Shown here piece by piece: positions 1 to 64,000 of a stretch of DNA of 64,000 nt. The notes under the pieces were generated by a model. That model had not been told where the DNA came from and did no database searches. It saw only the letters and a list, made by a program, of their open reading frames with translations. The stretch lies in the sequence record MH752840.1; one strand, given 5' to 3'. The stretch comes from Escherichia phage vB_EcoM-Pr121LW. Positions within the stretch are counted from its first letter, which is position 1. Every line of letters starts with the position of its first letter. The translations under genes and the position numbers were made by a program.

Positions 1-528
1 GACAAGTTTTTCTCCTCTTTGTCAAGTGCTGCATGAAAAATTTACAATCTTGTATGGTAGCATTTTTGCGGCCCTGTTTACATTCAGCGATGTATGTATA
101 AGCCTTGTTGTGTGGGCGTTTAGACGTCTAGACGGTCAGAAGTCCGCAGGTCAATATCTAATCTATCGGCTGCTAACTATATCCCACACAAATAGTAAGA
201 AATATAATTGTTATATGCGTAAACAGTAACTCATGTTATCAATCCCTGTATGTATCGCCAGTGGTGCGCATAATGGGTATTATGTTAAATTGCCCGTAAT
301 GATAACAGTTCTCACAATGATAGGTATTCTCATTCACTCCCACAAGAGAGGTTGCAAATGTTGTGCCATTGTGTGAACGGCCTCGCCTATTAATTTGCCT
401 CACTGCCCCGATATTTGAGAATTGTTATAAGAATGAGAAGTATTCCCATTTCGTCCGCCTGGCAGCACTCCTGTAGGACAAGCACAAAATCGTGGCATAA
501 CTGGACCTGTTCAGATATTTCTGGCTGG

Positions 529-1047
529 CTCTTCAGGTCTGTGTGGGAAAAGCCAACCTCTCCGGCGGCGGGGAGGGGGTCAATTAAAAAATTTACGGGG
601 TGTATGAAGCGCTCTTCAGGCAAGGCATGTATTATTGGATTAAACCCTCTTCAGGCAATGATATTTGTGGGCGTGATATTTGCTGGAAAGCTAGATATGA
701 CGGGACTCTCGGCGGGGCAGGGGTAGTACAGACAGGGAAAATATGGAGGATGTTGGTGGGTAAATTGATCAAGCAGGCAGGGTATGGAATATGTTACAGG
801 TATGTTAAATATGGAGGGTGAATATCTGTAGGATTTATGTGTAAAATCAAAGACTTAAGTGGTGTTGTGGTATTTTCTATAAATAATTCAAGTTTAATAG
901 GGAATATTTGTCAGAAAGGCAGGTTCAGGTTATCTAAAGTAGTATTTCAGATGCATGTTTACAGAAGCAGGTAACCCCCCTCCCCCTTCGGCTACCATTC
1001 ACCTTTTCCTCTGACTGGTACTTAAACACTTATTCAGACTCTTCAGG
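529..1047. repeat. Four copies of CTCTTCAGG (529-537, 612-620, 647-655, 1039-1047) plus G/C homopolymer-rich tracts in a ~1.4 kb region with no convincing ORF
   Basis: Direct reading; the 9-mer recurs four times; GGGGAGGGGG-like tract at 569-578 and CCCCCCTCCCCC at 977-988. Confidence 0.4.
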
Positions 1048-1397
1048 TTATCACCCATATATCATATGGCAGTGACTGGTGTCCTCCGGCCCCTCTTTCG
1101 TCACCCGTCCGCTTCGCCATGCTAATGCCATAGCCAAATGTTCGGTTGTTCACCCTGTTCACTCAGGTGTATCTCCATACCCCTTCAAACCGAAGAGAAC
1201 AGAAAACCCGAATTACTCGGTAAAAGAAAAGAGAAGAACTTAATTTTATCAGGATAGGCAAGAATGTCAAGGCATGACTGCTCACTAAACAAGCAAACAG
1301 TCATGTGTGGGAGGTAAGTGATTGTGGTGGTAGGAAATTTAGTTGAAAGATGTGTTATAGGTGCTTCCAGCACTTTAGCCTGGCAGCTAATTGTGTG

Positions 1398-1613
1398 TCA
1401 GTCCAGCGGTTCATCCTCTACTTCACTGAAATCGATGTTCATGGTCTCCTCCCAACCATCAATCTCAGCACCAGAGTAGAGATCTTTAGGACTTACTCCC
1501 AAAGCCTCAGCAACAGAGTCCATATTTAACACCTCTGGCAGGTATGATTCATCGAATTCAAGGTAAATCAGGCCACGAGTGTTGTCAGCTCCACCAAATA
1601 TTTCTATCTTCAT
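1398..1613 (-). CDS. hypothetical small acidic protein (start taken at internal MKIEIF; track ORF extends to 1679)
   Basis: ORF on minus strand; MKIEI N-terminus and acidic C-terminus like neighbouring small-protein family. Confidence 0.35.
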   Translation of the reverse strand: MKIEIFGGADNTRGLIYLEFDESYLPEVLNMDSVAEALGVSPKDLYSGAEIDGWEETMNIDFSEVEDEPLD

Positions 1614-1733
1614 GAAATCTCCTCTGGAAATGAGAATGTGAACAGGGTTTATACGTCCCAATGCACAGGAATTATGCACGTTTGCCTCTTCAGGCCATGC
1701 TTTAGCATGAGGAACCTGTGTGGGCTCGGTGCT

Positions 1734-2039
1734 TCACAGTCTACCACCCCTGAACTCTTCGTGCTCAGGCATAATAGAGAACCAGATATCTACGATGTCT
1801 TCCCACGTTAAGTCATCAGCCTCAGGATCTACCTGGAGCGAAGATGGAGAATCTTCAGAATCGAAGTTTTCCTCTTTAACTGGCTCAGCCAAGGGACATA
1901 TAGTCACTCCTTTGGATGTCTCTTCAGATGCATGTGTGTTTATCATGTTCCACCCGTGAGTATTCCTGCAACAGCCGCTATGGACGTAATGATCATCAGG
2001 ATCACCACCAAAACTTCGGACAATGTTTTCATTGTGCAC
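1734..2039 (-). CDS. hypothetical protein
   Basis: ORF in minus-strand gene block; acidic composition. Confidence 0.25.
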   Translation of the reverse strand: MHNENIVRSFGGDPDDHYVHSGCCRNTHGWNMINTHASEETSKGVTICPLAEPVKEENFDSEDSPSSLQVDPEADDLTWEDIVDIWFSIMPEHEEFRGGRL

Positions 2040-2306
2040 TCCATATTCTCCAGACTATGTGTGGATACTATCATGAGAGAGGTAATGTGTCAACAGAAAT
2101 GCCGCGAGGGTTTGGTTAAAATCCGAGCGTATGGTGATTTTGGTCAAAACGGACGTGCGTTCTCGCTACGCTCGAAATATAGAGTTGTTAGTAGGAAGCT
2201 CTTAAACGCTCTGTAATGAGATTATCTGTCCAAGGTATGCAATCGTGCACTAAATAAAGAAAAGGACGCCACAGAGCGTCCTAGGTGTCTTAAATTTGAT
2301 ATTTTG

Positions 2307-2618
2307 CTATACCCATGAGGGCTTATCAAGGTTGGAGTAGCTGAAAGGTGTCAAAAGGTGATTGTCAAAATCTCTCAAACTATCCAAATCTTTTTCCTCG
2401 TCCTGACACCATCTGTGCCTACATTTATTGTTGTAGTGCATAGAATGCATAGCGTTCTGCAACTTAACAGGCACAAGTGACTCAGGGGTAGATAGTATTG
2501 TTGGGTATGCCAGAACCACCTCAAACAGTGGAAACACATCGAAACTGAAGTCTACCTCTGCAGAGGTTGATGGCATGTAGGAGTATTTAGCCGCCTTTGT
2601 AGACATAATCCACCTCAC
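2307..2618 (-). CDS. hypothetical protein
   Basis: ORF; stop overlaps start of upstream gene. Confidence 0.35.
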   Translation of the reverse strand: MRWIMSTKAAKYSYMPSTSAEVDFSFDVFPLFEVVLAYPTILSTPESLVPVKLQNAMHSMHYNNKCRHRWCQDEEKDLDSLRDFDNHLLTPFSYSNLDKPSWV

Positions 2619-2941
2619 ACAGGTTTGATAATACCTTTACCGAATAACTCTTCGTATCTAATCTTATCCGGATCCCACTCCTGGATAATTTCGAAGACAA
2701 TATCCAACCCTGGAATAATCACTTCTCCAGTGTCAAGTTTGGCAAGAACAAAACCGGAAGGTTGGATGGTTTCCCAGTTGCGACGATTGGAATAGAAGAC
2801 CTCGAAAATATCACCGACCTTGATCTGTTGATCAAGATGTTCAAGATTCTCTTTCATGTAGACGCAGCGGATTTTTCGTGCAGGCCATAGACCACCTGCA
2901 TCACGTTCATTCAATTCTTTTACAGTGATCGGTATACCCAT
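2615..2941 (-). CDS. hypothetical protein
   Basis: ORF with ATGA-type overlap to downstream gene. Confidence 0.4.
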   Translation of the reverse strand: MGIPITVKELNERDAGGLWPARKIRCVYMKENLEHLDQQIKVGDIFEVFYSNRRNWETIQPSGFVLAKLDTGEVIIPGLDIVFEIIQEWDPDKIRYEELFGKGIIKPV

Positions 2942-2961
2942 CTCAAATCTCCTTCATAGAT

Positions 2962-2990
2962 AGTAAAAAGAGGGGCCCAAGCCCCTCTCT
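2962..2990 (-). terminator. rho-independent terminator (minus strand)
   Basis: 8-bp stem AGAGGGGC/GCCCCTCT with 4-nt loop, followed on minus strand by TTTTTACT. Confidence 0.55.
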
Positions 2991-2996
2991 TTGTCA

Positions 2997-3302
2997 TTAT
3001 TCTACAGAGCGTTTGAACAGAATGTCTGCCTCGGACATGTGCTCAACCTCTTCTTCGATTTTAGCTCGACGTTTTTCAGCCTCATATCGAATATCGAACT
3101 CGGTAGCCACCAGAGATTTGATGAATTTAGGAGAATACAGATGATCCTGCTTCTCAACAAGAATGATATCCTTGATGGCATCTTTCAGATCTTTAATCTG
3201 AAGTTGGAGTTCCACCAGTTCTTCGATTGTTTTGCGAAGGCGATCACGCTCTGCAGTGTCAGAAGGAAGAGAGGTGAACAGTTCAACTTTAGATTTAGCC
3301 AT
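2997..3302 (-). CDS. hypothetical coiled-coil protein
   Basis: ORF; charged helical composition; followed by terminator. Confidence 0.4.
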   Translation of the reverse strand: MAKSKVELFTSLPSDTAERDRLRKTIEELVELQLQIKDLKDAIKDIILVEKQDHLYSPKFIKSLVATEFDIRYEAEKRRAKIEEEVEHMSEADILFKRSVE

Positions 3303-3330
3303 AGTAAGAGTCTCCTTATGTTGTTTTAAA

Positions 3331-3582
3331 TTAACGTTCTACAAAAATACCGTTCAGTTCAATAACCAGGAATTTCTGGTCTTCACTATCGTCTCGTGCC
3401 AGCACCTCACAGACGTATCGGTCATCCCCATCATCATCGCAGTCAAATACAAGACTGAGGACTTTATCATGATAAATCTTCGACACGACTGCCTCGTAAG
3501 TATTGCCGATTGTGAATCCAAGATAATCTCCAATGCATTTGACAACAACATGATCGCCAGCATTCAAGTCAATCTTCGTCAT
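3331..3582 (-). CDS. hypothetical protein (start at internal MTKIDL; track ORF to 3648)
   Basis: ORF; acidic tail DCDDDGDD. Confidence 0.35.
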   Translation of the reverse strand: MTKIDLNAGDHVVVKCIGDYLGFTIGNTYEAVVSKIYHDKVLSLVFDCDDDGDDRYVCEVLARDDSEDQKFLVIELNGIFVER

Positions 3583-3737
3583 TACTGCGCCCCTTTGGTA
3601 ATAATACTGTATGTAAAACTTTAACCAGAGATGTGAATAACGCCCCAAAACACACCGATAGCGCTAAAACAGACAAGGCCATCATTAAAGCTTCAGTAAA
3701 ATCAGTCACTCCTCACCTCTTGTTAGTCACTATACTG

Positions 3738-4001
3738 TCATTTATCCTTGCCGTCAAGAACTTTTTTAAATCTTTCAGGGATATCGCCTGTTCTTAGATA
3801 GCTCATGACCTCACAAGGTTCCCACTTGAATTTCTTACAAAGCAGGGCGGCTGAGATTGTTTCATTGCGAAAAGAAAGGATATTAATATCCCATTCTGAG
3901 AACCCCAACTTCCGAAGGGTAGCTACAGAAATCCTCACCGCAACCCAGCAGCAAAAACATGCAACAAACGCCACTGCTATAACCCATATCAGGATGTTCA
4001 T
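3738..4001 (-). CDS. hypothetical membrane protein (one N-terminal TM helix)
   Basis: Hydrophobic N-terminus ILIWVIAVAFVACFCCWVAV. Confidence 0.35.
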   Translation of the reverse strand: MNILIWVIAVAFVACFCCWVAVRISVATLRKLGFSEWDINILSFRNETISAALLCKKFKWEPCEVMSYLRTGDIPERFKKVLDGKDK

Positions 4002-4090
4002 ACAAGCACCTCACTGAAATACAAGACACAGTGTTAAGGTTACAGACCAGCAAATAATTAACAGTGCCGTTGCAACCTTGGCAAGATTTA

Positions 4091-4378
4091 TCATAGTGCC
4101 TCTAAGATTTCATATCCTTCGGGTCGGAATACAAGCCACTCCGTGGATCCGTTTGGTCGATACGCTTTATACAGAACAACCTGATCTCGGCACATGCACA
4201 TAGCTACATAGTTTTCATCCACACCTGCAGCCTGCATTGCAGCTTCTTCTCCGGCAACTGCTTTGCTTACAACCTCCTTAGTAGGCAGGTGTGCGATCAG
4301 CTCGTCACCATCATTAATTCCAAAATGGCTGAGTTCTCCATTGGTATCTTTAATCTTAATCTTAACCAGATCTTTCAT
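4091..4378 (-). CDS. small acidic protein, paralog family A
   Basis: MK(D/I)..K.K N-terminus, acidic C-terminus; ATGA overlap with neighbour. Confidence 0.45.
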   Translation of the reverse strand: MKDLVKIKIKDTNGELSHFGINDGDELIAHLPTKEVVSKAVAGEEAAMQAAGVDENYVAMCMCRDQVVLYKAYRPNGSTEWLVFRPEGYEILEAL

Positions 4379-4707
4379 TAGTCTTCCTCCAGGTTCAAAG
4401 GCCCTAAGATTTCATATGCCAGATTAGAAGTTACCAAAGGATCTTCTGCATCTTTAGTATTGTACCACCCATGAATAACCAGGGTCCCACTTTGTTTCAT
4501 GTCCAACTGGAACTCTTCTGCCGTTTCCTCATCCAGCTCCAAGATTTCCATAAGGTATTTGATGTTAGGAAGGTATGCAGCTGTTACAGTTCCCTCCACC
4601 AAACCTTCGGGCCAACCTACATCCGGATGACAAGTAGGAACCAAGTTGGTCAGCTTAATGGTGTACGCTTTTTCTGCACGAGCTTTCAGTAACTGGTCAA
4701 TCTTCAT
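4378..4707 (-). CDS. small acidic protein, paralog family A
   Basis: ORF, overlapping stop/start with neighbours. Confidence 0.45.
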   Translation of the reverse strand: MKIDQLLKARAEKAYTIKLTNLVPTCHPDVGWPEGLVEGTVTAAYLPNIKYLMEILELDEETAEEFQLDMKQSGTLVIHGWYNTKDAEDPLVTSNLAYEILGPLNLEED

Positions 4708-5057
4708 TATTCGTCCTCCTCTTCGGTGCCTGCTTCCAGTAATAAGTTAAGAATATCTTCTGCACAAGGCTCATAGAACTCTTGGCCTTCATTATCGATG
4801 ATTTTGTAGTCATCTCCACGAATAATCAGGGGATCACTCTCAAAATTATCAAGACCTTTAACAACGACAACACGATCGATTGCCATCATTGTAAGAACTT
4901 TATCGACATCTTCCTCTGCTACACCGTACTGCAGCAGAATGTCTTTGGTAGGAGGAACAGCATCCACCACAACACCGTTACCAAAACCTTCCGGAAGATT
5001 AGCTAAAATATCTTCCGGAACCACATTAACATCAAAACCAGTAATTTCTACTTTCAT
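4707..5057 (-). CDS. small acidic protein, paralog family A
   Basis: MKVEITGFD N-terminus, acidic tail EEEDE. Confidence 0.45.
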   Translation of the reverse strand: MKVEITGFDVNVVPEDILANLPEGFGNGVVVDAVPPTKDILLQYGVAEEDVDKVLTMMAIDRVVVVKGLDNFESDPLIIRGDDYKIIDNEGQEFYEPCAEDILNLLLEAGTEEEDE

Positions 5058-5318
5058 TTACAGCACCTCTTCGTCAACTACTTCATAAAAATGGCCTGGG
5101 ATTGCAATAGCGTTCTCACCTTCACCTACAAACACAGTTCCGTCAAGAATCAACATCATAAGAATTTCTGGAATATCCTCTTCCGGAACGTTGCCAAAAC
5201 CTTTAATCAGCTTGTAGGTTGGAAGATTTACCTCTAAGATGTCACCATCTTTAGAGCGGAAATCAACACCATCCTGAATCTCTGCCATTTCAAGGTTTTT
5301 CAGTTTAATCTTCATCAA
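5058..5318 (-). CDS. small acidic protein, paralog family A
   Basis: MMKIKLKN N-terminus, C-terminus VVDEEVL. Confidence 0.45.
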   Translation of the reverse strand: MMKIKLKNLEMAEIQDGVDFRSKDGDILEVNLPTYKLIKGFGNVPEEDIPEILMMLILDGTVFVGEGENAIAIPGHFYEVVDEEVL

Positions 5319-5394
5319 TCAGTCTCCTGTCTTGTTAAGATGAAGGTATTATTTCACACAGGGTTGGTGTTGTCAACACCTGTGTGCAAGAAAA

Positions 5395-5790
5395 TTACTG
5401 AAACAGTGCGGATAAATTACCTTCTGGTGGGAACTTATCTGCCAAAAACGGTGTTAGCACAGTAGCCTTCTGAAGATCTGGGGTCCACTCGTTGTTCAGA
5501 ACATCCCAGTAGTACGCAATGTTGCTGTGTGGGTGCCGCATTACGAACTTTTTCCCTTCGTAATCATCTGAAACCTCTACAGAAGAAATAACAACAGAAT
5601 CTTCAAGGGTTTCTTCATAGAAAGATCCGCCTTCAAATTTCCAACGAGATGCAAGAGCCCCTGCCTTGAACGCTGCAGATAAAGGACTGTCGGCAAGAAC
5701 ATACATTTCTTGCACTCTGTCGCTGCGATCTTTGCTTCTTACGTTGTATACAGTATCTGAGCTATACTCGACACGGTATAGGCTTATCAT
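5395..5790 (-). CDS. hypothetical protein, paralog of 7599-8012
   Basis: Shared HP.S...YW.....WTP motif with 7599-8012 product. Confidence 0.4.
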   Translation of the reverse strand: MISLYRVEYSSDTVYNVRSKDRSDRVQEMYVLADSPLSAAFKAGALASRWKFEGGSFYEETLEDSVVISSVEVSDDYEGKKFVMRHPHSNIAYYWDVLNNEWTPDLQKATVLTPFLADKFPPEGNLSALFQ

Positions 5791-6122
5791 TACCGCACCT
5801 CCTCAATAACTTCCACATCTGAACCAACAACAAATGCAAAAGGACAGGTTTCATGAAAGACATCCGGATCGCCGCCAAGCTTGCTAACAATTTCTCCACC
5901 ATTAATAAACACAAGCTCACCGATATTCATCAGATTGCTGAAATAGTATCCATAATGATTAAAGAATGCAGCGGGGTCAGGTAGACTAGTAGCCTCAAGC
6001 ACTACATCGGTTGAGGTTACTTTCTTATCATAACCTCTCGCCTTTTGAGATGCAAGATCTGCAGAATCCTCAGGCGACCGGAGATGCACAGGAATTGTTT
6101 CACCAATAAAGCGTACTTTCAT
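5790..6122 (-). CDS. small acidic protein, paralog family B (start at MKVRF; track ORF to 6149)
   Basis: MKVRF N-terminus and SDVEVIEE C-terminus resemble 8009-8480 paralogs. Confidence 0.4.
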   Translation of the reverse strand: MKVRFIGETIPVHLRSPEDSADLASQKARGYDKKVTSTDVVLEATSLPDPAAFFNHYGYYFSNLMNIGELVFINGGEIVSKLGGDPDVFHETCPFAFVVGSDVEVIEEVR

Positions 6123-6126
6123 ATTA

Positions 6127-6390
6127 TCACCCAACAACCATAGCTTCAAAAGGAGTCATGAACGAATAAACGGCATCATCATCTGCTTCAGGGAATGCTC
6201 CCAAAGACTTCATATCTGAGCCCTTGACAAATACAAGGTTTTGATCAAAGGCTTCTTGGGGGTCAATCCGATACATATTTCGTAAAATATCGCTTACCTC
6301 CTCATCAAGAGGTGAGTATGCTGTGCACGTTTTTCCGATCAAGCTTTGAGAATCAGGGTATCCACCTGAAGTTTTAAAATAAACAATCAT
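6127..6390 (-). CDS. hypothetical protein
   Basis: ORF in operon. Confidence 0.35.
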   Translation of the reverse strand: MIVYFKTSGGYPDSQSLIGKTCTAYSPLDEEVSDILRNMYRIDPQEAFDQNLVFVKGSDMKSLGAFPEADDDAVYSFMTPFEAMVVG

Positions 6391-6481
6391 ATAGTATCAC
6401 CTCTGGTAAGAGATTGGGACTCCTTTCCCACAAATAATTACAAATCTTCCTTAGCGAGGAAGTATGCTAATCCAAGCAGGA

Positions 6482-6751
6482 TTATTCCTCTACAATCTCA
6501 TACACATCAGGAGTTACAATCAACTCTTCTCCGTTACCCGGTGCAACAAACACCACCAAGCCTTCAGGTGTGTGCTTTTTAGCCATCTCGATAACATCTT
6601 CTCGCAGAGCTGGCTCCATCAGATCAAAACCTTCACCCAGTGCATCACGAACTACCTTCATGTAGTCCACTGGTTGTGCTTCAACGATCATGCCTTCAAC
6701 CAGTCCACAGTTTTTGTCTGCCAGCTCAGTTTTGAATAATTTAATTTTCAT
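6482..6751 (-). CDS. small acidic protein, paralog family A
   Basis: MKIKLFK N-terminus, YEIVEE C-terminus. Confidence 0.45.
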   Translation of the reverse strand: MKIKLFKTELADKNCGLVEGMIVEAQPVDYMKVVRDALGEGFDLMEPALREDVIEMAKKHTPEGLVVFVAPGNGEELIVTPDVYEIVEE

Positions 6752-6888
6752 TTAGAGGTCTCCTCAATTATTTGATATTAATAGCCGTAACCTAACACAT
6801 TAACTACAACTGCGATTGCAAACATAATTTCAAAGCATGCAATCTCTACATTTGGGACTAATTTCTTAATCACGCCCATTATAGCACC

Positions 6889-7206
6889 TCATTCTCCAAA
6901 GTCAATCTTTACTTTGCCTTTCCCCTTACCTTTCTTTCCACCGCATTTAGCCAGCTGACGTGCTGCAACATCTACCATACGGTCAGTTGCCTCGTAAGCA
7001 TCGCTACCTTTAGCTTTGGCGATAACTTCTTTCCCAGAATTGTCAAAAATAAAAGCCATAACTTCCTGGTGATCATTTTCAACTTTTACACTCACACGTG
7101 CATAGTTGGCAGATGGGTGCAAACGCTCCAGTTTGGACATTTTGTGGGAAATGAAAGACACCATACCTTCAGTGATCTCTACGTTGCCAGTGATTTCAAT
7201 TTGCAT
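6889..7206 (-). CDS. hpf: ribosome hibernation promoting factor / RaiA (ribosomal S30AE family) homolog
   Basis: MQIEITGNVEITEGM... N-terminus and spacing of KLE, VKVE, AKG.D.Y.A.D, DV.ARQL match bacterial HPF/YfiA as recalled; lysine/glycine-rich tail. Confidence 0.65.
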   Translation of the reverse strand: MQIEITGNVEITEGMVSFISHKMSKLERLHPSANYARVSVKVENDHQEVMAFIFDNSGKEVIAKAKGSDAYEATDRMVDVAARQLAKCGGKKGKGKGKVKIDFGE

Positions 7207-7290
7207 AACGTGTTCCTTTTAAGGAAGAGGGAATAACTATCTCTCTTTGAAAACAATGATACTAAATCTGAAGCGTTGTGTCAACAGTTT

Positions 7291-7581
7291 TTACAGCTTG
7301 TTGTCGATAGTTTTTAAAATATCCACTGCAAGATCTGCCATTTTACGAACATACTCTGCAAACTCAACAGGATCCTTGATCAATGAGTTCACAGGGTCAT
7401 ACCCTAAAGCGTTTAAAATGGCTACAGCATCCACAACCTTCTCATCGTTTGCGAAGATCTCACCGTCAAACTTGTAGGTCCATTTTGAGTCAATCTTGGC
7501 ATGGCAGGATTGGTCCATGCTTATTACACCATCTTTTTTAGACGATTCTGTGTTATCAGTATCCAAAACTAAATCCATCAT
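7291..7581 (-). CDS. hypothetical protein
   Basis: ORF. Confidence 0.35.
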   Translation of the reverse strand: MMDLVLDTDNTESSKKDGVISMDQSCHAKIDSKWTYKFDGEIFANDEKVVDAVAILNALGYDPVNSLIKDPVEFAEYVRKMADLAVDILKTIDNKL

Positions 7582-7598
7582 GTAAGTACTCCACTATT

Positions 7599-8012
7599 TC
7601 AGCTTATCTTTTCTTCAACAACCCCATAGCTTGGGGCAGAGTCAAGAGCTTTCTGGTTCAAAAGTGGTGTAGCAGAATCTGCAAACGGTGTCCAGGTTTT
7701 TGTTCTGGCATTCCAGTAATGCTTCACTCTGGAATCAGGATGCACTATAACAAAAACTTTTTCACTTGTCAACACATTAATTTCTTCCACACCCTTACTG
7801 ACAATTTCTCCGTCATAGCCCCCAGTCTGGTATCCTTCGTACCAGGTTCTTGCATAGGCATATCCGGCCTGCCAGCATGCAGCCTCTTCAGAGGTGGAGA
7901 CTACGTAGAAGTCTTTCTCAAATTCCGGGATACGCCCTTGCTTTACGCTCCAAGCTCCGCGAATTTTCATTGTAACTTTGAACAGTTTATTTTTCACAAC
8001 AGTCCCCATCAC
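7599..8012 (-). CDS. hypothetical protein, paralog of 5395-5790
   Basis: Shared IVHPDSRVKHYWNARTKTWTP motif. Confidence 0.4.
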   Translation of the reverse strand: MMGTVVKNKLFKVTMKIRGAWSVKQGRIPEFEKDFYVVSTSEEAACWQAGYAYARTWYEGYQTGGYDGEIVSKGVEEINVLTSEKVFVIVHPDSRVKHYWNARTKTWTPFADSATPLLNQKALDSAPSYGVVEEKIS

Positions 8013-8263
8013 AGCTCTAAAATATCTGCATCTGACCCTGCCCCAAAGGCATAATACGAGTCCTCTCCGAAATAATATTCCGGGGCACCAGCCGCTATTA
8101 GGTCTGATCCCAAGATGAAAACCACATTGTGGCCTACATAGCTGTGATTTTGCCGCACAGGATCATCCCACGGCAACTCTTCGAAGTATACAGCAGGTAC
8201 GACCTTTCCCTTCAGGAAGGATTGTCCCAAGTAGACGTTAGAGTCAAGAATTTTAACTTTCAT
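8009..8263 (-). CDS. small protein, paralog family B (DLIAAGA motif)
   Basis: MKVKILDS...DLIAAGA shared with 8253-8480 and 11907-12140. Confidence 0.45.
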   Translation of the reverse strand: MKVKILDSNVYLGQSFLKGKVVPAVYFEELPWDDPVRQNHSYVGHNVVFILGSDLIAAGAPEYYFGEDSYYAFGAGSDADILEL

Positions 8264-8480
8264 GATCGTCCTCCACTACCTCCACATCCTCCCCTAGGGC
8301 AAAGTTGTAGGTCCACTGACTGTCAAAGCATTCCTGAGATGCACCAGCGGCAATAAGATCTGCCCCTTTTATTTTTAAAAGGTCAGGGTAATCTTCGTTA
8401 GGGACAGCAGTAAACACTTTCCCTACTAAAAGCTCCTGACCAATATAGAAGCTTGAATCTAAAACTCTAACTTTCATCAA
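8253..8480 (-). CDS. small protein, paralog family B (DLIAAGA motif)
   Basis: MMKVRVLDS...ADLIAAGA. Confidence 0.45.
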   Translation of the reverse strand: MMKVRVLDSSFYIGQELLVGKVFTAVPNEDYPDLLKIKGADLIAAGASQECFDSQWTYNFALGEDVEVVEDDHES

Positions 8481-8764
8481 CGGTCTCCATCAGGTGGTTG
8501 TGGGACGTAAACACTGTTACGAATATCGTCCGCAGTATAGTAATAAGTGTCTCCAACCCTATCTCTAGCTGCAATGTACTCTGCTATACCAATAAGTGCC
8601 ATTGATTTGGTGGCGTATCTTCCCAACTCGTTAGCTCCCCAGTAGAATTTAGACCAATAGGGAATAAGACCGAACAAATATACCTTTTGACGAACTTCCC
8701 AGTAAGTGCCTTTCCCGACAAGTTTAAACTCGACTTCACCACTGTTAATCTTTTTCATTATCAA
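8477..8764 (-). CDS. hypothetical protein
   Basis: ORF with 4-nt overlaps. Confidence 0.35.
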   Translation of the reverse strand: MIMKKINSGEVEFKLVGKGTYWEVRQKVYLFGLIPYWSKFYWGANELGRYATKSMALIGIAEYIAARDRVGDTYYYTADDIRNSVYVPQPPDGDR

Positions 8765-9156
8765 TCTCCCTCCACCGTGGTCGGATTGTCAGTAAGAAAT
8801 TGAGCATTAGCTGGAGGAACACCTGACATTTTCCACACAACCATAAGTTTGTAACCAGGCACTCTATTAAGTGCAGATCGAGTAGAGTTTGTGCACGTAT
8901 ACTTTCGCTTTCCAAACCCGTTCTCCATCATAATCCAGTACCCAGTATCTTTGTCACCAGGTATTGGTAGACCACCTTCATCAACCCACTGAATGGACCA
9001 CGGCACGATGGCTACAGCTTTATATTTAAACTTTTTAAACCACTGAAAAAGTTTCATAATCCAGCCTCGCATAGACATAATCACTATAAACAGGCAAACA
9101 ATGAATCCGAATGCCACGCCACCCATAAACGTTAATATTGATGCAATCATAGTCAA
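8761..9156 (-). CDS. hypothetical membrane-anchored protein
   Basis: N-terminal hydrophobic helix IASILTFMGGVAFGFIVCLFIVIM. Confidence 0.35.
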   Translation of the reverse strand: MTMIASILTFMGGVAFGFIVCLFIVIMSMRGWIMKLFQWFKKFKYKAVAIVPWSIQWVDEGGLPIPGDKDTGYWIMMENGFGKRKYTCTNSTRSALNRVPGYKLMVVWKMSGVPPANAQFLTDNPTTVEGD

Positions 9157-9338
9157 TCAGCCTCGCTTGGCAACTCTTCTACCTTAACATGCCGAAAAGT
9201 GTTACCGTAATGGTTGATCCATGACATCAGCTCGCTTTCTTGCTCTTCCTCTGGAATGCACTCTCGAATGCTGACAAGTTTTAAGAAAACCCAATCGCAA
9301 TCTGCACCCATTCTACCAGATAGACAATAGTGCTTCAT
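9153..9338 (-). CDS. hypothetical small protein
   Basis: ORF, overlaps neighbour. Confidence 0.3.
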   Translation of the reverse strand: MKHYCLSGRMGADCDWVFLKLVSIRECIPEEEQESELMSWINHYGNTFRHVKVEELPSEAD

Positions 9339-9357
9339 AAAAACCCTCTACCTTGGT

Positions 9358-9558
9358 TTAGAATACTGCCTCTTTTAATGATCCAAGGAGCAGTAGGTGT
9401 GAAATCTGATCCACATTCATGGTAGATTCAATCTCCTCTTTTTTGAAAGGTTCTCGGCAAAACAGTACTACATTTGGGTTTTCGCTACGCACTATATAAT
9501 ACAGATCGTTCAAATCATTCTCATAGTAGGTATTAAATTTAAGAATTTTGTCACTCAT
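9358..9558 (-). CDS. hypothetical small protein
   Basis: ORF. Confidence 0.3.
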   Translation of the reverse strand: MSDKILKFNTYYENDLNDLYYIVRSENPNVVLFCREPFKKEEIESTMNVDQISHLLLLGSLKEAVF

Positions 9559-9842
9559 TTTCTAATCCTCTTCTTAGATTTTTGGGGAGAAACGCTTTCT
9601 GCAATACGAGACAAACGTTCTTCTGAAGCCTTTCCTATTCCAGGTTTTTTGAGTGGATTATCTTTATGACCACAATCCAATTGGATATTGGACACCTCTC
9701 CCACTTTGTAAGCCAATTCTAGCAAAAGGTTGTCGTCCTTGTCAAATGTTTTTACGATAAATTTTTTATCGTCCTCCTGAACCTCATATCTGGTACCTGC
9801 AGTATACAGCATGGTGCCATCAGTATAGGATATCCAGATCAT
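9555..9842 (-). CDS. hypothetical protein
   Basis: ORF. Confidence 0.35.
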   Translation of the reverse strand: MIWISYTDGTMLYTAGTRYEVQEDDKKFIVKTFDKDDNLLLELAYKVGEVSNIQLDCGHKDNPLKKPGIGKASEERLSRIAESVSPQKSKKRIRK

Positions 9843-10186
9843 TGAGCCTCCTTCTGCTGTAACAGCATTAACTCTTTGTTAGAGATCTTTACTGCTGTTT
9901 TTATTGTTCCATCTTCACGGAACCACGACCAGAACTCTACAGTGTCACCACTATCAAGCAAAGCATGCCCATGGTAAAAATCTTTGTCCTTAGACAGTTT
10001 CTCATCTATATCTGCATCAACACATTCGTGATCCATAGCGTTTTGCCTGAACGCATCGGTTATGCCAATACACGCCTTGCTCTCAAGACTGGTATATCCG
10101 ATATCTTTTAATTCAGTTTCCCAAACCCAGTACCCTATAAAAGCCACAACAGCTACCCACATTAATATCGATTTAATCTTTGGCAT
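9839..10186 (-). CDS. hypothetical membrane-anchored protein
   Basis: N-terminal TM/signal segment ILMWVAVVAFIGYWVW. Confidence 0.35.
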   Translation of the reverse strand: MPKIKSILMWVAVVAFIGYWVWETELKDIGYTSLESKACIGITDAFRQNAMDHECVDADIDEKLSKDKDFYHGHALLDSGDTVEFWSWFREDGTIKTAVKISNKELMLLQQKEAQ

Positions 10187-10246
10187 TCTCTCTACCTCTT
10201 TCTTAGTTTATTTAGTTATGGCACATCCTTTGTGCCTTATTGTGCA

Positions 10247-10708
10247 CTACTTAAACAACAGTTCAAGATAGTGCAAAATTAACAGAAGTTGAATTACGCC
10301 CAGCACAACGGCAAGTATGTTAATCTTAGAATCAAAAAACTTCTTAACTTTTACCCTAAAAGGTTCCTTAATGTCCTTTACGATCCTATCTATAGATGAC
10401 CTCATATCTCTGATTACCATCCTGAACATTAAAGACGGATGCTCCCTCTCTGTAACGGAATCGAAAACATACTCTCTTCGGTCATAAGGGCCGCCAGCTC
10501 TGCGTATTAACCTCTCCACAGATACCTCGAACGTCACACCTGTAACGTAATCATCTATAACAAGTAGTGACGGGTCTTTACTGTCAAGAGGCACCAAAGT
10601 TATCTTTCCAGATTTTGTTAAAATTTCTCCTTTTTCAAGCAAGGTATACCAATGCTCTCTGCCAAGGCTATTGAGGCACGTTTTTACATATTTAACAAAC
10701 ATCGTCAC
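10247..10708 (-). CDS. hypothetical protein (C-terminal TM helix)
   Basis: ORF; hydrophobic C-terminus. Confidence 0.35.
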   Translation of the reverse strand: MTMFVKYVKTCLNSLGREHWYTLLEKGEILTKSGKITLVPLDSKDPSLLVIDDYVTGVTFEVSVERLIRRAGGPYDRREYVFDSVTEREHPSLMFRMVIRDMRSSIDRIVKDIKEPFRVKVKKFFDSKINILAVVLGVIQLLLILHYLELLFK

Positions 10709-10908
10709 CCCTCATCGCACGTCTGATATAACCACTCTATAAAATCTTGATACCATTCACCCTCTGAGCGCTCCGTAGGCCAATAATCTTCACCCTCTCG
10801 TGCATTAAAATCTGAGTATTCAACTTTCCACTCCTTTACCAGCTCGTGGAGAAGGTTTTCAGCCTGCTCTAAAGATTTATTTTTTACCATTGCTGTCTCC
10901 TTTTTCAA
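10705..10908 (-). CDS. hypothetical small protein
   Basis: ORF. Confidence 0.3.
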   Translation of the reverse strand: MKKETAMVKNKSLEQAENLLHELVKEWKVEYSDFNAREGEDYWPTERSEGEWYQDFIEWLYQTCDEG

Positions 10909-11109
10909 GATAGTTATACATCAGAACTGCACCACCTAAGATGGTTACCAGTAACAATACCCCAGATAGCATTTCAATAAACATGGCTTGAAACACCGGA
11001 AGATCTCCCTAAATTAATGCACCATTTTAAATACATGCTCTTTTCCCATAAAGGTGCCCGGCTAAGATCTGCGTAGAACGCAATCTCTTTAAGAACAGTA
11101 TAAACAGTT

Positions 11110-11346
11110 TTAGGTGCAGTCTCCATTCCTGCTCTCCTTTTTCTCCTTACGGGTATTCTTGTAGTAATCCACCAGGCACATTATCACTATGAAGATAACA
11201 ACAGGCCAAAAAGGTGCAGCAGTGATGATAGTGATAAAATCATCAAACTTCACCCTTCGTGTGGACACGATGCATACACCTGCCAAGAATACTGCCGTTA
11301 TAACGGCTATTACCAGGTAGCCTATTAGCACAACATCTATACTCAT
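11110..11346 (-). CDS. small membrane protein with two predicted TM helices
   Basis: Two hydrophobic segments then a basic tail. Confidence 0.35.
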   Translation of the reverse strand: MSIDVVLIGYLVIAVITAVFLAGVCIVSTRRVKFDDFITIITAAPFWPVVIFIVIMCLVDYYKNTRKEKKESRNGDCT

Positions 11347-11376
11347 TAGTCCTCCCTTTGTAGGTTAAATTATATA

Positions 11377-11910
11377 CTACAGATGGTTGCTGATGGTGTC
11401 AAGAAAATTATCTCGTTCTTTCTTGGAGTTTTCACTGGTGTAGTTGAAAAACATATCTAGAATAACCTTATTGATATATTCCAGCTCCTCTGTGTTCAGG
11501 TACTTAGCAGGATCTACAATGACATCCCAAGTCTCATACAGACCACACTCATGATACCCCCAACGCTGCTCAATTGTCAAGCTGATCGGCAAAGCTTTAC
11601 CGTCACAAACAACCTTCCATCTGCAAATGCTGGTATCTGGGCGTACCTGTGCACGGTATACCTGCACAAAATCCAATTTGAATTTGAGATACTCGTCATA
11701 CAATTTAAGTACAAAGCTCTCGATTTGTGGAGACACTTTTGCAGCAAACTGTGCGTATTTGTACTTGCACTGGATAATCTTTCTGCGTTTCGCAGTTAAA
11801 TTTTTTGCAGCCAGTTGTTCTTCAGTATATCTCCATCTACGATCAACAAACGCAACAGGGTCTTTGTCCCCATAGAGGTCTTCCCAGTTAATCAGAAGCA
11901 TACCTGTCAC
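11377..11910 (-). CDS. hypothetical protein
   Basis: ORF. Confidence 0.4.
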   Translation of the reverse strand: MTGMLLINWEDLYGDKDPVAFVDRRWRYTEEQLAAKNLTAKRRKIIQCKYKYAQFAAKVSPQIESFVLKLYDEYLKFKLDFVQVYRAQVRPDTSICRWKVVCDGKALPISLTIEQRWGYHECGLYETWDVIVDPAKYLNTEELEYINKVILDMFFNYTSENSKKERDNFLDTISNHL

Positions 11911-12140
11911 TCCTCCACAACTTCAAGGCCTTTACCGCCTCGCTCTGGCAGATTACTTAAAGATAGGTAATACATATAATCAGGAGAGATCCTGCCAGAC
12001 TCTGCACCTGCAGCTAGTAAATCCTTCCCTTTAACCAGGACAACATTATCGTTTGCAGATAGTCGTTTTGCTTCCACAATTTTACCAACGCAGTCAACCA
12101 AGGAAGGGTACCCTAAATCTGTAAGAAATTTAACTTTCAT
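11907..12140 (-). CDS. small protein, paralog family B (start at MKVKF; track ORF to 12161)
   Basis: MKVKFLTD...DLLAAGA. Confidence 0.4.
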   Translation of the reverse strand: MKVKFLTDLGYPSLVDCVGKIVEAKRLSANDNVVLVKGKDLLAAGAESGRISPDYMYYLSLSNLPERGGKGLEVVEE

Positions 12141-12179
12141 GCTACCTCCTACTTCTACCATCCCTGGTAAGATAAATTA

Positions 12180-12578
12180 TTACTGAACAGAGCGCGGAGC
12201 TGGGAAGGATAACTCTTCTAAAGAGAAGATTTCATTCCCCACAATCCATGTTGCAGGATCATCTGGGTTGACTGGATAGATAATCATCACCTCGTCAGTG
12301 TTACATACCCGCTTTTTACCTGTGGAGTCATCAGCAACCAGCATGCGCGGTTCTTCAGAAATGCACAGGTAGCCTCCTCGGCCCACTGTTCCTTCCACGG
12401 GATCCTGCCCTTTGACCACAATGAATACCTTCTCTCCTGTGGAGATATTACTTTTCACACTAACAGTTTGACCAACTTTAGATGTACCGATCTTGGTGGC
12501 TTCAAACATTAAATCCCGAATTACTGTTGCATAGTTGCCGGACACTTTCTTACCTTCTTTAGTAATCTCAATCTTCAT
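12180..12578 (-). CDS. hypothetical protein
   Basis: ORF; MKIEITKEG N-terminus. Confidence 0.4.
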   Translation of the reverse strand: MKIEITKEGKKVSGNYATVIRDLMFEATKIGTSKVGQTVSVKSNISTGEKVFIVVKGQDPVEGTVGRGGYLCISEEPRMLVADDSTGKKRVCNTDEVMIIYPVNPDDPATWIVGNEIFSLEELSFPAPRSVQ

Positions 12579-12850
12579 AATCTAGGCTCCTTAAATGAAT
12601 CTATGTAATCAATTAAATCCCAAGCATCGCGATGGGCTGTCAGAGGGTATACTTCTCCGAGAGGGATCATAGCAATAAGTCTATCAAAAACCCAGTCTGG
12701 ACGCAACATTTTATGGTGATATTCCCACTCACCTTCCACAGATTTTTTCTGAGTGATCAGGATCTCTGTGTAGTGTTTCGCCTGTCTTGAGTAGATTGAA
12801 AATGACTTGTACATAAATGACCCCCTCTTGTTGAAAACAACAATACACAA
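12575..12850 (-). CDS. hypothetical protein
   Basis: ORF. Confidence 0.35.
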   Translation of the reverse strand: MCIVVFNKRGSFMYKSFSIYSRQAKHYTEILITQKKSVEGEWEYHHKMLRPDWVFDRLIAMIPLGEVYPLTAHRDAWDLIDYIDSFKEPRL

Positions 12851-13135
12851 CTACCAGGTTACTGTCAAGTAGGCAACCGTATTATTTTTCTCTGGGGAGA
12901 TGCCAACAACATCTACCTGCAGACCTCCTGCCCTTAAATCTCCAACAATGTGCGGGAAGTAATCTGAGAGATGCGAGGGTAGATTTATCGAAAATCCGCA
13001 CCCCAGAAAGCCTGCTAACGCTTTATTTTGTATCTCCCCTACAATCGCATCATAAATGGAGTTAAGCTCGTCAGGAAGCGTTACAGGACGTTTTAGCGCT
13101 AACTGGTGTAATTTGTCCTTAGCACTCATTTTCAT
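12851..13135 (-). CDS. hypothetical protein (start at MKMSAKDK)
   Basis: ORF. Confidence 0.3.
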   Translation of the reverse strand: MKMSAKDKLHQLALKRPVTLPDELNSIYDAIVGEIQNKALAGFLGCGFSINLPSHLSDYFPHIVGDLRAGGLQVDVVGISPEKNNTVAYLTVTW

Positions 13136-13665
13136 TTCAGGTCTACCTCTGGAGGTGCCAACCACATAAACGGCGGCAAGTCTAAACGGTTTTTCTTATC
13201 CCACACAAAATATGCATATGCTTGCCCGTCAGTTCTGCCATTTGATTGAAATGATGGACGCTTAGATATTGTGATCACAGTAGTAGGTGCATTATTAAGC
13301 CACCATTCAAATCTGGCTTTGCTTTCCAGAAAATTAAGACGTAAAAGCATAATAACTACGTCAGCATCTTTCAACGCCTTGTCTACGAACTCACGGGCCA
13401 GACTGTATGGTGGGTTGGTGATAATACAGTCAACATGGTTGTATTCTGTATTCAGATAGTCAACACCTTCTTGGATTTCTCCCCATGCAGATCCTAACGG
13501 CATACGGGAGTAGAACACACCTGAGGCACTATTCCTGCAAGGCTCTAAATAGGTCCAGTCCTCTGGGAACGGAATAAGGTCATACAGTCCTTCTGCACAC
13601 CACTCCGGTGTCACATACTCATCGTATGCGTTACGTTGTTCATCAGGTTTTCTAGCACAAGTCAT
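13132..13665 (-). CDS. DNA N6-adenine methyltransferase (small, NPPY class)
   Basis: IITNPPYS catalytic motif with upstream YVTPEW. Confidence 0.6.
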   Translation of the reverse strand: MTCARKPDEQRNAYDEYVTPEWCAEGLYDLIPFPEDWTYLEPCRNSASGVFYSRMPLGSAWGEIQEGVDYLNTEYNHVDCIITNPPYSLAREFVDKALKDADVVIMLLRLNFLESKARFEWWLNNAPTTVITISKRPSFQSNGRTDGQAYAYFVWDKKNRLDLPPFMWLAPPEVDLK

Positions 13666-13680
13666 GCAAATCTCCAGATC

Positions 13681-13703
13681 ATAAAAGCCCTCCGAAGAGG
13701 GCT
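13681..13703 (-). terminator. rho-independent terminator (minus strand) after ClpP-like gene
   Basis: GCCCTC-CGAA-GAGGGC hairpin followed on minus strand by TTTTAT. Confidence 0.55.
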
Positions 13704-13716
13704 TTAGAATTAATGT

Positions 13717-14766
13717 TTAAGCTTCTTCGACAATTCCTGCACCCAGGATTTTTTCATTGAGCTCTTTTGCTGTTTTAATGATATTGTCCATCAGACGCTT
13801 GCGGGTCTTGTCTTTCACCTTAACCTCTTCACCGCCGTTCAGAGTAGTCTTCAATTGAGACAGAATATCCTGAAGTTCGACGACAGAGAATCGCTGCAGA
13901 TCTTCTGAAGTAATTTCACCCAGGGCGATCCGGACGGTCTCACCACTTTCCATCTGCAGATTCAGGAACACAGTGTGAACATCGTCTTTCATACCATTTG
14001 CTTTTGCAGACTCAACAGCATGAACCAGCTCGTCCAGAGATGTGCATTGGTGAATCTCTGGCAGGCCTGCTTCGCCTAGCACACCTTCTTCATCACTTTT
14101 TGCCAAAAGCTTTTTCGGTTTCTGTCCATTCTGAATGCGCTGAATGTTTTCATCGTCCAGAATGATAGCACCAGTTCTAGATGCCAGCTCTTCTCCATCT
14201 AACCACACTTCACCGCCAGCTGTGATGGATGCGATCTCATCTTCTGTCAGCACCCCACCGTAGTATTTTTCGATCAGGCGTTCAAAACGTTTTTTCCAGT
14301 AGCTGACCTGAGTATTCATGTTCACACCGTTACCATAAGTGCCACCTTGATAGTAGTGGAACATAAATTCTGTGTCCGGAGCCACAGTACGTTCTTTGCA
14401 ACCAAGCCATAAGATTGTTCCAGCAGAGCAGCACATCCCTTCAGCATGTGCAACAACGCTTGCCTGAGACTCTCGGAATGCCTGCAGATAAGCCATTGCA
14501 ATGTGCACGCAACCCCCAGGGCTATTGATGATCACCCGAATGCTTTCTTCCGGCTGAGCCATACGGATCGTCTGCAGACGAGACATATGATCTTGTAAGT
14601 CTTCCAAATCGTCGATATAAAGAACGTGGTCAACAACAGGTGTTGGGTAGCTGTATGTTTCCATGATACCGCCCGGCATACCAAACATTTTATTACTCAT
14701 AGGTTCGAAACCGTTCTGTTTTTCTTTCATGCCGTGTACCATGGTGCTGCGAGGTGTTAAATTCAT
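13717..14766 (-). CDS. ClpP-like serine peptidase (S14 family) with ~150-aa C-terminal extension
   Basis: INSPGG oxyanion motif and GMCCSAG serine motif spaced as in ClpP; long acidic helical C-terminus. Confidence 0.6.
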   Translation of the reverse strand: MNLTPRSTMVHGMKEKQNGFEPMSNKMFGMPGGIMETYSYPTPVVDHVLYIDDLEDLQDHMSRLQTIRMAQPEESIRVIINSPGGCVHIAMAYLQAFRESQASVVAHAEGMCCSAGTILWLGCKERTVAPDTEFMFHYYQGGTYGNGVNMNTQVSYWKKRFERLIEKYYGGVLTEDEIASITAGGEVWLDGEELASRTGAIILDDENIQRIQNGQKPKKLLAKSDEEGVLGEAGLPEIHQCTSLDELVHAVESAKANGMKDDVHTVFLNLQMESGETVRIALGEITSEDLQRFSVVELQDILSQLKTTLNGGEEVKVKDKTRKRLMDNIIKTAKELNEKILGAGIVEEA

Positions 14767-14826
14767 GAGAAATCCTTAATATTGGAAGTTGAAAGCTATT
14801 TATTTAAACCTGATTCACATTTACCT

Positions 14827-15138
14827 TTATTTAGCAATCACTAGGGAATACTTACGATTGTCAGAAGCATCACAGCTCAATGATTGCCAGTCTACCACAT
14901 ACCACGTATCATTGTCAACAATTACTTTATCGCCTGTTCTGTAGCAGGTGCTGCTTTCAATAATCCGAGACTCGATAAAGAATCTGTGTCGGCGCTCACG
15001 TAGCAACGCTAAGTTGATTATATTACCACCGCTGTCCTTGATCCACACATTCTTGGATCCTTTATTTGCCAAAATTGTCTCTCCGTTATAGACAAACAGG
15101 CAGTATATTTTATTCAGTCTCTCTTGTATTGTAGCCAT
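14827..15138 (-). CDS. hypothetical protein
   Basis: ORF. Confidence 0.35.
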   Translation of the reverse strand: MATIQERLNKIYCLFVYNGETILANKGSKNVWIKDSGGNIINLALLRERRHRFFIESRIIESSTCYRTGDKVIVDNDTWYVVDWQSLSCDASDNRKYSLVIAK

Positions 15139-15168
15139 ACTATCTCCTTCTCCTTGTCTTGTCCGGTA

Positions 15169-15197
15169 ATAATATCTAAATCTTACCTGTTTGTCAA
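15169..15197 (-). promoter_or_regulatory. sigma70-like promoter (minus strand) TTGACA-17-TATTAT
   Basis: Reverse complement reads TTGACAaacaggtaagatttagaTATTAT upstream of 14827-15138. Confidence 0.45.
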
Positions 15198-15241
15198 CAA
15201 CTGTTTTAGATATCTAAGGGTGGAATAACCACCCTTCTGTA

Positions 15242-16030
15242 TTACTCGGAAACAGGGGTCCAAATATGATTTGCACGATCCTCAATAAGATTGAGTGCAA
15301 TCTGACGACCCAACCCGGAACGAACAACATCGTCTGGACTATCAAAGCTGATCATTCCAACCTCAGGATCTGGATGACGAGTAAAGAAATCCGTCACCCA
15401 TGCAAGGCCAGATTTACCAGGGATGTCACGTTGGCTATTATCGCCCATAATTACAAGGGTGGCCTGATCAGAGATCCTTGTGATAATTGACAACATTTCT
15501 TCAGGGTTAGTTTGCTGTGCCTCGTCAATCAGGACAAAGCATCGCTCATCGAAACTACGACCACGAATGCTTTCAACCTCACAAATCTCGATACGGCTGT
15601 TCTGACCGTCTCCCAGCATTGCGGCAAAAGCACCTTTGCCAACACGACGACAAATCGTGTCCATCATGCTTCGAAGATAGGGCCACAGTTTCTGCATTGC
15701 ATTTCCAGGTTTAAATCCTGAAGTCTTTCCTGTCTGAACGTAAGGACGTGCAACAATGATCTTATCAATCTCGTTCTTACGCAGAAGATCACCTGCATAG
15801 GCAGATGCCATGAATGTCTTACCAGATCCAAACACACCGTTTACAATGATAATCTTACGTGACCCTAGATAATCAAGATACTTTTGCTGCTTCTTATTCA
15901 TTGGTCGGAGAGCTGGAGCGGTGTGCTCTCTTTCGTCAGCAAATTTCTCAGCAGCCTTACGCAGGCGATCAGATTTGCGAGCCTCTCTAGCTTCATCACG
16001 CATGCGTTTTGTTTCTTTAGCTCGACCCAT
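15242..16030 (-). CDS. phoH: PhoH-like ATPase
   Basis: Walker A GVFGSGKTFMA and overall PhoH-like layout; basic N-terminus. Confidence 0.75.
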   Translation of the reverse strand: MGRAKETKRMRDEAREARKSDRLRKAAEKFADEREHTAPALRPMNKKQQKYLDYLGSRKIIIVNGVFGSGKTFMASAYAGDLLRKNEIDKIIVARPYVQTGKTSGFKPGNAMQKLWPYLRSMMDTICRRVGKGAFAAMLGDGQNSRIEICEVESIRGRSFDERCFVLIDEAQQTNPEEMLSIITRISDQATLVIMGDNSQRDIPGKSGLAWVTDFFTRHPDPEVGMISFDSPDDVVRSGLGRQIALNLIEDRANHIWTPVSE

Positions 16031-16067
16031 GTGGGACTCCTTTCAGATTGAGATGTGCCAAGTACTT

Positions 16068-16418
16068 TTACTGCAACAGTTTTTCAATAGCCGCTTCCAT
16101 GCTGCTTGCAACAGCCTGAACTCGGATATTCATCTCTTCTTGGTGGATCAGCTCCTTAAGCTCTTTAATGGTAAATTCTTTAGAGAAACCTTCCACCATA
16201 ATCTTGTGTAAGGCTTCTTGCGTGTCTACTTGCAAGAACTTTTCCAGTTTGTTGGCAGAGGCTTCTAAATCAGCCCGAATACGAGGGTCATCTGTGCGAT
16301 TCAGCATTAGGCGTAAGCCATCAAGATTAGTAGAAATAGCGTCTGCATGTTGAGTAACTAACCGTGGCAAAATGAGATCTACAAACTTATTAGCCAAATC
16401 GATACGTTCTTGTGTCAC
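16068..16418 (-). CDS. hypothetical protein (GTG start)
   Basis: ORF. Confidence 0.35.
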   Translation of the reverse strand: MTQERIDLANKFVDLILPRLVTQHADAISTNLDGLRLMLNRTDDPRIRADLEASANKLEKFLQVDTQEALHKIMVEGFSKEFTIKELKELIHQEEMNIRVQAVASSMEAAIEKLLQ

Positions 16419-16528
16419 TGTTGCACCCCCTCTTCATCCTCATGATGTTTCTTTTCCCGCTTGTGTTTTTTCTTAAGCTCAAGCGCAATTTCTTTTTTGT
16501 ACGCCTTCTTCAAGGCTTTTTTAGCCAT
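16415..16528 (-). CDS. small lysine-rich protein, 37 aa (MAKKALKKAYKKEIALELKKKHKREKKHHEDEEGVQQ)
   Basis: AGGAGG 6 nt upstream of ATG; stop overlaps GTG start of downstream gene (GTGA). Confidence 0.3.
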   Translation of the reverse strand: MAKKALKKAYKKEIALELKKKHKREKKHHEDEEGVQQ

Positions 16529-16592
16529 TTGGCACCTCCTCTGCTTTCATTTTACGATAATTATACCTATCTAAACAAAGCTTTGTCAACAG

Positions 16593-17066
16593 CTAGTCTA
16601 CCTGAACCCAACCGCCTGATACTTTTTTAAACATTCTTTGGTTATCACTGCCTCGGAACGGTTTCTTGGTTGGTAAATCTTTTACATACTTACCGTCAAT
16701 GATGATATCAGCCAGTTTAAGAACATCACTAGAGATATGGTCAAATGTGAACCCAGTATATACAAGAATAGTTTTCTTGTCACCAAATTTTTCCTTAATT
16801 TTCTCCATCAGGCTAATAATATCTGGCTCATTATAGTATGCTAAGGGTTCTCCACCCAGCAGAGAGATACCGCACACAGACGGGTTATCTAAATCTGACA
16901 AGATTTTTTGCAAGTCTTCTTCAGTAAACTCTCTCCCCTTATCTTTTGACCAAAATGCCTGATTAAAGCAACCAGGGCAAGCGTGTGGGCACCCAGATAC
17001 CCATAAGGCAGTTCTAATACCTGGCCCTTCGGTGTAAGATATTTCTGTGTATCCGACAATATTCAT
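16593..17066 (-). CDS. nrdG: anaerobic ribonucleotide reductase activating protein (radical SAM)
   Basis: CPHACPGC cysteine cluster near N-terminus; directly downstream of nrdD. Confidence 0.8.
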   Translation of the reverse strand: MNIVGYTEISYTEGPGIRTALWVSGCPHACPGCFNQAFWSKDKGREFTEEDLQKILSDLDNPSVCGISLLGGEPLAYYNEPDIISLMEKIKEKFGDKKTILVYTGFTFDHISSDVLKLADIIIDGKYVKDLPTKKPFRGSDNQRMFKKVSGGWVQVD

Positions 17067-17179
17067 AGATACTCCGCATCACATTCAGGGCAATGCCAAA
17101 TAAAATCGTCCAGTGCCTTGCACCAACGAAGATTGCAACGACAACCACACTTGCAAATTTTATAAATACCTGTAGACAT
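17063..17179 (-). CDS. small cysteine-rich protein, 38 aa (MSTGIYKICKCGCRCNLRWCKALDDFIWHCPECDAEYL), putative zinc ribbon
   Basis: GGAGG RBS; stop overlaps nrdG ATG (ATGA); 8 Cys in 38 aa; below the track length cut-off. Confidence 0.4.
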   Translation of the reverse strand: MSTGIYKICKCGCRCNLRWCKALDDFIWHCPECDAEYL

Positions 17180-17242
17180 ACTGTACCTCCTAGCTCACTG
17201 TGTGTCAATAATATGCCACATCCTTGTGGCTTTTGTCAAGTA

Positions 17243-19366
17243 TCAGCAACCACAACTTCCGTAGTGCTTAACCCGTTCTATAACTTCCGCTTGCTTACCT
17301 TTATTGTAAGGACGGGAGTTTGGACTAGACAGGTACCCGGATACACGTCTGATCACACTGATCGTTCCCTCTTCATGGTTTCCACACTCTGGGCATACAA
17401 AGCCTTTAGCTGTTGCACTGAACTCACCAGAAAAACCACACTTGAGACATTTATCCACAGGCTGGTTGATACCAAAATACATAATGTGTTTATATCCGAA
17501 ATCAACAAGAGCTTCCAAAGCATCTAAGTTGTTTTTCAGATTTGGTGTCTCTACGTATCCGATGTTGCCACCAGAGGAGATCATAGCAAAACCTTCCTCA
17601 TACTCCCACTTATCAAAAGGAGAGCTATTGATCCATACTGGCTGATGGAAACTGTTGGTGAGATATTCATGCTCGTGCTTCAACACTTCAGGATATTCAC
17701 GATCCAGACAGGTTGCAGCTTTATAGCATAGACTCTCAGAAGGGGTGCCGTACAAGCTAAACGCTAGTCTACTTTCCTTCTTGTATCGCTCACAAACATC
17801 TCTCATGTGCTGGAGTATTCCAAGAGCTAAAGCCTTGTCACCCTCCCTGCCCAAAATCTGACAGGTTTCATACACACCAATATACCCAATACTGATGGAA
17901 GCGTACCCGTCATAGAAGAGTTTATCAATACTCTCTTCAGGATCCAGGCGAGCAAGAGCGCCTTCACACCACATGATTGGGTTCTGCCCTGCCTTTGTTC
18001 CTTTTAGACGGTTAACCCTTACAAGGTGAGCCTCGTATGCAAGATCCAGGTATTCGTCAAGAACTGCAAAGAAATCAACACCTTCCGTTTTAGCTTTTGC
18101 CGCAATCATTGGCAGGTTAAGGCTAACAACGCCTAAGTTAAATCTACCAAGGTATTTCTCCTCGCCTGTTTCCAAGTCATTGTATTTGCTAAGAAAACTC
18201 CGGCAACCCATGCTCGTTACTTTACCATCTGTCGAGCCTGTCACTTTACGATTTAGTGGAACAGAAACAAAGTCAGGATAAATCCGCTCTGCAGAGCATT
18301 CCAGAGCTAATCGTTTCAAATCATAGTTAGGATCTCCAGGGTTCATGTTGACACCCTCTTCTAGGAAGAACAGCACTTTAGGGAACACAGGTGTGATACG
18401 TTCTTCACCAAGACCCATTTTGTGGACTTTCAAGTAGTTTTTGGTAATCATTCTACCAAAGACCGAGGTATCCAGTCCTAAACTTAATGTGATGAATGGA
18501 GTTTGCCCGTTGACAGAGGTTAACGTATTGATTTGATAGAGCAAAGTCTGCATGCTGTCAAATACGTCTTTATCTGTCATTTGCATTGCAACAGTCTCAG
18601 CATCTGGCAACCAATGTTCCTGGCAAAATTTAAGGTTCTTCTCATAGGTTGCTTCAGCATACTGTGCCAGATAATGATCAATATGGCTCATAGTCTGACC
18701 TCCATATTGAGCACTAGCTACTGCACTAGAGATTTGGCTAAGGATTGTTGTTGCAACCCCTATTGACTTCGGCTTACTGACATGGGCGTTGCCAATGTTG
18801 AATCCGTTTTCCAACATATCTGGATAATTTACCAAACAACAGTTTGTTAACGGACTGATCAAGTAGTCAAGATCATGCACATGGATGAAGCCTTTATTGT
18901 GCTCTTCTGAGACACGGTCTGGCAGGATCTGTGTTGATGCAAGGTGTTTGCTAAGGATGCCTGCAAGCAGGTCACGATGAGTGTGTACATGATTGGTAGG
19001 CTTATTTGCGTTTTCTTTTGTAAATTCATCACAAGTGCGATCCAAGAAGCCACTAATATCTGCAAGCAGTTTTCCACCTGCCTCTCTGTTATTATCTCTT
19101 GTCTGCCTATACTGGATGTATTCTCTGGCTGCGCATTTTAAACCCATATCCATAAGAGCGTCTTCAACAAGGATATGGATATTTTTTACAGAGATCGTGC
19201 ACTGGTCGGTTGGTAGATTGTTAGCAACAACTTCATTAACCGCGCAGGCGATCCGGTAAGCTTCTTCTTCAGTATGTCCAGACTCAAGTAAGGCGGACTC
19301 TGCCGCCTTGATCACCTTAATTCCGTTATAGACCTCTTCTCTACCGTCCCGTTTTACAACTTTCAC
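17243..19366 (-). CDS. nrdD: anaerobic ribonucleoside-triphosphate reductase (class III)
   Basis: 707 aa; C-terminal glycyl-radical region RRVSGYL and C-terminal Cys cluster. Confidence 0.9.
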   Translation of the reverse strand: MKVVKRDGREEVYNGIKVIKAAESALLESGHTEEEAYRIACAVNEVVANNLPTDQCTISVKNIHILVEDALMDMGLKCAAREYIQYRQTRDNNREAGGKLLADISGFLDRTCDEFTKENANKPTNHVHTHRDLLAGILSKHLASTQILPDRVSEEHNKGFIHVHDLDYLISPLTNCCLVNYPDMLENGFNIGNAHVSKPKSIGVATTILSQISSAVASAQYGGQTMSHIDHYLAQYAEATYEKNLKFCQEHWLPDAETVAMQMTDKDVFDSMQTLLYQINTLTSVNGQTPFITLSLGLDTSVFGRMITKNYLKVHKMGLGEERITPVFPKVLFFLEEGVNMNPGDPNYDLKRLALECSAERIYPDFVSVPLNRKVTGSTDGKVTSMGCRSFLSKYNDLETGEEKYLGRFNLGVVSLNLPMIAAKAKTEGVDFFAVLDEYLDLAYEAHLVRVNRLKGTKAGQNPIMWCEGALARLDPEESIDKLFYDGYASISIGYIGVYETCQILGREGDKALALGILQHMRDVCERYKKESRLAFSLYGTPSESLCYKAATCLDREYPEVLKHEHEYLTNSFHQPVWINSSPFDKWEYEEGFAMISSGGNIGYVETPNLKNNLDALEALVDFGYKHIMYFGINQPVDKCLKCGFSGEFSATAKGFVCPECGNHEEGTISVIRRVSGYLSSPNSRPYNKGKQAEVIERVKHYGSCGC

Positions 19367-19641
19367 TTTTTCTCTCCAAAACCATTCTTAACAAAAGAGA
19401 TGAAATCGTCGGCACCACCTACATGGACACTATCAAGATCGCTTTCTAAGAAGATCTGCGGTAACGTTCTTGGGACGATTGGACTACACTTCTCAATAAG
19501 CTCTTCTTTTGTGTATCCCTCTCCAAGTGTCTTATATACAAAAGGCAGACCTTTACTGACTGCAAATTCTTTTGCTCTTACACAATGTGGGCAGTTATCT
19601 TTACCGTAAATAATAAAGAAAAAAGATTTTTCACAGCTCAT
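19363..19641 (-). CDS. glutaredoxin/NrdH-like redoxin
   Basis: CPHC active-site motif in a ~90-aa protein between nrdB and nrdD. Confidence 0.7.
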   Translation of the reverse strand: MSCEKSFFFIIYGKDNCPHCVRAKEFAVSKGLPFVYKTLGEGYTKEELIEKCSPIVPRTLPQIFLESDLDSVHVGGADDFISFVKNGFGEKK

Positions 19642-19644
19642 ATA

Positions 19645-20733
19645 TTAAAACTCCCAAATTTCTTCTTCAGCGTCGTTAACAGTTGTGTTGACTCGGTAGT
19701 CGGTGTTCGACATTTCCTGGTTAGCCGTCTGTTGCAATGAAGGTTTCATCCACACCTGCATAAACGGTAGCGGGTCCTTTGTTGGCGGCACAAAATCTTT
19801 GTCGATGTCGTAGTAATCATAAATCGGTGAGCAGTTATAGTCAACCCATTCTTTAAGCAACGGTGAGTTAAGACCTATAATCGCTCTTCCTTCGCTGAAA
19901 ATATAGTCACTCCAACCGTACTCCTTGGTTCGTACTTCATCAAGAATCTCTTTTAACTCTCCCTTTATCTCAAGGAAGCTTTTCTCCCATGCTGGATCAT
20001 TAAGCAGGATATCAATGATGGCAAAATCACCTTTCGAATGCAGCATTTCGTCAAGCATGATTTTTTGAACAAGCTGCGCCACCTGAACAAAAATACCCTG
20101 TTCAGCTACTGCGAAAGTGCATGCAAAACTTGCAATAAACTCAATACTTTCTAGAGCTAAAAGTGCAAAAAGCGCTCTAAGAATGCATTTCCGCACAGTA
20201 TCTTCTTCAACACTAGAAGGATCCAGTCGATATTTTGCACCAATAATCTCAAGCTCTTGCATGTATTTGACAATAACTCCAGATCTGCTCAGTACGTTCT
20301 GGTTTTCCTGAATCTCTTCTATAATCTCCCGAGCATTAGGAAGGCATTGTCTAACAATCTCTGAGTAGGTTAGTGCGTGAAGAACTTCAATCTCTGACTG
20401 TTTCATCAATAGAGTGAAAAGCTCACTATTAGTGATGAATGGTGAAAAGAGGCAGATGATCGATCTTGCCGCAACGCTATCAGCCTCCCATTGCCACATC
20501 AAGGTCTGCACCATCACGTCATAAGTTGACTTGGAGCATGTTACAAAATCTGAAATAGATTGCGACAAATCCACTTCATCCTCTGCCCAGTCTTGTTCTT
20601 TTTGTTTTTTGTACAGTTCGAACAGTTGTGGATATTTTTTGTTAATAGAGTCGTACATACCCATTTGCTGTCCTAAAAACAGCGGATAGTCACCAGTTTT
20701 ATGAGCAGTGTTCTCAGCATTAAATACAGCCAT
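19645..20733 (-). CDS. nrdB: ribonucleotide reductase class I beta subunit
   Basis: 362 aa, immediately downstream of nrdA; composition and length typical of R2 subunit. Confidence 0.8.
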   Translation of the reverse strand: MAVFNAENTAHKTGDYPLFLGQQMGMYDSINKKYPQLFELYKKQKEQDWAEDEVDLSQSISDFVTCSKSTYDVMVQTLMWQWEADSVAARSIICLFSPFITNSELFTLLMKQSEIEVLHALTYSEIVRQCLPNAREIIEEIQENQNVLSRSGVIVKYMQELEIIGAKYRLDPSSVEEDTVRKCILRALFALLALESIEFIASFACTFAVAEQGIFVQVAQLVQKIMLDEMLHSKGDFAIIDILLNDPAWEKSFLEIKGELKEILDEVRTKEYGWSDYIFSEGRAIIGLNSPLLKEWVDYNCSPIYDYYDIDKDFVPPTKDPLPFMQVWMKPSLQQTANQEMSNTDYRVNTTVNDAEEEIWEF

Positions 20734-20744
20734 TATTCTACCTC

Positions 20745-20766
20745 TAAGACAGGGGCCGAAGCCCCT
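20745..20766 (-). other. nrdA-nrdB intergenic hairpin without U-tract
   Basis: AGGGGC-CGAA-GCCCCT stem-loop; on the minus strand it is followed by GTCTTAG, not a U-run. Confidence 0.35.
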
Positions 20767-20772
20767 TTAAAA

Positions 20773-23088
20773 TTACAGTGCACAGCTTTCGCAATACGGA
20801 TCTTCAACTGAACTATCTGCAATCAAAGGATAGTTCTTTCTGGTTTCATCTTCAGCCTGTTTCTTGGCATGAAGTTCCTCTGCCAAGGAGTCACCAGCAC
20901 CAACCCTGGAGTTTAAATAATACCATGTCTTCATCCCGAATTTAGTGGCACGGATAAGGTACCCTAGCTGCTCCTTCATTGAAATTTTACCATCTTTCAA
21001 CTTGGTGTAGTCTATGTATAAATCCGCGCTGATTGCCTGGCCTGTGAATTTTTGAATCACAGCATACATATCGATCATGTCGTTAGTATCAACGTCCCAA
21101 GCCGAAGTGTAATACTCTTTCAGCTCATCGTATTCAGGAACGATAAACAGCACCTGCCCTTGTGGCGACTTTTTAAAGATAATGTGCTCACGGACAGGAT
21201 AAACCCCGTTAGTGGTGTTTGTTGCCAGCGAAGAGCTTTCATTAGGCATATATGCTTCAAGAACGCTATTACGTAGCCCACCATTTTCAATGATTTCTTT
21301 ACGTAACCCTTCCCAATCCTGTTTAAGAGAAGGATCTTTCACCACGCTATCGACCTCTTTGTTATAGGTGTCGATTGGTAACCAACCTTCTGGATATTTT
21401 GTTTTATGCATCCACTCGCAGACACCACGCTCTTTTGCCAACCGTAAACTTGCCTTATGCAAGCTGTAGCTGTGAAGTTCTGCAAGATCGTGAACGAGCT
21501 GTTTACTTTCAGGAGATCCGTAAGTAACCTTGTGGCTGGCAATAAAATGTGCAACATTGGTAAGGCCAACCCCGATGGATCTGCGTTTTTTAACTGTGCT
21601 TTCCATATTTTCATACGGATATGTCATGATTTCCATAACATTGTCAATCATAAGCACCGTGTAGTATGCAACATCCTCATACTCCTCTGGAGTAACCCTT
21701 CCAGCTACAAGGGATGACAGGAAGCACAATGCAACCTCTCCATCATCAGCATCGTACTTGAAGATATTACGCATATCTGAATAGCCTTTTGTCGGGAGGG
21801 CTATTTCTGCACACAGGTTACTTGAATAGATCACATCTTTAAAAGGTGTATGTCTATTCATCTCATCTGTCCAGTATACATACAGCCTACCCACCTCAGT
21901 ACGCTGCGTGATCAGTTCAACAGCAAGATCTCTGGCTCGGATCCATGTTTTAGGAATACTGTCATCTTTAGCAATACGATCAACCTCTGCATCAAACTCC
22001 TCCATAGACATGGTGAAGATACCCTCATGCAGTTGAGGAGCGTGCTTATAAGAAACAAGAATCCAATCTAAATTCTTAGCCACACGGTTGATAAACGACC
22101 TATTAATACCGATGGAATAGTCCATGGTGTTGATTCTTTTTGAAGCAACAGTCATAGGGTTTCTCAAACGGATTAGCTCATCAATCTGCGGGTCCAGTGC
22201 AAGGAATGATACTGTTGCAGAACCGCCACGTGATTGTTGTCTGTTCTCCTTAACACCAGCATCAATACCTCGATAATACGGAATCTTACCCATATGTTTA
22301 ATAGTGTTACCACGAACACCATCGCCTGCAGATCTTGAGGATAAGTAGTAGCCGATGCCTGCTTGGTTAACCGTCATCGTGTACGCAACTTCACGTGCCA
22401 CACCAATAGATTTTGCTGTATCGTCAGCTTTTATTACACAACAAGATGCATACCCTGTCTTACCTGTGCGCAGCCCGTTTAAGTACGGTGTCGGAGCATT
22501 GATCTTTAAGTCGGACAGATAATTGTATAGTTTTACAACATCGTCGATACGACGTTCTTTCGGCATATTCTTCATGACAGCCATTGCTATCCCCATAAAC
22601 ATCATCTGGGGAGATTCAAACAGGGTGTCTTTAAGAGTATCCTTGATCCCGTATTTGTCGCGAAACTGTTTAAGGACTGCATAGCCGTAACCGAGATCTT
22701 TACTGTGGTCAATAACAGCGCCTAAAGTATTTAGCTCGGTAAAGCTATAACCCATATCCTCCCAATACCCTTTCTCAACCATGGTATTGTAAAATGATGG
22801 TAATGAAGGGATCTTTGTAAACCCTCCAAAAGCCTCTTTATAAATCTGACCAATAAGAACACGACCAGCCATACGGGAATGTGCTTCGTCTTTACGGCTA
22901 ACACAGGAGTCTATGATAGCTTGGTTAACTTCTTTGGTCGTACATCCATCATACAGTCGTTTGTATGCATCCAGTGCAATGTGTGACCAATTGCCGTTAC
23001 CGTCGTCACCGAAAATAGCTGCCTTATTTAAACGTTCTGGATCGAATGCCACTTCACATCCGTTGCTTTTAATTACCTTGGTGATCAA
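20773..23088 (-). CDS. nrdA: ribonucleotide reductase class I alpha subunit
   Basis: 771 aa; active-site SSNLCAEI motif; N-terminal ATP-cone-like region. Confidence 0.9.
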   Translation of the reverse strand: MITKVIKSNGCEVAFDPERLNKAAIFGDDGNGNWSHIALDAYKRLYDGCTTKEVNQAIIDSCVSRKDEAHSRMAGRVLIGQIYKEAFGGFTKIPSLPSFYNTMVEKGYWEDMGYSFTELNTLGAVIDHSKDLGYGYAVLKQFRDKYGIKDTLKDTLFESPQMMFMGIAMAVMKNMPKERRIDDVVKLYNYLSDLKINAPTPYLNGLRTGKTGYASCCVIKADDTAKSIGVAREVAYTMTVNQAGIGYYLSSRSAGDGVRGNTIKHMGKIPYYRGIDAGVKENRQQSRGGSATVSFLALDPQIDELIRLRNPMTVASKRINTMDYSIGINRSFINRVAKNLDWILVSYKHAPQLHEGIFTMSMEEFDAEVDRIAKDDSIPKTWIRARDLAVELITQRTEVGRLYVYWTDEMNRHTPFKDVIYSSNLCAEIALPTKGYSDMRNIFKYDADDGEVALCFLSSLVAGRVTPEEYEDVAYYTVLMIDNVMEIMTYPYENMESTVKKRRSIGVGLTNVAHFIASHKVTYGSPESKQLVHDLAELHSYSLHKASLRLAKERGVCEWMHKTKYPEGWLPIDTYNKEVDSVVKDPSLKQDWEGLRKEIIENGGLRNSVLEAYMPNESSSLATNTTNGVYPVREHIIFKKSPQGQVLFIVPEYDELKEYYTSAWDVDTNDMIDMYAVIQKFTGQAISADLYIDYTKLKDGKISMKEQLGYLIRATKFGMKTWYYLNSRVGAGDSLAEELHAKKQAEDETRKNYPLIADSSVEDPYCESCAL

Positions 23089-23336
23089 TTTGCTTCCTCC
23101 ACTTCATTAACGTATTTATCAAGGCAGGTATCAGTATCTTGCTGGATAAAGGTATCCTCTTCTACAGAGATATTTATAATTTTACCTGTATACTCGTCAT
23201 AATAAACATCATCATACATTTTAATATCGTTTGTCAGACCGTTGAACCAAAGCCAACCAACATACTCTGCCCGACTTGCAAAACCAAGATCCTTCCACTT
23301 GGAGCTATGACTCATCTTCACCACCTTAGCTTTCAA
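23085..23336 (-). CDS. hypothetical protein
   Basis: ORF, 4-nt overlap with nrdA. Confidence 0.35.
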   Translation of the reverse strand: MKAKVVKMSHSSKWKDLGFASRAEYVGWLWFNGLTNDIKMYDDVYYDEYTGKIINISVEEDTFIQQDTDTCLDKYVNEVEEAN

Positions 23337-23826
23337 TACCGAATAATTTTTCTAGGCGATGCAGATCTTCAAAATTGAAAGGTTCATCAACAATATGAAT
23401 ATCTTCAGCCTTTTCAGATTGTTTTGTATACTTTCTTACATTAACACGATCTTCTACTGGGATATCATACGGAAGATCTTGAACAAGCATTGCCTCACCA
23501 GGTGCTTTATCTACATCTAAAATATCTACACCGTTATACATTTGTGGGTATCTAAAGTCTGCACGCATGACACCAGCAAATACATCTGCCTTTCGATAAT
23601 GGGTTGGCTTATTTTTGCATCGAACGTTTTTTCCACGGAGAACATCAATATTTTTTAAATCAAAGCCTACGGCGAAGAGTGCAGCTCGGAGACCGTTTCG
23701 TGTGCGAACGTTAAACCCAGGTACTGTAGATAGGAAATCTAAAGTAACTGAAATAAATGTCTTTTTAGGAATCATAACATTACTCATATCTGTCTCCATT
23801 TCTGGCTCACCAACAAAGTGAGCCAT
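23326..23826 (-). CDS. hypothetical protein
   Basis: ORF; no recognisable motif. Confidence 0.35.
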   Translation of the reverse strand: MAHFVGEPEMETDMSNVMIPKKTFISVTLDFLSTVPGFNVRTRNGLRAALFAVGFDLKNIDVLRGKNVRCKNKPTHYRKADVFAGVMRADFRYPQMYNGVDILDVDKAPGEAMLVQDLPYDIPVEDRVNVRKYTKQSEKAEDIHIVDEPFNFEDLHRLEKLFGIES

Positions 23827-23885
23827 TATTATAGATTATCTGATAATATTAGTCAACACAAAAGTTACCTATCGCTGTGATAGGA

Positions 23886-24869
23886 TTAACCTTTCACGAA
23901 GTGGTTATTAAGCAGTTGTCTGTGCTGAACCCACCCACAAAAGTTGGCAGACCAGAATTTACCATCACGGTCTTGATGGGTTACACCTTCCTGCCAAACA
24001 CAGCTGTCTTGTGTGATTTCACATGAAGATAGATAGTAGTTTAAACGTTCCATTGCGTTATCGTGATCCATAGGTGTTGCTTGGTGCTCGTAAGGGCTTG
24101 CATGAATACGATCCCCACCAATCAATTTTTTAGCCACACTGTCTGCCTTTTCAAACGTGCTGTCAATATTTCGATAAGATACTTGTGCACAGCAACTAGC
24201 ACTAATAGACAGAGCTTCTCCAGTATCGAGAATGCAAAGCTTTCCTTCTGTGTCACGTACAGCATAGTTAAACTCGCCGTCCAAATAAACGTGCTCTACA
24301 TATGGTGTGTGCCATTGACCAGGTTTAAGGATTTCAGGAGTGCTATTCATAAGAGCATCCCACATGCAATTAGCCAACATCTGAATAGTAGGGTCCGCAT
24401 CGTGCCAGCAACGGAGATGGAAGAAATTATTCCACTCTGTGCTTGTTACAACTGTTTTCATGCGCTGAAACGGCTCCACTAAGCGGTTACATACTTGCTT
24501 ATGGTAACCCGCAAGGGCGAACTTCTCTGCATGCCAAGCTGCGTTTTTTGCAGCTTCTTTCCAAAACTCTTCAGGAGTTAACTCCATGTCAGTGTACTCT
24601 ACACGGATCTTTTGATCGTGTTCTCCACCATCTTCCATCCCCCGCTTATTTACACCGAAGCGGACGGGCATTGCCGGATTCTCCACAATCTGTTGCAGCA
24701 TCTTGCCGACAGGCACTGCACGGGAAGACATGGCGTTTCGGCTGAACACTCGGTGCGTCATAAGCTCTGAGTGAATAATTCGAGGATACTCCAGCTCAAA
24801 AGTGGTGATACGCTTACCTTTCTCGGAAATGCTGTCAGCAATGATCTTTGCAGTGCACAGTTTTAGCAT
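23886..24869 (-). CDS. thyX: flavin-dependent thymidylate synthase (ThyX)-like
   Basis: THRVFSRNAMSSRA resembles the ThyX RHRxxSxNxxSxR signature; length suits a ThyX homolog. Confidence 0.55.
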   Translation of the reverse strand: MLKLCTAKIIADSISEKGKRITTFELEYPRIIHSELMTHRVFSRNAMSSRAVPVGKMLQQIVENPAMPVRFGVNKRGMEDGGEHDQKIRVEYTDMELTPEEFWKEAAKNAAWHAEKFALAGYHKQVCNRLVEPFQRMKTVVTSTEWNNFFHLRCWHDADPTIQMLANCMWDALMNSTPEILKPGQWHTPYVEHVYLDGEFNYAVRDTEGKLCILDTGEALSISASCCAQVSYRNIDSTFEKADSVAKKLIGGDRIHASPYEHQATPMDHDNAMERLNYYLSSCEITQDSCVWQEGVTHQDRDGKFWSANFCGWVQHRQLLNNHFVKG

Positions 24870-25069
24870 TATTTAGCTCTCCTTGTTTTAATTTTGGAAA
24901 TTTCGTCTGGGCTTATGTTAGCCTTAAATGCAAGGTATCTGTTAAACATATCAGAGCACATGTCTTGGGTGATCCTGGAGGCATACACTAGCTTGCCCCC
25001 CAGATCATATACCTCCAGCCAGTCACCGTATCTGACTACAGGATCGCCACCTTTAGAACATCTGCCCAT
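24869..25069 (-). CDS. hypothetical small protein
   Basis: ORF. Confidence 0.3.
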   Translation of the reverse strand: MGRCSKGGDPVVRYGDWLEVYDLGGKLVYASRITQDMCSDMFNRYLAFKANISPDEISKIKTRRAK

Positions 25070-25070
25070 T

Positions 25071-25664
25071 TCAAATACCTTCTAAAAACTTCCCTATTTT
25101 ATACCAGCTATTAGCGGTATAGTCAACACTGACCTTTAACTCCTCGAATTGCTCATAAGGTGTGTCTTTTAGGATTTTAATAACTTCAGGTCGTGAAGCG
25201 AATTGGTTCAGGTATTCATGCCTGTCGTCAATTATAACATCTACAGCCACATTACCTTTGAAATGTGTGGCGTAGAAGCCGTGACCCTGGGTGTGATCAT
25301 CCAGATCCATAAAATCACTGGTCCAACGCTTTAAGAACCTTGATTTAGATGCCAGGTGACCTTTCTTGCATACCGAGATAAATGCGAGCTTGTGACCGCG
25401 AGCCACCAAATCTTTCATAACCTCAATAGCCCCCTCTTCAGGCTTAAGAAAGTCGTAGAGGAACGGATCACTCCAGAAATCAAAAGGTCCTATGATGTTT
25501 TCTTTGGGGCGATCAGGCCAATACTTTGACAGATCGTAATACATCAGCCCATTAGAAGGTTTAACGACTGTCTTACTGGCTGGACCATACAAACGCTCCA
25601 ACCACTCCCACCATGCTGTTCCTGAATCTACCAGTGTCAAATCTACATCAATTCCGATTAACAT
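25071..25664 (-). CDS. HAD-superfamily hydrolase, likely 5'(3')-deoxyribonucleotidase
   Basis: N-terminal IGIDVDLTL (DxDxT) motif. Confidence 0.5.
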   Translation of the reverse strand: MLIGIDVDLTLVDSGTAWWEWLERLYGPASKTVVKPSNGLMYYDLSKYWPDRPKENIIGPFDFWSDPFLYDFLKPEEGAIEVMKDLVARGHKLAFISVCKKGHLASKSRFLKRWTSDFMDLDDHTQGHGFYATHFKGNVAVDVIIDDRHEYLNQFASRPEVIKILKDTPYEQFEELKVSVDYTANSWYKIGKFLEGI

Positions 25665-26275
25665 TCTTCTTGGGCCTCTTTAGCATCAATATACTTGCAC
25701 ACAATCTCCGATGCACATTCCCAAGGTGCACCTTCAGGATTTACAACATCGAACTCAATCCCTTTTATTCCGTTATTTTCCAGACTTAGATAGGTTCTGG
25801 AATCATTTCCCCAGTCATATCCGACACGGTGAATACGGAACAACAACAGATCTCCACCTGTGCTGTATGCGTACTCACTAAGGCATGCCAGCTCCTCTTT
25901 GAATCCACCATCGGAGTAAACAACAACCCCTTTACCTTTAGGGAAATCTTTCTTCAAGGATGTGACTGCGGCCTTACCGAAAGCATCTTCACCAAAGATA
26001 GGTTTAATCAGATTTTCACTACAATGGATCATCCACTCTCGCGGAGAAACATGCTTGCCGTCTATCATTAAGAAAGGGCAAGGATCTTCTTTGTAGTGGC
26101 GGTCATAAAGTGCATTCCAGAGTTGAGGAGTTACACCAGCTGCCTTAATTGCCACACTGAAGAGCATCTCCTTAACCTCACGGTGGTGTGAGTTAGGAAT
26201 AGCTTCCAACAAGAGATCTGCAATGTGATCCTTACCACTGCTGGGTGGGGCGTTAAGAACAATAATATCCATCAA
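25658..26275 (-). CDS. P-loop nucleotide kinase, dNMP kinase-like
   Basis: N-terminal IVLNAPPSSGKDHIADLL resembles the phage dNMP kinase P-loop. Confidence 0.45.
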   Translation of the reverse strand: MMDIIVLNAPPSSGKDHIADLLLEAIPNSHHREVKEMLFSVAIKAAGVTPQLWNALYDRHYKEDPCPFLMIDGKHVSPREWMIHCSENLIKPIFGEDAFGKAAVTSLKKDFPKGKGVVVYSDGGFKEELACLSEYAYSTGGDLLLFRIHRVGYDWGNDSRTYLSLENNGIKGIEFDVVNPEGAPWECASEIVCKYIDAKEAQEEC

Positions 26276-26475
26276 AAACCTCCGTGGTATTCTTCAACTG
26301 CATCAATAATACTTTTACACTTATCTACTAGCTCGTTAGCCACTACAGCATCGTCTTCCCAAACAGCTTCCTCAATCTGATCAAGCAATGATCGCATCTT
26401 ACCCATCATTTCTGGGATAAAGTTTTCTGAAAAGCTGTCTGGAATTGTTAACTTTAGTGTCATTGTAGTCTCCAA
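26272..26475 (-). CDS. hypothetical small acidic protein
   Basis: ORF. Confidence 0.3.
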   Translation of the reverse strand: METTMTLKLTIPDSFSENFIPEMMGKMRSLLDQIEEAVWEDDAVVANELVDKCKSIIDAVEEYHGGF

Positions 26476-26490
26476 TCATACTATGCGTTA

Positions 26491-26949
26491 TTAGAAGTTT
26501 GTTTTTACACGTCCCTTTTCATCAACTTCGTTGTTAGCTAAAAGCGTTACAAAGTCTGTGAAACGGACATGAAGAACTCTTTTCTTATCAAGGTATCCTA
26601 AAGCCACCCCTGAGAAATTTAGCATCAAAGGGGCTAAAGAAGCTCTAGCGCTGAAATGCTGTTGCTCTACCCTTCCAACACCCTTAGTATAGGATGGGTT
26701 GAGATTGTAAGTTCTGAATCCAAGTTTTGTTGGGGCTTTAGAATTAAAAACAACTTTGTAGCGTTTCTTACTCAACTTATGCTCCAGGATAAGCATTCCC
26801 TTATCACCTTTGATAAGTTGAAAATCTGTAAAGTGCTCTTTTAAGACGAAAGGTAGTGCCAGTCCCATCGCCTGGCCTCTTTGTACCGCTGTCTCACCAA
26901 AAGCTTTTGCATCAGTAAGTTCTTTTGTCAAGTCTATGCTTTTGATCAT
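26491..26949 (-). CDS. hypothetical protein
   Basis: ORF. Confidence 0.35.
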   Translation of the reverse strand: MIKSIDLTKELTDAKAFGETAVQRGQAMGLALPFVLKEHFTDFQLIKGDKGMLILEHKLSKKRYKVVFNSKAPTKLGFRTYNLNPSYTKGVGRVEQQHFSARASLAPLMLNFSGVALGYLDKKRVLHVRFTDFVTLLANNEVDEKGRVKTNF

Positions 26950-27730
26950 ACCAGGTCTCCAAAATGTATTGTAGTTCTTTCTTGCCTATACTCTTCATTC
27001 CAGCAGTCTTACCTGCTTCTTCTTGAAAAGAAGAATAGCATTCAGCAAACACTCTGTCAACACCGTCAACTAAAGATTTTATGAAATACGTAGATTCTTC
27101 AGATTTTGGATCATCATCACCCAATACTTTTCCAGCGTTATACCCAACACGTCTTACACAGAAGTCGTAGTCATCCGGTGTGCTAAAAGAAAATAACTTA
27201 TTCTCTCCAATCTCTACAGGATCCCTATTGCACGCCTTTTTCTCCCAAATTTGGAAAACACATGGCACGTCGTAAGGTTTGCCATTAAGTAAAAACGAGT
27301 TCTTAGGGCACCTTTCGCTGTAGACAAGGTGCATAGACATGTCCAGTTTGTTTGCAAAAAATATTTTTTCAAATGTCCGTGGCAAGATGAAGGCTATAGC
27401 CCCGCCAAGCTCTAGCAATGATGCACAATGGTTAAAGAATTTGCAAGCTAAAGATGAATTCTTGCCAAATGGTGGGTTACCTATGAAGACATCTGCCTTA
27501 GGATGCACCTCCAAGAAGTTTGCCTGAATGCACTGTGTTGGTCCTTCAAATTCAGGATCTGGTACTAGATCGTACGACAGTATCTCTGAAAATAGTTTTG
27601 AAAAAGAACCCCTTCCAGCAGAAGGCTCAACGTATGCACAATTCCCATACTTGTCTTTTACTTTACCAACAAGATATTCTGCATACTTAGGGTTTGTGTA
27701 ATATTTGTCGTTGGACTCTTTCTTGCTCAA
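26912..27730 (-). CDS. DNA N6-adenine methyltransferase (probable TTG start; track ORF to 27760)
   Basis: EPSAGRGSF (SAM-binding motif I) and IGNPPF (motif IV); GGAGG 4 nt before TTG. Confidence 0.6.
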   Translation of the reverse strand: MSKKESNDKYYTNPKYAEYLVGKVKDKYGNCAYVEPSAGRGSFSKLFSEILSYDLVPDPEFEGPTQCIQANFLEVHPKADVFIGNPPFGKNSSLACKFFNHCASLLELGGAIAFILPRTFEKIFFANKLDMSMHLVYSERCPKNSFLLNGKPYDVPCVFQIWEKKACNRDPVEIGENKLFSFSTPDDYDFCVRRVGYNAGKVLGDDDPKSEESTYFIKSLVDGVDRVFAECYSSFQEEAGKTAGMKSIGKKELQYILETWYDQKHRLDKRTY

Positions 27731-27739
27731 AGTGCCTCC

Positions 27740-27767
27740 AAAAGGAAAAGGGAGGCGCAAGCCTCCC
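27740..27767 (-). terminator. rho-independent terminator (minus strand)
   Basis: GGGAGGC-GCAA-GCCTCCC hairpin followed on minus strand by TTTTCCTTTT. Confidence 0.5.
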
Positions 27768-27775
27768 TATAATTG

Positions 27776-28759
27776 TTAGATTATCTGAATCAGGGTGTTT
27801 TTCATTTCTTCTCTGGTACGGATGTTGTTACGGTCACGAACAACAGATCCACAACCTTCACAGCGGTATGTTTTAAATGCACTCAGCTGAGTATATGCCA
27901 AAGCTTCTTCCTCGTGAAAGTGTTCTCCACCACAGCGTGGGCAACGAACCTTTGGCTCCTCGTCTTGGTAGTACAATGACATGTTTGGGTGCTGCTTAGC
28001 AAACGGGCGAGCCAGCAAATACAGTCCTTCCAGAGACAGGATATCACCAACATTATACTCTCGCATCTGTTTAAATGCCTCAAGATCGCCATGGACACAC
28101 TTGATCCACATTTCAAATGTGTGATCAATCAGTTTCTGTCGGGCCAGTTGGAAGTATTTGCATGCATACTCCAAAGTGTTTGCATTCAAACGGAATGCCT
28201 TCTTGATCATTTTAAGGGTGTCGACCTCTTTGTAAGGGCTTGTTGGGGGCAACCCGTGAAATGCAAATCGTTGGTTGGCCCACCCGCAGTCAAAACCTGA
28301 ATTGTGGGCTACTGCGACATCGCATTTATCCAGATAATACCACAAATCCTGAATCAATTCGAGATCATTGTGAATATCTTCATCCCACATTTTGTAATCT
28401 GGAAGAGCGCAGTCAACCACACTAGGGCTGTCTAACCACTTACCTGCGAAAGTTAGCATATAGGGCATAACTTCAATACCGCAGGTTTGAATGTTGGTCT
28501 TATAGTGCCCAAAGAACCAGCCGTTTGTTGGGGATGTCTCTGTATCATACACCCAAACTTTAGCACCTTTGTGCTCTTCAAGGAAGCGCTCCGTTGCTTC
28601 TCCTACAATCTCTGACATATTATCTTGTGCACGTTTAAGCTGTAGTCGGATCCAGCTCTCACGTGACTCACGGCCTAAAAATTCACGAGCAATTTGTCTA
28701 TTAGTGTATCCCTGTTGCTTTAGTGTTAAAATTTGCTCAAGAGTTAACTTTGTCATCAT
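27776..28759 (-). CDS. DnaQ-like 3'-5' exonuclease with N-terminal HTH and C-terminal zinc ribbon
   Basis: VYDTETS (Exo I), AHNSGFDCGW (Exo II), C-terminal CPRCGG...CEGCG. Confidence 0.55.
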   Translation of the reverse strand: MMTKLTLEQILTLKQQGYTNRQIAREFLGRESRESWIRLQLKRAQDNMSEIVGEATERFLEEHKGAKVWVYDTETSPTNGWFFGHYKTNIQTCGIEVMPYMLTFAGKWLDSPSVVDCALPDYKMWDEDIHNDLELIQDLWYYLDKCDVAVAHNSGFDCGWANQRFAFHGLPPTSPYKEVDTLKMIKKAFRLNANTLEYACKYFQLARQKLIDHTFEMWIKCVHGDLEAFKQMREYNVGDILSLEGLYLLARPFAKQHPNMSLYYQDEEPKVRCPRCGGEHFHEEEALAYTQLSAFKTYRCEGCGSVVRDRNNIRTREEMKNTLIQII

Positions 28760-28771
28760 CGTTAAGATTCC

Positions 28772-28993
28772 TTAGTAAAACTGAAGAATGTCTTTTAAAG
28801 CGAAGTCACGATATTCGCCCTTGTCTACATCGAAGGCACGCATCAACCACTGCTCTTCTTTATGATACTCTGTAGAGCCAAACCATAAATTAGGCTCAGT
28901 AACGCAGCGATCTGCAACAACACCTTTCCAGTTACGGTATTTCATCCTGATCAGGACTGAGTCGCAAGGATTGAATACCTTTTTCATCCCCAT
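28772..28993 (-). CDS. hypothetical small protein
   Basis: ORF. Confidence 0.3.
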   Translation of the reverse strand: MGMKKVFNPCDSVLIRMKYRNWKGVVADRCVTEPNLWFGSTEYHKEEQWLMRAFDVDKGEYRDFALKDILQFY

Positions 28994-29537
28994 AGAAATC
29001 TCTCTCCTCAGTTTTCTTTATAAACTCCTGCATGTAGAACTCAATAGCCTCATGCTTGGTGCACTCCGGATTAATGACAAGATTGAGATCTGATTCTGCT
29101 CGTGCAATAATCGTAGCTTTAGAGCATCTCCTCAAGAACTTTGTCATATCATCTCTGTAGTTTTTGTGGAGTGGGAAGTCGCTGTAGTCTTTCTCCAAAT
29201 AGTCAGCCATCCGGCGCAACGCCTCTGATAAACTGCAATCTGTATACTCGTTACAGTATTTCATCCAGTATTTAAGCACATACCCCTCAAAGGTATTAGT
29301 GCATTGAGACAAAACACCCCTGCAACGACCAGTCAGATGATCATGATCTAAACAAGGCTTACGAAGTGGCTCGCACAAGATCGGATCAAGACCATCCTGC
29401 TCCTCTGACAATTCTTTTCGAAAGTTGGCTATGTCCTTAGAATCTTTTAACCACCCGTTATGAACTGGGGCTTTGACAGCTTTCTTTCTTATTTTACGCT
29501 TTGCGATAATCCCTCCAGATGAGCCCTGCCTATCCAA
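28932..29537 (-). CDS. recombination endonuclease VII-like
   Basis: CEPLRKPCLDHDHLTGRCRGVLSQCTN matches the Endo VII zinc/active-site signature. Confidence 0.7.
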   Translation of the reverse strand: MDRQGSSGGIIAKRKIRKKAVKAPVHNGWLKDSKDIANFRKELSEEQDGLDPILCEPLRKPCLDHDHLTGRCRGVLSQCTNTFEGYVLKYWMKYCNEYTDCSLSEALRRMADYLEKDYSDFPLHKNYRDDMTKFLRRCSKATIIARAESDLNLVINPECTKHEAIEFYMQEFIKKTEERDFYGDEKGIQSLRLSPDQDEIP

Positions 29538-30118
29538 TAAGCATCTGCGAGATCGGCCTTACCTTGTACCAAATTGATCCCGTCTAGGAACCCAGGTTCA
29601 GATACTTCGCAGGCCTTAACCATCAACTTTTTATCCATTGTAACAGGTTTCTTCACAGTATGCTCTTTACCTGTCTTTTTGTCAAGCTTTTTCTTCTCCT
29701 CAAAAGCAAGTTCTTCAGGAAGATGACTACGAGCAAACTTTTTGGCAGTTGTTGGTGTCACTGTGTGGACCTTAAACAGGCCGTCATTTGCACAATCAGC
29801 TAAGGCATCCCAAAGCATAATTTCAAGACCGTAAAACAACCCGGCCAGTTCACGTGTGGCATCCCCGCGTGATCCAAAGGAAAGCCCTTCCATAACCACG
29901 GTGTCAACTCCGTGCGTGTGGATATAATATCTGACCTGTTTGCAGATCCAGTCAATACGCTCAGCAGCTGTTGCAAAAGAAACCGTCCCTGGTTTCTTTT
30001 CTTTTGCAGATGAGCTTTGAGTTCGTAACACAACCTTATGAACAGGCTTTCCATCGTCCCATACAACGCAGGCTGTGTGGGTAAGAGACTGATCTATAGA
30101 CAGCAGTCTTTCTCTCAT
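29489..30118 (-). CDS. RuvC-like Holliday junction resolvase (phage type)
   Basis: LSIDQSLTHTACVVWDDG N-terminus, VMEGLSF, DLADAYWIGRA consistent with RNase-H-fold resolvase. Confidence 0.45.
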   Translation of the reverse strand: MRERLLSIDQSLTHTACVVWDDGKPVHKVVLRTQSSSAKEKKPGTVSFATAAERIDWICKQVRYYIHTHGVDTVVMEGLSFGSRGDATRELAGLFYGLEIMLWDALADCANDGLFKVHTVTPTTAKKFARSHLPEELAFEEKKKLDKKTGKEHTVKKPVTMDKKLMVKACEVSEPGFLDGINLVQGKADLADAYWIGRAHLEGLSQSVK

Positions 30119-30441
30119 ACTGTTTCCTCTTCATCTAGGGAATAAGCTTTGTCTTTGAACAGCACAAGAGAGCAAAGCTTAACGTCTGTTTCCACGCTGG
30201 TAAACATGCATAGCCGCTCGCCCTCAATCAGCTCACAATCCTCTTTTAACACAGCAGACCATACACGATCATCTGCGTAATCATCAGTATACAAGATGTA
30301 TGCAATAGTGTCATCTTCATACAACCGCCACATACCTGTGGCAACAATAAATGTATTTTTTGTTTTAATGGTCCCTGTTGTATGATCATCCTCAAAAACA
30401 GCTTCCATAATTGCACTATCTACAGAATTTTTAGTCATCAA
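30115..30441 (-). CDS. hypothetical protein
   Basis: ORF. Confidence 0.35.
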   Translation of the reverse strand: MMTKNSVDSAIMEAVFEDDHTTGTIKTKNTFIVATGMWRLYEDDTIAYILYTDDYADDRVWSAVLKEDCELIEGERLCMFTSVETDVKLCSLVLFKDKAYSLDEEETV

Positions 30442-31577
30442 ATTGCTCCAACATTTCTAAGAACGTTAACAAGTTTTGTTTGATCATTGAATGTTCGCTT
30501 CATATACAAACAGTCAAAAATTATACTCATCCATTGACCTACGGAAATTCTACGATCAATACCATTGAAGTCAGTATACTTAACAACACCTTTCGGGAAC
30601 CACTTCTTGTACTGATCAATAATAGCCACCCACATCTCTTTTGGAGTGCTGCACTGAGACAGCAGGTAGAATGCTGAGGCATCCCCGAACTTACCTTTAC
30701 CGATAAGTCCTTGATACGGCTTGATATTGTCAGCAGAGTCACCACACAGCATTTGGTATCCGAAGAACAGCATTCCGTAACCACCAACCTCTCCATTAGG
30801 CTTCATGAAGATGTTCCCCATACCGTTATCGATCAGCATAGGGGTTTCCCTTACAAAATCTCCCTTATCGTTTCGCATAGGATCGAACACAAGCCCCGGT
30901 AGTGTTCTTTGGTCCTTATCAATAGAGATAATAAACTTGTTGAACTTACCTGTTTTTTGGTAGTGGTTCCAACCTTCAAATTGCTGGATAGCTAACCAGT
31001 CGTCAGCCTCGATACCGTTGATCACTTGAGCATTATACTGCTTTTGGAGATACTGTCTTGCATCTCCAAGCAGCAGTGGTCGAAGGGTATTGTTACGGTT
31101 GGCTTTGTATCTTTCCGGCATTGGAAGATCTAGTCTGAAGTTACCTGTGCCTCCCAACACCCCGACACATCGCTCCTCCGGAATACCAAGATAGTTAAGA
31201 ACTGCATTTGCCTTACATTTTATTGTGTGCAAGCAGTTCTCTACTGGGTCAGGTGTTTGGATATCCAAGACATCAAAATCTTCACGTGTCCACGGAATAA
31301 ACTCCTTACCAGACTTTTTACATGCGGCTTCACGGTTGGTATTCTCAGCTTTTAACCAACCACCAACGGTGTTCTTCTGCCGACCCCAGAACTCTGTTCG
31401 TGTTTTAAACATCTTCTTACGTCCGGAGGCTTTGTGTGTTACCTCAATTGTCCTTTTTTCACAACTTGCCGCAGCTTGATATGCAACCTGGTCGAAGTCA
31501 TAATAAACTATAGCGTCAGGTTCGAGAAGATCAGCAAGACAATCTACAGATTCAATAAGTGGATATTCTCTACTCAA
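30438..31577 (-). CDS. 5'-3' exonuclease / flap endonuclease (FEN / RNase H family)
   Basis: GIEADDWLA and LCGDSADNIKPYQG (H3TH) motifs. Confidence 0.7.
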   Translation of the reverse strand: MSREYPLIESVDCLADLLEPDAIVYYDFDQVAYQAAASCEKRTIEVTHKASGRKKMFKTRTEFWGRQKNTVGGWLKAENTNREAACKKSGKEFIPWTREDFDVLDIQTPDPVENCLHTIKCKANAVLNYLGIPEERCVGVLGGTGNFRLDLPMPERYKANRNNTLRPLLLGDARQYLQKQYNAQVINGIEADDWLAIQQFEGWNHYQKTGKFNKFIISIDKDQRTLPGLVFDPMRNDKGDFVRETPMLIDNGMGNIFMKPNGEVGGYGMLFFGYQMLCGDSADNIKPYQGLIGKGKFGDASAFYLLSQCSTPKEMWVAIIDQYKKWFPKGVVKYTDFNGIDRRISVGQWMSIIFDCLYMKRTFNDQTKLVNVLRNVGAI

Positions 31578-31878
31578 AGCCCCTCCTGTTAGTTATTCTG
31601 CAAGATGGTTGGATGCTGTAATGAAATGCATCATCACTCTCTGCAATAAGTGACTCAACATCCCAATACTTTTCAAAAAGGAACGGATTAGACCCCCAGT
31701 GGTGGGTTATTTTCATCAAGGAGTCTGGTATCATATAACCACAGATCTTAATTACATCACCCGGTTGAATTGTGTTTTCATGAAGGTTTTTTGCCTTCTT
31801 CAGAATCATACCTTTGTGATTCTCGTTTGCATACAACTGGACGATATCTTTATCTTCAACAATAAAAATTTTAAGCAT
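31570..31878 (-). CDS. hypothetical protein
   Basis: ORF. Confidence 0.35.
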   Translation of the reverse strand: MLKIFIVEDKDIVQLYANENHKGMILKKAKNLHENTIQPGDVIKICGYMIPDSLMKITHHWGSNPFLFEKYWDVESLIAESDDAFHYSIQPSCRITNRRGFE

Positions 31879-31937
31879 ACCTAGTTCTCCTAGTTAATAA
31901 ATAGTTAACTGATAATATCAGATCAGAGACTCATTTG

Positions 31938-32231
31938 TCAAGACTTTTTAGTCTTTCTTGGAGAGCTTTTTGTTGATCTTTTTCTTTTGTGGTAAATTCC
32001 AAGTGCAGCATTTTCTTGGGCACACGTTTTAACGGTTTTTAGATCAGAGCTTTCAGCTTTAGGTAGATTAAGCTCCCACCAACCCAACCAGTAAAGCTCT
32101 GATTCCGACAGCTGCTCAGATTCAGACTTCCGATACAAGGCTTGCATACCTCTGATGATATCGTCCAAAGGTGTATCGAATACAAAAGCTGTCTTATCAA
32201 ATTTCTCTTTTACAGGTTTCTTAGCCATCAA
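31938..32231 (-). CDS. hypothetical protein with basic C-terminus
   Basis: ORF. Confidence 0.3.
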   Translation of the reverse strand: MMAKKPVKEKFDKTAFVFDTPLDDIIRGMQALYRKSESEQLSESELYWLGWWELNLPKAESSDLKTVKTCAQENAALGIYHKRKRSTKSSPRKTKKS

Positions 32232-32685
32232 GGTAACCCTCTATCCACGAAAAGTCAGTCTTCCATTCTGGAACTTTACTAAGCTCACGCCACTCTGCAA
32301 AGCAGTCTCGGTAATAGGCCTCCGCCATACCCTTGGTGATCTTATTCACCTTAGCTAACTGACTAACTGCCTGAGCATACTTCCCACGGATATTTGCTAA
32401 ACCAGGATGCACCGATGTGTGACAATCCGGGCACAACGCTATCAGTCCGACAAGCCGGATCACTCCCTCTTCGAAAGTGTAAAGTTCATGACACTCAACT
32501 GGATGTTTGCTGCCTTTACCTCCGCACACCTCGCAAGTGTAGTTTGCTTCTCTGTAGCACTTCTTACGGATCTTATCCCACTCACTCTTCTTCACAGCGT
32601 TTCGGAGGTTATTATACCAAGCTGTTTCTGGGATCAGTTGCACAATAAGCCTGCGTTCAGACTTCATTAAACGTCCGTCTTCCAC
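32221..32685 (-). CDS. putative HNH-family endonuclease (free-standing)
   Basis: CEVCGG...HPVECHELY...CPDCH metal-binding pattern. Confidence 0.4.
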   Translation of the reverse strand: MEDGRLMKSERRLIVQLIPETAWYNNLRNAVKKSEWDKIRKKCYREANYTCEVCGGKGSKHPVECHELYTFEEGVIRLVGLIALCPDCHTSVHPGLANIRGKYAQAVSQLAKVNKITKGMAEAYYRDCFAEWRELSKVPEWKTDFSWIEGYLDG

Positions 32686-32694
32686 GTATTCTCC

Positions 32695-32901
32695 TCATTC
32701 AAAGAAATGGGTGCGAGGACAAGATCCAGCCTCGCCTTGTTTCACAAGCTCGTAGAGCTCACCTTGACTTGTCTCATAAAGGCAAATACGTTTACCATTG
32801 TCCCGATATACATCGACAAGATACGCTGTTTCACCTGCAAACACGACACCACAGGCCAGACATGCTGCCATGAACAAAATTGCCAACAGAAAATCTTTCA
32901 T
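32695..32901 (-). CDS. small secreted or membrane protein
   Basis: N-terminal hydrophobic signal-like segment LLAILFMAACLACGVVFA. Confidence 0.35.
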   Translation of the reverse strand: MKDFLLAILFMAACLACGVVFAGETAYLVDVYRDNGKRICLYETSQGELYELVKQGEAGSCPRTHFFE

Positions 32902-32906
32902 GGTTA

Positions 32907-32935
32907 AGCCCTCCTAAACATTTTATGAGGTAACA
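32907..32935 (-). promoter_or_regulatory. sigma70-like promoter (minus strand) TTGACA-17-TATTGT
   Basis: Reverse complement TTGACAtaaccacacggacgtggTATTGT upstream of 32695-32901; shares CATAACCACAC with the region upstream of the endolysin gene. Confidence 0.4.
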
Positions 32936-32964
32936 ATACCACGTCCGTGTGGTTATGTCAATGA

Positions 32965-33435
32965 TCAATCAAGGACAACACCGCCTGCCTTTTTAAACAC
33001 CTCGATCAACTTCTCGATCTTCTGTTCATGCTGACCATATCCAGCACCAGGTAACGAAGCCCAGCGGGAACGGCATTTATGGATAGCCTCGTGGATACGC
33101 CCTTCGTCAATGTCGGCGAGAGCCTTGCACTCACGGATAAGTTGCAACGCAATCTTGTCCTGACTGGCAGGGCCAAAATCTGGCAATCCTAACTGTTCCA
33201 TGTAGTGTTTAGCAAACTTCTCCAAAACCTGGTAACGACCAGCAGCGGAGGAGGTAAGTTTAGCATTTAGCTTAACGTACACACCTGGATGCTTGCTGTA
33301 ATCGCTAAACAGCTTGCCACCAACTATGACATCGTATCCACGATCCTTAGTGGGTTGCCTACCATTATCTGTGCCTTCCGAATATGCGATCATATCCAAG
33401 AAAGCTTTTCGTTGAACATTTTTATCAAGTTTCAT
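32965..33435 (-). CDS. endolysin, lambda R-like lytic transglycosylase
   Basis: QRKAFLDMIAYSEGTDNGRQ...GYDVIVGG...AGRYQ...WASLPGAGYGQ closely follows lambda R as recalled. Confidence 0.85.
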   Translation of the reverse strand: MKLDKNVQRKAFLDMIAYSEGTDNGRQPTKDRGYDVIVGGKLFSDYSKHPGVYVKLNAKLTSSAAGRYQVLEKFAKHYMEQLGLPDFGPASQDKIALQLIRECKALADIDEGRIHEAIHKCRSRWASLPGAGYGQHEQKIEKLIEVFKKAGGVVLD

Positions 33436-33558
33436 TTTTCATACTCTCCAGTTTACTCATAACTAACACGATCAACAACACTACACAGTGTGGTTATGTA
33501 TGTGCCGATTGAAAACCATCATTCAATTGGCTACCGTTACCTACTGAACCTTCCTACA

Positions 33559-34842
33559 TCATTCAAGCACCTCCCAAGTGTCTGGGTTAACATTTCGGAC
33601 GCAGATACCGACAGGGAATTGGTAGTTGTTGTCTTCTGTCCTTGCTTGGTATTTGAAGGTGACAAACTTGCCGATCATTTCCTGCATCCTGTCATAGCTA
33701 CGCTCCTCGTGCGTGCCTTTCATCTTCATTTTAACAACAACACCTTCCTTGTCAACACAGATAAGAACACCTTCATCATTCTTATCTTTCTCAACGTCAA
33801 TAACTTTCACCTCTGCGTCGTTGAACTTTTTCCATTTCAATGCTTCAGATGTTCGCTGACCGTACTCGTATTTACCGCAGAAATTACGCATGATAGTACC
33901 TTCATATCCTTCGGACATGAATATACCAACAGATTCTTCGCAATGATCAACTGTGTACGCAAGCTCTGCGTCAACAACCTTGATATGATCAAGCATCAGA
34001 GTGGTAACGGTATCCTCTGCATCCATAAGATCCTTGCAGCGTCCAGACTCTGTTTCTGGATCCCACCACACCTTGTCGCTAGGAATATCAAAAATGTGAT
34101 ACTCCAGATCGTAGCTACAGTACCCACCGTAACGCAAATCATCACGAACAGGCTCAACATCGACAGGAATATCTACCTTGTTGAAGTTTTTGTATGTTGA
34201 TAAGCCTGCCTTAATTGCGGCATGACGGCGTTTTTTATCTGCCTCATAGTCTTTATCGATCTCGGCCTGAATCTCTTCCTGTGTGCGCCACCGTTTAGCA
34301 AGAGACACTATTTTCTGCAAAGGAAGACCATGAATGTATAGTTCCCCATCAAGTTGTTTAATACCAGTGGTAGAATGGAAAGAACGAAGTTGCTCTAAAA
34401 GCTTTCCTTGAATAGGGTAGGACTTATTACCACGGGAAATAAATTTAGGCTCACCATTTTGGAAAACAACAAGCAGACGAAGGCCATCTAACTTACGCAA
34501 GATCCAGCAAGGTAATTTAAGTGCCTTGCCACGCTTCAGGTAGTCATGCACCAGCATGGGTAAAAGGTCAACACCCTGCTCGCAATCTTCCATGTTTTCA
34601 ACATACCCCAGACGGACTTGTTTTTCCCACTTGCTGATAGCCTCAAGCTCGGCCTGTTGCTCAGCTGTAGTCTCATTGGCACGACCTACGTTCTTAGGTG
34701 TGCATACCGTCTCTTTGTACTGCAATTTACCGTCAAGCTTGCCAAACTCTACGATAACCTTTTCGCCATCAGTGAATACTTTCCACTGTTGGTAGCTGCC
34801 ATCTTTGTTCAGTGCGTACAGTGTTGTTTTGATTTGATGCAT
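33559..34842 (-). CDS. ATP-dependent DNA ligase
   Basis: KLDGLR (motif I), EGYEGTIMRN (motif IV), LKWKKF (motif V). Confidence 0.8.
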   Translation of the reverse strand: MHQIKTTLYALNKDGSYQQWKVFTDGEKVIVEFGKLDGKLQYKETVCTPKNVGRANETTAEQQAELEAISKWEKQVRLGYVENMEDCEQGVDLLPMLVHDYLKRGKALKLPCWILRKLDGLRLLVVFQNGEPKFISRGNKSYPIQGKLLEQLRSFHSTTGIKQLDGELYIHGLPLQKIVSLAKRWRTQEEIQAEIDKDYEADKKRRHAAIKAGLSTYKNFNKVDIPVDVEPVRDDLRYGGYCSYDLEYHIFDIPSDKVWWDPETESGRCKDLMDAEDTVTTLMLDHIKVVDAELAYTVDHCEESVGIFMSEGYEGTIMRNFCGKYEYGQRTSEALKWKKFNDAEVKVIDVEKDKNDEGVLICVDKEGVVVKMKMKGTHEERSYDRMQEMIGKFVTFKYQARTEDNNYQFPVGICVRNVNPDTWEVLE

Positions 34843-35111
34843 TACTCGGCCTCTTCCTTAAAAATTTTAAACATCTCTTCTTTACTCATTACCAACCAGT
34901 CTCCCATAAAGTCAACTAGCCAATCCCCCTGGTACAAGACAAGGTTACCAAAAGGCTCGACAAGCTCACACATGCGACGAAGATCTCTGGTCCGAACAGG
35001 TGACGATGTAAACACACCTGTATCAATCCACCGTTGCAGATCAGATACTGATGAAGAGCTTCCGTCAAACTGGTGGGCTTCTACAGGTTTAGCAAGATTA
35101 AATAACGGCAT
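34842..35111 (-). CDS. hypothetical protein
   Basis: ORF. Confidence 0.35.
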   Translation of the reverse strand: MPLFNLAKPVEAHQFDGSSSSVSDLQRWIDTGVFTSSPVRTRDLRRMCELVEPFGNLVLYQGDWLVDFMGDWLVMSKEEMFKIFKEEAE

Positions 35112-35406
35112 TGCAGTCCTCCTTCTGTAGTAGGTCTTTTATAGGATAAACAAGTAAGTGTGGATCGGAATAACGTATAGTCTTATTCTGCCACACTATG
35201 AACTTTATTACAACCAAATTTACAATATCTTTATCACCATGTAGCCCAACACACACATTTGTCCATATTTTGTGGTTGAAGATCTTGCTATCGATGTAGA
35301 TTTTAGTGTCAAACTTATCTTCCATTCTACCTATAAGTTTGATCAGCTCCTTCATCTGGTCGCCAAACACAGCATCTTTTTCAAGATCTCTGGAATGCTT
35401 GTACAT
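35098..35406 (-). CDS. hypothetical protein
   Basis: ORF. Confidence 0.3.
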   Translation of the reverse strand: MYKHSRDLEKDAVFGDQMKELIKLIGRMEDKFDTKIYIDSKIFNHKIWTNVCVGLHGDKDIVNLVVIKFIVWQNKTIRYSDPHLLVYPIKDLLQKEDCNAVI

Positions 35407-35468
35407 AACTAACTACCTCGCTGCATACTTTCCATAATAAGTAAAGCCGGGATTACCCGGCTATGTTG

Positions 35469-36182
35469 TCAAATAGACTCTGTTACATCCTTGAAGCTCG
35501 AAGGCTTCATGATCTTACCTTTACTGTCAAGGAATATGATAACTTTATTACCGTTGTAGAACTCTTCCTTAGCAACAAAACCTTCGTAGCGACCACCAAA
35601 ACGACGCTCAAGATCTTTAATCTCCAACTCGATGAGTTGTTCAGCAGGCATATCTGCACTGGCACCGTGTGAATGCCGTAGATGGTTGATCCGTGCAAAC
35701 TTACTGTCATTAGATTTGAGAACCTTCCGCATCATCCCACACACATCGCCGCGAAGCTGGAACAGCAAAGCTGTTGACAACTCCGCTAAGCGGTAAGCTG
35801 ACGCTCTTTGCTTGGATGTGTTTTTCGCAGCGATCAGTGTATCATAGAACTCACCAATCTTGAACTTAAGACCTCGTGGATTATCAAACAGGTTTGACCA
35901 CTTTTCGTGATTGTCATTAACAAGATAGGCGGCATAACTTGTGACAACGTGAAGATCGCAGGCCTCTTTTAACAGGTGATCTCCACCATCACCTTTCTCC
36001 AGCTCTTCCAAAACCTCATTGAACTCTTCCTCAATGAAGCTAAGCTGTAATTCGAATGGTGTGTATGATTTTTTCACTTTAGCTGCCACACGGTTCCAGT
36101 TTTCCACCCAGTTGGCAGACCAAAGGTAGTTTTCAGGCTGAGACAGTTTTTCCAGGTTGTCGATCAGTTTAGTATTCAGCAT
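35469..36182 (-). CDS. putative MazG-like nucleotide pyrophosphohydrolase
   Basis: FIEEEFNEVLEELEKGD...LLKEACDL resembles the MazG EExxE...D metal-binding helices. Confidence 0.35.
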   Translation of the reverse strand: MLNTKLIDNLEKLSQPENYLWSANWVENWNRVAAKVKKSYTPFELQLSFIEEEFNEVLEELEKGDGGDHLLKEACDLHVVTSYAAYLVNDNHEKWSNLFDNPRGLKFKIGEFYDTLIAAKNTSKQRASAYRLAELSTALLFQLRGDVCGMMRKVLKSNDSKFARINHLRHSHGASADMPAEQLIELEIKDLERRFGGRYEGFVAKEEFYNGNKVIIFLDSKGKIMKPSSFKDVTESI

Positions 36183-36195
36183 TAAAGGTCTCCTT

Positions 36196-36957
36196 TTAAA
36201 GTTCCATAAAGTTTTCTACAGTTTCAATAAATGCTTTATCAGAGAAAGCGTCAACAGCACCGTTAAACCATACAGGGATCCCGCGATCCTCATATTGATA
36301 AAGGTCGCTACGTGAAATGCCACTTCCATCTGCACTCTGCGAGTCATACTTGTTTACAATCAGCAGTTTTGTGCCTTTACAAGTAGCAGGAAACAATTCC
36401 CAGTTAAAATTAATAACTGTGTTAGAACAACCTACCAGGATCACCATATCATTGCTTGTGAGAGATGTCAACAGGTCATACATGTCTGTATACTTAGGAG
36501 CAACCTCACCGAAGAACACTACATTAGGCTTAACCCAGGTATACTTGCCTGTATCTACCTCCGTATATCCGATATTTTTAATTACATCGTTACCTTCAGC
36601 ATCTTCGTAGGTGATTTCAGGCAAATACCCGTGGACATGTAAAATATCTTCATGTTTTACACCAGCACGCTCCAGCAAATCATCTACATTGGTGGTAAGG
36701 TTGATCACACGACCAGACCAGCGGGAATACCACTCAGCGATCCGAAGATGTGCAAGGTTAGGATCAACACTGCCCAGAGCTACACGACGTGCATTGTAAA
36801 AGTCATGCACCTTATAGTAGTTCTTGGCAAAGGTGTGGATGTTGCACACCTCATCGATGCTGAAATTCTCCCACATTGCAGTGCTACCAGATCGGAAAGT
36901 GGGAATACCAGATTCAGCGCTCAAACCGGCACCGGAGATAATAATCAGTCGTCGCAT
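36196..36957 (-). CDS. Sir2/CobB-family NAD-dependent protein, lacking the zinc-binding cysteines
   Basis: GAGLSAESGIPTFR, FYNARR, NLTTNVDDLLERAG, HVHG and VVFFGE motifs in sirtuin order; no CxxC pairs. Confidence 0.7.
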   Translation of the reverse strand: MRRLIIISGAGLSAESGIPTFRSGSTAMWENFSIDEVCNIHTFAKNYYKVHDFYNARRVALGSVDPNLAHLRIAEWYSRWSGRVINLTTNVDDLLERAGVKHEDILHVHGYLPEITYEDAEGNDVIKNIGYTEVDTGKYTWVKPNVVFFGEVAPKYTDMYDLLTSLTSNDMVILVGCSNTVINFNWELFPATCKGTKLLIVNKYDSQSADGSGISRSDLYQYEDRGIPVWFNGAVDAFSDKAFIETVENFMEL

Positions 36958-36965
36958 AAGTGTCC

Positions 36966-37316
36966 TCAGTAGATGTTTTGTTTAATCTCTATTCCAAACT
37001 TCTTGAATGAGTCAGCAGCAAGCATAAATTTACGAGCTGCCGATGGATTAGAAGTATGTACGAAAATCTTCACGTTGTCAATCACTGGAGGCTTACCGAA
37101 TACAAATTTTTCCTCCAACATGGATAGGCAATCGTATCCTTCGAATACTTCTCCTAGGTCGTTGTCCATATGCCACTCAGAAACGCGTCTGTAGAGCTTT
37201 CCCTTATCGTTAATAAAATCCATAAACTCTGAGGAATTCTTCAGCCAAATAGCGTCTGGGAGTCCATAATTTGACGGATCTCTCAAATCATCCAGCCACA
37301 CAATCCACTTCTTCAT
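36966..37316 (-). CDS. hypothetical protein, possibly co-functional with the Sir2-like gene
   Basis: ORF with 4-nt overlap to RNA ligase gene. Confidence 0.35.
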   Translation of the reverse strand: MKKWIVWLDDLRDPSNYGLPDAIWLKNSSEFMDFINDKGKLYRRVSEWHMDNDLGEVFEGYDCLSMLEEKFVFGKPPVIDNVKIFVHTSNPSAARKFMLAADSFKKFGIEIKQNIY

Positions 37317-38248
37317 TGCATATAGTCCTCGTTGTGGAAATAGTAGTCCAGTATCTCACGACGCTCCTGCTCTAATAAGCAATTCCACACATCTTCTGTA
37401 TAGTTGCTACGAATAAATTTTACCATACCGTAAAACTCTTCGTCAACACGTTTAAAGATATCATCATCCCAAATCTTCCAAGCTTTACCCCTCATTACTG
37501 CCTTCCGTGCCAGATAGTATGGAGACTTGATCTTCAGCTGCAGATCATAAGGGTAGTAAGGCTTACGAATCATATACCCTTCACCTCTTGTTTCTGCAGC
37601 TAATTCTTTTGCATAGCTGAACGGAATTTCACGCACAGTGTGAGGACGTTTTGCACCAAGGTATTTGGCAATCCCATCTAAAGCTGCTTCTGGTAGCATT
37701 ATTCCAGAATCATTATATCTGCAACCTATCAAATATGCGCCATGATCTTCCTGAACAATATGCGGATCTGAAGGGTGGCAAATTTCAAACATGAATGTCA
37801 TGTTTTCATTGCCCATAACCTTCTTGATAAGATCTAAATTACCACATTGCTCCTTGATGGTTTCTTTTGCGAGGTTACAATATGGGGAATCAAGAGACCC
37901 GGTTGTTGAGAACAATAGTTCACCTTTATGAGATGATACCACACCGAGGAATCCGTTCTTTTTCTCTACCGCAGTAACAAGTTTACTGTCCGGTAGGTTG
38001 GTGGAGTTTTCTCCTAAGTTGAATACTTTTGTGAAAGGCCATGCCACAACATTCCCCTCATTGCCAACAACAATACCTCGGCACTCCAGTAAACGCGGAG
38101 ACAAATGCCACAGATCGTTGTAGAATACTTTTCTGGCATATTTATAGATCTTTAATCCAAGATCTGGATAATACCGACTGGTTACAAGACCTTTGTCTAC
38201 TAGGTCATCTGCATTAAAATACTTCATCATACGTTCCTCATTTGTCAT
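37313..38248 (-). CDS. RNA ligase (Rnl2-like nucleotidyltransferase)
   Basis: EKKNGF (motif I-like KxNG), EGYMIRKP (motif IV), LKIKSPYY (motif V). Confidence 0.5.
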   Translation of the reverse strand: MTNEERMMKYFNADDLVDKGLVTSRYYPDLGLKIYKYARKVFYNDLWHLSPRLLECRGIVVGNEGNVVAWPFTKVFNLGENSTNLPDSKLVTAVEKKNGFLGVVSSHKGELLFSTTGSLDSPYCNLAKETIKEQCGNLDLIKKVMGNENMTFMFEICHPSDPHIVQEDHGAYLIGCRYNDSGIMLPEAALDGIAKYLGAKRPHTVREIPFSYAKELAAETRGEGYMIRKPYYPYDLQLKIKSPYYLARKAVMRGKAWKIWDDDIFKRVDEEFYGMVKFIRSNYTEDVWNCLLEQERREILDYYFHNEDYMQ

Positions 38249-38291
38249 TTTGTCAGTCTATCCTGCCACACAAATAACCTAGTGTCAACAC

Positions 38292-38320
38292 TTGAAATTA
38301 ACAAAACAGTTAGGTATACT
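38292..38320 (+). promoter_or_regulatory. sigma70-like promoter TTGAAA-17-TATACT
   Basis: Hexamers at 38292-38297 and 38315-38320 in the divergent intergenic region. Confidence 0.5.
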
Positions 38321-38348
38321 ATCATTAAAATTAAAACGGAGGATTGCT

Positions 38349-38759
38349 ATGTCTAAAATGCTATATATCGTGCGTGGTCTGCCAGGGTCTGGCAAATCAA
38401 CACTGGCAAATGCGCTATCTTTAGAAGGTCTGTATCCACATTTTGAGAATGACATGTTTTGGTATGACGATGACGGCAATTACAACTGGGATGCAAGTAA
38501 AGTAACACTCGCAGCAAAATGGTGCAAAGATAACGTAGAAGATATGATGCGTATGGGATACGACCGTATCGTGGTAAGTAATACGTTTACAAAAGAAAAA
38601 CATGTGCAGGAATATGTTGACATGGCAATCAGTCATGGGTATAGTTATACCGTAATCGTGGTTGAAAACCGCCACGGTAATAAAAGCATTCATGATGTTC
38701 CAGACAAGGTTGTGGATCGTATGGAACGCCAGCTTAAAAACTGCATTAAACTTAAATGA
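38349..38759 (+). CDS. P-loop kinase, polynucleotide-kinase-like
   Basis: GGAGG RBS 6 nt before ATG; Walker A GLPGSGKST; track ORF starts at a TTG that is the promoter -35. Confidence 0.5.
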   Translation: MSKMLYIVRGLPGSGKSTLANALSLEGLYPHFENDMFWYDDDGNYNWDASKVTLAAKWCKDNVEDMMRMGYDRIVVSNTFTKEKHVQEYVDMAISHGYSYTVIVVENRHGNKSIHDVPDKVVDRMERQLKNCIKLK

Positions 38760-38766
38760 GGAATGT

Positions 38767-39321
38767 ATGAAATACTTTGTAACAAGCGATACGCACTTTC
38801 TCCACCAGCGGGTCATGGAGTTTGATTCATGTCAAAAACACAGATCTCAATATGATCACAATCTTGACAGTATGAATGCGGGAATCATCACCGAGTGGAA
38901 CTCCGTTGTGTCACCTGCAGACACTGTGTTCCACCTGGGAGATATTGCGTGCACTAATGATAAGAATATCAACAACTTACTTCCAGATATTCTAAATATG
39001 TTGAACGGACATATTATTCTTGTTCGTGGCAACCATGACACAAGGACGACTGTCAGAATTATGAAAGAGTTCGGTCATGAGGTTGTAGATTATTACGAGC
39101 TTCGCCACAACAAGAATTTGATCTGTATGAGCCATTACCAGTTTGCAAAGTGGAACAGAAAGCCTCACGGATCAGTCCAACTGTTCGGTCATGCTCACGG
39201 AACCACACAACAGTTGTTTGGCAGGCAGCTTGATGTCGGTTGGGATGTGTGGGGGAGACTCTTACCATTAGAAGAGGCATACCGTATTGCAATGAGTTTT
39301 GATATTGACAGCAGGGAGTAA
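38767..39321 (+). CDS. calcineurin-like metallophosphoesterase
   Basis: DTHF (motif I), GDIACTND (II), GNHD (III), GHAH. Confidence 0.7.
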   Translation: MKYFVTSDTHFLHQRVMEFDSCQKHRSQYDHNLDSMNAGIITEWNSVVSPADTVFHLGDIACTNDKNINNLLPDILNMLNGHIILVRGNHDTRTTVRIMKEFGHEVVDYYELRHNKNLICMSHYQFAKWNRKPHGSVQLFGHAHGTTQQLFGRQLDVGWDVWGRLLPLEEAYRIAMSFDIDSRE

Positions 39322-39368
39322 TCCCTGCTATTTTAAAGAAAATTGCCACACAAGGAGAATCAGGAGAT

Positions 39369-39719
39369 ATGAAAGATGGGGATAAGCTGCTATATCTTAA
39401 AGTCCCCCTTGAAATACTATCTATGTCAAAAGTTTTGAATGACACAACTGGGGAGGTTGTTGTTCTTGACTTGTATGACAAGATTGTATACTGCTACCTG
39501 CACAACTGGTATAAGCTTGGAGGAAATTCCCGCTTCACACCAAGCACAAGGAAAATTGCAGCAGATGTTGGGATAAAGAAAACAAAAGCAGCAGCGTGCG
39601 TTAAAACTTTAGAATGTGCAGGAGTGGTTGAAACATCCACACAAGGGAGAGGTAAAAGATGCACATTTTCCAAAGTTTTGCCACCAGAAGAAGTTATTCG
39701 AATGTCAACAACTGGTTAG
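39369..39719 (+). CDS. putative DNA-binding protein (HTH)
   Basis: TRKIAADVGIKKTKAAACVKTLECAGVVE helix-turn-helix-like segment; immediately upstream of palindrome array. Confidence 0.4.
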   Translation: MKDGDKLLYLKVPLEILSMSKVLNDTTGEVVVLDLYDKIVYCYLHNWYKLGGNSRFTPSTRKIAADVGIKKTKAAACVKTLECAGVVETSTQGRGKRCTFSKVLPPEEVIRMSTTG

Positions 39720-39794
39720 ACCAGTAAAAACTTAAATATCTGTACTATAAGGGTTTGTATGTTTTATGTTCACCATGGAACAGAAACTATTAAC

Positions 39795-39875
39795 TGTCCG
39801 TGATACGGACACCACTGTCCGTCACGCGGACACATCTGCCCGTAATACGGACACTAACTGTCCGTGATACGGACA
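39795..39875. repeat. Four phased copies of a 17-bp palindrome TGTCCG-N5-CGGACA (39795-39811, 39816-39832, 39837-39853, 39859-39875)
   Basis: Direct reading; centre-to-centre spacing 21/21/22 bp; copy 3 has one substitution (TGCCCG). Confidence 0.7.
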
Positions 39876-39914
39876 CATAAAGAATATAACTAAAATAACT
39901 AAATAATAAAAAAT

Positions 39915-40000
39915 AAAAGATCTAGTACTTATGGTACTAAGTACATATACTTAACTTATGTAGAATATACTAGATCCTAAGTACCATGTTTTAAATTTAT
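39915..40000. promoter_or_regulatory. AT-rich region with nested inverted repeats (candidate origin or regulatory site)
   Basis: AGATCTAGTA...TACTAGATC and ATGGTACTAAG...CTAAGTACCAT inverted repeats in an AT-rich stretch. Confidence 0.35.
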
Positions 40001-40019
40001 TACTTTCTATAGGTAGTGT

Positions 40020-40260
40020 CGGCCCTTCATTGGCACTCGCCTACGAGGGGCGAGATGCCGGGCCTCCATAGTGCACACATGCAGGTCTGTTAACATGTGT
40101 GGGAGCGAAGCGGCGCAGGCCAAAGGCCGAGCACTAATGTGGACCACCGACGAAAGCTTGCCAGCGCCGTAAGGAGTCGGTTGAGAGCCTCCCGCGCGAG
40201 TTTGGATAAAGTTTATGTGTGGAAACGGACAATGAGGCCCCTAAATCGCTCCACAGCCAT
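40020..40260 (+). ncRNA. GC-rich structured noncoding island (candidate structured RNA, class unknown)
   Basis: No ORF of 60 aa or more; several perfect hairpins (CTCGCC/GGCGAG, CACACATG/CATGTGTG, GGCC-AAA-GGCC); GC content well above neighbours. Confidence 0.25.
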
Positions 40261-40358
40261 ATAAACTATACCAAGTAAGGCAATCGCACCAGTTTGATAG
40301 AAAAGCTCGTTACAAAGCGATACAGCGAGTTTTTCTATAACTTGAAGAGGAGGCAGCT

Positions 40359-40937
40359 ATGAGTCCACGCAAAGATGACCGTGAAAAGATTGCAAAACGT
40401 TATCAGAATGAAGAACAGATGGAGAAAACTTTCAAGTGGAAGCCAGGTTTCCAGCGTAATCATTCTAACGCTCGTGATCGTAAGCATCCGGATAAGTGGT
40501 TAACACCGCCAAATGATGGCATGCAGGTTGGTGATGAGAAGGAGCTGTCACCTGGAAAAGATGGCAACTACATTCGCACTAAGGAAGCAGGTCCAAAGGA
40601 TGACAGCTATCTTGTAGATAAGGTTCTTGATGGTATTGATGTGGATGTTGACACTGCACGAAACCTTTTTCTTGGTTGGTATCGTACAGGGTTTTTCGAC
40701 ATCAAGGCTATTCGTCGTGTTTGCGATATTAAAAAGTCTGCCTATGATGATGACTCTCTACATCGCACTCTGAGACAATACTCAGAGAGATACGGTCATC
40801 CAGTCATCACTATTGACGATATTAACGAAGTGATGTATCATGCAGAGGTTGTTGCAGGTAGATTCGGTGATGCATATCTCGGTATTCTTTCTGCAAAAGA
40901 TGAGGTAATGTTAAATAAAATTTACTATGAACGCTGA
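40359..40937 (+). CDS. hypothetical protein
   Basis: AGGAGG RBS; ORF. Confidence 0.45.
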   Translation: MSPRKDDREKIAKRYQNEEQMEKTFKWKPGFQRNHSNARDRKHPDKWLTPPNDGMQVGDEKELSPGKDGNYIRTKEAGPKDDSYLVDKVLDGIDVDVDTARNLFLGWYRTGFFDIKAIRRVCDIKKSAYDDDSLHRTLRQYSERYGHPVITIDDINEVMYHAEVVAGRFGDAYLGILSAKDEVMLNKIYYER

Positions 40938-41136
40938 GGAGCGCTTAATGAACAACCCGGTAGCAAAGAACTGTAATAAGTTCAACAAGTCTGCAATTCA
41001 CACTGACAGGAAAAAGAGCTGGTCTCCTGACATTGACGAGGAGCTTGAGAGTTACTTTGAAGACCTGGTCACTAATGCAGATGAGGTTGCGATTAAAGAA
41101 TACGCAGACAGGAAGGATAAGGCCGGAATCTGTTGA
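40927..41136 (+). CDS. hypothetical small protein
   Basis: ORF overlapping previous stop. Confidence 0.3.
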   Translation: MNAEERLMNNPVAKNCNKFNKSAIHTDRKKSWSPDIDEELESYFEDLVTNADEVAIKEYADRKDKAGIC

Positions 41137-41212
41137 CAAAAATAGTGTTACCTGATAAGATCTGCAATATGATGTGATGCAATTTTAACTTACGAGGTCT
41201 ACAGGTAATGCT

Positions 41213-41455
41213 ATGTTTAAGGTTAAGCTCGTTTTTCGTTCCATGAATGAGGATTATTTAGAAGATGAAGGTGAATTTCGTGCACTGGATGATGCAATAG
41301 ATTTTGCCAACGACTTAGCTTGTATGAATACAGGTTATGGGCTATGCTGTTGGGATGGTGGTGTTCAGATCGGTGATAGCAAGATCTTCTACTTCTACCC
41401 TGAGCCTGATAACAAACAAATTAAGTATGTTTTATTTATTTGTGCTTTACAATGA
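41213..41455 (+). CDS. hypothetical small protein
   Basis: ORF. Confidence 0.35.
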   Translation: MFKVKLVFRSMNEDYLEDEGEFRALDDAIDFANDLACMNTGYGLCCWDGGVQIGDSKIFYFYPEPDNKQIKYVLFICALQ

Positions 41456-41479
41456 GGTTGTTTTCGTGTATCATGATGA

Positions 41480-41740
41480 ATATCCAATTTAAAGATGAAT
41501 TTGATGGCTTTATCTCCGGATGCTTTGAAACAGGGTTCGGAGAAGACTGAGTTCCCCTCAGAGGGCTTGATAGTGCACCACACTTAAAATGGTAGGGGCA
41601 GCCAGCACATGACGATGTGACCCCAGCCAACCTGTAACAAGGTCGAGCCGAAGCGCGGGTAATAGGCCTCTGGTAACCCACTTGTTGGGTCTTGCTGGTC
41701 CAGGACGCTGGACAAGTCGCAGGGAATACCACCCTGCGGC
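41480..41740 (+). ncRNA. second GC-rich structured noncoding island (candidate structured RNA)
   Basis: Only low-quality ORFs overlap; GC-rich with multiple complementary segments; ends at a consensus promoter. Confidence 0.2.
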
Positions 41741-41744
41741 GAAC

Positions 41745-41773
41745 TTGACAATCAGTATTTGCTATGATAAAAT
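41745..41773 (+). promoter_or_regulatory. sigma70-like promoter TTGACA-17-TAAAAT
   Basis: Consensus hexamers with 17-nt spacer upstream of 41802 gene. Confidence 0.55.
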
Positions 41774-41801
41774 CCACCTATCACGTGATAATGGAGGAAA
41801 C

Positions 41802-42140
41802 ATGGCGGATACAACTAAAAAGCGTCGCCGTAGAGGCAGACCTCTGAAAGAGGAGTCCAACGCCATTCAGCTAGAGAAGAACATCCTTGATATGAAGGAA
41901 TCTTTTATAGCGATGGTTCCAGAAGCTCACAAAGTTTTAAGAGAGCTGATGTTGGACCCGAAAACCAAACAAAATATTCGTCAAAGCATTGCAGAGTATG
42001 TTCTTGATAAGGCAGACCGAATGCAGGAAGAATATGATGAGATGTTTGGTGAAGAGGAAGAGGTGGTAGTAGAAGAGGCTGAAAAACCAGCACCTTTTAT
42101 GCCATTTACCACAGAAATACAACCTGTTAGCAATAGCTAA
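41802..42140 (+). CDS. hypothetical protein with basic N-terminus and acidic C-terminus (possible small terminase or DNA-binding protein)
   Basis: GGAGG RBS; MADTTKKRRRRGRPLK N-terminus. Confidence 0.4.
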   Translation: MADTTKKRRRRGRPLKEESNAIQLEKNILDMKESFIAMVPEAHKVLRELMLDPKTKQNIRQSIAEYVLDKADRMQEEYDEMFGEEEEVVVEEAEKPAPFMPFTTEIQPVSNS

Positions 42141-42149
42141 AATATTTTC

Positions 42150-42178
42150 TTGACAAACTTTGCTTAACAGTGTAATAT
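42150..42178 (+). promoter_or_regulatory. sigma70-like promoter TTGACA-17-TAATAT driving the tRNA cluster
   Basis: Consensus -35 with 17-nt spacer ~60 nt upstream of first tRNA. Confidence 0.55.
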
Positions 42179-42236
42179 TGTAAACATGGTCTCCCACCTT
42201 TTCTGGCGGCTAAGGTGTAAAAGAAAGCCACCCAGT

Positions 42237-42311
42237 GCCCTGTTAGCTTAGTGGATAAAGCAGCGGCCTTCTAAGCCGTTGACACTGGTTCGAGTCCAGT
42301 ACGGGGTGCCA
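42237..42311 (+). tRNA. tRNA-Arg (anticodon TCT)
   Basis: Manual cloverleaf: 7-bp acceptor stem, D-stem GCTT/AAGC, anticodon loop CTTCTAA, T-loop TTCGAGT, encoded CCA. Confidence 0.75.
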
Positions 42312-42442
42312 AGTTCTTTTTAATGTAGCTTACTTTAGCAGAGTAAATCTTCGGCAAGTGGCGGTAACCACTTTTACCGATACCTCATAGTTAGTGGTGA
42401 GAACACTAGCTATTTTAAAAAGAATTTAAATATTAGTATTTA

Positions 42443-42530
42443 GGTGAGTTAATTCCGTAGGGGTAGCGGGGCAGACTGTAAATCTGTTATCATTGCGATT
42501 CGGGTGGTTCGACTCCATCACTCACCACCA
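42443..42530 (+). tRNA. tRNA-Tyr (anticodon GTA), long variable arm
   Basis: Perfect 7-bp acceptor stem GGTGAGT/ACTCACC, anticodon arm GCAGA-CTGTAAA-TCTGT, T-loop TTCGACT, CCA; 88 nt. Confidence 0.7.
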
Positions 42531-42644
42531 AATTTATATTTTTAAATGCATAAATTATACAGATAATGGCATTGATATTTATCGTCGTTTATACTAGTCA
42601 CTAACTGCTCGAAAATCAGTGTCATTATCAGTATTGTTTATAAA

Positions 42645-42735
42645 AGAGGGTAGGGAGCAATGGTGCTCAAGCGGTCTTGAAAACCGTCCCGTTGAGGATG
42701 ACTCGATGATGGTTCGATTCCATTACCCTCTGCCA
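42645..42735 (+). tRNA. tRNA-Ser (anticodon TGA), long variable arm
   Basis: Perfect 7-bp acceptor stem AGAGGGT/ACCCTCT, anticodon loop CTTGAAA, T-loop TTCGATT, CCA; 91 nt. Confidence 0.7.
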
Positions 42736-42833
42736 TATTGTTGACCTTGTAATTAAGCGAAAGCCGGAAGCAGAACCGGATTATCAAATGTTACAGTCGT
42801 CATCGCCGACTAGCAACATTGTCAACATACTGA

Positions 42834-42932
42834 GCTAGGTAAGCCCTTTGGCAAGGGCGAGGATTTTTAATCCTGAAAATAGACGAGGTAGTCGTTGAAT
42901 ACATAGGTGGTTCGATTCCACCACCTAGCACC
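42834..42932 (+). tRNA. atypical tRNA-like gene (anticodon loop TTTTTAA, possibly Lys-TTT), ~30-nt extra region, no full CCA
   Basis: Acceptor GCTAGGT/ACCTAGC, D-arm GCCC-TTTGGCAA-GGGC, T-arm GGTGG-TTCGATT-CCACC are clean; anticodon stem and variable region are irregular. Confidence 0.35.
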
Positions 42933-42937
42933 TTTTT

Positions 42938-43013
42938 GCTGATGTAGCACAATTGGTAGTGCAATTGATTTGTAATCAATAGGTTGCAGGTTCAAGTCCT
43001 GCCATCAGCACCA
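42938..43013 (+). tRNA. tRNA-Thr (anticodon TGT)
   Basis: Acceptor GCTGATG/CATCAGC, D-stem GCAC/GTGC, anticodon arm ATTGA-TTTGTAA-TCAAT, T-loop TTCAAGT, CCA. Confidence 0.8.
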
Positions 43014-43014
43014 T

Positions 43015-43089
43015 GGCCCTGTAGCTGGAAGGTTCAAGCAAGCGACTCATAATCGCCAGACGGTGGTTCAATTCCACCCAGGGCCACCA
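43015..43089 (+). tRNA. tRNA-Met or tRNA-Ile2 (anticodon CAT), elongator type
   Basis: Acceptor GGCCCTG/CAGGGCC with G1-C72 pair, anticodon loop CTCATAA, T-arm GGTGG-TTCAATT-CCACC, CCA. Confidence 0.7.
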
Positions 43090-43100
43090 AATAGTAAATA

Positions 43101-43177
43101 CTCCGCGTAGCTCAGCTTGGTAGAGCGCCTGATTTGGGATCAGGAGGTCGAGTGTTCGAATCACTCCGTGGAGACCA
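43101..43177 (+). tRNA. tRNA-Pro (anticodon TGG)
   Basis: C1-G72 acceptor pair as in bacterial tRNA-Pro, D-stem GCTC/GAGC, anticodon arm CCTGA-TTTGGGA-TCAGG, T-loop TTCGAAT, CCA. Confidence 0.8.
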
Positions 43178-43223
43178 CTTTCAGTTATACTTTAAACATA
43201 TACACACAAAAGGAACCTTTAAA

Positions 43224-43493
43224 ATGTATACACTTAAAATTGTAGAGCGTGTAAATCCAACAAATACTGTAGATTTTCGTGACGATTTCAATCCTCTGGC
43301 TGTAAATCTTCGAGAGTCATATCATGAACTCAGCTGCGATGCAGTGGTGGTCTTTTTTGAAGACAACTCTGAAGGGGCGGTAGCTTGTGTTGTTGATAGT
43401 GAGCAGAAGTTTTATATTTACAGAGATGTAGATGCATACTTGATGAATGAAAATGCAGTTACTGTTAGAATCATCCACCGAGTGCCTCGATAA
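43224..43493 (+). CDS. hypothetical protein
   Basis: ATG with AGGAA RBS; followed by terminator. Confidence 0.4.
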   Translation: MYTLKIVERVNPTNTVDFRDDFNPLAVNLRESYHELSCDAVVVFFEDNSEGAVACVVDSEQKFYIYRDVDAYLMNENAVTVRIIHRVPR

Positions 43494-43548
43494 GTATTAG
43501 TCTCCTTTTAGTTAGTTTCGATCTATTTAGGTTACTAAATTTTAACCC

Positions 43549-43580
43549 GCCCCGTTAGCTGTATAGCTGCGGGGTTTTTT
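43549..43580 (+). terminator. rho-independent terminator
   Basis: CCCCG...CGGGG stem followed by TTTTTT. Confidence 0.55.
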
Positions 43581-43598
43581 CGTTTCTGGAGCCTTAAA

Positions 43599-43997
43599 AT
43601 GATTTCAGGTTTAACATGGCTTAGTAGGTATAGAGGGATCATAAAAGGTTTAGTTTTTGCAGCGGCTATAGGTACAGCTTATCTTGGGGCCGTGTATTGG
43701 TTTAACTCTAAGCTTAATGATGCCTACCAAGAGGGTGTGTCAGCAACAGAGTTAAAGTGGGAACGGATCCTTGATCAGCAACAAAAGCAGGCCGACAAAA
43801 TTAAAATGGGCCACGCAGAGGAGGTTAAAAACCTTGAAAAATCTCTTTCTGATCTGCAGGATAAATTAAATATAGCTGAGAGGGCAGGTAGAGAAAAGCA
43901 GATTATCTACCTCCAATCACCTGAAGGTAAGAAGTCAACACTCCCTGATCAGCTTATAGATATTTATAATGAGAGTATCAATCAGGAGGATCTATGA
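43599..43997 (+). CDS. i-spanin (Rz-like): N-terminal TM anchor plus coiled coil
   Basis: TM segment GLVFAAAIGTAYLGAVYWF followed by charged helical region; downstream overlapping lipoprotein gene. Confidence 0.5.
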   Translation: MISGLTWLSRYRGIIKGLVFAAAIGTAYLGAVYWFNSKLNDAYQEGVSATELKWERILDQQQKQADKIKMGHAEEVKNLEKSLSDLQDKLNIAERAGREKQIIYLQSPEGKKSTLPDQLIDIYNESINQEDL

Positions 43998-44281
43998 GAG
44001 TTGCTGCACTGTTTATTGTGTGCTTTTTATTATGCGGGTGTGCAACCAGCGTTGAGAGAGAATACAAGATTGACCCTCCTGATGTAGGAAGGTTGATTGT
44101 TAAACCCCCGGAAGGTGCCATGAAACCACCTGCTAAAGCTATGCCTTTGAAGAAAGGTGCGCCAGATGCAGTGAATTCTGGCATTATGAGGGATAATAAT
44201 CTGTCTTGTAGCAATGATAGAGCTAAATTGATCATTTTGCAAGACTATATTAGAACACTGTTTCCAAAGGAGAGAGGTTAA
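43994..44281 (+). CDS. o-spanin (Rz1-like) outer-membrane lipoprotein
   Basis: Signal peptide with lipobox-like LLCGCAT, proline-rich mature region; 4-nt overlap with previous gene. Confidence 0.5.
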   Translation: MRVAALFIVCFLLCGCATSVEREYKIDPPDVGRLIVKPPEGAMKPPAKAMPLKKGAPDAVNSGIMRDNNLSCSNDRAKLIILQDYIRTLFPKERG

Positions 44282-44706
44282 TGTCTAAGATTTACGGACC
44301 GTGTTCTGAAAAGCAGAAGATGATCCTCGAAAACGATGCAGATATTTTGGTAATCGGCGGTGCCGCAGGGTCTGGCAAGTCGTTCCTCTTGCAGTTGATG
44401 CCGCTTAAAATTATCGATGACCCCCACAGCTCTGTGGTTATGTTCCGAAGAACAACCCCACAGTTGGAAGGTGAGGGTGGACTATGGCCTAAAGCAGTAG
44501 CTATTTATAGCGATCTGCCTGAAAACATTAAGCCAAAGTTCAGAGAGAAGGATCATAAGTTCATTTTTCCACGGTTTGATCCGAACACTGGCAAGTGGGA
44601 TAGAAGCAAAAAGGGAGCTGTTGTAAAATACTGCCACATGGAGTATGTACAAGATAAGCTTAACCATCAAGGGCTTGAGTACACCATGGTTTGCTTCGAT
44701 GAGGGT
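44281..44706 (+). CDS. terminase large subunit, exon 1 (ATPase N-terminal part)
   Basis: Walker A GGAAGSGKS and Walker B MVCFDE; frame closes with TAA right at the intron start. Confidence 0.7.
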
Positions 44707-45026
44707 TAATTTGTAGCTCTCGTAAAACCTCCCTAATTGCGGGGAAATCTTTACTATTAATACCACCAACCTGTCATGGTAACATGATAGAGGCTTCGAA
44801 GAGAGATCGAAGGTATGGTAACAGTGTGTTAATTTAGATAATCCGCAGCGAAGCATCCGAGAGGATGAACGTTCAACGACTAGTCGAAAGACGTAGAATC
44901 AAGCGATTCGAAACGGGAGGGTAAGCGGTTGTTGTCGCTTATAAGATATAGTCTGGTCTGCATGGAGACATGCAGCTGCCTGAAAAATGGCGGGGCAAGA
45001 CTAGCGACCTTGCCCGAACATAGACG
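44707..45026 (+). ncRNA. group I self-splicing intron (ORF-less) in the terminase large subunit gene; boundaries approximate
   Basis: Conserved elements in order: P AATTGCGGGGAAA (~44737), Q AATCCGCAGC (~44842), R GTTCAACGACTAGTC (~44870), S AAGATATAGTC (~44940); intron begins GGT|TAATT like T4 td; no ORF inside. Confidence 0.65.
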
Positions 45027-46148
45027 ACACAATTCGAATGGGAGCAGATAGACTATCTGATGTCTCGTCTGCGATCTCAGTCAAAGTATCCATCAAGGAT
45101 GGTTATCAGCTGTAACCCTGATTCAGAACACATGCTTGCCAAACTGGTTAGATGGTGGTTGGACGATGAAGGGTATCCAGATCCGGAGAAATGTGGTAAG
45201 AAAAGATATTTTATCCGACGCGACGGTGAATTTATTTGGGGGGACTCTAAGGAGGAGTTGATAGAGAAATACACCACGGTTAACGGACTGGGTGTAGAGA
45301 TCAAGCCAAGACCGTTGTCATTCTCGTTCATAGGCGCAACAATATTCGATAATCCTGTCTGTTTGAGAGACAACCCAGAATACCTTGCTTTCCTCGAAGG
45401 TCTACCAGAGCTGGAAAAAGCTCAGCTTCTCCATGGTAACTGGTTTGCAAAGCCTGAGGGTGCAAACTATTTTCAAAGATCTTTCCTTCGTGATGCCGAT
45501 AGAGTACCCCTTGGATCAGTATCTTGCAGGGCATGGGATAAGGCAGGAACCGAGAGAACTTCTGGCAATAAATTTCCTGACTTTACTGCCAGTATTAAGG
45601 TAAGTAAAGATAGCGACGGCTTTTATTACCTGTCAGGGGATTATTGTCCTGAAAACGTGGATGACGGGAGGTATTCCACAGGTCTGGAAGGCAAGTTCTG
45701 TAAAAAGGCTGGTGAACGAGATGTGATCATCAGGAAACAGGCGCAGTTTGATGGTGATGATTGCATAATCGTATTCTCTGTGGACCCTGGTCAGGCAGGT
45801 AAGAGTGAGTTCTTAACCTCATCCAGATCCTTGCTCGCAGAAGGGTTCAGGGTTGAAGAAGACCCAATGCCTTCCAACAAGTCTAAACTGACAAGGTTCT
45901 CACCTTTTGCCAATCTTGCCCAACAAGGGATGGTGAGGATTGTAAAATCCAGTTTCCATCCTGATACTCTGGAAGCATTTCTGACCGAACTTGAAAAATT
46001 CAACGGGGAAAGATCAACATTTAACAGAAAAGACGACTGGGCTGACTGTGTAGCTTCTGCAATTAATTTCCTGGAGAAAGAGGAGGTAGCACTTCCTTGT
46101 GTGATTCCATCAATCTCATCACCTTCTATGTTCAAGCGTTTTATCTAG
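45027..46148 (+). CDS. terminase large subunit, exon 2 (nuclease domain); exon start uncertain within 45027-45060
   Basis: Frame open from 45024; 45027 follows a G and restores frame with exon 1; product size and position before the putative portal gene. Confidence 0.6.
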   Translation, partial: TQFEWEQIDYLMSRLRSQSKYPSRMVISCNPDSEHMLAKLVRWWLDDEGYPDPEKCGKKRYFIRRDGEFIWGDSKEELIEKYTTVNGLGVEIKPRPLSFSFIGATIFDNPVCLRDNPEYLAFLEGLPELEKAQLLHGNWFAKPEGANYFQRSFLRDADRVPLGSVSCRAWDKAGTERTSGNKFPDFTASIKVSKDSDGFYYLSGDYCPENVDDGRYSTGLEGKFCKKAGERDVIIRKQAQFDGDDCIIVFSVDPGQAGKSEFLTSSRSLLAEGFRVEEDPMPSNKSKLTRFSPFANLAQQGMVRIVKSSFHPDTLEAFLTELEKFNGERSTFNRKDDWADCVASAINFLEKEEVALPCVIPSISSPSMFKRFI

Positions 46149-46198
46149 GTGTTGCCAATCTTAATTAGATGTGGTAGAATAGATTAATCGGAGATACT

Positions 46199-46223
46199 AG
46201 CCCTCTAACACGAGGGCTATTTT
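46199..46223 (+). terminator. rho-independent terminator
   Basis: AGCCCTC-TAACAC-GAGGGCT hairpin followed by ATTTTG. Confidence 0.5.
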
Positions 46224-46250
46224 GTTATACTGTTTTGAGGGGTAAAGCTT

Positions 46251-47807
46251 GTGTCCAAAAAGAACCGCAGGAAACACAACGCCACAGCCAAAACTGTGAA
46301 TAAATCTGGGAACGCAGGCGCACCAACTCATAATGTTCGTATGAGTGAGATCGGTTCTGGCGCACTTTCCCAAATTATGGCAGAATCGCAATCTATGATG
46401 GTTGAGGAATTGCGTTGGCCTCAGCTGATTGCCACAGTGGAGACTATGAAATGTGATTCCACAGTTGCTACTGCCTTAGATACAAAATACGTTTTCATCA
46501 CGAAAGCATTTAATGATTTTAAGATCCTTTATAATGTTAAAAGTGAAGACTCTAAGAAAGCTGCCGAGCTTATAGAGTATTCTTTGCGTAATTTGGCAAA
46601 CCAACAAACCCTTCGGGATATTGCAAGAAGCGCAGCTACCTTTAACGAGTATGGTTTTTCACTGTTTGAGAAAGTATACCGCAGAGAGAAAGAAGGTAAA
46701 TATGCTGGGATGCTTCTTATTGATAAAATTGCATTCCGACCTCAGGCCAGTCTGTCTAGATCAGAGCCGTTTGTCTTTGACAAGAATAGTAGAACGCTGA
46801 CAGGTATTTATCAGTCACCTAATGCATTTCTAAACACTCAGAATGCACGCTGGGCTGGACCTCTTGCTGCAATGCCTTCAAAAGGCTTTAATGAGCCTGA
46901 AATTTTCATCCCTGCTAAAAAGCTTATGCTCATGACCCTGTCAGGAACAGAATCTAACCCTGCAGGTGTGTCACCTATGATAGGTTGCTACAGATCTTTC
47001 CGTGAGAAAGTTCTGATTGAAAACCTTGAGGTTGTTGGCTGTTCCAAAGACCTTGGTGGTGTACTTGAGCTGAAAATTCCTTCCAATATTTTGAACAAGG
47101 CCAGCATTGACCCGAATTCAATGGAAGGGAGAATGGTTGCAGATCTTATGCTTGACGCAGCAAACGCCCATAGTGGTGAGCAAAGTTTCTTTATACTTCC
47201 GTCTGATAGAGATAAGTCTGGTAAAGAGCTTTACTCCATGACCCTGAAGGGGGTTGACGGTATGGGTAAGCAGTATTCCACTAAAGATTTGATTGATGCC
47301 CGTAAGAAGGCGATTCTTGACCGTTTCGGTGCTGGCTTTATTAACCTCGGTAACGATAACGTTGGATCCTTCTCTCTGTCTGAGTCAAAACAGTCTATCC
47401 ATGGTCATTTTGTTCAGCGTGATATAGATATTATCACTGAAGCCTTCAATAAAGATCTTATTCCACAGCTTCTGGCATTGAATGGTATCATCCTTGAAGA
47501 TGATGATATGCCTAAACTGAAACCTGGTCTGATTGAAGAGGTGGACATGGAGAGCTTCTCCAAGTTTGTCCAGAGGATCGGTGCTGTAGGTTACTTGCCA
47601 AAAACTCCTGCAGTAATTAATAAGATTCTTGAAGTAGGTGGGTTTGATGAAAGATTTGACGAGGACATGGATCAGGAAGAGCTGATGAAGCTCTTGGGCC
47701 AGGACATCAGTAGAGCTGGTGATGGAATGGCTGCAGGATCCACTGGTAACGGCACTTCTAAGATGTCATCAACCAGAGATAATTCCATATCCAACATGGA
47801 AAATTAA
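46251..47807 (+). CDS. putative portal protein (GTG start)
   Basis: 518 aa, immediately downstream of terminase; position and size only. Confidence 0.45.
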   Translation: MSKKNRRKHNATAKTVNKSGNAGAPTHNVRMSEIGSGALSQIMAESQSMMVEELRWPQLIATVETMKCDSTVATALDTKYVFITKAFNDFKILYNVKSEDSKKAAELIEYSLRNLANQQTLRDIARSAATFNEYGFSLFEKVYRREKEGKYAGMLLIDKIAFRPQASLSRSEPFVFDKNSRTLTGIYQSPNAFLNTQNARWAGPLAAMPSKGFNEPEIFIPAKKLMLMTLSGTESNPAGVSPMIGCYRSFREKVLIENLEVVGCSKDLGGVLELKIPSNILNKASIDPNSMEGRMVADLMLDAANAHSGEQSFFILPSDRDKSGKELYSMTLKGVDGMGKQYSTKDLIDARKKAILDRFGAGFINLGNDNVGSFSLSESKQSIHGHFVQRDIDIITEAFNKDLIPQLLALNGIILEDDDMPKLKPGLIEEVDMESFSKFVQRIGAVGYLPKTPAVINKILEVGGFDERFDEDMDQEELMKLLGQDISRAGDGMAAGSTGNGTSKMSSTRDNSISNMEN

Positions 47808-47827
47808 AAATTATCAACACAGGGGGG

Positions 47828-47856
47828 TTGCAAAACCTCCTTTGGCGTGATAAAAT
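47828..47856 (+). promoter_or_regulatory. sigma70-like promoter TTGCAA-17-TAAAAT
   Basis: Hexamers with 17-nt spacer; the track TTG start at 47828 is the -35. Confidence 0.45.
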
Positions 47857-47875
47857 AATCCACATGGGGAATAAG

Positions 47876-48295
47876 ATGCCACAGGAAGAAATGATTTCCT
47901 ACGAAATCATCTACGAACCTGACACTAAAGATGCTCACGGTGAGTGGATGAGTAAAGACACCATCAAAAAGGCTAAAGATAACTGGGACGCAGCATACGC
48001 CGCAGGCCTAGTTTCTGAGAACCTTTTCCACTTGACCTCTACAGATGCTTTCACCATTGAAAAGACGTGGATTCAAGAAGAGTTTGATGTTGTAGTGATT
48101 GGCACTGAGCAGGTCATCAAGGCTGGCTCTTGGGTTGCTAAAGTTAAATACAATAATCCTGAATTATGGGAAGCTAAGAAGGCTGGCATTGTTGGTGGCC
48201 TAAGCATTCAGGCAACAGGTAATGTTGATGAAGAAACTGGTGAAATTACCAACGTAAACTTCGGGATCAGTGTTGTAGAAGAGGGCAATGAATAA
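47876..48295 (+). CDS. hypothetical head morphogenesis protein (possible prohead protease)
   Basis: GGGGA RBS then ATG (MPQEEM...); lies between portal and scaffold. Confidence 0.35.
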   Translation: MPQEEMISYEIIYEPDTKDAHGEWMSKDTIKKAKDNWDAAYAAGLVSENLFHLTSTDAFTIEKTWIQEEFDVVVIGTEQVIKAGSWVAKVKYNNPELWEAKKAGIVGGLSIQATGNVDEETGEITNVNFGISVVEEGNE

Positions 48296-49272
48296 TGTCT
48301 GAAAAAACGATTACTATTAAAGAGAAGGGGATTGCCCTGTGCCACAAGGCGCAAGGCTATAGCGCTAACAACAGACCTGTATCTCTTTTGATGAAGAGTG
48401 ATCTTAAGCCTGAGCAGTTAACAGACGATATTGTTAAGGCACTTCGTCAAGTTACTGTGGAGCTTAGTTTTGAAGAATACCTGCGTCGTTTCTTCGATAT
48501 GTGGTATGATGATGCTAAAGCACTTGCACATATGCTTGGCTTTGAGATTGAAGAAGAGGCTTGGGCTAAAGAGCATCCTGATTGGGAATGGGCGCAAGCT
48601 GACGCAGAGTCTTGTATTGCATGGCTGGAAGAGCGTTGTGATAACGTGACCATTCATAAAGCTGCAAAAGAAGGCAAGCAGCTTAGTGTGGTAGATCAGT
48701 ACAGTCTGTTAAAAACACAACAGATTTTTGAACAAGTAACCGCTGATCTCTTCGATAAAGAAGGGAACCTGATTAAGGCGGTACAGGAACCTGCTGAGGT
48801 GGATAAAACTACCGAGGTGGATGATGTTGCAAAATCCGCAAATACCGAGGAGAATCCGGTGGACGTAACCAAAACTAAAGAGTATCTGGATCTGCTGAAG
48901 CAAGTAGAAGAGCTGAAAGCAACCCAGAGTAAAGCTGAAGAAATCATCAAGGCCCAAGTTGAAGTTGAAAAAGCTAAAATGCTGACTAAGGCTCAAGCTT
49001 TAAGCTTTGTTGGTGAAGAAGATCATGCAACCCTGGTTGACTTCATGCTGGAAAAAGCTAACGAACCTATCGTAGCTATGCTGGAGAAAGCTCAAGCCAA
49101 AATTAAAGAGCTGGAAGCAGAGGTGCATAAAACCAAAGAAGAGTTTGCCACCACTGAACATGGTAATGATGGCGAACCTGTTGTGGATGATATTGCAAAA
49201 TCCGCAGAAGAAATTCTTGCTGAAAACGTTGCAAAAGCACTTGCTCGTGCACGTGCAGAATCTGCCAAATAA
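48295..49272 (+). CDS. putative scaffolding protein
   Basis: Acidic, helix-rich, coiled-coil-like; between portal and capsid genes. Confidence 0.4.
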   Translation: MSEKTITIKEKGIALCHKAQGYSANNRPVSLLMKSDLKPEQLTDDIVKALRQVTVELSFEEYLRRFFDMWYDDAKALAHMLGFEIEEEAWAKEHPDWEWAQADAESCIAWLEERCDNVTIHKAAKEGKQLSVVDQYSLLKTQQIFEQVTADLFDKEGNLIKAVQEPAEVDKTTEVDDVAKSANTEENPVDVTKTKEYLDLLKQVEELKATQSKAEEIIKAQVEVEKAKMLTKAQALSFVGEEDHATLVDFMLEKANEPIVAMLEKAQAKIKELEAEVHKTKEEFATTEHGNDGEPVVDDIAKSAEEILAENVAKALARARAESAK

Positions 49273-49292
49273 GACATTAACGGGGGAAATAA

Positions 49293-49682
49293 ATGATTAC
49301 CGCTCAATATTCTGATATCGTGCTCGGCAAAGTTGATTCTAGCGATGCTGGCTACAATTTTAAAGAGATTAAGGTAACACTGACAGAGCATCACCACGCT
49401 GGCACTGTTGTAACAAAAACAGGTACCATCGCTAACGCAGACGGTTCTGATGTGTACGGCGTTCTTGTTGACCGTGCTCTTGTCAAAGATGCTGGTACGG
49501 TTCATCTTGCAAAACCTTTAGAAGTAGGTCAATCCTATAACCTGGTTGTTGCCGTCCATGGTGTTACCTTTGCAAAAGACATGCTGTTAGGTGCAGGTGG
49601 AACTAAAGCAGACCAAAGAATTCTGGATAAGTTGGAAGCTTTAGGTAACAAAGTTCACGTCCAGACTCTTGGTGATGAGTAA
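49293..49682 (+). CDS. hypothetical head protein (possible decoration protein)
   Basis: ORF with GGGGGA RBS; strong codon bias. Confidence 0.35.
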   Translation: MITAQYSDIVLGKVDSSDAGYNFKEIKVTLTEHHHAGTVVTKTGTIANADGSDVYGVLVDRALVKDAGTVHLAKPLEVGQSYNLVVAVHGVTFAKDMLLGAGGTKADQRILDKLEALGNKVHVQTLGDE

Positions 49683-49730
49683 GCCCTAAATTGTTCGGGA
49701 AAATATTTAAGTTTTACTTTGGAGAAATAA

Positions 49731-50741
49731 ATGATTACTCGTAAAGATGAATTTGGCATTGTTGATTTAGGTGCTACTCTGGACCTTGTTCCGCGCCAAT
49801 TCCGACTGATTACCGGTATGGATCTGTTCGAAACCCGTCTCGGCACCTCAACGATTGCTCAGATCGAGCGTGTTGATGAAGTTGTAACCGACATTCCGGC
49901 ACGCCGTCGTGGTGGTGAGCGTAACTACGTTGGTAATGAACGTGCTCAGGTTAAAAACCTGAACATCCCGTTCTTCCCTCTGGACAAAGGCATCACCGCC
50001 GCAGATGTTCAGAACTTCCGTCGTTACTTCACCCCTGATGCTCCGAAAACTGTTCAGGACGTAGTAACCCGAGTTGTTCGCCGTATCCGTGTTTCCCATG
50101 AAGCACTGCGTGAGAAAGCGCTGTTCCAGGCTATTCTGGGTAAATCCTATGCACCTGGTGACGCTACCTGCCAGTATGATTACTACACTCTGTGGGGTGT
50201 GTCTCAGAAATCTGTAGAAATCGATCCAGCAAAAGCAGATCAGGACCCGATGGAAGTTCTGGAAGACGCTCGTCTGCATATCGCTCTGCAAGCTGGTGAC
50301 AACGCTGCTGGCTACCGTATCGTGGCTCTGTGCTCTCCTGAGTTCTTCAGTGCAGTCACTCACCACCCGCTGGTAGAGCTGGCATACACCTACTACGGCT
50401 CTGCTCAGGAACCTCTGCGTCGTCGTCTGGGTGCTGGCGGTCAGGACAGCGTTTATCGTGTGTTCGAACATAAAGGTATCACCTTTATCGAAGATATCTC
50501 TGGCAATATTCCTAAGAAAGAAGCTCGCATTCTGCCGATGGGTATTGATCAGATGTTCCAGCTGCACTTTGCTCCGGCAGATGATGTTAACGAAGCAAAT
50601 ACCCCAGCACAGGAACTGTATATGTGGTATAAACACTCTGCATACCTGCGTGAAGAGAAGATTGAATCTGAAACTTCTATGCTGGCAGTTAACACCCGTC
50701 CAGAGCTGGTTGTTAAAGCAACTCTGAAAGGTGGTGAATAA
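49731..50741 (+). CDS. putative major capsid protein
   Basis: 336 aa; codon usage shifts to CTG/CGT/GGT-type codons; strong terminator downstream. Confidence 0.5.
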   Translation: MITRKDEFGIVDLGATLDLVPRQFRLITGMDLFETRLGTSTIAQIERVDEVVTDIPARRRGGERNYVGNERAQVKNLNIPFFPLDKGITAADVQNFRRYFTPDAPKTVQDVVTRVVRRIRVSHEALREKALFQAILGKSYAPGDATCQYDYYTLWGVSQKSVEIDPAKADQDPMEVLEDARLHIALQAGDNAAGYRIVALCSPEFFSAVTHHPLVELAYTYYGSAQEPLRRRLGAGGQDSVYRVFEHKGITFIEDISGNIPKKEARILPMGIDQMFQLHFAPADDVNEANTPAQELYMWYKHSAYLREEKIESETSMLAVNTRPELVVKATLKGGE

Positions 50742-50765
50742 TCACTGAGGTGATTCATCCCATAT

Positions 50766-50798
50766 GGGGAGGGGGTTCTCCCCCTCCCCTTTTTATTT
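50766..50798 (+). terminator. rho-independent terminator
   Basis: Perfect 10-bp stem GGGGAGGGGG/CCCCCTCCCC with TTCT loop then TTTTT. Confidence 0.8.
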
Positions 50799-50822
50799 AT
50801 TAGGGTTTAACAGGAGTGCCCC

Positions 50823-51653
50823 GTGAAGAGAGCCGTATATCCAGTTGAGTATGATCCTCTATTAAGAGTTTTCAACAATCAGTTAAGTTTTTATCAATTT
50901 TTAGCACAATATAATCCAGAAATCAATGTTGGTTTATCAGCCCTTCTGCCACCAACAGAATTCGTTATTGGCAGTGTTCACTATCCATGTAGAACGATTG
51001 TAGACTTCTTCGAGAAGATTGCAAAACATACAGGCCTGCCAATTGATACTGGTATTTCAACTATCCGTATGGGTGTTATTCTTCTGTTCTTCACAGAAAA
51101 CCTTGATGAAAGCACTTTAACACTTCAAAGTGGTGATGTCAACATTACACTTACCCCTTCAGTGTTTAAAGAGGTAGATGCTGCTTTCAAGGTTTCCGTG
51201 GCAGAGGGCCATCTATGGGACCCTGCAGGAATGCCTAAAAAAGTGACCATAAACGATGAGCAATGCAACATTGTTTATGAAGAAGATACCCAAACTTTCA
51301 CCATTGAGTGGCCTAAGAAACGTTCTCAGGTTATAAATCTGGGTTTGACTTCTACAGTAGCACCTGAACCAGAACCTGAGCCTGAACCTGAACCAGAGCC
51401 TGAGCCGCCTGGAGAGGGTGACGGTGAAGGTCCTGCAGCAGATCCACAAGATGTGGCTGTAGCCTCTTTCGCATCTGCAGCTGTTGAGAATAAGGATGAA
51501 ATCCTTAAACAGGCCGCAGCTCTTAACAACGAAGATGACAAAAGTGGTTCAAAAGATGCACTCCAAACCTTCGCTAAAGAGTACGGTGTTACCTTAAGTA
51601 AGGCAAAAACTTTCCAAAATATGATGAAAGATTTTGAGGCTGCACTGGCATAA
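50823..51653 (+). CDS. hypothetical head-associated protein with (EP)n linker (GTG start)
   Basis: EPEPEPEPEPEPEPP encoded by GAACCTGAGCCT-type repeats at ~51366-51410. Confidence 0.4.
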   Translation: MKRAVYPVEYDPLLRVFNNQLSFYQFLAQYNPEINVGLSALLPPTEFVIGSVHYPCRTIVDFFEKIAKHTGLPIDTGISTIRMGVILLFFTENLDESTLTLQSGDVNITLTPSVFKEVDAAFKVSVAEGHLWDPAGMPKKVTINDEQCNIVYEEDTQTFTIEWPKKRSQVINLGLTSTVAPEPEPEPEPEPEPEPPGEGDGEGPAADPQDVAVASFASAAVENKDEILKQAAALNNEDDKSGSKDALQTFAKEYGVTLSKAKTFQNMMKDFEAALA

Positions 51654-51662
51654 TTTTGTTAA

Positions 51663-51697
51663 GGCCCCTTCCAAATCAGGAATGGGGCTTTATTTTT
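51663..51697 (+). terminator. putative rho-independent terminator
   Basis: GCCCC...GGGGC stem with long loop followed by TTTATTTTT. Confidence 0.4.
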
Positions 51698-51712
51698 ACG
51701 AGGTATTTTCAA

Positions 51713-52333
51713 ATGGCATGGTATGAAGATGAAGAGATTATCCCGTCCCCGCCTAACCATGATGGTGTAGTCGATACCCCAGCAGAGCCACCAAAAGAAG
51801 ATCCTGTACCTCCGGAACATGATCCAGACCAACCTCTTATTAATATTATGAGGTTGTTGCTTGGCAATGTTGATGAGGAAACCCTCCCTGATGAGGTAAT
51901 TAAAACATTCCTTGACATGGAGAAGTTAAAACTAAATTATCCGGCAGATCCTGATAAGCTTCCCCTACTTAAGTACAATGTGCTTGTGCAGCTTGTGCGG
52001 TGGCTGATGATGCAGGAAGTGTCCAGCGGTAATGCAAGTATAACTTCCCGTCTGGAAAAAATAGGTGATGAGACCATAGAGATTCGTGGTGGATCTTCCT
52101 ACGCCCAATGGAAAGATTTCCTTGATTGGCTGCTGGCACACCCAGACTATGTAGATTCTGAGCTAGATGCTTACAGCAGAATGATTATTATTGGTGGTGT
52201 TCGTGTAGATGAAGGAATTCGGGTTAAATTTAATGAAAACAGCAACGGGCCGTTCGATGTCCAGGGTATTACACCTATCAGTGGTCTAAATAACCAACCT
52301 CCTCGCCACCCAAGACGCAAACGCAGTTTTTAA
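51713..52333 (+). CDS. hypothetical structural protein (start at MAWYEDEE)
   Basis: GAGG RBS; proline/acidic-rich N-terminus. Confidence 0.4.
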   Translation: MAWYEDEEIIPSPPNHDGVVDTPAEPPKEDPVPPEHDPDQPLINIMRLLLGNVDEETLPDEVIKTFLDMEKLKLNYPADPDKLPLLKYNVLVQLVRWLMMQEVSSGNASITSRLEKIGDETIEIRGGSSYAQWKDFLDWLLAHPDYVDSELDAYSRMIIIGGVRVDEGIRVKFNENSNGPFDVQGITPISGLNNQPPRHPRRKRSF

Positions 52334-52339
52334 AAATTG

Positions 52340-52368
52340 TTGCTTTTGATGTATCTTTGTGGTAAAAT
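52340..52368 (+). promoter_or_regulatory. sigma70-like promoter TTGCTT-17-TAAAAT
   Basis: Hexamers with 17-nt spacer upstream of 52387 gene. Confidence 0.4.
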
Positions 52369-52386
52369 ACATTAGTGAGGGATATA

Positions 52387-52845
52387 ATGCTAAAGGTTAA
52401 ATGTCAAACAAGGTTCAACCTAAAGCGTTTAGATAGCTTCTACAAAGAACTTGTGAGACTTGAAAGTAAAACAATAACCTACGGCTTTTATGACGAACCT
52501 CACCCGTCAGGCTTAAATATGGCAACATTGGCAGCCATTCACAACTTTGGTTGGAACGGGCTGCCTGTTCGCAATTTCATGGAGACAGCCTTTGCATTTC
52601 ACAGCACTCAACTGCAGACCTTGACAGAAAAATTGTTGAGAGCTATGGCGAGAGGATCAAGTGCAGAGGCTATTCTTAAGCAGATGGGGGACACAGGGGC
52701 CAAAGCTATCCAGTTTGTTATTGAGGCTGGTCAGTTTAGTAATCCTACTGTTAGTGAGCAGTGGGCACAAGAAAAGGGCTTCAACGAGGCTATGCGGCAT
52801 TACGATGTGCTGCTTGAATCTGCAACCTTTAAAATCGGACAGTAA
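52387..52845 (+). CDS. hypothetical head-tail connector/neck protein
   Basis: ORF in structural module; position. Confidence 0.35.
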   Translation: MLKVKCQTRFNLKRLDSFYKELVRLESKTITYGFYDEPHPSGLNMATLAAIHNFGWNGLPVRNFMETAFAFHSTQLQTLTEKLLRAMARGSSAEAILKQMGDTGAKAIQFVIEAGQFSNPTVSEQWAQEKGFNEAMRHYDVLLESATFKIGQ

Positions 52846-52861
52846 AAATAAGGGGGGTTGA

Positions 52862-53287
52862 GTGGCAGCAGGTTATAAGCTGATAGGAAAGAACAGACTA
52901 ATACCTCGTAAAACATTCAAAGGTCGCCACAGAGTGTATAACAAAACAGTTGGTGGTCCTTTTGTCAACGAGGGGTTAGAGCTTGAGTATGAAGAGTTTG
53001 ATGTCTTAGAGTGTGTTGTGCAGCCGTTGACAGGAAGGGCAGCTAAAGATTACTCCTCTCAAATAAACCCTGAAGGTGACAGACAGTACGAGGCTTTTAC
53101 AGTTTACTCCTCAACCAAGTTGTATAGTCCGGACGAAGGAACATATGCAATGGCTGACCAAATTCAGCTGCCTGACATCCGTGGTGACTTGAAATGGTTT
53201 ACCGTTTTAAAATGCGATGCATATGTTACCTCTGGTGGTGGGAGATATAGATTTTTTGTGGTAGAAGAGCCTGAAGGAGAGAACTGA
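52862..53287 (+). CDS. hypothetical structural protein (GTG start)
   Basis: ORF in structural module. Confidence 0.35.
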   Translation: MAAGYKLIGKNRLIPRKTFKGRHRVYNKTVGGPFVNEGLELEYEEFDVLECVVQPLTGRAAKDYSSQINPEGDRQYEAFTVYSSTKLYSPDEGTYAMADQIQLPDIRGDLKWFTVLKCDAYVTSGGGRYRFFVVEEPEGEN

Positions 53288-53838
53288 TGGAAGCTTTCGA
53301 AAAAGTTTTTTCTGATCTTGAAACAACCATTGCTAAGCTCGTCAAGGTTGCCACAGGAAGAACTGTAGTTCTGGCAGAAAGCTCGACCATACCGAAGCCG
53401 GAAGGTGAGTTTGTACTTTTACAAACCTTGGCGATCAATCCCACCACTTGGGAAGATAATGAGTTTCAAGATGCGGAGGGTAATGCTTACGTCACCCACA
53501 GCTACACTGTTACTTATCTATTAACAGCTTATCGTGGCAGGGCATATGCTGCACTTAGCAGAGTATTGCAAGCAATAAACCTTCCAATGTTTTATGACAA
53601 GTATTTCCCTTTGGGATCGTGCTTTGCCTACTCTAACAATTCAACAATCTCACCTCAAAGAGTGCCGTTGAATAAGCAGACGTATGAAAATAGAGCCACT
53701 GTGATGCTGACATTTAACGTAAGGTTTGTTGAAACAGACATTGGGGCTTTTGAGGATCTTCAGGGAATTAAGGCTGAAATAACCACACACTTCCCTTCAC
53801 CCAATTCTGGTAAAGCGGTTACAGACAGTGGTCAGTAA
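53287..53838 (+). CDS. hypothetical tail completion/terminator-type protein
   Basis: Start overlaps previous stop (ATGA); position before sheath. Confidence 0.35.
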   Translation: MEAFEKVFSDLETTIAKLVKVATGRTVVLAESSTIPKPEGEFVLLQTLAINPTTWEDNEFQDAEGNAYVTHSYTVTYLLTAYRGRAYAALSRVLQAINLPMFYDKYFPLGSCFAYSNNSTISPQRVPLNKQTYENRATVMLTFNVRFVETDIGAFEDLQGIKAEITTHFPSPNSGKAVTDSGQ

Positions 53839-53910
53839 TCGTTATAATTGTGTAGTGTAATGATTACACTGCGTGTTTGATATCCGTGCACAGATATTAA
53901 GAGGAAACAA

Positions 53911-55287
53911 ATGCCATATTTAGATAAAGTGGTAGATGTTACAGTTAACCTCGGAACCCAGCCTATCGACACTGTAGGTTTCGAAACTCCCCTGTTCATC
54001 GCTATCCACAATAACTTTACTGAGCGAGCTCGCGTATATGCGGAGCTGGATCAGATGGTGGAAGATGGTTTCGCACAAGGCTCTGCAGCGTATGAGTTTG
54101 CAGCAAAAGCTTTTGGTGGTGTATTCCCTCCACAATACGTTATGATCGGCAGACAGGCCAAAGAAAAGACCACTGTAGATTTTAAAGGTATTGCTGCCGC
54201 AGCTGATACCGATGTTGTAATGACTATTGCAAAAGGTGACTACAATACTGCCTTGATAGTCCCTATCTCTGGTGGAACAGGGGCAACCCAGATCGCAGAG
54301 GCAATGAAGGAAAAAATTGAGGCTGATGATAGCTTAGACGGTATCACCGTACAGGCCGAAGAAGGTGTTATCACCATCACTGGTGATTGTACTGTTGGTT
54401 ATCATACTGGTAACTACACGATCAAAAACATTGCTAATAGTGAAAAACCTTCTACCGTGATCGACAAGATCAACGCTGAGCAGGATAATTGGTACTTCTT
54501 GTGCCATGAAGACCACACAGATATTGAAGCATGTGCTAAGTGGGCTCAGGCTAACTACAAACTGCATGTCTACTCTACTGCAGAAGATGTGACTGGCAAA
54601 GACAGCAACATTGCCACTAAACTGAAAGCTGCAAAATATGACAGTATTGGTATGTACGACCCTCGCGCCGACAAAGACTTCCCAGAGGGCGGTATTATCG
54701 GTGCTATGGCATCCAACGATCCGTCCTACGGCGACAGCTTACACTTAAAACAGATGCCTGGTGTTCTTGCACCATCCCTGACCTTGACCCAGCGCATGGC
54801 GATTTGGGAGAACAACATTAACTTCTACAGAACAATCAACGGTGTTGGTGCTTTCTGGGAAGGTAAATGTGCTTCTGGTCAGTATGCAGATGCTATCCGC
54901 TTCGCCCACTGGATTAAATTCAGATCCGAAGAGTCTATGTTTGGATACATGCATCGCCGATCTAATATGGGTCTGAGCATGAAGATGTCTGATGATGATC
55001 TTCCGGTTATCAAGTCTGTCCTGATGAACAACCCAATTAATACTGGCATTAAGAATGGTGCGATCCTGACAGGTTTCGACGAAGACAATAATGTATTCTA
55101 CGACCCGATCATCACAGTTCCTAAACGTGCAGAAATCCCAACCAATCAGTTGGCTGCTCGTGTTCTGGAAGGTGTGAAAGTAGAACTGGTGTACAATAAC
55201 GCCCTGCACTTCGTTCGTATCCGGATCAACGTCCTTCTGGACAAAGTTGGTTCTAAATCCACCAATGCTGTTGCAATGACTGAATAA
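53911..55287 (+). CDS. putative tail sheath protein
   Basis: 458 aa; strong codon bias; followed by 157-aa tube candidate, chaperones and tape measure. Confidence 0.45.
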   Translation: MPYLDKVVDVTVNLGTQPIDTVGFETPLFIAIHNNFTERARVYAELDQMVEDGFAQGSAAYEFAAKAFGGVFPPQYVMIGRQAKEKTTVDFKGIAAAADTDVVMTIAKGDYNTALIVPISGGTGATQIAEAMKEKIEADDSLDGITVQAEEGVITITGDCTVGYHTGNYTIKNIANSEKPSTVIDKINAEQDNWYFLCHEDHTDIEACAKWAQANYKLHVYSTAEDVTGKDSNIATKLKAAKYDSIGMYDPRADKDFPEGGIIGAMASNDPSYGDSLHLKQMPGVLAPSLTLTQRMAIWENNINFYRTINGVGAFWEGKCASGQYADAIRFAHWIKFRSEESMFGYMHRRSNMGLSMKMSDDDLPVIKSVLMNNPINTGIKNGAILTGFDEDNNVFYDPIITVPKRAEIPTNQLAARVLEGVKVELVYNNALHFVRIRINVLLDKVGSKSTNAVAMTE

Positions 55288-55297
55288 GGAAGCCTAG

Positions 55298-55771
55298 ATG
55301 GAAACTCAAATTTTAACTCCTTATGCGTATGACCCTAAAAAGGTCAAACTGTATCTGATGCAGCAGCGTGTCACTGGCTTCGCTGCTGACACCAAGATTG
55401 TTGTTTCAAGAAACGAAGACAACATTTATCCTCACGTCGGTGTGGATGGTGAAATGTCTGCGGCTCTGTCCCGTAACCAATCTGGTGTTATGACTGTGTC
55501 TTTGCAGAACACTTCTGTATGGAACGCTTACCTTTCTGACTGGCAGAAACAGGCATCGATTACTGGTCTGGTATTCTTCCCAGTTCTGCTGGAAGGTAGC
55601 CAGGGCCCTGGTATTTCCACAATTGGTTGGATCCAGAAACAGCCTGACCTGACTTACGGAACCGAAGTAGGTCAGCTGGACTGGGATATCGGTATTCTGG
55701 ATGCATGGCTCAACCGTGATAACATCACTGGTGCTCTTACTGGCCTCGCAGGTCTTGCAGGTATTATCTAA
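55298..55771 (+). CDS. putative tail tube protein
   Basis: 157 aa, strong codon bias, terminator downstream. Confidence 0.4.
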   Translation: METQILTPYAYDPKKVKLYLMQQRVTGFAADTKIVVSRNEDNIYPHVGVDGEMSAALSRNQSGVMTVSLQNTSVWNAYLSDWQKQASITGLVFFPVLLEGSQGPGISTIGWIQKQPDLTYGTEVGQLDWDIGILDAWLNRDNITGALTGLAGLAGII

Positions 55772-55788
55772 GGGCACACTTTAGCATA

Positions 55789-55815
55789 AGCCTCACCTTC
55801 GGGTGGGGCTTTTTG
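55789..55815 (+). terminator. rho-independent terminator
   Basis: CCTCACC-TTCG-GGTGGGG hairpin then CTTTTT. Confidence 0.65.
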
Positions 55816-55861
55816 CTTTTATGGTTTTGACACACGTTCTTGAATTGCTTGAAAGGTTAAA

Positions 55862-55890
55862 TTGACAATGCACCATAATCATGGTAAAAT
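55862..55890 (+). promoter_or_regulatory. sigma70-like promoter TTGACA-17-TAAAAT
   Basis: Consensus hexamers with 17-nt spacer upstream of tail chaperone gene. Confidence 0.5.
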
Positions 55891-55933
55891 ACACAAATAT
55901 GGTGCACAACATGACTAATAAGGATGCTATAAA

Positions 55934-56407
55934 ATGGCTATAAACTTTAGACCTACAACAGAGATTGATTTAGCAGGGCACAACTTTGTGATCACCCACT
56001 GGGGACCGATGAAAGCAATGAAAAACATGCCTAAAATCGGTAAGATTGTGGCTGTCCCGCTAGGTGCTATCGGTGGATCTATTATCTCTGGTGGTCAGAA
56101 TATGGCAGAGGTCCTTCCTACTGCTCTGGCTTACCTGTTCCAAGAACTTGATGATAGCTCTATTGAAGAGTTATTTAAAATCTTGTTCGAAGATATTACC
56201 GTAGATGGTGTGGATAAGCTTAACCCAGATGTTGTGTTTGCAGGGCATCTGCTGGAGATGATTAAGCTGGCAGGTAAGGTTCTGGAGGTTAACTACGGCT
56301 GTTTTTTCACACAAGACGGTTTAGGAAGCCTTCTGGAGATGTTACAGCAGATGGGTATGATTCAGCAGGTGAACAACCTGGATCAGACTCCGGAAGAGCA
56401 GGAATAA
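55934..56407 (+). CDS. tail assembly chaperone (zero-frame product)
   Basis: Position directly upstream of tape measure; slippery site near 3' end. Confidence 0.5.
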   Translation: MAINFRPTTEIDLAGHNFVITHWGPMKAMKNMPKIGKIVAVPLGAIGGSIISGGQNMAEVLPTALAYLFQELDDSSIEELFKILFEDITVDGVDKLNPDVVFAGHLLEMIKLAGKVLEVNYGCFFTQDGLGSLLEMLQQMGMIQQVNNLDQTPEEQE

Positions 56408-56667
56408 GCAAGGTTGTTGTGAGGGCCAGTGAGTGGGCAGCCAAGAACAGTTCACTCAACTGGTTCGACTTTCTTTGGTGCAGGGTGCTCAAGAATTTCA
56501 AAGGGGAAAATTTTGAATCGCTAAATCTTGCAGATATGGCGTATTTCCTGAAGCTCTGTGAGTATCTTGATATTGAAGAATTCCTAGATACCGTCCAAAA
56601 CAGGGAAATGGAGCGGGAGCAGAAGGCTGCCGCAGCTGCTGCGAAAGCTAAGCGCAGGAGAGGATAA
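56293..56667 (+). CDS. -1 frame extension of tail assembly chaperone (fusion via programmed frameshift at 56302-56308)
   Basis: T_TTT_TTC heptamer in the zero frame; -1 frame open from 56293 to 56667; conserved chaperone architecture. Confidence 0.45.
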   Translation, partial: LRLFFHTRRFRKPSGDVTADGYDSAGEQPGSDSGRAGISKVVVRASEWAAKNSSLNWFDFLWCRVLKNFKGENFESLNLADMAYFLKLCEYLDIEEFLDTVQNREMEREQKAAAAAAKAKRRRG

Positions 56668-56672
56668 TCTAA

Positions 56673-56708
56673 GGGCCGGATTCCTTTTCTGGGATCTGGC
56701 CCTTTTTA
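56673..56708 (+). terminator. putative rho-independent terminator
   Basis: GGGCC...GGCCC stem followed by TTTTTATT. Confidence 0.45.
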
Positions 56709-56721
56709 TTATGAGGAAACC

Positions 56722-59061
56722 ATGGCTACAAACAAAATAGTTGCCACAACAGTCAACAAGATTGGCTTTGAGATAGAGAACTCCTCCTACAAAAAAGCTG
56801 TAGAGAAAATTCGCAGTATTGGGAGGGAGTTCAGGAAACTAGGCGAGGATTTTAACTCAGCCAACCCCATGGGTAGATGGCAGGCGGTAGCTGTTAAAAC
56901 CCAGCAGACAATGCAGAGGGTTGCCAGACAGCAATCCCAGGCAAATGCTAAACTGCACAGGGAGAGCGTAACACAGGCTAAGAAAGAGGCTGCAGTAAGG
57001 GCTGCAATAGAACGTAGGGAGAATGCGAGACGTAAACAAGCTGTAGGTAATCTTACCGCTAAAAATCCAGAAATGGTTAGGATGCGTAAGTTCTATCAGC
57101 AGCAAGCTAAAGAGGCCAAAAAGGCTGCCAAATCTGCACCAGTGTCTTACGGTGGTTATAAGGCACCTAAGGCAAGAGTTCTGGCTAATGCCAAATCTTT
57201 CAAATATATCCCCGGTAACCCTAATATGGGTGGTGTGGCTTCCGACCCTAATCTTGTGAAAGCGCAGACAGCCGCTATGAATCGTTATCATAGACAGCTA
57301 AGAAGGGACGGTAAGGCTGGCATGGATAATAGGCTTATGTCGGATCGTGAGGCAAGGAGAACCCACCTCTACAACTCAGCGATAAGACTTTCTGCCAAGT
57401 ATGGTGCCGGATTCCGTGGAAGCTTGCCAGGATACTCAGAGTTAGAGTCCAGGTTTGCTCGTGGGGAGATGAAAAAGTCAACATTTAACGCCCACTTGTC
57501 AGCGCTGCAGTCTGGATTTAAAAGCGCCACCAGTCAAACGCTTACACTAGGCGATGCCATGAGAGACCTACGTAGGTCTGTTATTAATGCAACAGCTGCG
57601 TATACGGCTTTTTCTGGATTTACTGCTGTTAACAGATCCGGTCACATGATGGAGGGTGCAAGTGCTGCTCTTACTGCTGTTACTGGAGATCCAAACAAAG
57701 CCAACAGTGAGGTTGCGTTTGTCCAGCAAGAGGCTATGCGTCTTGGTTTTGATCTCAAATCTGGTCTTCAAGGTTACGCCCAGATGGCGGTAAACGCCAA
57801 AAACCAGATGACAAATCAGGAGGTTCATGAGCTGTTCTCTGCATACTCCCAGTATGCTGCTGCTTATGGTGCCGATGAGGTAAAATACCAGCGTGGTATC
57901 ATGGCAATCCAACAGATGCTAGGCAAGGGACAAGTAATGTCCGAAGAACTGAAGCAACAACTTGCTGAAGCATTGCCTGGTGCATACGAACCTTTTATCA
58001 AGGCCACCAAAGAGGCTTTTGGTCTTTCTGAACTCTCCATGGATCAGTTCATGGACATGATGAAGAAAGGTGAGGTTAAAACAGCTAAGATCATGAAGTA
58101 TGTGGCTAAGTACATGAACGAGGCATCTGCAGCTGGTTATGAAAGAATGCAGAAGTCTAACGTACTGGCAGAAAACAGACTGAAAACCTTCATCGAACTG
58201 TCTCGTCAGAAACTGTTCACCCGTTGGGCAGATGAATTGACAGAGTTCTACTACACCCTGATCCGCACAGGTGAGACTCTGCAATTTGTGTGGGATGCCT
58301 CAGGTGATTTTGTTAGCGGATTTATTAGAGGCCTTAACTGGGTTGTTGGTGAGCTAAACAACACTATAGTTAAGATCCGCCTGTTTTTCCTTGAGTGGGG
58401 CATCAAATGGGGGTTCATAACAGCTAAGACGAAGGAGTATTCCGAAGAGCTGCATGACACCTTCAGCACTGCCAAATGGGCAGGGTATGCTGCTGCCATT
58501 ATGCTGGTAGTGCACGCTCTTACAAAAGGGTTTGTCATGGCATCCATGCTTGTAAAAACTTTTAAGTTCCTTAGCACCCTGAAAGGTGCAGCTGGAGCTG
58601 CTGGCGCTGGTGCCATCACCACAGGGGGTTCTGTAGGTGGCGCAGCAGGAAAAGGTGGTGGAATAAAAGCACCAGGCATCAAAGGTACCGGTATGTTAGG
58701 CAAGTTGGGGATACTTGGGACATTATTGAGTGCTGGGGCTATGGTTAATGATCGTTTCAACCCTTTCAGTGAGAGAAATCAACAGCTGGATACTATTAGT
58801 GACATGATCCGCAAAGATATAGTATCGGGTGGCAACGGGTTTGTTAATCCTCTAGACACTTTACCTGGTGGAACCCTTCCGCTACCCGGTGGTCCTGGTT
58901 TTGCCTCTCAACTGAGAACCATGGAAATGTTACCTTTGGAGATCAGCGATGGTAAAATCACCATTTCGATAGATGAAGGTGAGTTTAGCAAAATACTTGA
59001 TGCAAAACTTGAGTGGGAGAATAGCAAAGATATTAACTTTATGTCAACAGATCTTTGGTAA
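56722..59061 (+). CDS. tail tape measure protein
   Basis: 779 aa, helix-rich, glycine-rich segment GAAGAAGAGAITTGGSVGGAAGKGGG, follows chaperone pair. Confidence 0.65.
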   Translation: MATNKIVATTVNKIGFEIENSSYKKAVEKIRSIGREFRKLGEDFNSANPMGRWQAVAVKTQQTMQRVARQQSQANAKLHRESVTQAKKEAAVRAAIERRENARRKQAVGNLTAKNPEMVRMRKFYQQQAKEAKKAAKSAPVSYGGYKAPKARVLANAKSFKYIPGNPNMGGVASDPNLVKAQTAAMNRYHRQLRRDGKAGMDNRLMSDREARRTHLYNSAIRLSAKYGAGFRGSLPGYSELESRFARGEMKKSTFNAHLSALQSGFKSATSQTLTLGDAMRDLRRSVINATAAYTAFSGFTAVNRSGHMMEGASAALTAVTGDPNKANSEVAFVQQEAMRLGFDLKSGLQGYAQMAVNAKNQMTNQEVHELFSAYSQYAAAYGADEVKYQRGIMAIQQMLGKGQVMSEELKQQLAEALPGAYEPFIKATKEAFGLSELSMDQFMDMMKKGEVKTAKIMKYVAKYMNEASAAGYERMQKSNVLAENRLKTFIELSRQKLFTRWADELTEFYYTLIRTGETLQFVWDASGDFVSGFIRGLNWVVGELNNTIVKIRLFFLEWGIKWGFITAKTKEYSEELHDTFSTAKWAGYAAAIMLVVHALTKGFVMASMLVKTFKFLSTLKGAAGAAGAGAITTGGSVGGAAGKGGGIKAPGIKGTGMLGKLGILGTLLSAGAMVNDRFNPFSERNQQLDTISDMIRKDIVSGGNGFVNPLDTLPGGTLPLPGGPGFASQLRTMEMLPLEISDGKITISIDEGEFSKILDAKLEWENSKDINFMSTDLW

Positions 59062-59068
59062 TAAACTG

Positions 59069-59095
59069 CGGGGGGCTCCGGCCCCCTTTATTTTT
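59069..59095 (+). terminator. rho-independent terminator
   Basis: GGGGGC-TCCG-GCCCCC hairpin then TTTATTTTT. Confidence 0.65.
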
Positions 59096-59102
59096 ATCGG
59101 TG

Positions 59103-59131
59103 TTGTAAAAACAGCTATTTTATGATACAAT
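59103..59131 (+). promoter_or_regulatory. sigma70-like promoter TTGTAA-17-TACAAT
   Basis: Hexamers with 17-nt spacer; track ATG at 59138 is too close to the -10. Confidence 0.4.
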
Positions 59132-59164
59132 ATCTAAATGGTATCGGAGTGTCCTGGAGAGGTT

Positions 59165-60049
59165 ATGCCAAATAATATAGTTGATGAAAAAGATCTGTAC
59201 AAGCCTCAAGAGGTTAAGTCTCCAAAGGCTGAAAAGGCTGAGCAGCAAACTGAAGGTGATGTAAAGTACACTATGTTTGTCAGCGGTCTTAACTATGGTG
59301 GTCGCAATACGGAGATGAAGGGTAAAAACTTTACTAACGATCTTGCTATTATCTTCGACCAGGTTGAGAACTATTCTTTCAAACATTCTGTTGATAAAAC
59401 TGGTTTTGCAGTGGAAGATAAATCTACCATGTCAGACCACGCTGTAATTAAAGATGGTGTATTTTCTTTTACTGGTAGGGTAAATACATCCCCACATATA
59501 ATTTATGAGCAAAACTACATTGATAGGAATACTGACTCTAAAAACCCTGCAGCATCTATGAGACCAGGCGCTGCATTGGAGGCTTTGACTGAGATTATCA
59601 ATAAGCGACAGTTGGTTTCCTTGGTTACCGAGGAGAGACTCCTTGAGAACTATATCATAACCAGCCTTTCTGCCAACAAGTCTGTTGGTGAAGGCGCTGC
59701 AATGGTGTTTGATGTGGAACTTACAGAGTTCCGCACATTCTACTTGAATAAGGTTGTTAATGCAACAGTGTACAGCAATCCTAAAAAAGTTGGGAAGACC
59801 CAGCAAAAAGGTGCTGTCAACGATTGCAAGAATGGTAGTAATGTAGGTAACAAGAGAGATACAGGGGCATTTGCAGACACTGCATCCACAAATGCTGCAG
59901 AAGAGTGGCAGCCATACAAGTCTATGATGTGGACAGATGAAAACGGTGTTACCCAGTCCGCTGCCGATTGGTACTATCAGGAATATGGAAGACCTTCCAC
60001 TATAGTTCCGTCAGAGCAGGGAAACTACGACAAAGTTAACGGAAAATAA
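59165..60049 (+). CDS. putative tail/baseplate protein (start at MPNNIVDEK)
   Basis: GGAGAGG RBS; position after tape measure. Confidence 0.4.
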   Translation: MPNNIVDEKDLYKPQEVKSPKAEKAEQQTEGDVKYTMFVSGLNYGGRNTEMKGKNFTNDLAIIFDQVENYSFKHSVDKTGFAVEDKSTMSDHAVIKDGVFSFTGRVNTSPHIIYEQNYIDRNTDSKNPAASMRPGAALEALTEIINKRQLVSLVTEERLLENYIITSLSANKSVGEGAAMVFDVELTEFRTFYLNKVVNATVYSNPKKVGKTQQKGAVNDCKNGSNVGNKRDTGAFADTASTNAAEEWQPYKSMMWTDENGVTQSAADWYYQEYGRPSTIVPSEQGNYDKVNGK

Positions 60050-60060
60050 GGGGAACAGTA

Positions 60061-60441
60061 ATGGAGCTTAAAGATTGGTGTGTAATCACTTTTGTGTGGG
60101 ACATTGATGGCTTTCCTGATCAAACCATGCGTGTTGTTTTAGATAACGAAACGTATGAAATGCGTATGCAGTGGAATGAAAGAGATGAGTCCTGGTGGCT
60201 ATCCCTTGGTCCGGTAGGGGATAGTCCTCTAGTAACCAGAAAGGTAACAGCTTGCCAAGATATTTTAGACGGTCTGCATTACAGAGACGATTTACCGAAA
60301 GGTAGATTGATGGCTTTGTCGTTTAAAGACGATCAATATTGGGGCAGGGTTGGAAGGTACAACCTTGGTGCGAGATCTGAGTTACAACTTGTGTACGGCA
60401 CCCCAGTTGATCTTTACAAGGAACAGCAAGGGTTAGACTAA
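60061..60441 (+). CDS. putative tail/baseplate protein
   Basis: ORF; position. Confidence 0.35.
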   Translation: MELKDWCVITFVWDIDGFPDQTMRVVLDNETYEMRMQWNERDESWWLSLGPVGDSPLVTRKVTACQDILDGLHYRDDLPKGRLMALSFKDDQYWGRVGRYNLGARSELQLVYGTPVDLYKEQQGLD

Positions 60442-61445
60442 TGGCAGAGTACAGACGTAGAACATGGCGATTATTGTTTGGTCGTCCTGTAGAGCACGGT
60501 GGAAAATCAAAAACCAATATTCCGAAATCTGTTGAAAAGAAAGGTGAGAGTGATTCTGGAGTCTATGAGATTAGCTCAGACACAGGCGCTGCCAACATAG
60601 AGTTCGACATACAAAAGGATAATACAAAAGAGCCAAACAAAGGTTATGTGACAGTTTACAACCTGTCTGACGATACAGTTAACTATTTGGATATGCATCA
60701 GGCTGATGCCCTTGCAGTTATGTTTGAAGCTGGCTATGATAATGAGAACCAGTTGATATTCTCCGGAACTGTGGAGTTTGTTGAAGACAGATGGGAAGGT
60801 CCGACCAGAAAAACTAAGTTCATCTTTGGGGATGGCACTGAGAACATCATTAAGTGCCAAAGCACAAGATCGTATCAGAAAGGCACACCTCTGAACTCTG
60901 TGCTTAATGACCTACTGAAGGATATGAACTTGCCAAAGGGTAGGGTTGTTGGTTTTGGAAACCAGACTTTGCAATACTCTATGGCTTTCTCTGGAAACAC
61001 TGCAGAGAACCTCCGCAGGTTTGCAAGGCTGACCAACTCAACATTCAGCGTTCAGGATGGGGCTTTGTATTGGACCAAGGTTGGAAAAAGGTTCAAGGAC
61101 TCTGTGTTTGAAATAAGTGCAGAGTCTGGGATGCACGGATCTCCTACCCCTAAAAACCCAGAACCTGCTAAAAAACGAAAAGCTAAAGCTGCTGCCAAAG
61201 GTGGTTCGACATCTAAAAAGAAAAAGAAAAACCCGAGAGAGGATGTTGGCCTTACTGTAACCACATGCCTTAACGGGGCCATTCTTCCAGAATCCACCAT
61301 TTACCTTAAAAGCAGGCAATACACAGGTTTCTATAAGGTGATCACGGTGCATCATAAAGGTACCATAGAAGGTGGTGATTACACTACAGAGCTCGGCCTT
61401 GGGGAAACAGTGGGTGGAGTTGTTGACAAAACTGAGGAGGTATAA
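60441..61445 (+). CDS. putative baseplate hub protein
   Basis: 334 aa, start overlaps previous stop; position after tape measure. Confidence 0.35.
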   Translation: MAEYRRRTWRLLFGRPVEHGGKSKTNIPKSVEKKGESDSGVYEISSDTGAANIEFDIQKDNTKEPNKGYVTVYNLSDDTVNYLDMHQADALAVMFEAGYDNENQLIFSGTVEFVEDRWEGPTRKTKFIFGDGTENIIKCQSTRSYQKGTPLNSVLNDLLKDMNLPKGRVVGFGNQTLQYSMAFSGNTAENLRRFARLTNSTFSVQDGALYWTKVGKRFKDSVFEISAESGMHGSPTPKNPEPAKKRKAKAAAKGGSTSKKKKKNPREDVGLTVTTCLNGAILPESTIYLKSRQYTGFYKVITVHHKGTIEGGDYTTELGLGETVGGVVDKTEEV

Positions 61446-62122
61446 TGGCAATAAACAGGAAAGATGCTGCTGTAAGATCCTTTATAGAAAAAATAATGAG
61501 GGACTACCACACCAGCATCAGGGCCAGAGTTGTCAGCGTAGATTACAGTATCCCCTCTGCAGCCGTGCAGCCAATAGCTGAAACCACGTTTGATGACGGA
61601 GATGTGGAGAGATACCCGCTTATCTATGACGTTCCAATTCAGGTGATGTCTGCAAACAGTGGGAAGGCAAGGTTAACACTTCCTATTAAGGCTGGAGATG
61701 TTGTAGGGCTGCAGTTTTCAGAGAGAAATGAAAACAATAACGATGATCAACAAACTCACGGCCTGTTTCCTGGGTGGGCAATCACCTCTGTTCATTCAGA
61801 CTCAAACGCTTTACAGATCGATCCTGATAACGTAGAGTTATGGAATGATAGGGTTTATTTTAAACTGACACCTTCTGGCGATTTTGAGCTTCAAACACCG
61901 GGTGGAACATTACGGTGCGACAGTAGCGGGGAGTTTTCTTTCACTAACGGTGCTGCCAATTTGCGAGCTGCTGTGGATGGAAATATCAGAATGAATGGTG
62001 CCACAATAGACCCATCTGGTAGAATTATAACTGCTGCTGGTGTGGATTTGGATTCATTCTATGCAGAATATAAAGGTCATACCCACTCTTGCCCTGATGG
62101 CGAGACAAGTGGACCGCACTAA
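61445..62122 (+). CDS. putative baseplate central spike (gpV-like)
   Basis: C-terminal HTHSCPDGETSGPH resembles the spike-tip metal-binding HxH motif; position. Confidence 0.45.
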   Translation: MAINRKDAAVRSFIEKIMRDYHTSIRARVVSVDYSIPSAAVQPIAETTFDDGDVERYPLIYDVPIQVMSANSGKARLTLPIKAGDVVGLQFSERNENNNDDQQTHGLFPGWAITSVHSDSNALQIDPDNVELWNDRVYFKLTPSGDFELQTPGGTLRCDSSGEFSFTNGAANLRAAVDGNIRMNGATIDPSGRIITAAGVDLDSFYAEYKGHTHSCPDGETSGPH

Positions 62123-62134
62123 TAGAGGGCTTTC

Positions 62135-62851
62135 ATGGCTACGCTTTATAGTGATATATTAATGGACCCACAGACAGGCGATTTGGCGATAGACAAAGGT
62201 CTTGAGTTGATAGATTCAAACCAGGTAAGTCTGCGCCAGCGCTTGTGGATGAGGTTTAATACGTGGAAGGGGAGCTGGTACTTTGACGAGTTGTTTGGCT
62301 TCCCTTATATGGACTTTCTCAGTAAGAAGGTCATGAAGACTGTTCTTGATAACAAGATTATGGAAGTGGCAAGACAAGAGCCGGATGTGCTAAACATCAT
62401 AAACTTCCAGTCTACCATGGATCGAAGATCGAGAACATACCAAGCGTTCTTTGAGGTTGTTACCAAAGAGAACGAGATTGTAAGGCTGGCTTTCGTAGGT
62501 CTTGATCAGTTTACCTACCCACAGCCTGATTCTGGGACAACCTCTCTCTGTGATGATGAAGGTTGGATTAAGTGGGCTAATAAACTGTACTATCTGATCA
62601 ACTTCAGATTGCCCAGAACCGGAGATGCCACATGGTGGAACCAGTATGCTGGTCCTGAGATGGAAAACCCGATCCCTGTAGGCTCTCTGTTGACTCAGGA
62701 TAAAGATCTGCTGATGACTGAGGCAGAACAAACCATTAACCGCAATACCTGGACGCTTGCTCCAGATGAGCGCGAATACTCTGGTGTTATTGCTACCTCC
62801 AATGATGAGGCTATTGCCAACCAGTCTGGTCGTGCTATTGATGTTAACTAA
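62135..62851 (+). CDS. putative baseplate wedge protein
   Basis: ORF; position. Confidence 0.3.
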   Translation: MATLYSDILMDPQTGDLAIDKGLELIDSNQVSLRQRLWMRFNTWKGSWYFDELFGFPYMDFLSKKVMKTVLDNKIMEVARQEPDVLNIINFQSTMDRRSRTYQAFFEVVTKENEIVRLAFVGLDQFTYPQPDSGTTSLCDDEGWIKWANKLYYLINFRLPRTGDATWWNQYAGPEMENPIPVGSLLTQDKDLLMTEAEQTINRNTWTLAPDEREYSGVIATSNDEAIANQSGRAIDVN

Positions 62852-62860
62852 GGAGAAACC

Positions 62861-63529
62861 ATGGCTGTAGCTTATCCTACAATACCAATTCCAGATCTTG
62901 AAGATGCAGAAACAGTCCTGAGTGATGACTTCTTGGTTGTCAACCAGACTGATGGGACAAGAAAGGCTAAGATTGACGATGTTGTCAACGATCTTAGCAT
63001 CACTAAGATAGTCTATTTCACAGAGGGTGGTTATCTTAAGAGTAAGAAGGACTTTGCTTATGATCCAGAAACTAAGCGCTACTACACGTGGAACGGGGAT
63101 TATCCTAAAATAATCCTCCCAGACTCCACTGTAGAGGGTGCTGGAGGTGTGTCTGCAAATGCCTGGTCTGTTTTTGGTGAGCTTGCTGCAACTTCTTCTG
63201 GCAGAATAGTTGATTACGGATCTATCGGCGGTCAGCTTGATATGGATCTTGAAGTTGCGGATACTTTTAAGGTTCGACTAACTTCAAATACCACAATCTC
63301 TTTTGAAAATCAAACAGAAGGTCTTGAAGGGGTGGCGAGAACTATAACCGTATGCATTACTCAGACCTCTGGCGGCAACAAAGTCTATTGGCCTGGTAAT
63401 GTTAAATGGTCCTACGGAAGAGATCCTATCCTAACATTTACAGCTGGTGCAACAGATATTTTCAAGTTGGAAACCTACGACAACGGGTTAACTTGGTACG
63501 GGGCACTGATTATCGCAGGAGCTATCTAA
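62861..63529 (+). CDS. putative baseplate/tail protein
   Basis: ORF; position. Confidence 0.3.
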   Translation: MAVAYPTIPIPDLEDAETVLSDDFLVVNQTDGTRKAKIDDVVNDLSITKIVYFTEGGYLKSKKDFAYDPETKRYYTWNGDYPKIILPDSTVEGAGGVSANAWSVFGELAATSSGRIVDYGSIGGQLDMDLEVADTFKVRLTSNTTISFENQTEGLEGVARTITVCITQTSGGNKVYWPGNVKWSYGRDPILTFTAGATDIFKLETYDNGLTWYGALIIAGAI

Positions 63530-63530
63530 G

Positions 63531-64000
63531 ATGCGTATTCAACATAACATTGATAACGTATTTCAGATGATTGAGGGGCACAGGAAGTGCCTCGATAACA
63601 ACACAGGTATTACCAACACCCCTACACAAAATAAGCTAGTAAACCCTGATGGTCTTATAGCTGCAGGGTGGGCAGGTAATAAGATAAATAATGATTGGGC
63701 GATGCATGAGCCCCAAGCTGTGTTGATTCTGGGATACATTGAAGCATACAGGGCATCGAAAAGCGATTTCTATCTGGATAGGGCAAAAGATGCTTGGGAA
63801 GCTTACAATAGCCATCTTCTAGGTGCATATGCAGTAGAAAGTAAAATGCAAAGATTGTCCCACTACCCTCTATCTACAGATGGGGTTCCATCACATGGTG
63901 GGTTTAAAGATGTGGTGGTGTCTTTTACCAATGGTAGAGGAAAAATCCCAGCTGGATCTCCGACATGGGGGGAATACCTGGACAAGGCATTCCAAGCGTA
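63531..64000 (+). CDS. putative tail fiber/baseplate protein, 3' end beyond window
   Basis: ATG at 63531 right after previous stop; frame open to window end; absent from track because no stop. Confidence 0.35.
   Translation, partial: MRIQHNIDNVFQMIEGHRKCLDNNTGITNTPTQNKLVNPDGLIAAGWAGNKINNDWAMHEPQAVLILGYIEAYRASKSDFYLDRAKDAWEAYNSHLLGAYAVESKMQRLSHYPLSTDGVPSHGGFKDVVVSFTNGRGKIPAGSPTWGEYLDKAFQA

Follow-up and report, generated by a model that had tools for sequence, protein, structure and literature searches.

The lysis genes of Escherichia phage vB_EcoM-Pr121LW are dispersed in the style of T4, and they probably serve the ordinary three-step lysis pathway, with a holin that is unlinked to both the endolysin and the spanins. 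The window analysed is a 64,000 nt stretch of record MH752840.1, which is about 64 of the about 135 kb of the genome. The phage is a Vequintavirus, an rV5-like myophage (99.6% identity to Murica across 32000-36000 and 98.6% to LL12). Dispersed lysis genes without a recognisable holin are a real and ordinary feature of such phages that has been in print since 2013; in the rV5 paper (2013, PMC3606486) and in those on LL12, Gotham, CB7 and KPP-1, the lysis genes are described as dispersed or the holin as not identified. Two points are added here: the ORF at 32695-32901 is dropped as a holin candidate, and synteny lends some support to the family of rV5 ORF129 (gp129), the putative holin proposed in 2013.

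Endolysin and spanins are encoded in separate modules

The genes and signals of the two lysis loci are as follows.

32965-33435, minus strand: soluble lambda R-type endolysin (lytic transglycosylase), 156 aa, matching 1AM7 and PHROG 90
32933-32961, minus strand: promoter match of the sigma70 type (TTGACA-17-TATTGT, with TG) that separates the endolysin gene from the 68-aa ORF; counterpart of rV5 'P90'
32695-32901, minus strand: small protein of 68 aa, probably secreted, with a predicted signal peptide and an invariant domain; rV5 ORF90, phrog_4641
43599-43997, plus strand: i-spanin (Rz-like), 132 aa, N-terminal TMD and periplasmic helical domain; PHROG 4297
43994-44281, plus strand: o-spanin (Rz1-like) lipoprotein, 95 aa, with lipobox; PHROG 1267
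44281-44709, plus strand: terL exon 1, whose start at 44281 is abutted by the o-spanin gene

Residues 4-154 of the endolysin align with residues 3-153 of lambda lysozyme (PDB 1AM7; phmmer, E = 3.4e-56), and PHROG 90 'endolysin' is matched at 3e-56. The AxSEGT motif is kept (AYSEGT, compared with AWSEGT in lambda R); its glutamate is the catalytic residue of lambda R. The orthologs (rV5 ORF89, LL12 gp90 and Murica gp198) include ones annotated as endolysin. With a top 19-aa Kyte-Doolittle hydropathy of just 0.42, the protein lacks both a signal segment and a SAR (signal-anchor-release) segment; uncharged runs do not reach 15 residues anywhere in it. By the lack of a signal peptide or SAR domain the enzyme is predicted to be cytoplasmic and holin-dependent. 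On the 5' side of the gene, a 123-nt gap is followed by the DNA ligase gene; on the 3' side its sole neighbour is the 68-aa ORF, 63 nt away. The promoter match that lies between them agrees with the consensus and does not exceed shuffle expectation.

Both spanins match families named 'Rz-like spanin', the i-spanin PHROG 4297 at 2.7e-48 and the o-spanin PHROG 1267 at 1.3e-22, and the same two genes are annotated as I-spanin and O-spanin in LL12. The TMD of the i-spanin spans residues 14-32. The o-spanin carries the lipobox LLCG↓C (Cys16, preceded by MRVAALFIVCFLLCG) and its mature part is Pro-rich. Its gene comes after that of the i-spanin with a 4-nt overlap and, unlike in lambda, is not embedded in it. 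On the 5' side of the i-spanin gene lie a 119-aa ORF without TMD and then a tRNA cluster, and a group I intron (44697-44975) follows terL exon 1. From these sequence features the pair is a two-component spanin of the Rz/Rz1 type with separated architecture, predicted to form a periplasm-spanning complex; Kongari et al. placed the rv5 spanin family under 'Separated'.

The earlier note had put a lambda-R-like endolysin on the minus strand at 32965-33435 and an i-spanin/o-spanin pair on the plus strand just before the terminase, and had seen no holin next to either. All of this is borne out, including the split of the lysis genes between strands and modules. No membrane protein adjoins the endolysin or the spanins, none of the ORFs submitted matched a holin family, and a search inside and between the endolysin and spanin genes disclosed no hidden TMD-bearing ORF.

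rV5, LL12 and Murica have the same genes in the same order and nothing essential differs. The amino acid identity to rV5 is 99.4% for the endolysin (ORF89) and 98.5% and 96.8% for the spanins (ORF67 and ORF66); the ligase and nrdG alleles of the window differ from those of rV5. The likeness to lambda S-R-Rz/Rz1 consists of an R-type lytic transglycosylase that corresponds end to end and of a two-component i-/o-spanin. In contrast to lambda, the genes form no cassette and include no S-like class I holin, and the endolysin and spanins are ~10 kb apart on opposite strands in separate transcription units. T4 (e, t, rI, pseT.3/pseT.2, rIIA/B) is similar in that its lysis genes are unlinked and its spanins 'separated', and homologs of rIIA and rIIB are found in this genome, outside the window. 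It differs in having an E-type lysozyme where the present endolysin is of the lambda R type; moreover, the ORFs scanned (Pfam, PHROGs, NCBIfam) gave no match to the T-holin or RI families and none is T-sized.

The ORF beside the endolysin most likely encodes a secreted protein

The earlier note had counted the 68-aa ORF among small membrane proteins that might be the holin, a claim that its signature of a cleaved signal peptide speaks against. The product is 100% identical in amino acid sequence to rV5 ORF90, and the homologs are 95-100% conserved across the genus. Their alignment shows an h-region that differs among homologs up to its AxA↓G or S-G end, and the mature domain of ~45 aa, with Cys40 and Cys61, is invariant. 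Since what looks like a cleavable signal peptide, variable in sequence, precedes this unchanging two-Cys domain, the product is most likely a Sec-secreted periplasmic protein with predicted cleavage and not a holin; by prediction, no TMD is kept in the mature protein. A lipoprotein was also considered and rejected: Cys14 fits a lipobox, but Cys14 and Cys17 are not conserved, being missing in homologs. The AF2 model (pLDDT 82) consists of a helix and four strands that make up a small beta-sheet domain.

T4 RI is a secreted periplasmic protein, a format that the 68-aa protein shares, and the ORF could be read as a holin or a lysis regulator such as an RI-like periplasmic antiholin. Its place next to the 3' end of the endolysin gene, its conservation in the genus and its continued pairing with the endolysin in the L008 lineage, despite only 63% identity there, are in line with such a role. 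We nevertheless consider it unlikely. The hydrophobic N-terminus varies freely up to its AxA↓G site, and the h-region of the L008 homolog falls under the TM threshold, being too weakly hydrophobic for a TMD; this speaks against a holin. Against a lysis partner, Serratia phage Kashira and Salmonella phage SSBI34 carry their homologs in the same ligase-to-exonuclease slot but have no R-type endolysin there, so that the adjacency seems to follow from the site at which the endolysin gene was inserted. Foldseek searches of the model against PDB and BFVD gave no informative match and none to RI.

Candidates for the holin

Three candidates had been proposed in the earlier note, and all three ORFs exist where it placed them. 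That at 32695-32901 is the secreted protein described above, that at 3738-4001 is a single-TMD protein and unsupported, and that at 11110-11346 proves to be the ortholog of the published ORF129. The list was incomplete, as it omitted five further ORFs (3569-3709, 10877-10996, 9839-10186, 10247-10708 and 17014-17208), and it could not extend to ORFs beyond the window. The small membrane ORFs of the window are given below.

11110-11346, minus strand: 78-aa two-TMD protein with Lys/Arg-rich C-terminal tail, rV5 ORF129 ortholog
10877-10996, minus strand: 39-aa single-TMD ORF next to ORF129 in a cluster of membrane proteins, rV5 ORF131
10247-10708, minus strand: 153-aa protein with C-terminal TMD, rV5 ORF133 'virion structural protein', phrog_7821
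9839-10186, minus strand: 115-aa protein with a TMD or signal anchor at the N-terminus and 2 Cys in an acidic C-terminal domain, rV5 ORF134, phrog_11867
3738-4001, minus strand: 87-aa single-TMD protein, rV5 ORF155, phrog_13956, weak holin candidate
3569-3709, minus strand: 46-aa hydrophobic ORF with charged C-terminus, rV5 ORF156, phrog_16755, weak candidate
17014-17208, minus strand: 64-aa hydrophobic ORF with TTG start, remnant or variant of rV5 ORF114, unlikely candidate

The product of 11110-11346 is, tentatively and with rather less than even confidence, the best single holin candidate. It has the holin format (small, at least one TMD, charged hydrophilic C-terminus), and the format is conserved across its family. 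Uncharged hydrophobic runs at residues 5-29 and 37-59 are taken as TMDs; the loop has charges of +3/-2 and the 19-aa tail contains 6 K/R and 4 D/E (+6/-4). The distribution of charge fixes no topology. Amino acid identity to rV5 ORF129 (rV5 94058-94294) is 87%, compared with a median of 97%. An intact homolog is present in 115 phage records and 26 protein clusters, and within the genus the loop and TMD2 ('FDDFI.I.TAAPFWP') are invariant and TMD1 is variable. AF2 models the protein at low confidence (pLDDT 64), as a helical structure interrupted at AAPFWP.

The gene lies 21.6 kb from the endolysin and 32 kb from the spanins, and in the lineages examined, remote homologs included, none of its homologs adjoins an endolysin or spanin gene. 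Relatives on uncultured contigs that are only 29-37% identical keep the same neighbourhood (PhoH, ClpP ... ORF128-like, two-TMD gene ... ORF133-like), and because it is conserved over such distances the gp129 candidate gains some support. Among the remote relatives, P0038 and P0040 have this same non-lysis neighbourhood and P0041 an unrelated context. A profile search of 1.84 billion proteins with the ORF129 family matched only unnamed syntenic relatives. The protein matches phrog_10061 and phrog_4955, both of 'unknown function', and has no match to a Pfam holin at E<=1 or to anything in NCBIfam. The promoters predicted for the ORF129 block are of the sigma70 type, the upstream match being at consensus level and not above shuffle expectation. 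Given its 87% identity to rV5 against the median of 97%, the 78-aa protein might just as well be a membrane protein of exclusion or immunity that evolves fast.

The class II holins (S21) are likewise small and have two TMDs and a charged C-terminal tail. S21 differs in being partnered by a SAR endolysin, where the endolysin here is soluble, and ORF129 shows no detectable sequence similarity to holin families. CB7_82, a 65-aa two-TMD holin candidate of a Certrevirus (CB7 paper), offers a further parallel from a related member of the subfamily; its neighbour is a SleB-like hydrolase, whereas no lysis gene adjoins ORF129. Within the ORF129 family TMD1 varies and TMD2 is conserved, an observation that we place beside these likenesses.

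A serious possibility, though again one that we hold at under an even chance, is that the holin is another small membrane protein, either in the window (3738-4001, 3569-3709, 10877-10996, 9839-10186 or 17014-17208) or outside it, for example the equivalent of rV5 ORF183, ORF170, ORF200 or ORF31. These are all small and genus-conserved with at least one TMD, and the window covers less than half of the genome. Outside it, the small multi-TMD proteins are ORF183, which has two clear TMDs, ORF170 and ORF200; ORF31, with a TMD and a coiled coil, sits amid late tail-fibre genes. Most of the alternatives have one TMD and no long charged cytoplasmic tail, and in the rV5 paper ORF129 alone among the rV5 proteins was assigned two TMDs by both TMHMM and Phobius (PMC3606486). 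The ORF at 17014-17208 was set aside: it is 72% identical to rV5 with a C-terminus that is not conserved, shares 53 nt with nrdG, and has been shortened or rearranged in comparison with rV5.

All submitted ORFs were searched against Pfam and PHROGs, and those of the window also against NCBIfam; rV5 ORF114, ORF31, ORF170, ORF183 and ORF200 were included and 10877-10996 was left out. No curated holin family was matched by the small hydrophobic ORFs, four from the window and nine from rV5 outside it, among them 3738-4001, 3569-3709, 9839-10186 and the five rV5 ORFs just named; the rV5 ORF2 hydrolase, scanned with the nine against Pfam and PHROGs, matched none either. Holins are very diverse, so that one missed by homology is common and a lack of homology excludes none of these ORFs.

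A probable dispersed pathway of lysis

The sequence data establish what the endolysin and the spanins are and that no holin adjoins them or is recognisable by homology; that there is a holin, and which gene encodes it, we infer. In the pathway that we favour, the R-type transglycosylase (32965-33435) would be made from a replication and nucleotide-metabolism block and, because it has no export signal, would accumulate harmlessly in the cytoplasm. An unlinked holin, invisible to homology searches, would then open the inner membrane on schedule, so that the enzyme could reach the cell wall. Finally, the i-/o-spanins (43599-44281), whose genes lead the packaging and structural operon, would disrupt the outer membrane. 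The classic partner of a soluble endolysin without export signal is a large-hole holin; the partners of the known class II pinholins, which have two TMDs, are SAR endolysins, a point against ORF129.

Very unlikely, in our estimate, is an unconventional release of the endolysin without a canonical holin, through a Sec-exported SleB-like hydrolase acting with small membrane or periplasmic proteins that include the 68-aa protein. A milder version of this reading would make the ORF129 family, with its invariant 'DDF...TAAPFWP' loop and TMD2, a new family of large-hole two-TMD holins. Similarly improbable is that lysis, for want of a canonical holin, begins with the SleB-like ORF2 hydrolase, or with collective damage by small membrane proteins, the R-type enzyme getting out only afterwards. 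In favour of this, rV5 ORF2, which lies beside rIIA and outside the window, has an evident signal peptide at its N-terminus and contains a Hydrolase_2 domain (PF07486, 2e-19), and more than 10 years of annotation by several groups have yielded no holin. Against it, unrecognised holins are common given holin diversity, a soluble endolysin fits the large-hole partner, and plausible holin-like ORFs are at hand.

The literature search retrieved no experimentally identified Vequintavirinae holin, genome-wide knockdown data, Vequintavirus transcriptome or experiment tying any ORF of the window to hole formation; CRISPRi-ART on EdH4 covered the capsid gene and rIIA/B only.

Significance

Scattered lysis genes are common to T4 and many large myoviruses, and the missing holin is a familiar gap in annotation, not a new phenomenon. 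The useful outcomes are two: the ORF adjacent to the endolysin comes off the list of candidates, and the gp129 candidate is somewhat supported. The rV5-like phages are used in cocktails and products, LL12 being a component of PreforPro. With the holin named, the pathway of lysis would be complete for the whole subfamily, and a family of holins might be added.

Genome context

DNA similarity searching with nucleotides 32000-36000 of the window matches 129 records, nearly all Vequintavirus, including Murica (99.6% identity) and LL12 (98.6%), and the matches of 43000-46500 belong to the same group. The matches of both regions to Vequintavirus identify the window, at the level of sequence, as roughly 64 kb out of the ~135-kb genome of an rV5-like myophage. 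Relative to the records of rV5 and Murica the window runs in the opposite direction; minus-strand genes up to ~38270 correspond to rV5 ORFs 82-163 and plus-strand genes lie beyond. Gene by gene, the median amino acid identity to rV5 is 97%, whereas the DNA ligase (33559-34842, minus strand, adjoining the endolysin) and NrdG (16593-17066, minus strand) are only 56% and 53.5% identical to their rV5 counterparts, and look like mosaic allele replacements. rV5 has an additional ~340 nt (ORF115/116) between nrdD and nrdG, and 17014-17208, a further small hydrophobic ORF and an unlikely holin candidate, overlaps nrdG and is a rearranged ORF114. About 18 'Campylobacter phage' records among the DNA matches (MG0656xx, stated host C. 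jejuni) are almost identical to rV5-like coliphage genomes and are probably contaminant or mislabelled entries.

Endolysin and spanins

The earlier note placed a lambda-R-like endolysin on the minus strand and a spanin pair on the plus strand just before the terminase, with no holin identifiable beside either, and this description is borne out. The endolysin ORF (32965-33435, minus strand, 156 residues) matches PHROG 90 'endolysin', and its residues 4-154 align with lambda lysozyme [PDB-id: 1AM7, E = 3.4e-56] with the AxSEGT motif kept. Because it has no hydrophobic stretch (highest 19-residue hydropathy 0.42), the endolysin is predicted to be a soluble, holin-dependent enzyme.

The 132-residue product of 43599-43997 (plus strand) has a single N-terminal transmembrane domain (TMD), and the 95-residue product of 43994-44281 (plus strand) carries a lipobox, LLCG|C, and is rich in proline in its mature part; both match 'Rz-like spanin' families (PHROG 4297, 2.7e-48 and PHROG 1267, 1.3e-22 respectively). 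The spanin genes share 4 nt, and exon 1 of terL starts at 44281. A spanin census places the rV5 pair among 'separated' spanins (PMC6139136), and in CB7, rV5 and PVP-SE1 the spanins adjoin the large terminase gene rather than sitting in a lysis cassette (PMC7344957).

The DNA ligase gene lies upstream of the endolysin across a gap of 123 nt; on the downstream side, 63 nt separate the endolysin from a 68-residue ORF (32695-32901, minus strand), which is followed by an HNH endonuclease gene. The i-spanin has a TMD-less ORF and a tRNA cluster on its upstream side. Within the endolysin and spanin genes and their flanking gaps, no same-strand TMD ORF was found other than the 68-residue ORF. The rV5 genome paper likewise found no holin homologue, and the LL12 paper, the Gotham announcement (PMC7471380) and the KPP-1 paper (PMC9862379) are in agreement. 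Split lysis genes without a recognizable holin are thus a real, ordinary and previously published feature.

terL itself is interrupted by a group I intron (44697-44975, plus strand; Rfam RF00028, 84 bits), with exons at 44281-44709 and 45060-46148; terL introns in rV5 and LL12 have already been reported, and in rV5 and some relatives this locus has an additional insertion that bears an HNH gene. ARAGORN calls six genes in the tRNA cluster (42237-43177, plus strand), one of them a 99-nt 'tRNA-???' (42834-42932) with a 4-base anticodon call. A tRNA-like Rfam match at 42443-42527 (39 bits) is absent from the ARAGORN calls, and tRNA-Ser at 42645-42731 scores best in Rfam against the tRNA-Sec model, but below that model's threshold.

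The ORF129 homologue

The ORF at 11110-11346 (minus strand) maps to rV5 94058-94294 (ORF129), which equates it with the published candidate gp129, the only protein for which TMHMM and Phobius concurred on two TMDs in the rV5 paper (78 residues, Lys/Arg-rich C-terminus). Its two hydrophobic runs (5-29 and 37-59) contain no charged residue and are separated by a short loop, RRVKFDD; of the 19 residues in the tail, six are K or R. Its two TMDs and basic tail are in keeping with its earlier listing as a holin candidate, but it has no similarity to holin families in Pfam, PHROGs or NCBIfam and no lysis gene beside it in any lineage examined. The topology, ambiguous by charge, and the AF2 model, of low confidence, also speak against a holin role.

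The ORF is intact in 115 phage records, and in a set of 5.8 billion proteins the family forms 26 clusters at 59-100% identity, one of which includes the identical vB_EcoM-Pr121LW protein. The sequence of the loop and TMD2 (FDDFI.I.TAAPFWP.V) does not vary; TMD1 is variable yet hydrophobic, and the tail is basic throughout. Three remote relatives (P0038, P0040 and P0041) emerged when 1.84 billion representatives were searched with a profile. P0038 and P0040, 29-37% identical to the Vequintavirus proteins, preserve Y10, DDF, WP and the K-rich tail, and their uncultured contigs have the Vequintavirus neighbourhood in order: NrdD/G, PhoH, ClpP, ORF128-like, the two-TMD gene, ORF133-like. These syntenic relatives and invariant features suggest a gene older and more constrained than isolate databases imply, and modestly support an important function. 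The homologue is more divergent than its neighbours (87% identity to rV5 vs the 97% gene median); this is a further point against a holin role, and such divergence would suit a protein of exclusion or immunity as well.

Predicted promoters in its block are of sigma70 type, which likewise counts against the holin role. A sigma70-like match (TTGACA-17-TAGTAT, 11374-11402, minus strand), a consensus match only, ends 28 nt 5' of the start codon and is absent from the rV5 promoter list.

Other small membrane proteins

Two clusters of consecutive small membrane-protein ORFs lie in the window.

9839-11346, minus strand: homologues of ORF134, ORF133, ORF131 and ORF129
3569-4094, minus strand: homologues of ORF156 and ORF155, and a 27-residue ORF

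The gene order of the first is preserved in distant uncultured relatives (contigs L010 and L012); immunity, exclusion and control of lysis are possible functions of both clusters. The ORF at 3738-4001, also proposed earlier, does encode a conserved TMD protein (90-99% in 117 records), though with just one TMD and no assigned family. In the rest of rV5, scanning identified further TMD ORFs: ORF183 (two TMDs), ORF170, ORF200 and ORF31, the last with a TMD and coiled coil and sited among tail-fibre genes. None of these, nor the wall hydrolase ORF2, matches a holin family in Pfam or PHROGs, and neither do four small hydrophobic ORFs of the window, for which NCBIfam was searched as well.

The 68-residue protein beside the endolysin

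Across 119 Vequintavirus records this ORF (rV5 ORF90, phrog_4641, unknown function) keeps 95-100% identity, with homologues below 60% identity in four more, including Serratia phage Kashira and Salmonella phage SSBI34. Alignment of divergent homologues shows a freely variable hydrophobic N-terminus ending AxA|G or S-G, followed by a region invariant or nearly so from Gly23 on, including Cys40 and Cys61. In the homologue on contig L008 (63% identical) the h-region is too weakly hydrophobic for a TMD call. The AF2 model (pLDDT 82) has an N-terminal helix and then a four-stranded sheet, with no informative Foldseek match. Together these features point to a periplasmic miniprotein of ~45 residues, predicted to be secreted through Sec. 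A lipoprotein is ruled out because the two N-terminal cysteines vary among the divergent homologues. The ORF listed earlier as a small membrane protein therefore exists but reads as secreted, and was rejected as a holin on its variable, cleavable-looking N-terminus and conserved mature domain.

A lysis role for the secreted protein is improbable: an R-type endolysin is still its neighbour in L008, but in Kashira and SSBI34 the homologue sits in the equivalent place between ligase and exonuclease and no endolysin adjoins it, so that adjacency is weak evidence for such a role.

A model for lysis

The phage probably uses a canonical holin, endolysin and spanin pathway whose genes are dispersed, much as in phage T4, with a holin beyond homology recognition. 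Within this model the ORF129 orthologue is a tentative choice of holin; another small membrane protein is about as likely. Lysis by a route without any holin, given an endolysin of this kind, is highly improbable. Knockdown by dCas13d CRISPRi-ART is established for phage EdH4. rV5 ORF2 (NC_011041 1980-2480), which lies outside the window and adjoins rIIA, encodes a second, SleB-like wall hydrolase [Hydrolase_2 (PF07486)] with a clear N-terminal signal peptide, and this peptidoglycan hydrolase bears on lysis or entry in rV5-like phages.

Follow-up and report, generated by a model that had tools for sequence, protein, structure and literature searches.

What does a sirtuin without its zinc module do in a lytic phage? 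The question is raised by a gene of Escherichia phage vB_EcoM-Pr121LW (sequence record MH752840.1), from which a stretch of 64,000 nucleotides, the window, was analysed. The window belongs to an rV5-like Vequintavirus; at 99.8% identity it matches Escherichia phage Murica (Vequintavirus), whose record labels the gene Sir2. The same annotation is already present in about 120 near-identical phage genomes, and about 1000 phage records carry an annotation of the gene.

Both the Sir2 identity of the gene and its arrangement are already known. A computational study by Iyer, Burroughs, Anantharaman and Aravind (2022; Viruses 14:1977, PMC9503650, section 3.7.3) described a sirtuin RNA-repair neighbourhood, with Escherichia phage V5 and Proteus phage Mydo as prototypes of its type 2. 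There, the sirtuin is predicted to strip 2'-phosphates from RNA with NAD+ in a Tpt1/KptA-like manner, within a predicted NAD+-dependent RNA repair system whose target is cut tRNA. In the literature on phage sirtuins and cREC, only comparative papers of the Aravind laboratory were found, and no experimental study of any clade member. Added here to the type 2 system are the coupling of zinc loss with a TQN-to-TTN change, zinc-bearing sisters in jumbo phages, the acidity of the clade and counts of phage records; the coupled signature, together with the caveat that the acidic pI brings to the RNA hypothesis, constitutes the limited new part. The features of the locus are the following:

35445-35462, minus strand: intrinsic-terminator-like hairpin, AGCCGGG-TAAT-CCCGGCT with a T-rich tail, closing the four-gene unit
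35469-36182, minus strand: MazG-like nucleotide pyrophosphohydrolase, 237 aa, last gene of the unit
36196-36957, minus strand: zinc-less sirtuin, 253 aa (Pfam SIR2, PHROG 2162, AF2, Foldseek), with the motifs GAGxS, F21/R22, Y54/R57 (class III YxxR), TTNVD (T89 replacing the usual Gln; N90, D92), catalytic H109-G110 and a KPNVVFFGE loop
36966-37316, minus strand: cREC (cyclic-phosphate-processing receiver-like) protein, 116 aa, PF20274
37313-38248, minus strand: Rnl1-like (T4 RnlA family) RNA ligase, 311 aa, first gene of the unit
38349-38759, plus strand: P-loop kinase, polynucleotide-kinase-like, 136 aa, divergent from the RNA ligase gene
38767-39321, plus strand: calcineurin-like metallophosphoesterase, candidate for 2',3'-phosphate end healing, 184 aa

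The 36196-36957 product is a sirtuin

The product of 36196-36957 is a real Sir2-family protein. It matches Pfam SIR2 (PF02146) with an E-value of 6.9e-28 and 98.2 bits (cut-off 24) and spans profile positions 1-178 of 180, which places the match, as judged by profile comparison, well past chance level. PHROG 2162 is matched with an E-value of 1.5e-108. The motifs GAGLSAESGIPTFR, FYNARR, TTNVDDL, HVHG and VVFFGE follow one another along the ORF. An earlier note on this DNA had quoted these five motifs in this order and had named the lack of a Sir2 profile match as evidence against its reading; the motifs are all present, and that lack was not seen.

The AlphaFold (AF2) model has a pLDDT of 91.2; the chain is extended at the C-terminus, where a loop at residues ~202-211 is modelled with low confidence. 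In Foldseek, the best 50 PDB fold matches of the model are all sirtuins, headed by CobB (6rxq/1s5p, E ~1e-18, TM 0.73-0.84) and including a SIRT5 structure with the bicyclic intermediate (4f56). Sequence matches in the PDB are to CobB (1s5p, E 3e-21) and SIRT5 (E 6e-21), and the nearest proteins in both sequence and fold are the deacylases CobB, Sir2Af1 and SIRT5.

Across an alignment of 59 diverse homologues, F21, R22, N90, D92, H109 and G110 are invariant, and the whole set, with the G9-A-G-x-S13 motif, is invariant or almost so. The FYNARR segment aligns with FYNARR in CobB and FYHYRR in SIRT5. Every residue for cleavage of nicotinamide from NAD+ is retained in this predicted NAD+-binding protein. 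Y54 and R57, the YxxR pair with which class III deacylases bind the acyl carboxylate, are likewise invariant across the 59 sequences; in jumbo-phage members of the clade, a Leu occupies the R57 position.

With E. coli CobB and human SIRT5, both class III deacylases, the protein has in common the fold, the GAGxS motif, the Phe and Arg of the cofactor loop, the Asn, the Asp, the catalytic His, the FGE loop and YxxR. It differs from them in having only ~25% identity, no zinc-ligand cysteines, a Thr for the Gln of TQN, the C-terminal extension and a context of RNA-repair genes. An assignment as a CobB orthologue was rejected, all seven NCBIfam CobB models scoring under their cut-offs (NF040867, 104 versus 320 bits; NF001753, 122.6 versus 243).

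Loss of the zinc module across the clade

The sirtuin has only three cysteines, C38, C177 and C193, which are scattered, and no CxxC occurs in it or in its best 120 homologues, in agreement with the earlier report that a CxxC zinc ribbon is missing. The Cys4 zinc ribbon of the sirtuin small domain is absent from the protein. Opposite the zinc-module cysteines of CobB stand Tyr, other residues or gaps, and the alignment with SIRT5 is interrupted over residues 113-140. In the AlphaFold model, the place of the module is still occupied by a three-stranded sheet, now free of cysteines (residues 110-118, 124-128 and 142-146).

The segment corresponding to the module contains 0-2 cysteines in all relatives of the TTN/TSN type, as against 4-6 in those of the TQN type. 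Loss of the zinc cysteines and the Gln-to-Thr change (TQN to TTN) are coupled in all clade members examined, and their occurrence together suggests an altered function. Zinc-bearing sister proteins are present in jumbo phages. By sequence comparison, the phage clade probably derives from class III (CobB/SIRT5-like) sirtuins, having itself lost the zinc cysteines.

The clade is found in 975 of 50,697 phage records, T5 included; by name, 372 are Escherichia and 287 Salmonella records. A scan of 185,579 species genomes, which depended on exact peptide patterns, returned a single close relative, carried by a 43-kb MAG contig, besides three that are distant; given this near-absence, the clade is treated as phage-restricted and appears to be so. 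Its members are acidic, with a median pI of 5.1 (range 4.6-6.05) and a pI of 4.9 for the 253-aa protein.

A four-gene unit with RNA-end enzymes

The four-gene unit consists, in order, of the Rnl1-like RNA ligase, cREC, Sir2 and the MazG-like protein, with the kinase and metallophosphoesterase genes on the opposite strand. The TGA of the ligase and the ATG of cREC overlap as ATGA. From the cREC stop to the Sir2 ATG there are 8 nt, with a GAGGA Shine-Dalgarno sequence in between, and from the Sir2 stop to the MazG-like start 13 nt; both spacers carry Shine-Dalgarno sites. The hairpin at 35445-35462 was located by sequence scan, and the record of Murica likewise annotates it as a terminator. With this layout, the sirtuin is predicted to be co-expressed with the Rnl1-type ligase, cREC and the MazG-like pyrophosphohydrolase.

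The 116-aa partner had been described in the earlier note as an uncharacterised protein whose gene overlaps the next ORF by 4 nt, an overlap read there as a hint of co-expression. The gene is real, its overlap is the ATGA formed with the TGA of the upstream ORF 37313-38248, and its tight coupling to the sirtuin is borne out by the 8-nt spacer with GAGGA. The protein is not uncharacterised: it matches cREC_REC (PF20274) with an E-value of 2e-14 and 54.5 bits (cut-off 27). The cREC domain was defined by Iyer et al. 2021 (PMC7824862), its predicted activity being hydrolysis of cyclic phosphates (PMC7824862, PMC9503650).

In the family alignment, D9/D10 are almost invariant (at least 90%) and D51, D53, H87, N90 and K96 invariant. 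The structure prediction that the earlier note had proposed for this partner yielded an AF2 model with a pLDDT of 92.1 and alternating strands and helices, the closest PDB folds being those of receiver domains such as Sln1, with weak scores (E 0.01, TM ~0.57). D9/D10 follow strand 1, D51/D53 lie at the end of strand 3 and T88/S89 at the end of strand 4 of the model, so that the partner is predicted to have a receiver-like fold in which conserved aspartates terminate strands 1 and 3.

The RNA ligase matches Pfam RNA_lig_T4_1 (E 7e-15) and PHROG 562 (E 9e-66), with a TIGR02308 match under the cut-off. The MazG-like protein matches PHROG 671 (E 1.3e-21) and, below threshold, Pfam PRA-PH (E 0.085); an IEEEFNEVLEE...KEACDL motif is visible in its translation, and the Murica annotation is nucleotide pyrophosphohydrolase. 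For the kinase, the matches are Pfam AAA_33 (E 1e-10), PHROG 2071 and PHROG 505, 'polynucleotide kinase' (E 4.7e-10). The metallophosphoesterase matches Pfam Metallophos_2 (E 1e-6), PHROG 547 (E 2e-51) and PDB 1xm7 (E 5e-11), Aquifex aq_1665 being its sole match in the PDB sequence search, which returned nothing for the ligase, the kinase or the MazG-like protein. This cluster of RNA ligase, kinase, phosphoesterase and MazG genes, a context that the earlier note did not mention, is the source of most of the functional information on the locus.

A comparable set serves in the anti-PrrC tRNA repair of T4, by Pnkp and Rnl1. Both lytic coliphages combine an Rnl1-family ligase with a 5'-kinase and a 3'-end phosphoesterase; here, kinase and metallophosphoesterase are encoded by separate genes, without the fusion to a HAD phosphatase seen in Pnkp. 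To our knowledge, neither a sirtuin nor a cREC or MazG component is present in T4.

Gene linkage in other phages

The type 2 gene set is complete in the window, all six genes lying within 35469-39321: sirtuin, T4-like RNA ligase, cREC, kinase, MazG-superfamily pyrophosphatase and calcineurin-like phosphoesterase. No essential difference from the published type 2 system (PMC9503650) is seen, and the present locus is an instance of it.

Mydo-like loci carry the kinase gene between cREC and Sir2. In six contigs of 94-148 kb, mostly ~146 kb (L023-L026, L031, L059), the same gene set stays linked after rearrangement and all genes lie on one strand, in the order metallophosphoesterase ... Rnl1, cREC, kinase, Sir2, DNA ligase ... 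MazG. In T5, Sir2 (T5.102) lies two genes away from a phosphatase of the HAD_SAK_2 'Swiss-army-knife RNA repair' kind (E 4e-20). The sirtuin of jumbo contig L062 has as neighbours a 2H/Acb1-like protein, a Nudt16-like Nudix protein, cREC (E 9e-25) and a PIN-PhoH protein. Between them, the V5/Mydo, T5 and jumbo loci cover all three types of neighbourhood that Iyer et al. 2022 distinguished. Domain identities, operon structure, conservation of catalytic residues and linkage in three arrangements are established here.

The linkage is looser elsewhere. In about 35 T5-like loci, the 6 kb around the sirtuin gene are free of ligase, kinase and cREC genes, in phi92-like phages Sir2 and cREC are ~33 kb apart, and a Pfam scan of Sir2 neighbours in several contigs of ~140-150 kb gave no match; each of these counts against a role in RNA repair. 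Four contigs of ~28-153 kb (L032, L046, L048 and L055) have no informative Pfam domains beside Sir2, and the RNA-repair link could not be traced into those lineages.

A possible role in RNA repair

As proposed by Iyer et al. 2022, the sirtuin may be one step of a phage tRNA/RNA repair that follows cutting by metal-independent host nucleases, a reading that we favour while stopping short of calling it probable. The substrates and reactions of the scheme, every one of which we infer, would be as follows. Cuts by metal-independent host nucleases would produce ends with a 2',3'-cyclic phosphate and a 5'-OH. The cyclic phosphate would be opened by cREC, the metallophosphoesterase or both, the 5'-OH phosphorylated by the kinase and the break sealed by the ligase. 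The leftover 2'-phosphate would then be moved by the sirtuin to NAD+, in convergence with Tpt1/KptA, and the product of this step may be degraded by cREC and MazG.

In sirtuins, the acyl oxygen attacks C1' and a His-activated 2'-OH attack follows, giving a 1',2'-bicyclic intermediate. Tpt1, likewise NAD+-dependent and acting in two steps, is described in PMC11417386 as using the 2'-PO4 to attack C1'' of NAD+, after which O2'' attacks and a 1'',2''-cyclic ADP-ribose species is produced. By analogy, the two chemistries would map onto each other step for step, which is counted in favour of RNA repair. Tpt1/KptA and the sirtuin are also both associated with RNA ligase pathways. The two have unrelated folds and no sequence similarity, KptA being basic (pI 9.4 in E. 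coli) and the phage sirtuin acidic. Any relation between them would be one of functional analogy only; the Sir2 model matches sirtuin folds only.

Also counted in favour are the invariance of F21, R22, N90, D92, H109 and G110, the domain identities and PHROG families, the tight operon with its terminator-like hairpin and the recurrence of the linkage in three gene arrangements. A tblastn search of the window with E. coli KptA found no homologue (best E 0.58), and no Macro-domain gene lies beside the sirtuin in the operon or the divergent pair; both results count on the same side. Of the 98 phage records with KptA homologues, 95 come under the ten organism names listed, and neither Escherichia nor Salmonella is among these names; set beside the Escherichia and Salmonella records of the Sir2 clade, this too counts in favour.

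Several points weigh against RNA repair. The kinase, metallophosphoesterase and Rnl1-like ligase form a complete T4-style heal-and-seal set that leaves no 2'-phosphate, so a Tpt1-like step is not obviously needed, and E. coli has a KptA of its own. The basic pI of that enzyme stands against the acidity of the sirtuin clade, an acidic protein being unusual for an RNA-binding enzyme.

A fuller version of the RNA-repair reading is more tentative still. Taken jointly, the sirtuin would act on nucleic acid, either as an NAD+-dependent 2'-phosphotransferase of RNA or by ADP-ribosylating RNA ends, in convergence with Tpt1; cREC would be a new metal-independent cyclic phosphodiesterase, and the loss of zinc with the Gln-to-Thr change a switch from acyl-lysine to RNA phosphate. 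If true, this would be the first sirtuin acting on RNA and a widespread phage counter to tRNA-cutting immunity, in ~2% of sequenced phages including T5. Sirtuin chemistry would then reach from protein acyl-lysines to RNA phosphates, and T5, rV5 and their relatives, phages used in therapy cocktails, would carry an NAD+-dependent RNA-repair arm that counters anticodon nucleases and further host defences that cut RNA. The family is easily tested, with small, soluble-looking proteins and, in T5 and the BASEL Vequintavirinae, genetically accessible model phages.

Alternative roles

The full deacylase active site is retained, Y54 and R57 included, so a role as protein deacylase is equally compatible with the sequence alone. 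The protein would be a conventional NAD+-dependent lysine deacylase of the CobB/SIRT5 kind, possibly a desuccinylase, acting on host or phage proteins such as the active-site lysines of the adjacent RNA and DNA ligases or host metabolic and translation proteins, and its RNA-repair neighbours would reflect co-regulation and not a common substrate. Its best sequence and fold matches are indeed deacylases, the catalytic His, FGE loop and YxxR are invariant across the enterobacterial phage clade, the Sir2 gene directly overlaps an ATP-dependent DNA ligase gene in Mydo-like loci, and an acidic pI is more in keeping with an enzyme that works on proteins than with one that works on RNA. We nevertheless consider this role rather unlikely. 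The scores are well under every NCBIfam CobB equivalog cut-off, the zinc cysteines were lost together with the near-universal Gln of TQNxD in the members examined, the jumbo-phage members have Leu at the Arg position of YxxR, and the gene recurs near RNA-end and nucleotide-processing enzymes in three unrelated arrangements.

Improbable in turn is a small-molecule NAD+/ADP-ribose module, in which the sirtuin, cREC and MazG (Nudix in jumbo phages), instead of acting on RNA ends, would produce or degrade a metabolite or immune signal derived from ADP-ribose, for instance a cyclic-phosphate or cyclic ADP-ribose species of host defence. The pairing of cREC with a pyrophosphohydrolase beside the sirtuin, MazG-like in rV5-type and Nudt16-like Nudix in jumbo-type loci, fits such a module, as does the best match of the jumbo 2H protein to the anti-CBASS Acb1 family (E 1.3e-15); a possible role of cREC in processing ADP-ribose cyclic phosphate was suggested by Iyer et al. 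(PMC9503650, PMC7824862). The RNA ligase, polynucleotide-kinase-like protein, metallophosphoesterase and HAD_SAK_2 phosphatase are, however, RNA-end enzymes and not signal degraders, and no sensor or sponge-like partner was found. We know of no sirtuin that makes or breaks cyclic ADP-ribose signals.

A SirTM-type pair was also considered and rejected, as no Macro-domain gene is adjacent in the operon or the divergent pair. The SIR2 domains of ThsA, DSR1/2, SIR2-HerA and SIR2-APAZ share the superfamily with the phage sirtuin and, like it, have no zinc ribbon. A free NADase or ADP-ribosyltransferase for host takeover or counter-defence, resembling the ThsA, DSR and SIR2-HerA effectors and in line with the NAD enzyme suggested by the earlier note, is very improbable even for a predicted NAD+-binding enzyme in an early/middle gene cluster of a lytic phage: no PADLOC model is matched at E 0.01, SIR2_2 (PF13289) reaches just 13.2 of the 24.5 bits that its cut-off demands, the best fold matches are all canonical sirtuins with CobB, Sir2Af1 and SIRT5 nearest, the gene sits within a repair operon without a sensor domain or a Macro or antitoxin-like partner, and a phage that needs NAD+ would be harmed by draining it. 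The comparison with ThsA and DSR thus turned out negative and the analogy to defence NADases fails on the profiles, while the other half of the earlier proposal, a role in phage-host conflict, stays plausible.

A zinc-less sirtuin that keeps its predicted NAD+-site residues

The 253-aa product of the minus-strand gene at 36196-36957 is a genuine Sir2-family protein, as the earlier note had observed: the five motifs quoted there occur in the translation in the same order, and profile searches match Pfam SIR2 (E 6.9e-28) and PHROG 2162 (E 1.5e-108). The zinc module is indeed missing, with three cysteines in the protein (C38, C177, C193) and no CxxC, a motif also absent from the best 120 of 951 database homologues. 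In an AlphaFold model from 59 diverse homologues (pLDDT 91.2), the zinc-ribbon segment is predicted to keep its three-stranded sheet (110-118, 124-128, 142-146), free of cysteines. In fold, the model comes closest in the PDB to E. coli CobB, Archaeoglobus Sir2Af1 and SIRT5 (Foldseek E ~1e-18 to 1e-15, TM 0.7-0.84), which a sequence search ranks the same way. Residues for NAD+ binding and nicotinamide cleavage are conserved, and the class III Tyr/Arg pair (Y54, R57) is kept.

Among 72 relatives compared, the zinc segment holds 0-2 cysteines in every protein with TTN or TSN in place of the usual TQN, and 4-6 in every TQN protein. As there is no exception, zinc loss and the Gln-to-Thr change are joint derived characters of this clade; no statement of this pairing was found in the literature searched. 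The TQN group takes in two jumbo-phage sister proteins with 42% identity to the window sirtuin, encoded at L063 6001-6552 and L064 6001-6537 (contigs of 608 kb and 279 kb), which represent the state before zinc loss, since both TQN and the 4-6 cysteines are retained. A nucleoside 2-deoxyribosyltransferase-like gene lies immediately 3' of the L064 sirtuin.

The sirtuin is not of the defence type, and the analogy to such SIR2 proteins (ThsA/DSR) drawn in the earlier note is not supported: no PADLOC model matched, and SIR2_2 scored 13.2 bits, below its cut-off of 24.5. A CobB equivalog is ruled out by all seven NCBIfam models, which fall far under their cut-offs, and a SirTM-type sirtuin by the adjoining genes, none of which carries a Macro domain.

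Locus organization and the cREC partner

The locus is laid out as follows.

Genes of the sirtuin locus; the first name in each row is that annotated in the rV5-like Escherichia phage Murica (Vequintavirus)
37313-38248, minus: RNA ligase, T4 Rnl1-family (Pfam E 7e-15)
36966-37316, minus: hypothetical protein, 116 aa, the cREC_REC partner (Pfam E 2e-14)
36196-36957, minus: Sir2 NAD-dependent deacetylase, 253 aa
35469-36182, minus: nucleotide pyrophosphohydrolase, MazG-like (PHROG 671 E 1.3e-21; Pfam PRA-PH sub-threshold)
3' of the fourth gene: terminator, with a terminator-like hairpin in the window too
38349-38759, divergent from the ligase unit: P-loop ATPase, polynucleotide-kinase-like P-loop kinase
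38767-39321, divergent from the ligase unit: metallophosphoesterase, calcineurin-like

The previously reported 4-nt overlap is real: the start codon of the partner (ATG) shares bases with the stop codon (TGA) of the RNA ligase gene that precedes it. Spacers of 8 nt (partner to Sir2) and 13 nt (Sir2 to the next gene) each contain a Shine-Dalgarno sequence. Murica is 99.8% identical across 2.9 kb of this region, and ~120 phage records exceed 90% identity. The arrangement is the 'type 2' sirtuin neighbourhood of Iyer et al. 2022, whose prototypes are Escherichia phage V5 and Proteus phage Mydo (PMC9503650, section 3.7.3). All of it is already annotated and has appeared in print as a prediction, with this group of phages serving as the prototype.

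The partner, described earlier as uncharacterised, in fact carries a named, predicted domain, Pfam cREC_REC ('cyclic-phosphate processing receiver domain'), a family that Iyer et al. 2021 defined in computational work (PMC7824862). Across 31 homologues, little or no variation is seen at the receiver-type acidic residues, D9/D10 following strand 1 and D51/D53 ending strand 3, or at T88/S89, which end strand 4. The model (pLDDT 92.1) finds receiver domains as its best solved-structure matches, which are weak (E 0.01, TM ~0.57). No published cREC structure or activity was found in the literature searched.

Linkage in other phages

The Sir2 clade is present in 975 of 50,697 phage records, chiefly from Escherichia, Salmonella and Klebsiella phages, and when 185,579 species genomes were scanned by pattern, the one close relative to turn up sat on a MAG contig of 43 kb. 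In 12-14 of 71 viral contigs encoding a sirtuin relative, mainly rV5-, Mydo- and phi92-like (~135-153 kb), genes for the ligase, the kinase, the phosphoesterase, the MazG-like protein and DNA ligase lie within 6 kb, several in the altered order Rnl1, cREC, kinase, Sir2, DNA ligase. In Mydo-like loci, the ATP-dependent DNA ligase gene (L023 6765-8072) directly overlaps the Sir2 3' end.

Phage T5 encodes Sir2 as T5.102 (57% identity), with a HAD_SAK_2 'Swiss-army-knife RNA repair' phosphatase two genes 3' (E 4e-20); this cluster is type 3 of Iyer et al. Straight after the phosphatase gene come the tandem paralogues T5.106 and T5.107 (NC_005859; L073 locus 6098-6928), with two DUF7415 repeats each. 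The jumbo-phage contig L062, encoding a 2H/Acb1-like protein, Sir2, a Nudt16-like Nudix, cREC and a PIN-PhoH protein, is type 1.

Linkage of the sirtuin to RNA-repair genes falls short of universal. No ligase, kinase or cREC lies nearby in ~35 T5-like loci, Sir2 neighbours in several ~140-150 kb contigs matched no Pfam domain, and Sir2 and cREC are ~33 kb apart in phi92-like phages.

A predicted role in RNA repair

In the proposal of Iyer et al. 2022 (PMC9503650, section 3.7.3), the sirtuin would work as KptA/Tpt1 does, taking 2'-phosphates off RNA during the repair of breaks made by metal-independent nucleases. Host nucleases would produce ends bearing 2',3'-cyclic phosphate and 5'-OH; cREC and/or the metallophosphoesterase would open the cyclic phosphate, the kinase phosphorylate the 5' end and the Rnl1-like ligase seal the break. 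The sirtuin would then move a residual 2'-phosphate onto NAD+, and the ADP-ribose cyclic phosphate would be disposed of by cREC and a pyrophosphohydrolase, which would be MazG in this phage and the Nudix protein in jumbo phages. In sirtuins, the acyl oxygen attacks C1', after which attack by the His-activated 2'-OH forms a bicyclic intermediate. The two steps of Tpt1 mirror these, making the chemistry plausible: a phosphate oxygen attacks C1'' and O2'' attack then gives the 1'',2''-cyclic product (PMC11417386). No KptA homologue occurs within the window; 98 phage records have one, and the ten organism names listed, covering 95 of them, do not include Escherichia or Salmonella.

This published mechanism is the best supported, yet we hold it tentatively, at somewhat under an even chance, because the host already has KptA, the Sir2 clade is acidic (median pI 5.1; KptA 9.4), kinase, phosphoesterase and ligase form a full T4-like pathway leaving no 2'-phosphate, and no experimental work on the phage sirtuin/cREC system was found in the literature searched. 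It is further weakened by the intact deacylase-type site, which equally suits a protein deacylase, a role we consider rather unlikely overall. In L062, the 2H gene directly 5' of the sirtuin (5507-5953) fits anti-CBASS Acb1 (E 1.3e-15) above the generic 2'-5' RNA ligase/2H family, so part of that module possibly degrades signalling nucleotides; a small-molecule ADP-ribose or immune-signal module is improbable overall, and a free NADase or ADP-ribosyltransferase more so still. The remaining interest lies in the predicted RNA-directed action of the sirtuin, which is easily testable.

Other features around the locus

GC skew changes sign near 38 kb, at the RNA ligase/kinase strand switch (~38249-38348), and ~640 bp without a long ORF (39720-40358) follow an HTH 'replication initiation protein' gene. 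In the ATP-dependent DNA ligase (33559-34842, minus, 427 aa), only the last third (residues 285-338) is matched by the Pfam adenylation domain, pointing to a divergent N-terminal part. In the same leftward block as the sirtuin, a few kb downstream, Murica annotation places a small 'transposase' ORF (31570-31878) and an HNH endonuclease ORF (32221-32685), which may be mobile insertions into the replication/repair module.

A tRNA cluster (42237-43177; Arg-TCT, Ser-TGA, Thr-TGT, Met-CAT, Pro-TGG) lies ~3 kb away from the RNA-repair genes. One member, a tRNA-like gene of 99 nt (42834-42932), is given a 4-base anticodon by ARAGORN and is labelled 'tRNA-OTHER Asp|Gly' in Murica. The Murica annotation also has a tRNA-Tyr, corresponding to ~42314-42400 of the window, for which ARAGORN made no call. 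Finally, ~18-25 'Campylobacter phage' records (MG0656xx, e.g. MG065653, MG065654, MG065676), with Campylobacter jejuni as stated host, share 96-100% identity with this region of an E. coli rV5-like phage, a sign that the data set they come from includes mislabelled or contaminating phages.

Follow-up and report, generated by a model that had tools for sequence, protein, structure and literature searches.

The phage T4 Pnkp and Rnl1 pathway repairs tRNA and thereby counters the PrrC anticodon nuclease. Defences that cleave tRNA are common (PrrC, RloC, PARIS, retrons, Cas13, HEPN or Schlafen nucleases), and to our knowledge most characterised phage answers to tRNA cleavage either supply replacement tRNAs or consist of one enzyme pair, T4 Pnkp/Rnl1. 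The same three chemistries are found in bacterial Pnkp (Clostridium thermocellum), Pnkp-Hen1 and Pnkp1-Rnl-Hen1, in which the 3'-end is healed by a metallophosphoesterase, and tRNA ends healed by the CthPnkp metallophosphatase were sealed by T4 Rnl1 in vitro (PMC1920235). The closest described system is the type 2 sirtuin-centred phage RNA-repair neighbourhood of Iyer, Burroughs, Anantharaman and Aravind (2022, Viruses 14:1977, PMC9503650), with Escherichia phage V5 and Proteus phage Mydo as prototypes; the V5 neighbourhood was predicted to be an NAD-using RNA repair system, and its kinase was termed a 'nucleotide kinase'.

The locus analysed here lies in a window of 64,000 nucleotides from Escherichia phage vB_EcoM-Pr121LW (MH752840.1), a Vequintavirus (rV5-like E. 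coli phage) whose positions 37000-39500 are 100% identical to phage Murica; V5 and murica both belong to the same genus. It holds genes for an RNA ligase, a small P-loop kinase and a metallophosphatase, which are real and belong together, and which by homology and modelled folds probably constitute a phage module for the healing and sealing of RNA ends. The initial annotation had named the three ORFs and quoted their motifs, all of which are present in the translations, but its description of the locus as a trio holds only for the genes that it named: here they are part of a contiguous six-gene module at 35469-39321 (MazG-like, Sir2, cREC, ligase, kinase, phosphatase; Table 1), the first three of which, in the ligase operon, had been missed. 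This gene set does not differ in essentials from the type 2 neighbourhood (T4-like tRNA ligase, cREC, kinase, MazG-type pyrophosphatase, sirtuin and calcineurin-like phosphoesterase), and the neighbourhood was already published as a prediction in 2022, from comparative genomics of phage V5 (PMC9503650). GenBank records from the same phage group name the products RNA ligase, polynucleotide kinase or ATPase, and phosphoesterase, and literature searches on the Vequintavirus/rV5 RNA ligase, kinase and phosphatase returned no biochemical or genetic data.

Table 1. Features of the six-gene module and its surroundings (positions within the window)
Feature	Coordinates	Strand	Remarks
Intrinsic terminator closing the ligase-cREC-Sir2-MazG unit	35445..35462	-	terminator scan; also annotated in the Murica record
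MazG-like nucleotide pyrophosphohydrolase	35469..36182	-	237 aa; last gene of the ligase operon
Sir2-family protein	36196..36957	-	253 aa; 8 nt downstream of cREC
cREC (cyclic-phosphate-processing receiver-like) protein	36966..37316	-	116 aa; ATG overlaps ligase stop by 4 nt (ATGA)
RNA ligase, ATP-dependent, Rnl1/Trl1 clade	37313..38248	-	311 aa as longest ORF
Divergent intergenic region, ligase/kinase	38249..38348	.	100 bp
Stand-alone P-loop kinase, 5'-OH polynucleotide kinase fold (modelled)	38349..38759	+	136 aa; ATG with GGAGG ribosome-binding site
Binuclear metallophosphoesterase, calcineurin-like	38767..39321	+	184 aa; starts 7 nt past kinase stop
Terminator ending the kinase-phosphatase unit	39311..39328	+	Murica record annotation (locus L001 9312-9329)
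Seven tRNA genes	42237..43177	+	ARAGORN, Rfam, Murica annotation; context, outside operons

Firstly, the ligase belongs to the Rnl1/Trl1 type, and not to the Rnl2 family in which it had initially been placed. Its translation, which probably starts at M7 or M8 (~38230), carries EKKNGF (KxNG), GEGYMIR and LKIKS, and it matches Pfam RNA_lig_T4_1 (PF09511) over the entire profile (55.9 bits against a cut-off of 28.3, E=7e-15, profile positions 1-227/227) and phrog_562 (E=9e-66); the family matched is thus an RNA ligase rather than a DNA ligase or capping enzyme. While the single sequence found no match among PDB sequences, a profile of 36 homologues retrieved T4 Rnl1 as its sole match (E=2e-12). 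In the profile alignment R57, K74, F76, K96, E155, E223-G224 and K239/K241 correspond to T4 Rnl1 R54, K75, F77, K99, E159, E227-G228 and K240/K242 (T4 numbers verified on the printed alignment), so that nucleotidyltransferase motifs I, III, IV and V and the Rnl1-specific upstream residues are all present, with K96 in KKNG as the predicted lysine nucleophile and E155, E223-G224 and K239/K241 as predicted residues of the further motifs. The aligned T4 residues (e.g. R54, K75, F77) are reportedly essential in mutagenesis by the Shuman laboratory. Invariant across the 36 homologues are K96-x-N98-G99, F154-E155, E223-G224, K239/K241, R57, K74 and F76. Foldseek with the AF2 model (pLDDT 90) gave fungal Trl1-LIG (6n0t, 8rbj, 9qw7) and T4 Rnl1 as the best matches (TM 0.60-0.66, E ~1e-12), with the Rnl3, Rnl5 and Rnl2 families scoring below them. 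The Rnl2 assignment was rejected: PF09414 gave no match at E<=0.01, no Rnl2 appears in the PDB profile search, and T4 Rnl2 stands at rank 29 with a TM of 0.40.

The ligase departs from T4 Rnl1 in two respects. T116 occupies the position of T4 Lys119 (T4 'KSKGS' versus 'STTGS', invariant in the 36 homologues), leaving no equivalent of that lysine, and the C-terminal tRNA-binding domain is for the most part missing, with ~66 helical residues past motif V compared with the 120-residue tRNA-specificity domain of T4 Rnl1. The alignment of the two proteins stops at ~T4 residue 249, and the NCBIfam model for T4 RnlA equivalogs (TIGR02308) scores 37.7 bits, below its cut-off of 242.25. The ligase shares phrog_562 with T4 gp63 and bears a gp63-type GenBank product name, as would be expected if it served chiefly as a tail-fibre attachment factor beside unrelated early genes. 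We regard this as hardly credible, given that all of its catalytic residues are invariant in the 36 homologues and that the gene lies within a nucleotide-metabolism block rather than among tail genes; a structural role would also leave the conserved linkage and kinase fusion described below unexplained. Members of the ligase family occur in 655 of 50,697 sequenced phage isolates, with hosts that include Escherichia, Pseudomonas, Vibrio, Klebsiella, Acinetobacter and Streptomyces.

Secondly, the modelled kinase resembles polynucleotide kinases in fold more than it does nucleotide kinases. Its ORF opens at 38292, upstream of the real ATG at 38349, and encodes a P-loop (GLPGSGKST), a putative general base (D35) and an invariant ENRHG motif; G10-x4-G15-K16-S17-T18 and D35 are invariant in the family, and D35 aligns in the profile with the catalytic Asp, the first Asp of the Pnkp1 'RDDFR' sequence. 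The protein matches Pfam AAA_33 (42.5 bits, cut-off 27, E=1e-10) and phrog_505 'polynucleotide kinase' (E=5e-10), and its profile matches are Pnkp1, T4 Pnk, PSTK and the CthPnkp kinase. The single-domain AF2 model (pLDDT 88) superimposes with a TM of 0.73-0.78 on 4jt2, 4gp6, 1ly1, 2ia5 and 4xrp, which include CthPnkp and T4 Pnk, compared with just 0.45-0.60 for UMP-CMP, adenylate, shikimate and gluconate kinases. The model thus argues against a mere nucleotide kinase, and 5'-OH kinase activity is predicted. T4 Pnk Arg38 is essential and binds the polynucleotide phosphate; at its position, three residues past the catalytic Asp, the kinase family has W, F or Y and the Arg is absent. The part of this Arg might be taken by two invariant arginines, R9 ahead of the P-loop and R108 within ENRHG. 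The HAD (DxDxT) phosphatase domain of T4-type Pnkp is likewise absent from the 136 residues. Members of the kinase family are also found with the phosphatase alone, or alone, at ligase-free loci; since the family is not exclusive to ligase loci, the presence of the kinase by itself was not taken as evidence of RNA repair.

Thirdly, the phosphatase, whose ORF opens at 38662 ahead of the real ATG at 38767, is a predicted 2',3'-cyclic phosphodiesterase/3'-phosphatase. SDTHF, LGDIA and GNHD are present in the translation, and all of the metal-ligand motifs (DxH, GD, GNH(D/E), H, GHxH) are kept, with D8, H10, G58-D59, G88-N89-H90, H123, G141-H142 and H144 invariant in 20 homologues. It matches Metallophos_2 (29.1, cut-off 27), Metallophos (27.1, cut-off 21.5) and phrog_547 (E=2e-51), so that in the profile searches proposed with the initial annotation all three proteins score above the Pfam curated cut-offs. 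The nearest solved relative is Aquifex aeolicus aq_1665 (1xm7; E=4e-24 over the first 120 residues), with which all motifs are shared; as this is a structural-genomics protein of no known function, no function can be transferred from it. The profile matches among PDB sequences at E<=1 were aq_1665, GpdQ-like phosphohydrolases and YfcE, and neither the CthPnkp phosphatase nor lambda phosphatase was among them, although the searched PDB copy presumably contains a CthPnkp phosphatase-domain chain. The earlier observation that a metallophosphatase takes the place of a HAD phosphatase is correct for this locus but not new, having precedents in CthPnkp (PMC1920235), jumbo phages (PMC7824862) and phage V5 (PMC9503650).

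The association of the three genes extends far beyond this phage. A survey anchored on the ligase covered 85 related phage loci, which reduce to 53 ligase clusters at 80% identity. In 49/53 clusters a kinase is found no more than 8 kb from the ligase (adjacent in 42/53) and in 47/53 a phosphatase (adjacent in 35/53), with both present in 45/53, and the three-enzyme core is common to many phages of 90-150 kb. Gene order differs by lineage (phosphatase-ligase-kinase, kinase-ligase-phosphatase and the divergent Vequintavirus form). In 12 loci kinase and ligase are fused as one ORF of ~430 aa, and phrog_8238 likewise unites the two. An apparent phosphatase-ligase fusion, which joins the first 51 phosphatase residues to a ligase lacking its first ~56 (locus L088), was discarded as a deletion or assembly artefact rather than a Rosetta-stone fusion. 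The functional link between end-healing and sealing enzymes that had been proposed from the single locus is thus upheld by co-occurrence across distant phages, varied gene orders and gene fusion. Resting on these three lines, the heal-and-seal reading is well supported as an inference from sequence.

Alternatively, the kinase and metallophosphatase could heal DNA ends together with a nearby ATP-dependent DNA ligase during replication or repair, with the RNA ligase a mere neighbour. T4 Pnk-type kinases act on DNA too, an ATP-dependent DNA ligase gene (33559-34842) lies 2.5 kb away, one is present within 8 kb in 25/53 clusters, and the phosphatase weakly matches PdeM, the ligase-associated DNA-damage endonuclease (E=2.5e-4). 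However, this match reaches only 20.5 bits against a cut-off of 150, a terminator separates the six-gene module from the DNA ligase gene, and it is the RNA ligase gene that the kinase and phosphatase genes abut or overlap and, in the 12 fusions, the RNA ligase that is joined to the kinase. Fusion-bearing loci that also hold a DNA ligase are without the phosphatase. We therefore consider healing of DNA ends to be distinctly unlikely.

The divergent transcription of the ligase gene from the kinase and phosphatase genes, noted initially, was confirmed in this phage, but it is peculiar to Vequintavirus and the genes are co-directional elsewhere. In a consensus scan of the intergenic region a sigma-70-like promoter (TTGAAA-17-TATACT at 38292-38320) was found for the kinase/phosphatase unit, while the minus strand showed no comparable sigma-70-like promoter for the ligase operon. 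The terminator that the Murica record gives for the kinase-phosphatase unit escaped the simple terminator scan.

A cluster of tRNA genes (Arg-UCU, Tyr-GUA, Ser-UGA, a 99-nt tRNA with a UUU-type loop, Thr-UGU, CAU and Pro-UGG) lies 2.9 kb from the phosphatase stop; ARAGORN identified 6/7 of these and Rfam added tRNA-Tyr at 42443-42527. The proximity stressed in the initial annotation is therefore genuine here, but the association is loose in relatives, in which tRNA genes lie within 8 kb in 39/85 loci and are adjacent in none, and tRNA adjacency was rejected as a defining trait of the module. These genes also bear on whether the module works in the RNA metabolism of the phage itself (maturation of tRNA, including the 99-nt species, or of transcripts, splicing or quality control) rather than counter-defence. 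The frequency of nearby tRNA genes, the unusual 99-nt tRNA within the window and a ligase equally close to the fungal tRNA-splicing ligase Trl1 and to T4 Rnl1 would all be consistent with such a role. The 99-nt tRNA nevertheless has a cloverleaf fold in which the variable arm is long, neither an intron-like interruption nor a splicing endonuclease was seen, and more than half of the 85 loci have no tRNA gene in their flanks, so that we judge this role unlikely. Repair of RNA cut by host nucleases is the most likely role of the ligase, kinase and metallophosphatase as judged from their sequences.

The remaining members of the ligase operon were assigned by profile. The cREC protein matches Pfam cREC_REC (PF20274; E=2e-14, 54.5 bits, cut-off 27) and the Sir2 protein Pfam SIR2 (E=7e-28) and phrog_2162 (E=1.5e-108), while the MazG-like protein, which had no match in the Pfam scan, is assigned from phrog_671 (E=1.3e-21) and its GenBank product name. 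A role for cREC was predicted in PMC7824862 and PMC9503650, and KptA-like removal of a 2'-phosphate was proposed for the Sir2 protein in the latter. Sir2, cREC and MazG-type domains are tied to NAD/ADP-ribose chemistry in phages (PMC9503650), and the small enzymes could on that ground act on nucleotides or NAD/ADP-ribose-derived signals, degrading or modifying host immune messengers, with the ligase a separate matter; the name 'nucleotide kinase' given by Iyer et al. would agree with this, as would the NAPRTase and Macro genes that are found near the module in some relatives. Polynucleotide kinases are, however, the best structural matches of the kinase, its fusion partner is the RNA ligase, and the core trio is present in 45/53 clusters compared with just 7/53 for Sir2 and cREC, which makes this explanation highly unlikely. 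The survey thus reverses the emphasis of PMC9503650, in that kinase and phosphatase are the near-constant partners of the ligase and sirtuin and cREC the occasional ones, and the kinase termed a nucleotide kinase there is polynucleotide-kinase-like by fold here.

Set against the characterised systems, the heal-and-seal module shares with T4 Pnkp and Rnl1 a 5'-kinase, a 3'-end phosphatase and an Rnl1-family ligase, the Rnl1 catalytic residues and the Pnk fold being common to both. It differs in that healing is divided between two small proteins, in that the phosphatase is a binuclear metallophosphoesterase instead of the DxDxT (HAD) domain, and in that the Arg38 and Lys119 equivalents are absent. 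Bacterial Pnkp structures (4jt2, 4gp6, 4xrp) are among the closest folds to the kinase, but unlike CthPnkp the activities are carried by three polypeptides instead of one, the ligase is of the Rnl1/Trl1 type and the phosphatase is aq_1665-like. Neither the 16.5 kb of Murica nor the 50 kb of EmilHeitz covered by the analysis carries an annotated Hen1 methyltransferase. The ties to fungal and plant Trl1 (LIG-KIN-CPD) are the Trl1-LIG structures among the top matches of the ligase and the kinase-ligase fusions of relatives. In contrast to the Trl1/Tpt1 system there is no 2H-type CPD domain and no Tpt1/KptA here, and cREC with Sir2 could mimic the CPD and Tpt1 route, as has been predicted (PMC9503650).

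The analysis establishes that the genes are present, to which families and folds their products are assigned, that catalytic residues are conserved, and that the genes are linked and in some loci fused; from this we infer all of the enzymatic activities, the RNA substrate and the counter-defence role. The metallophosphatase would strip a cyclic or terminal phosphate to leave a 3'-OH, the kinase would place a phosphate on the 5'-OH, and the ligase, adenylylated at K96, would activate the 5'-phosphate and seal the break. In Vequintavirus, where the ligase is predicted to be co-transcribed with cREC, Sir2 and the MazG-like enzyme, a second route is possible (after Iyer et al. 2022), in which cREC would open the cyclic phosphate to a 2'-phosphate that Sir2 would then take off with NAD+. 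That the locus combines these two never-demonstrated repair chemistries in parallel, a minimal three-protein heal-and-seal pathway and a Tpt1-independent cREC/sirtuin route, is a tentative proposal that we put forward with considerable doubt. If it were true, the ~130-aa kinase would be the smallest known polynucleotide kinase, binding RNA ends without the canonical Arg38-type contact, and removal of a junction 2'-phosphate with NAD+ would be a new reaction for sirtuins. Vequintavirinae are still restricted in E. coli by the tRNA-cleaving retrons Eco2 and Kva2, of which Kva2 has a HEPN nuclease, and any protection by the module is therefore not general.

As things stand, the locus is a rediscovery of a published prediction, to which the survey adds that the ligase family is nearly always accompanied by a small kinase and a metallophosphatase. 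If the activities were confirmed, this would be the most widespread RNA-repair cassette of phages and a source of very small end-healing enzymes.

The three ORFs of the module lie at the positions given in the initial annotation, and every motif quoted there is present in the three proteins. All three score above the Pfam curated thresholds, the ligase with RNA_lig_T4_1 (55.9 bits, cut-off 28.3) as its sole Pfam match, the kinase with AAA_33 (42.5 bits, cut-off 27) and the phosphatase with Metallophos_2 (29.1 bits, cut-off 27). As a gene set the trio was incomplete, having overlooked the cREC protein, Sir2 and the MazG-like pyrophosphohydrolase encoded in the ligase unit. Because these genes lie behind the ligase and are followed by a terminator, the locus forms two divergent units, ligase-cREC-Sir2-MazG and kinase-phosphatase. 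Where the ligase starts is uncertain (38230-38248): the Murica annotation uses M1 (311 aa) and that of the related vequintavirus EmilHeitz M7 (305 aa); GAGGA sits immediately 5' of M7/M8, and homologues start at the position of residue ~12. The 116-aa HTH protein (DUF6945 / HTH_36) encoded right after the phosphatase is named 'replication initiation protein', 'DNA-binding protein' or 'putative transcriptional regulator', depending on the record.

Coordinates of the module and of neighbouring features
Feature	Position	Strand	Remarks
Terminator	35445-35462	-	Beyond the MazG-like gene
MazG-like pyrophosphohydrolase	35469-36182	-	Next after Sir2
Sir2	36196-36957	-	Next after cREC
cREC protein	36966-37316	-	PF20274, E=2e-14; start overlaps ligase stop by 4 nt
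RNA ligase ORF	37313-38248	-	
Kinase	38349-38759	+	True start ATG 38349; GGAGG ribosome-binding site upstream; both GenBank records use same start
Phosphatase	38767-39321	+	Starts 7 nt past kinase stop
HTH protein	39369-39719		Adjoins phosphatase gene
tRNA genes (seven)	42237-43177		
Insertion, 128 nt	42314-42441		Separates tRNA-Arg from tRNA-Tyr
tRNA-Tyr	42443-42527		By Rfam
tRNA-like gene, 99 nt	42834-42932		

By megablast, positions 37000-39500 are 100% identical to Murica (NC_041871.1 / KT001917.1) and 92-98% identical to >100 other Vequintavirus (rV5-like) genomes, a genus that holds both the Vequintavirus murica and Vequintavirus V5 species. In these relatives the GenBank names are 'RNA ligase (and tail attachment protein)', 'ATPase / polynucleotide kinase' and 'phosphoesterase'. 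The matches to this interval include 18 'Campylobacter phage' records (host Campylobacter jejuni) that share 96-97% identity with E. coli vequintaviruses; those listed are mostly unannotated, and the deposits look mislabelled or contaminated.

The ligase is of the Rnl1/Trl1 type. Among PHROGs it matches the T4 gp63 family best (phrog_562, E=9e-66), and while the single sequence matches no PDB sequence, a profile built from 36 homologues (40-49% identity) matches only T4 Rnl1 (2c5u, 9do4, 5tt6; E about 2e-12). In the profile alignment the invariant residues R57, K74, F76 and K96 fall on T4 Rnl1 R54, K75, F77 and K99, and invariant E155, E223-G224 and K239/K241 on E159, E227-G228 and K240/K242. 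The AlphaFold model (pLDDT 90) has fungal Trl1 ligase domains and T4 Rnl1 as its top structural matches (E about 1e-12, TM 0.60-0.66). The 'Rnl2-like' identity proposed at the outset is ruled out by the single Pfam match and by the rank of T4 Rnl2, 29th among the structural matches with a TM of 0.40. The protein nevertheless departs from T4 Rnl1, with an invariant Thr at the Lys119 position and ~66 helical residues past motif V where T4 has a 120-residue tRNA-specificity domain, and its score is far from the NCBIfam equivalog threshold for T4 RnlA (37.7 vs 242).

The kinase belongs to a very large family of stand-alone P-loop proteins of ~130 aa (at least 7,989 matches) with R9, the P-loop, D35, VSNTF, E83, ENRHG and H115 invariant. 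The longest PDB matches of its profile are to Pnkp1 (4xrp), T4 Pnk (1ly1, 1ltq), PSTK and the CthPnkp kinase domain (4gp7), and D35 aligns with the catalytic Asp. The kinase model (pLDDT 88) superimposes best on the CthPnkp kinase, T4 Pnk, Pnkp1 and PSTK (TM 0.73-0.78), whereas nucleotide, shikimate and gluconate kinases reach TM 0.45-0.60 only. Unlike T4 Pnk, it has an aromatic residue where the defining Arg38 stands, 3 positions past the Asp.

In the phosphatase the metal-ligand motifs DxH, GD, GNH, H and GHxH are all kept among 20 homologues drawn from ligase loci. Since its nearest solved relative is the uncharacterised Aquifex protein aq_1665 (1xm7, E=4e-24), and the lambda and CthPnkp phosphatases are absent from the PDB matches of its profile, we infer its activity on RNA ends from gene context only.

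That context was surveyed in 80 viral contigs with ligase relatives (35-49% identity; ±8 kb), enlarged by 5 loci (2 GenBank regions from a DNA search and 3 contigs reached via ligase homologues). Six-frame ORFs were scanned with profiles, and clustering the ligases at 80% identity left 53 clusters. The kinase lies within 8 kb of the ligase in 49 of the 53 clusters (adjacent in 42), the phosphatase in 47 (adjacent in 35) and both together in 45; the MazG-like gene is found there in 9, and cREC and Sir2 in 7 each. A DNA ligase likewise occurs within these 8 kb in about half of the clusters (25/53), which counsels caution in reading the set as RNA repair. Gene order depends on lineage (phosphatase-ligase-kinase, kinase-ligase-phosphatase or ligase-phosphatase-kinase) and overlaps are frequent; among surveyed loci the divergent layout is confined to Vequintavirus (L001, the Murica region, L002 and L006). 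In 12 loci (2 clusters) kinase (residues 13-142) and ligase (155-428) form a single ORF of ~430 aa, and the two ends of phrog_8238 match the kinase (N-terminal) and the ligase (C-terminal). Linkage that withstands rearrangement, together with these fusions, is strong comparative evidence that the three genes share one pathway. In kinase-anchored look-ups the kinase also occurs with the phosphatase alone (L086) or by itself (L087). By tblastn the ligase family is present in 655 of 50,697 phage records, with hosts including Escherichia (198), Pseudomonas (175), Vibrio (83), Streptomyces (48), Klebsiella (36) and Acinetobacter (24).

The fusion loci (L040, L044-L047, L050-L052, L054, L055, L057 and L058) are metagenomic viral contigs that lack a phosphatase gene within 8 kb; a DNA ligase gene usually follows 1-4 kb downstream. 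At a further locus, L088, an ORF (4115-5005) joins the first ~51 phosphatase residues in frame to a ligase lacking its first ~56 residues, directly downstream of an HNH endonuclease gene; a deletion or an assembly error probably produced this chimera.

The seven tRNA genes of the initial annotation are present, six detected by ARAGORN and the seventh by Rfam. Across the survey 39 of 85 loci carry tRNA genes in the 8 kb on either side of the ligase, 2-8 kb away and in no case next to it, a raw count that makes the association suggestive only. The 128-nt insertion is missing in EmilHeitz and in Murica, and the window is thus distinct from the Murica record. It recurs at 99% identity in JEP1, SYGMH1, ECP26 and others, the query being covered by 16 of 223 matching records. 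Unannotated and without a match to any Rfam family at gathering score, it is predicted to fold into a multi-branched structure with an 11-bp closing stem (z = -3.8). Relative to its Murica counterpart, the tRNA-Tyr(GUA) (42443-42530) carries compensatory changes in the acceptor stem (GGGGAG/CTCCCC to GGTGAG/CTCACC) along with further substitutions; ARAGORN detects the gene in Murica and not in the window. Annotations of the 99-nt tRNA-like gene disagree ('tRNA-OTHER Asp|Gly' in Murica, 'tRNA-Lys (AAA)' in EmilHeitz); ARAGORN assigns a 4-base anticodon, the loop can be read by eye as UUUUUAA (anticodon UUU), and the variable arm is ~29 nt with a 5-bp stem. Since PrrC and PARIS target tRNA-Lys(UUU), this odd copy could be a candidate nuclease-resistant substitute.

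The module is already known as a computational prediction, and our literature search yielded no experiments on the Vequintavirus proteins. The same neighbourhood, whose prototypes are Escherichia phage V5 and Proteus phage Mydo, was read as an NAD+-using RNA-repair system with a sirtuin acting like KptA (Iyer, Burroughs, Anantharaman and Aravind, Viruses 2022, PMC9503650, section 3.7.3). Calcineurin-like phosphatases replace HAD phosphatases in some phage RNA-repair sets (the same authors' jumbo-phage paper, PMC7824862), and T4 Rnl1 seals tRNA ends made by the metallophosphoesterase-type healing enzyme CthPnkp (Keppetipola et al., 2007, PMC1920235). Given these precedents neither the module nor its use of a metallophosphatase is new, and the novelty was at first overstated. 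Retron Eco2 and the HEPN retron Kva2 cleave tRNA and still defend against Vequintavirinae (PMC12916289; bioRxiv 10.64898/2026.07.14.738597), thus the module is no general shield.

The heal-and-seal interpretation of the initial annotation holds in its pathway logic, given the conserved linkage and fusions, but not in the ligase family that it invoked. Caution on substrate specificity comes from a kinase that lacks an Arg38 equivalent and a ligase that has no Lys119 counterpart and a short C-terminus. Alongside the observed family and fold assignments and residue conservation, a three-step pathway is the best-supported reading, for which we infer activities, substrate and biological role alike: the phosphatase would take off a 2',3'-cyclic or terminal phosphate, the kinase would add a phosphate to the 5'-OH, and the ligase would seal the ends via K96 adenylylation, while in Vequintavirus cREC and Sir2 may additionally supply a 2'-phosphate route.
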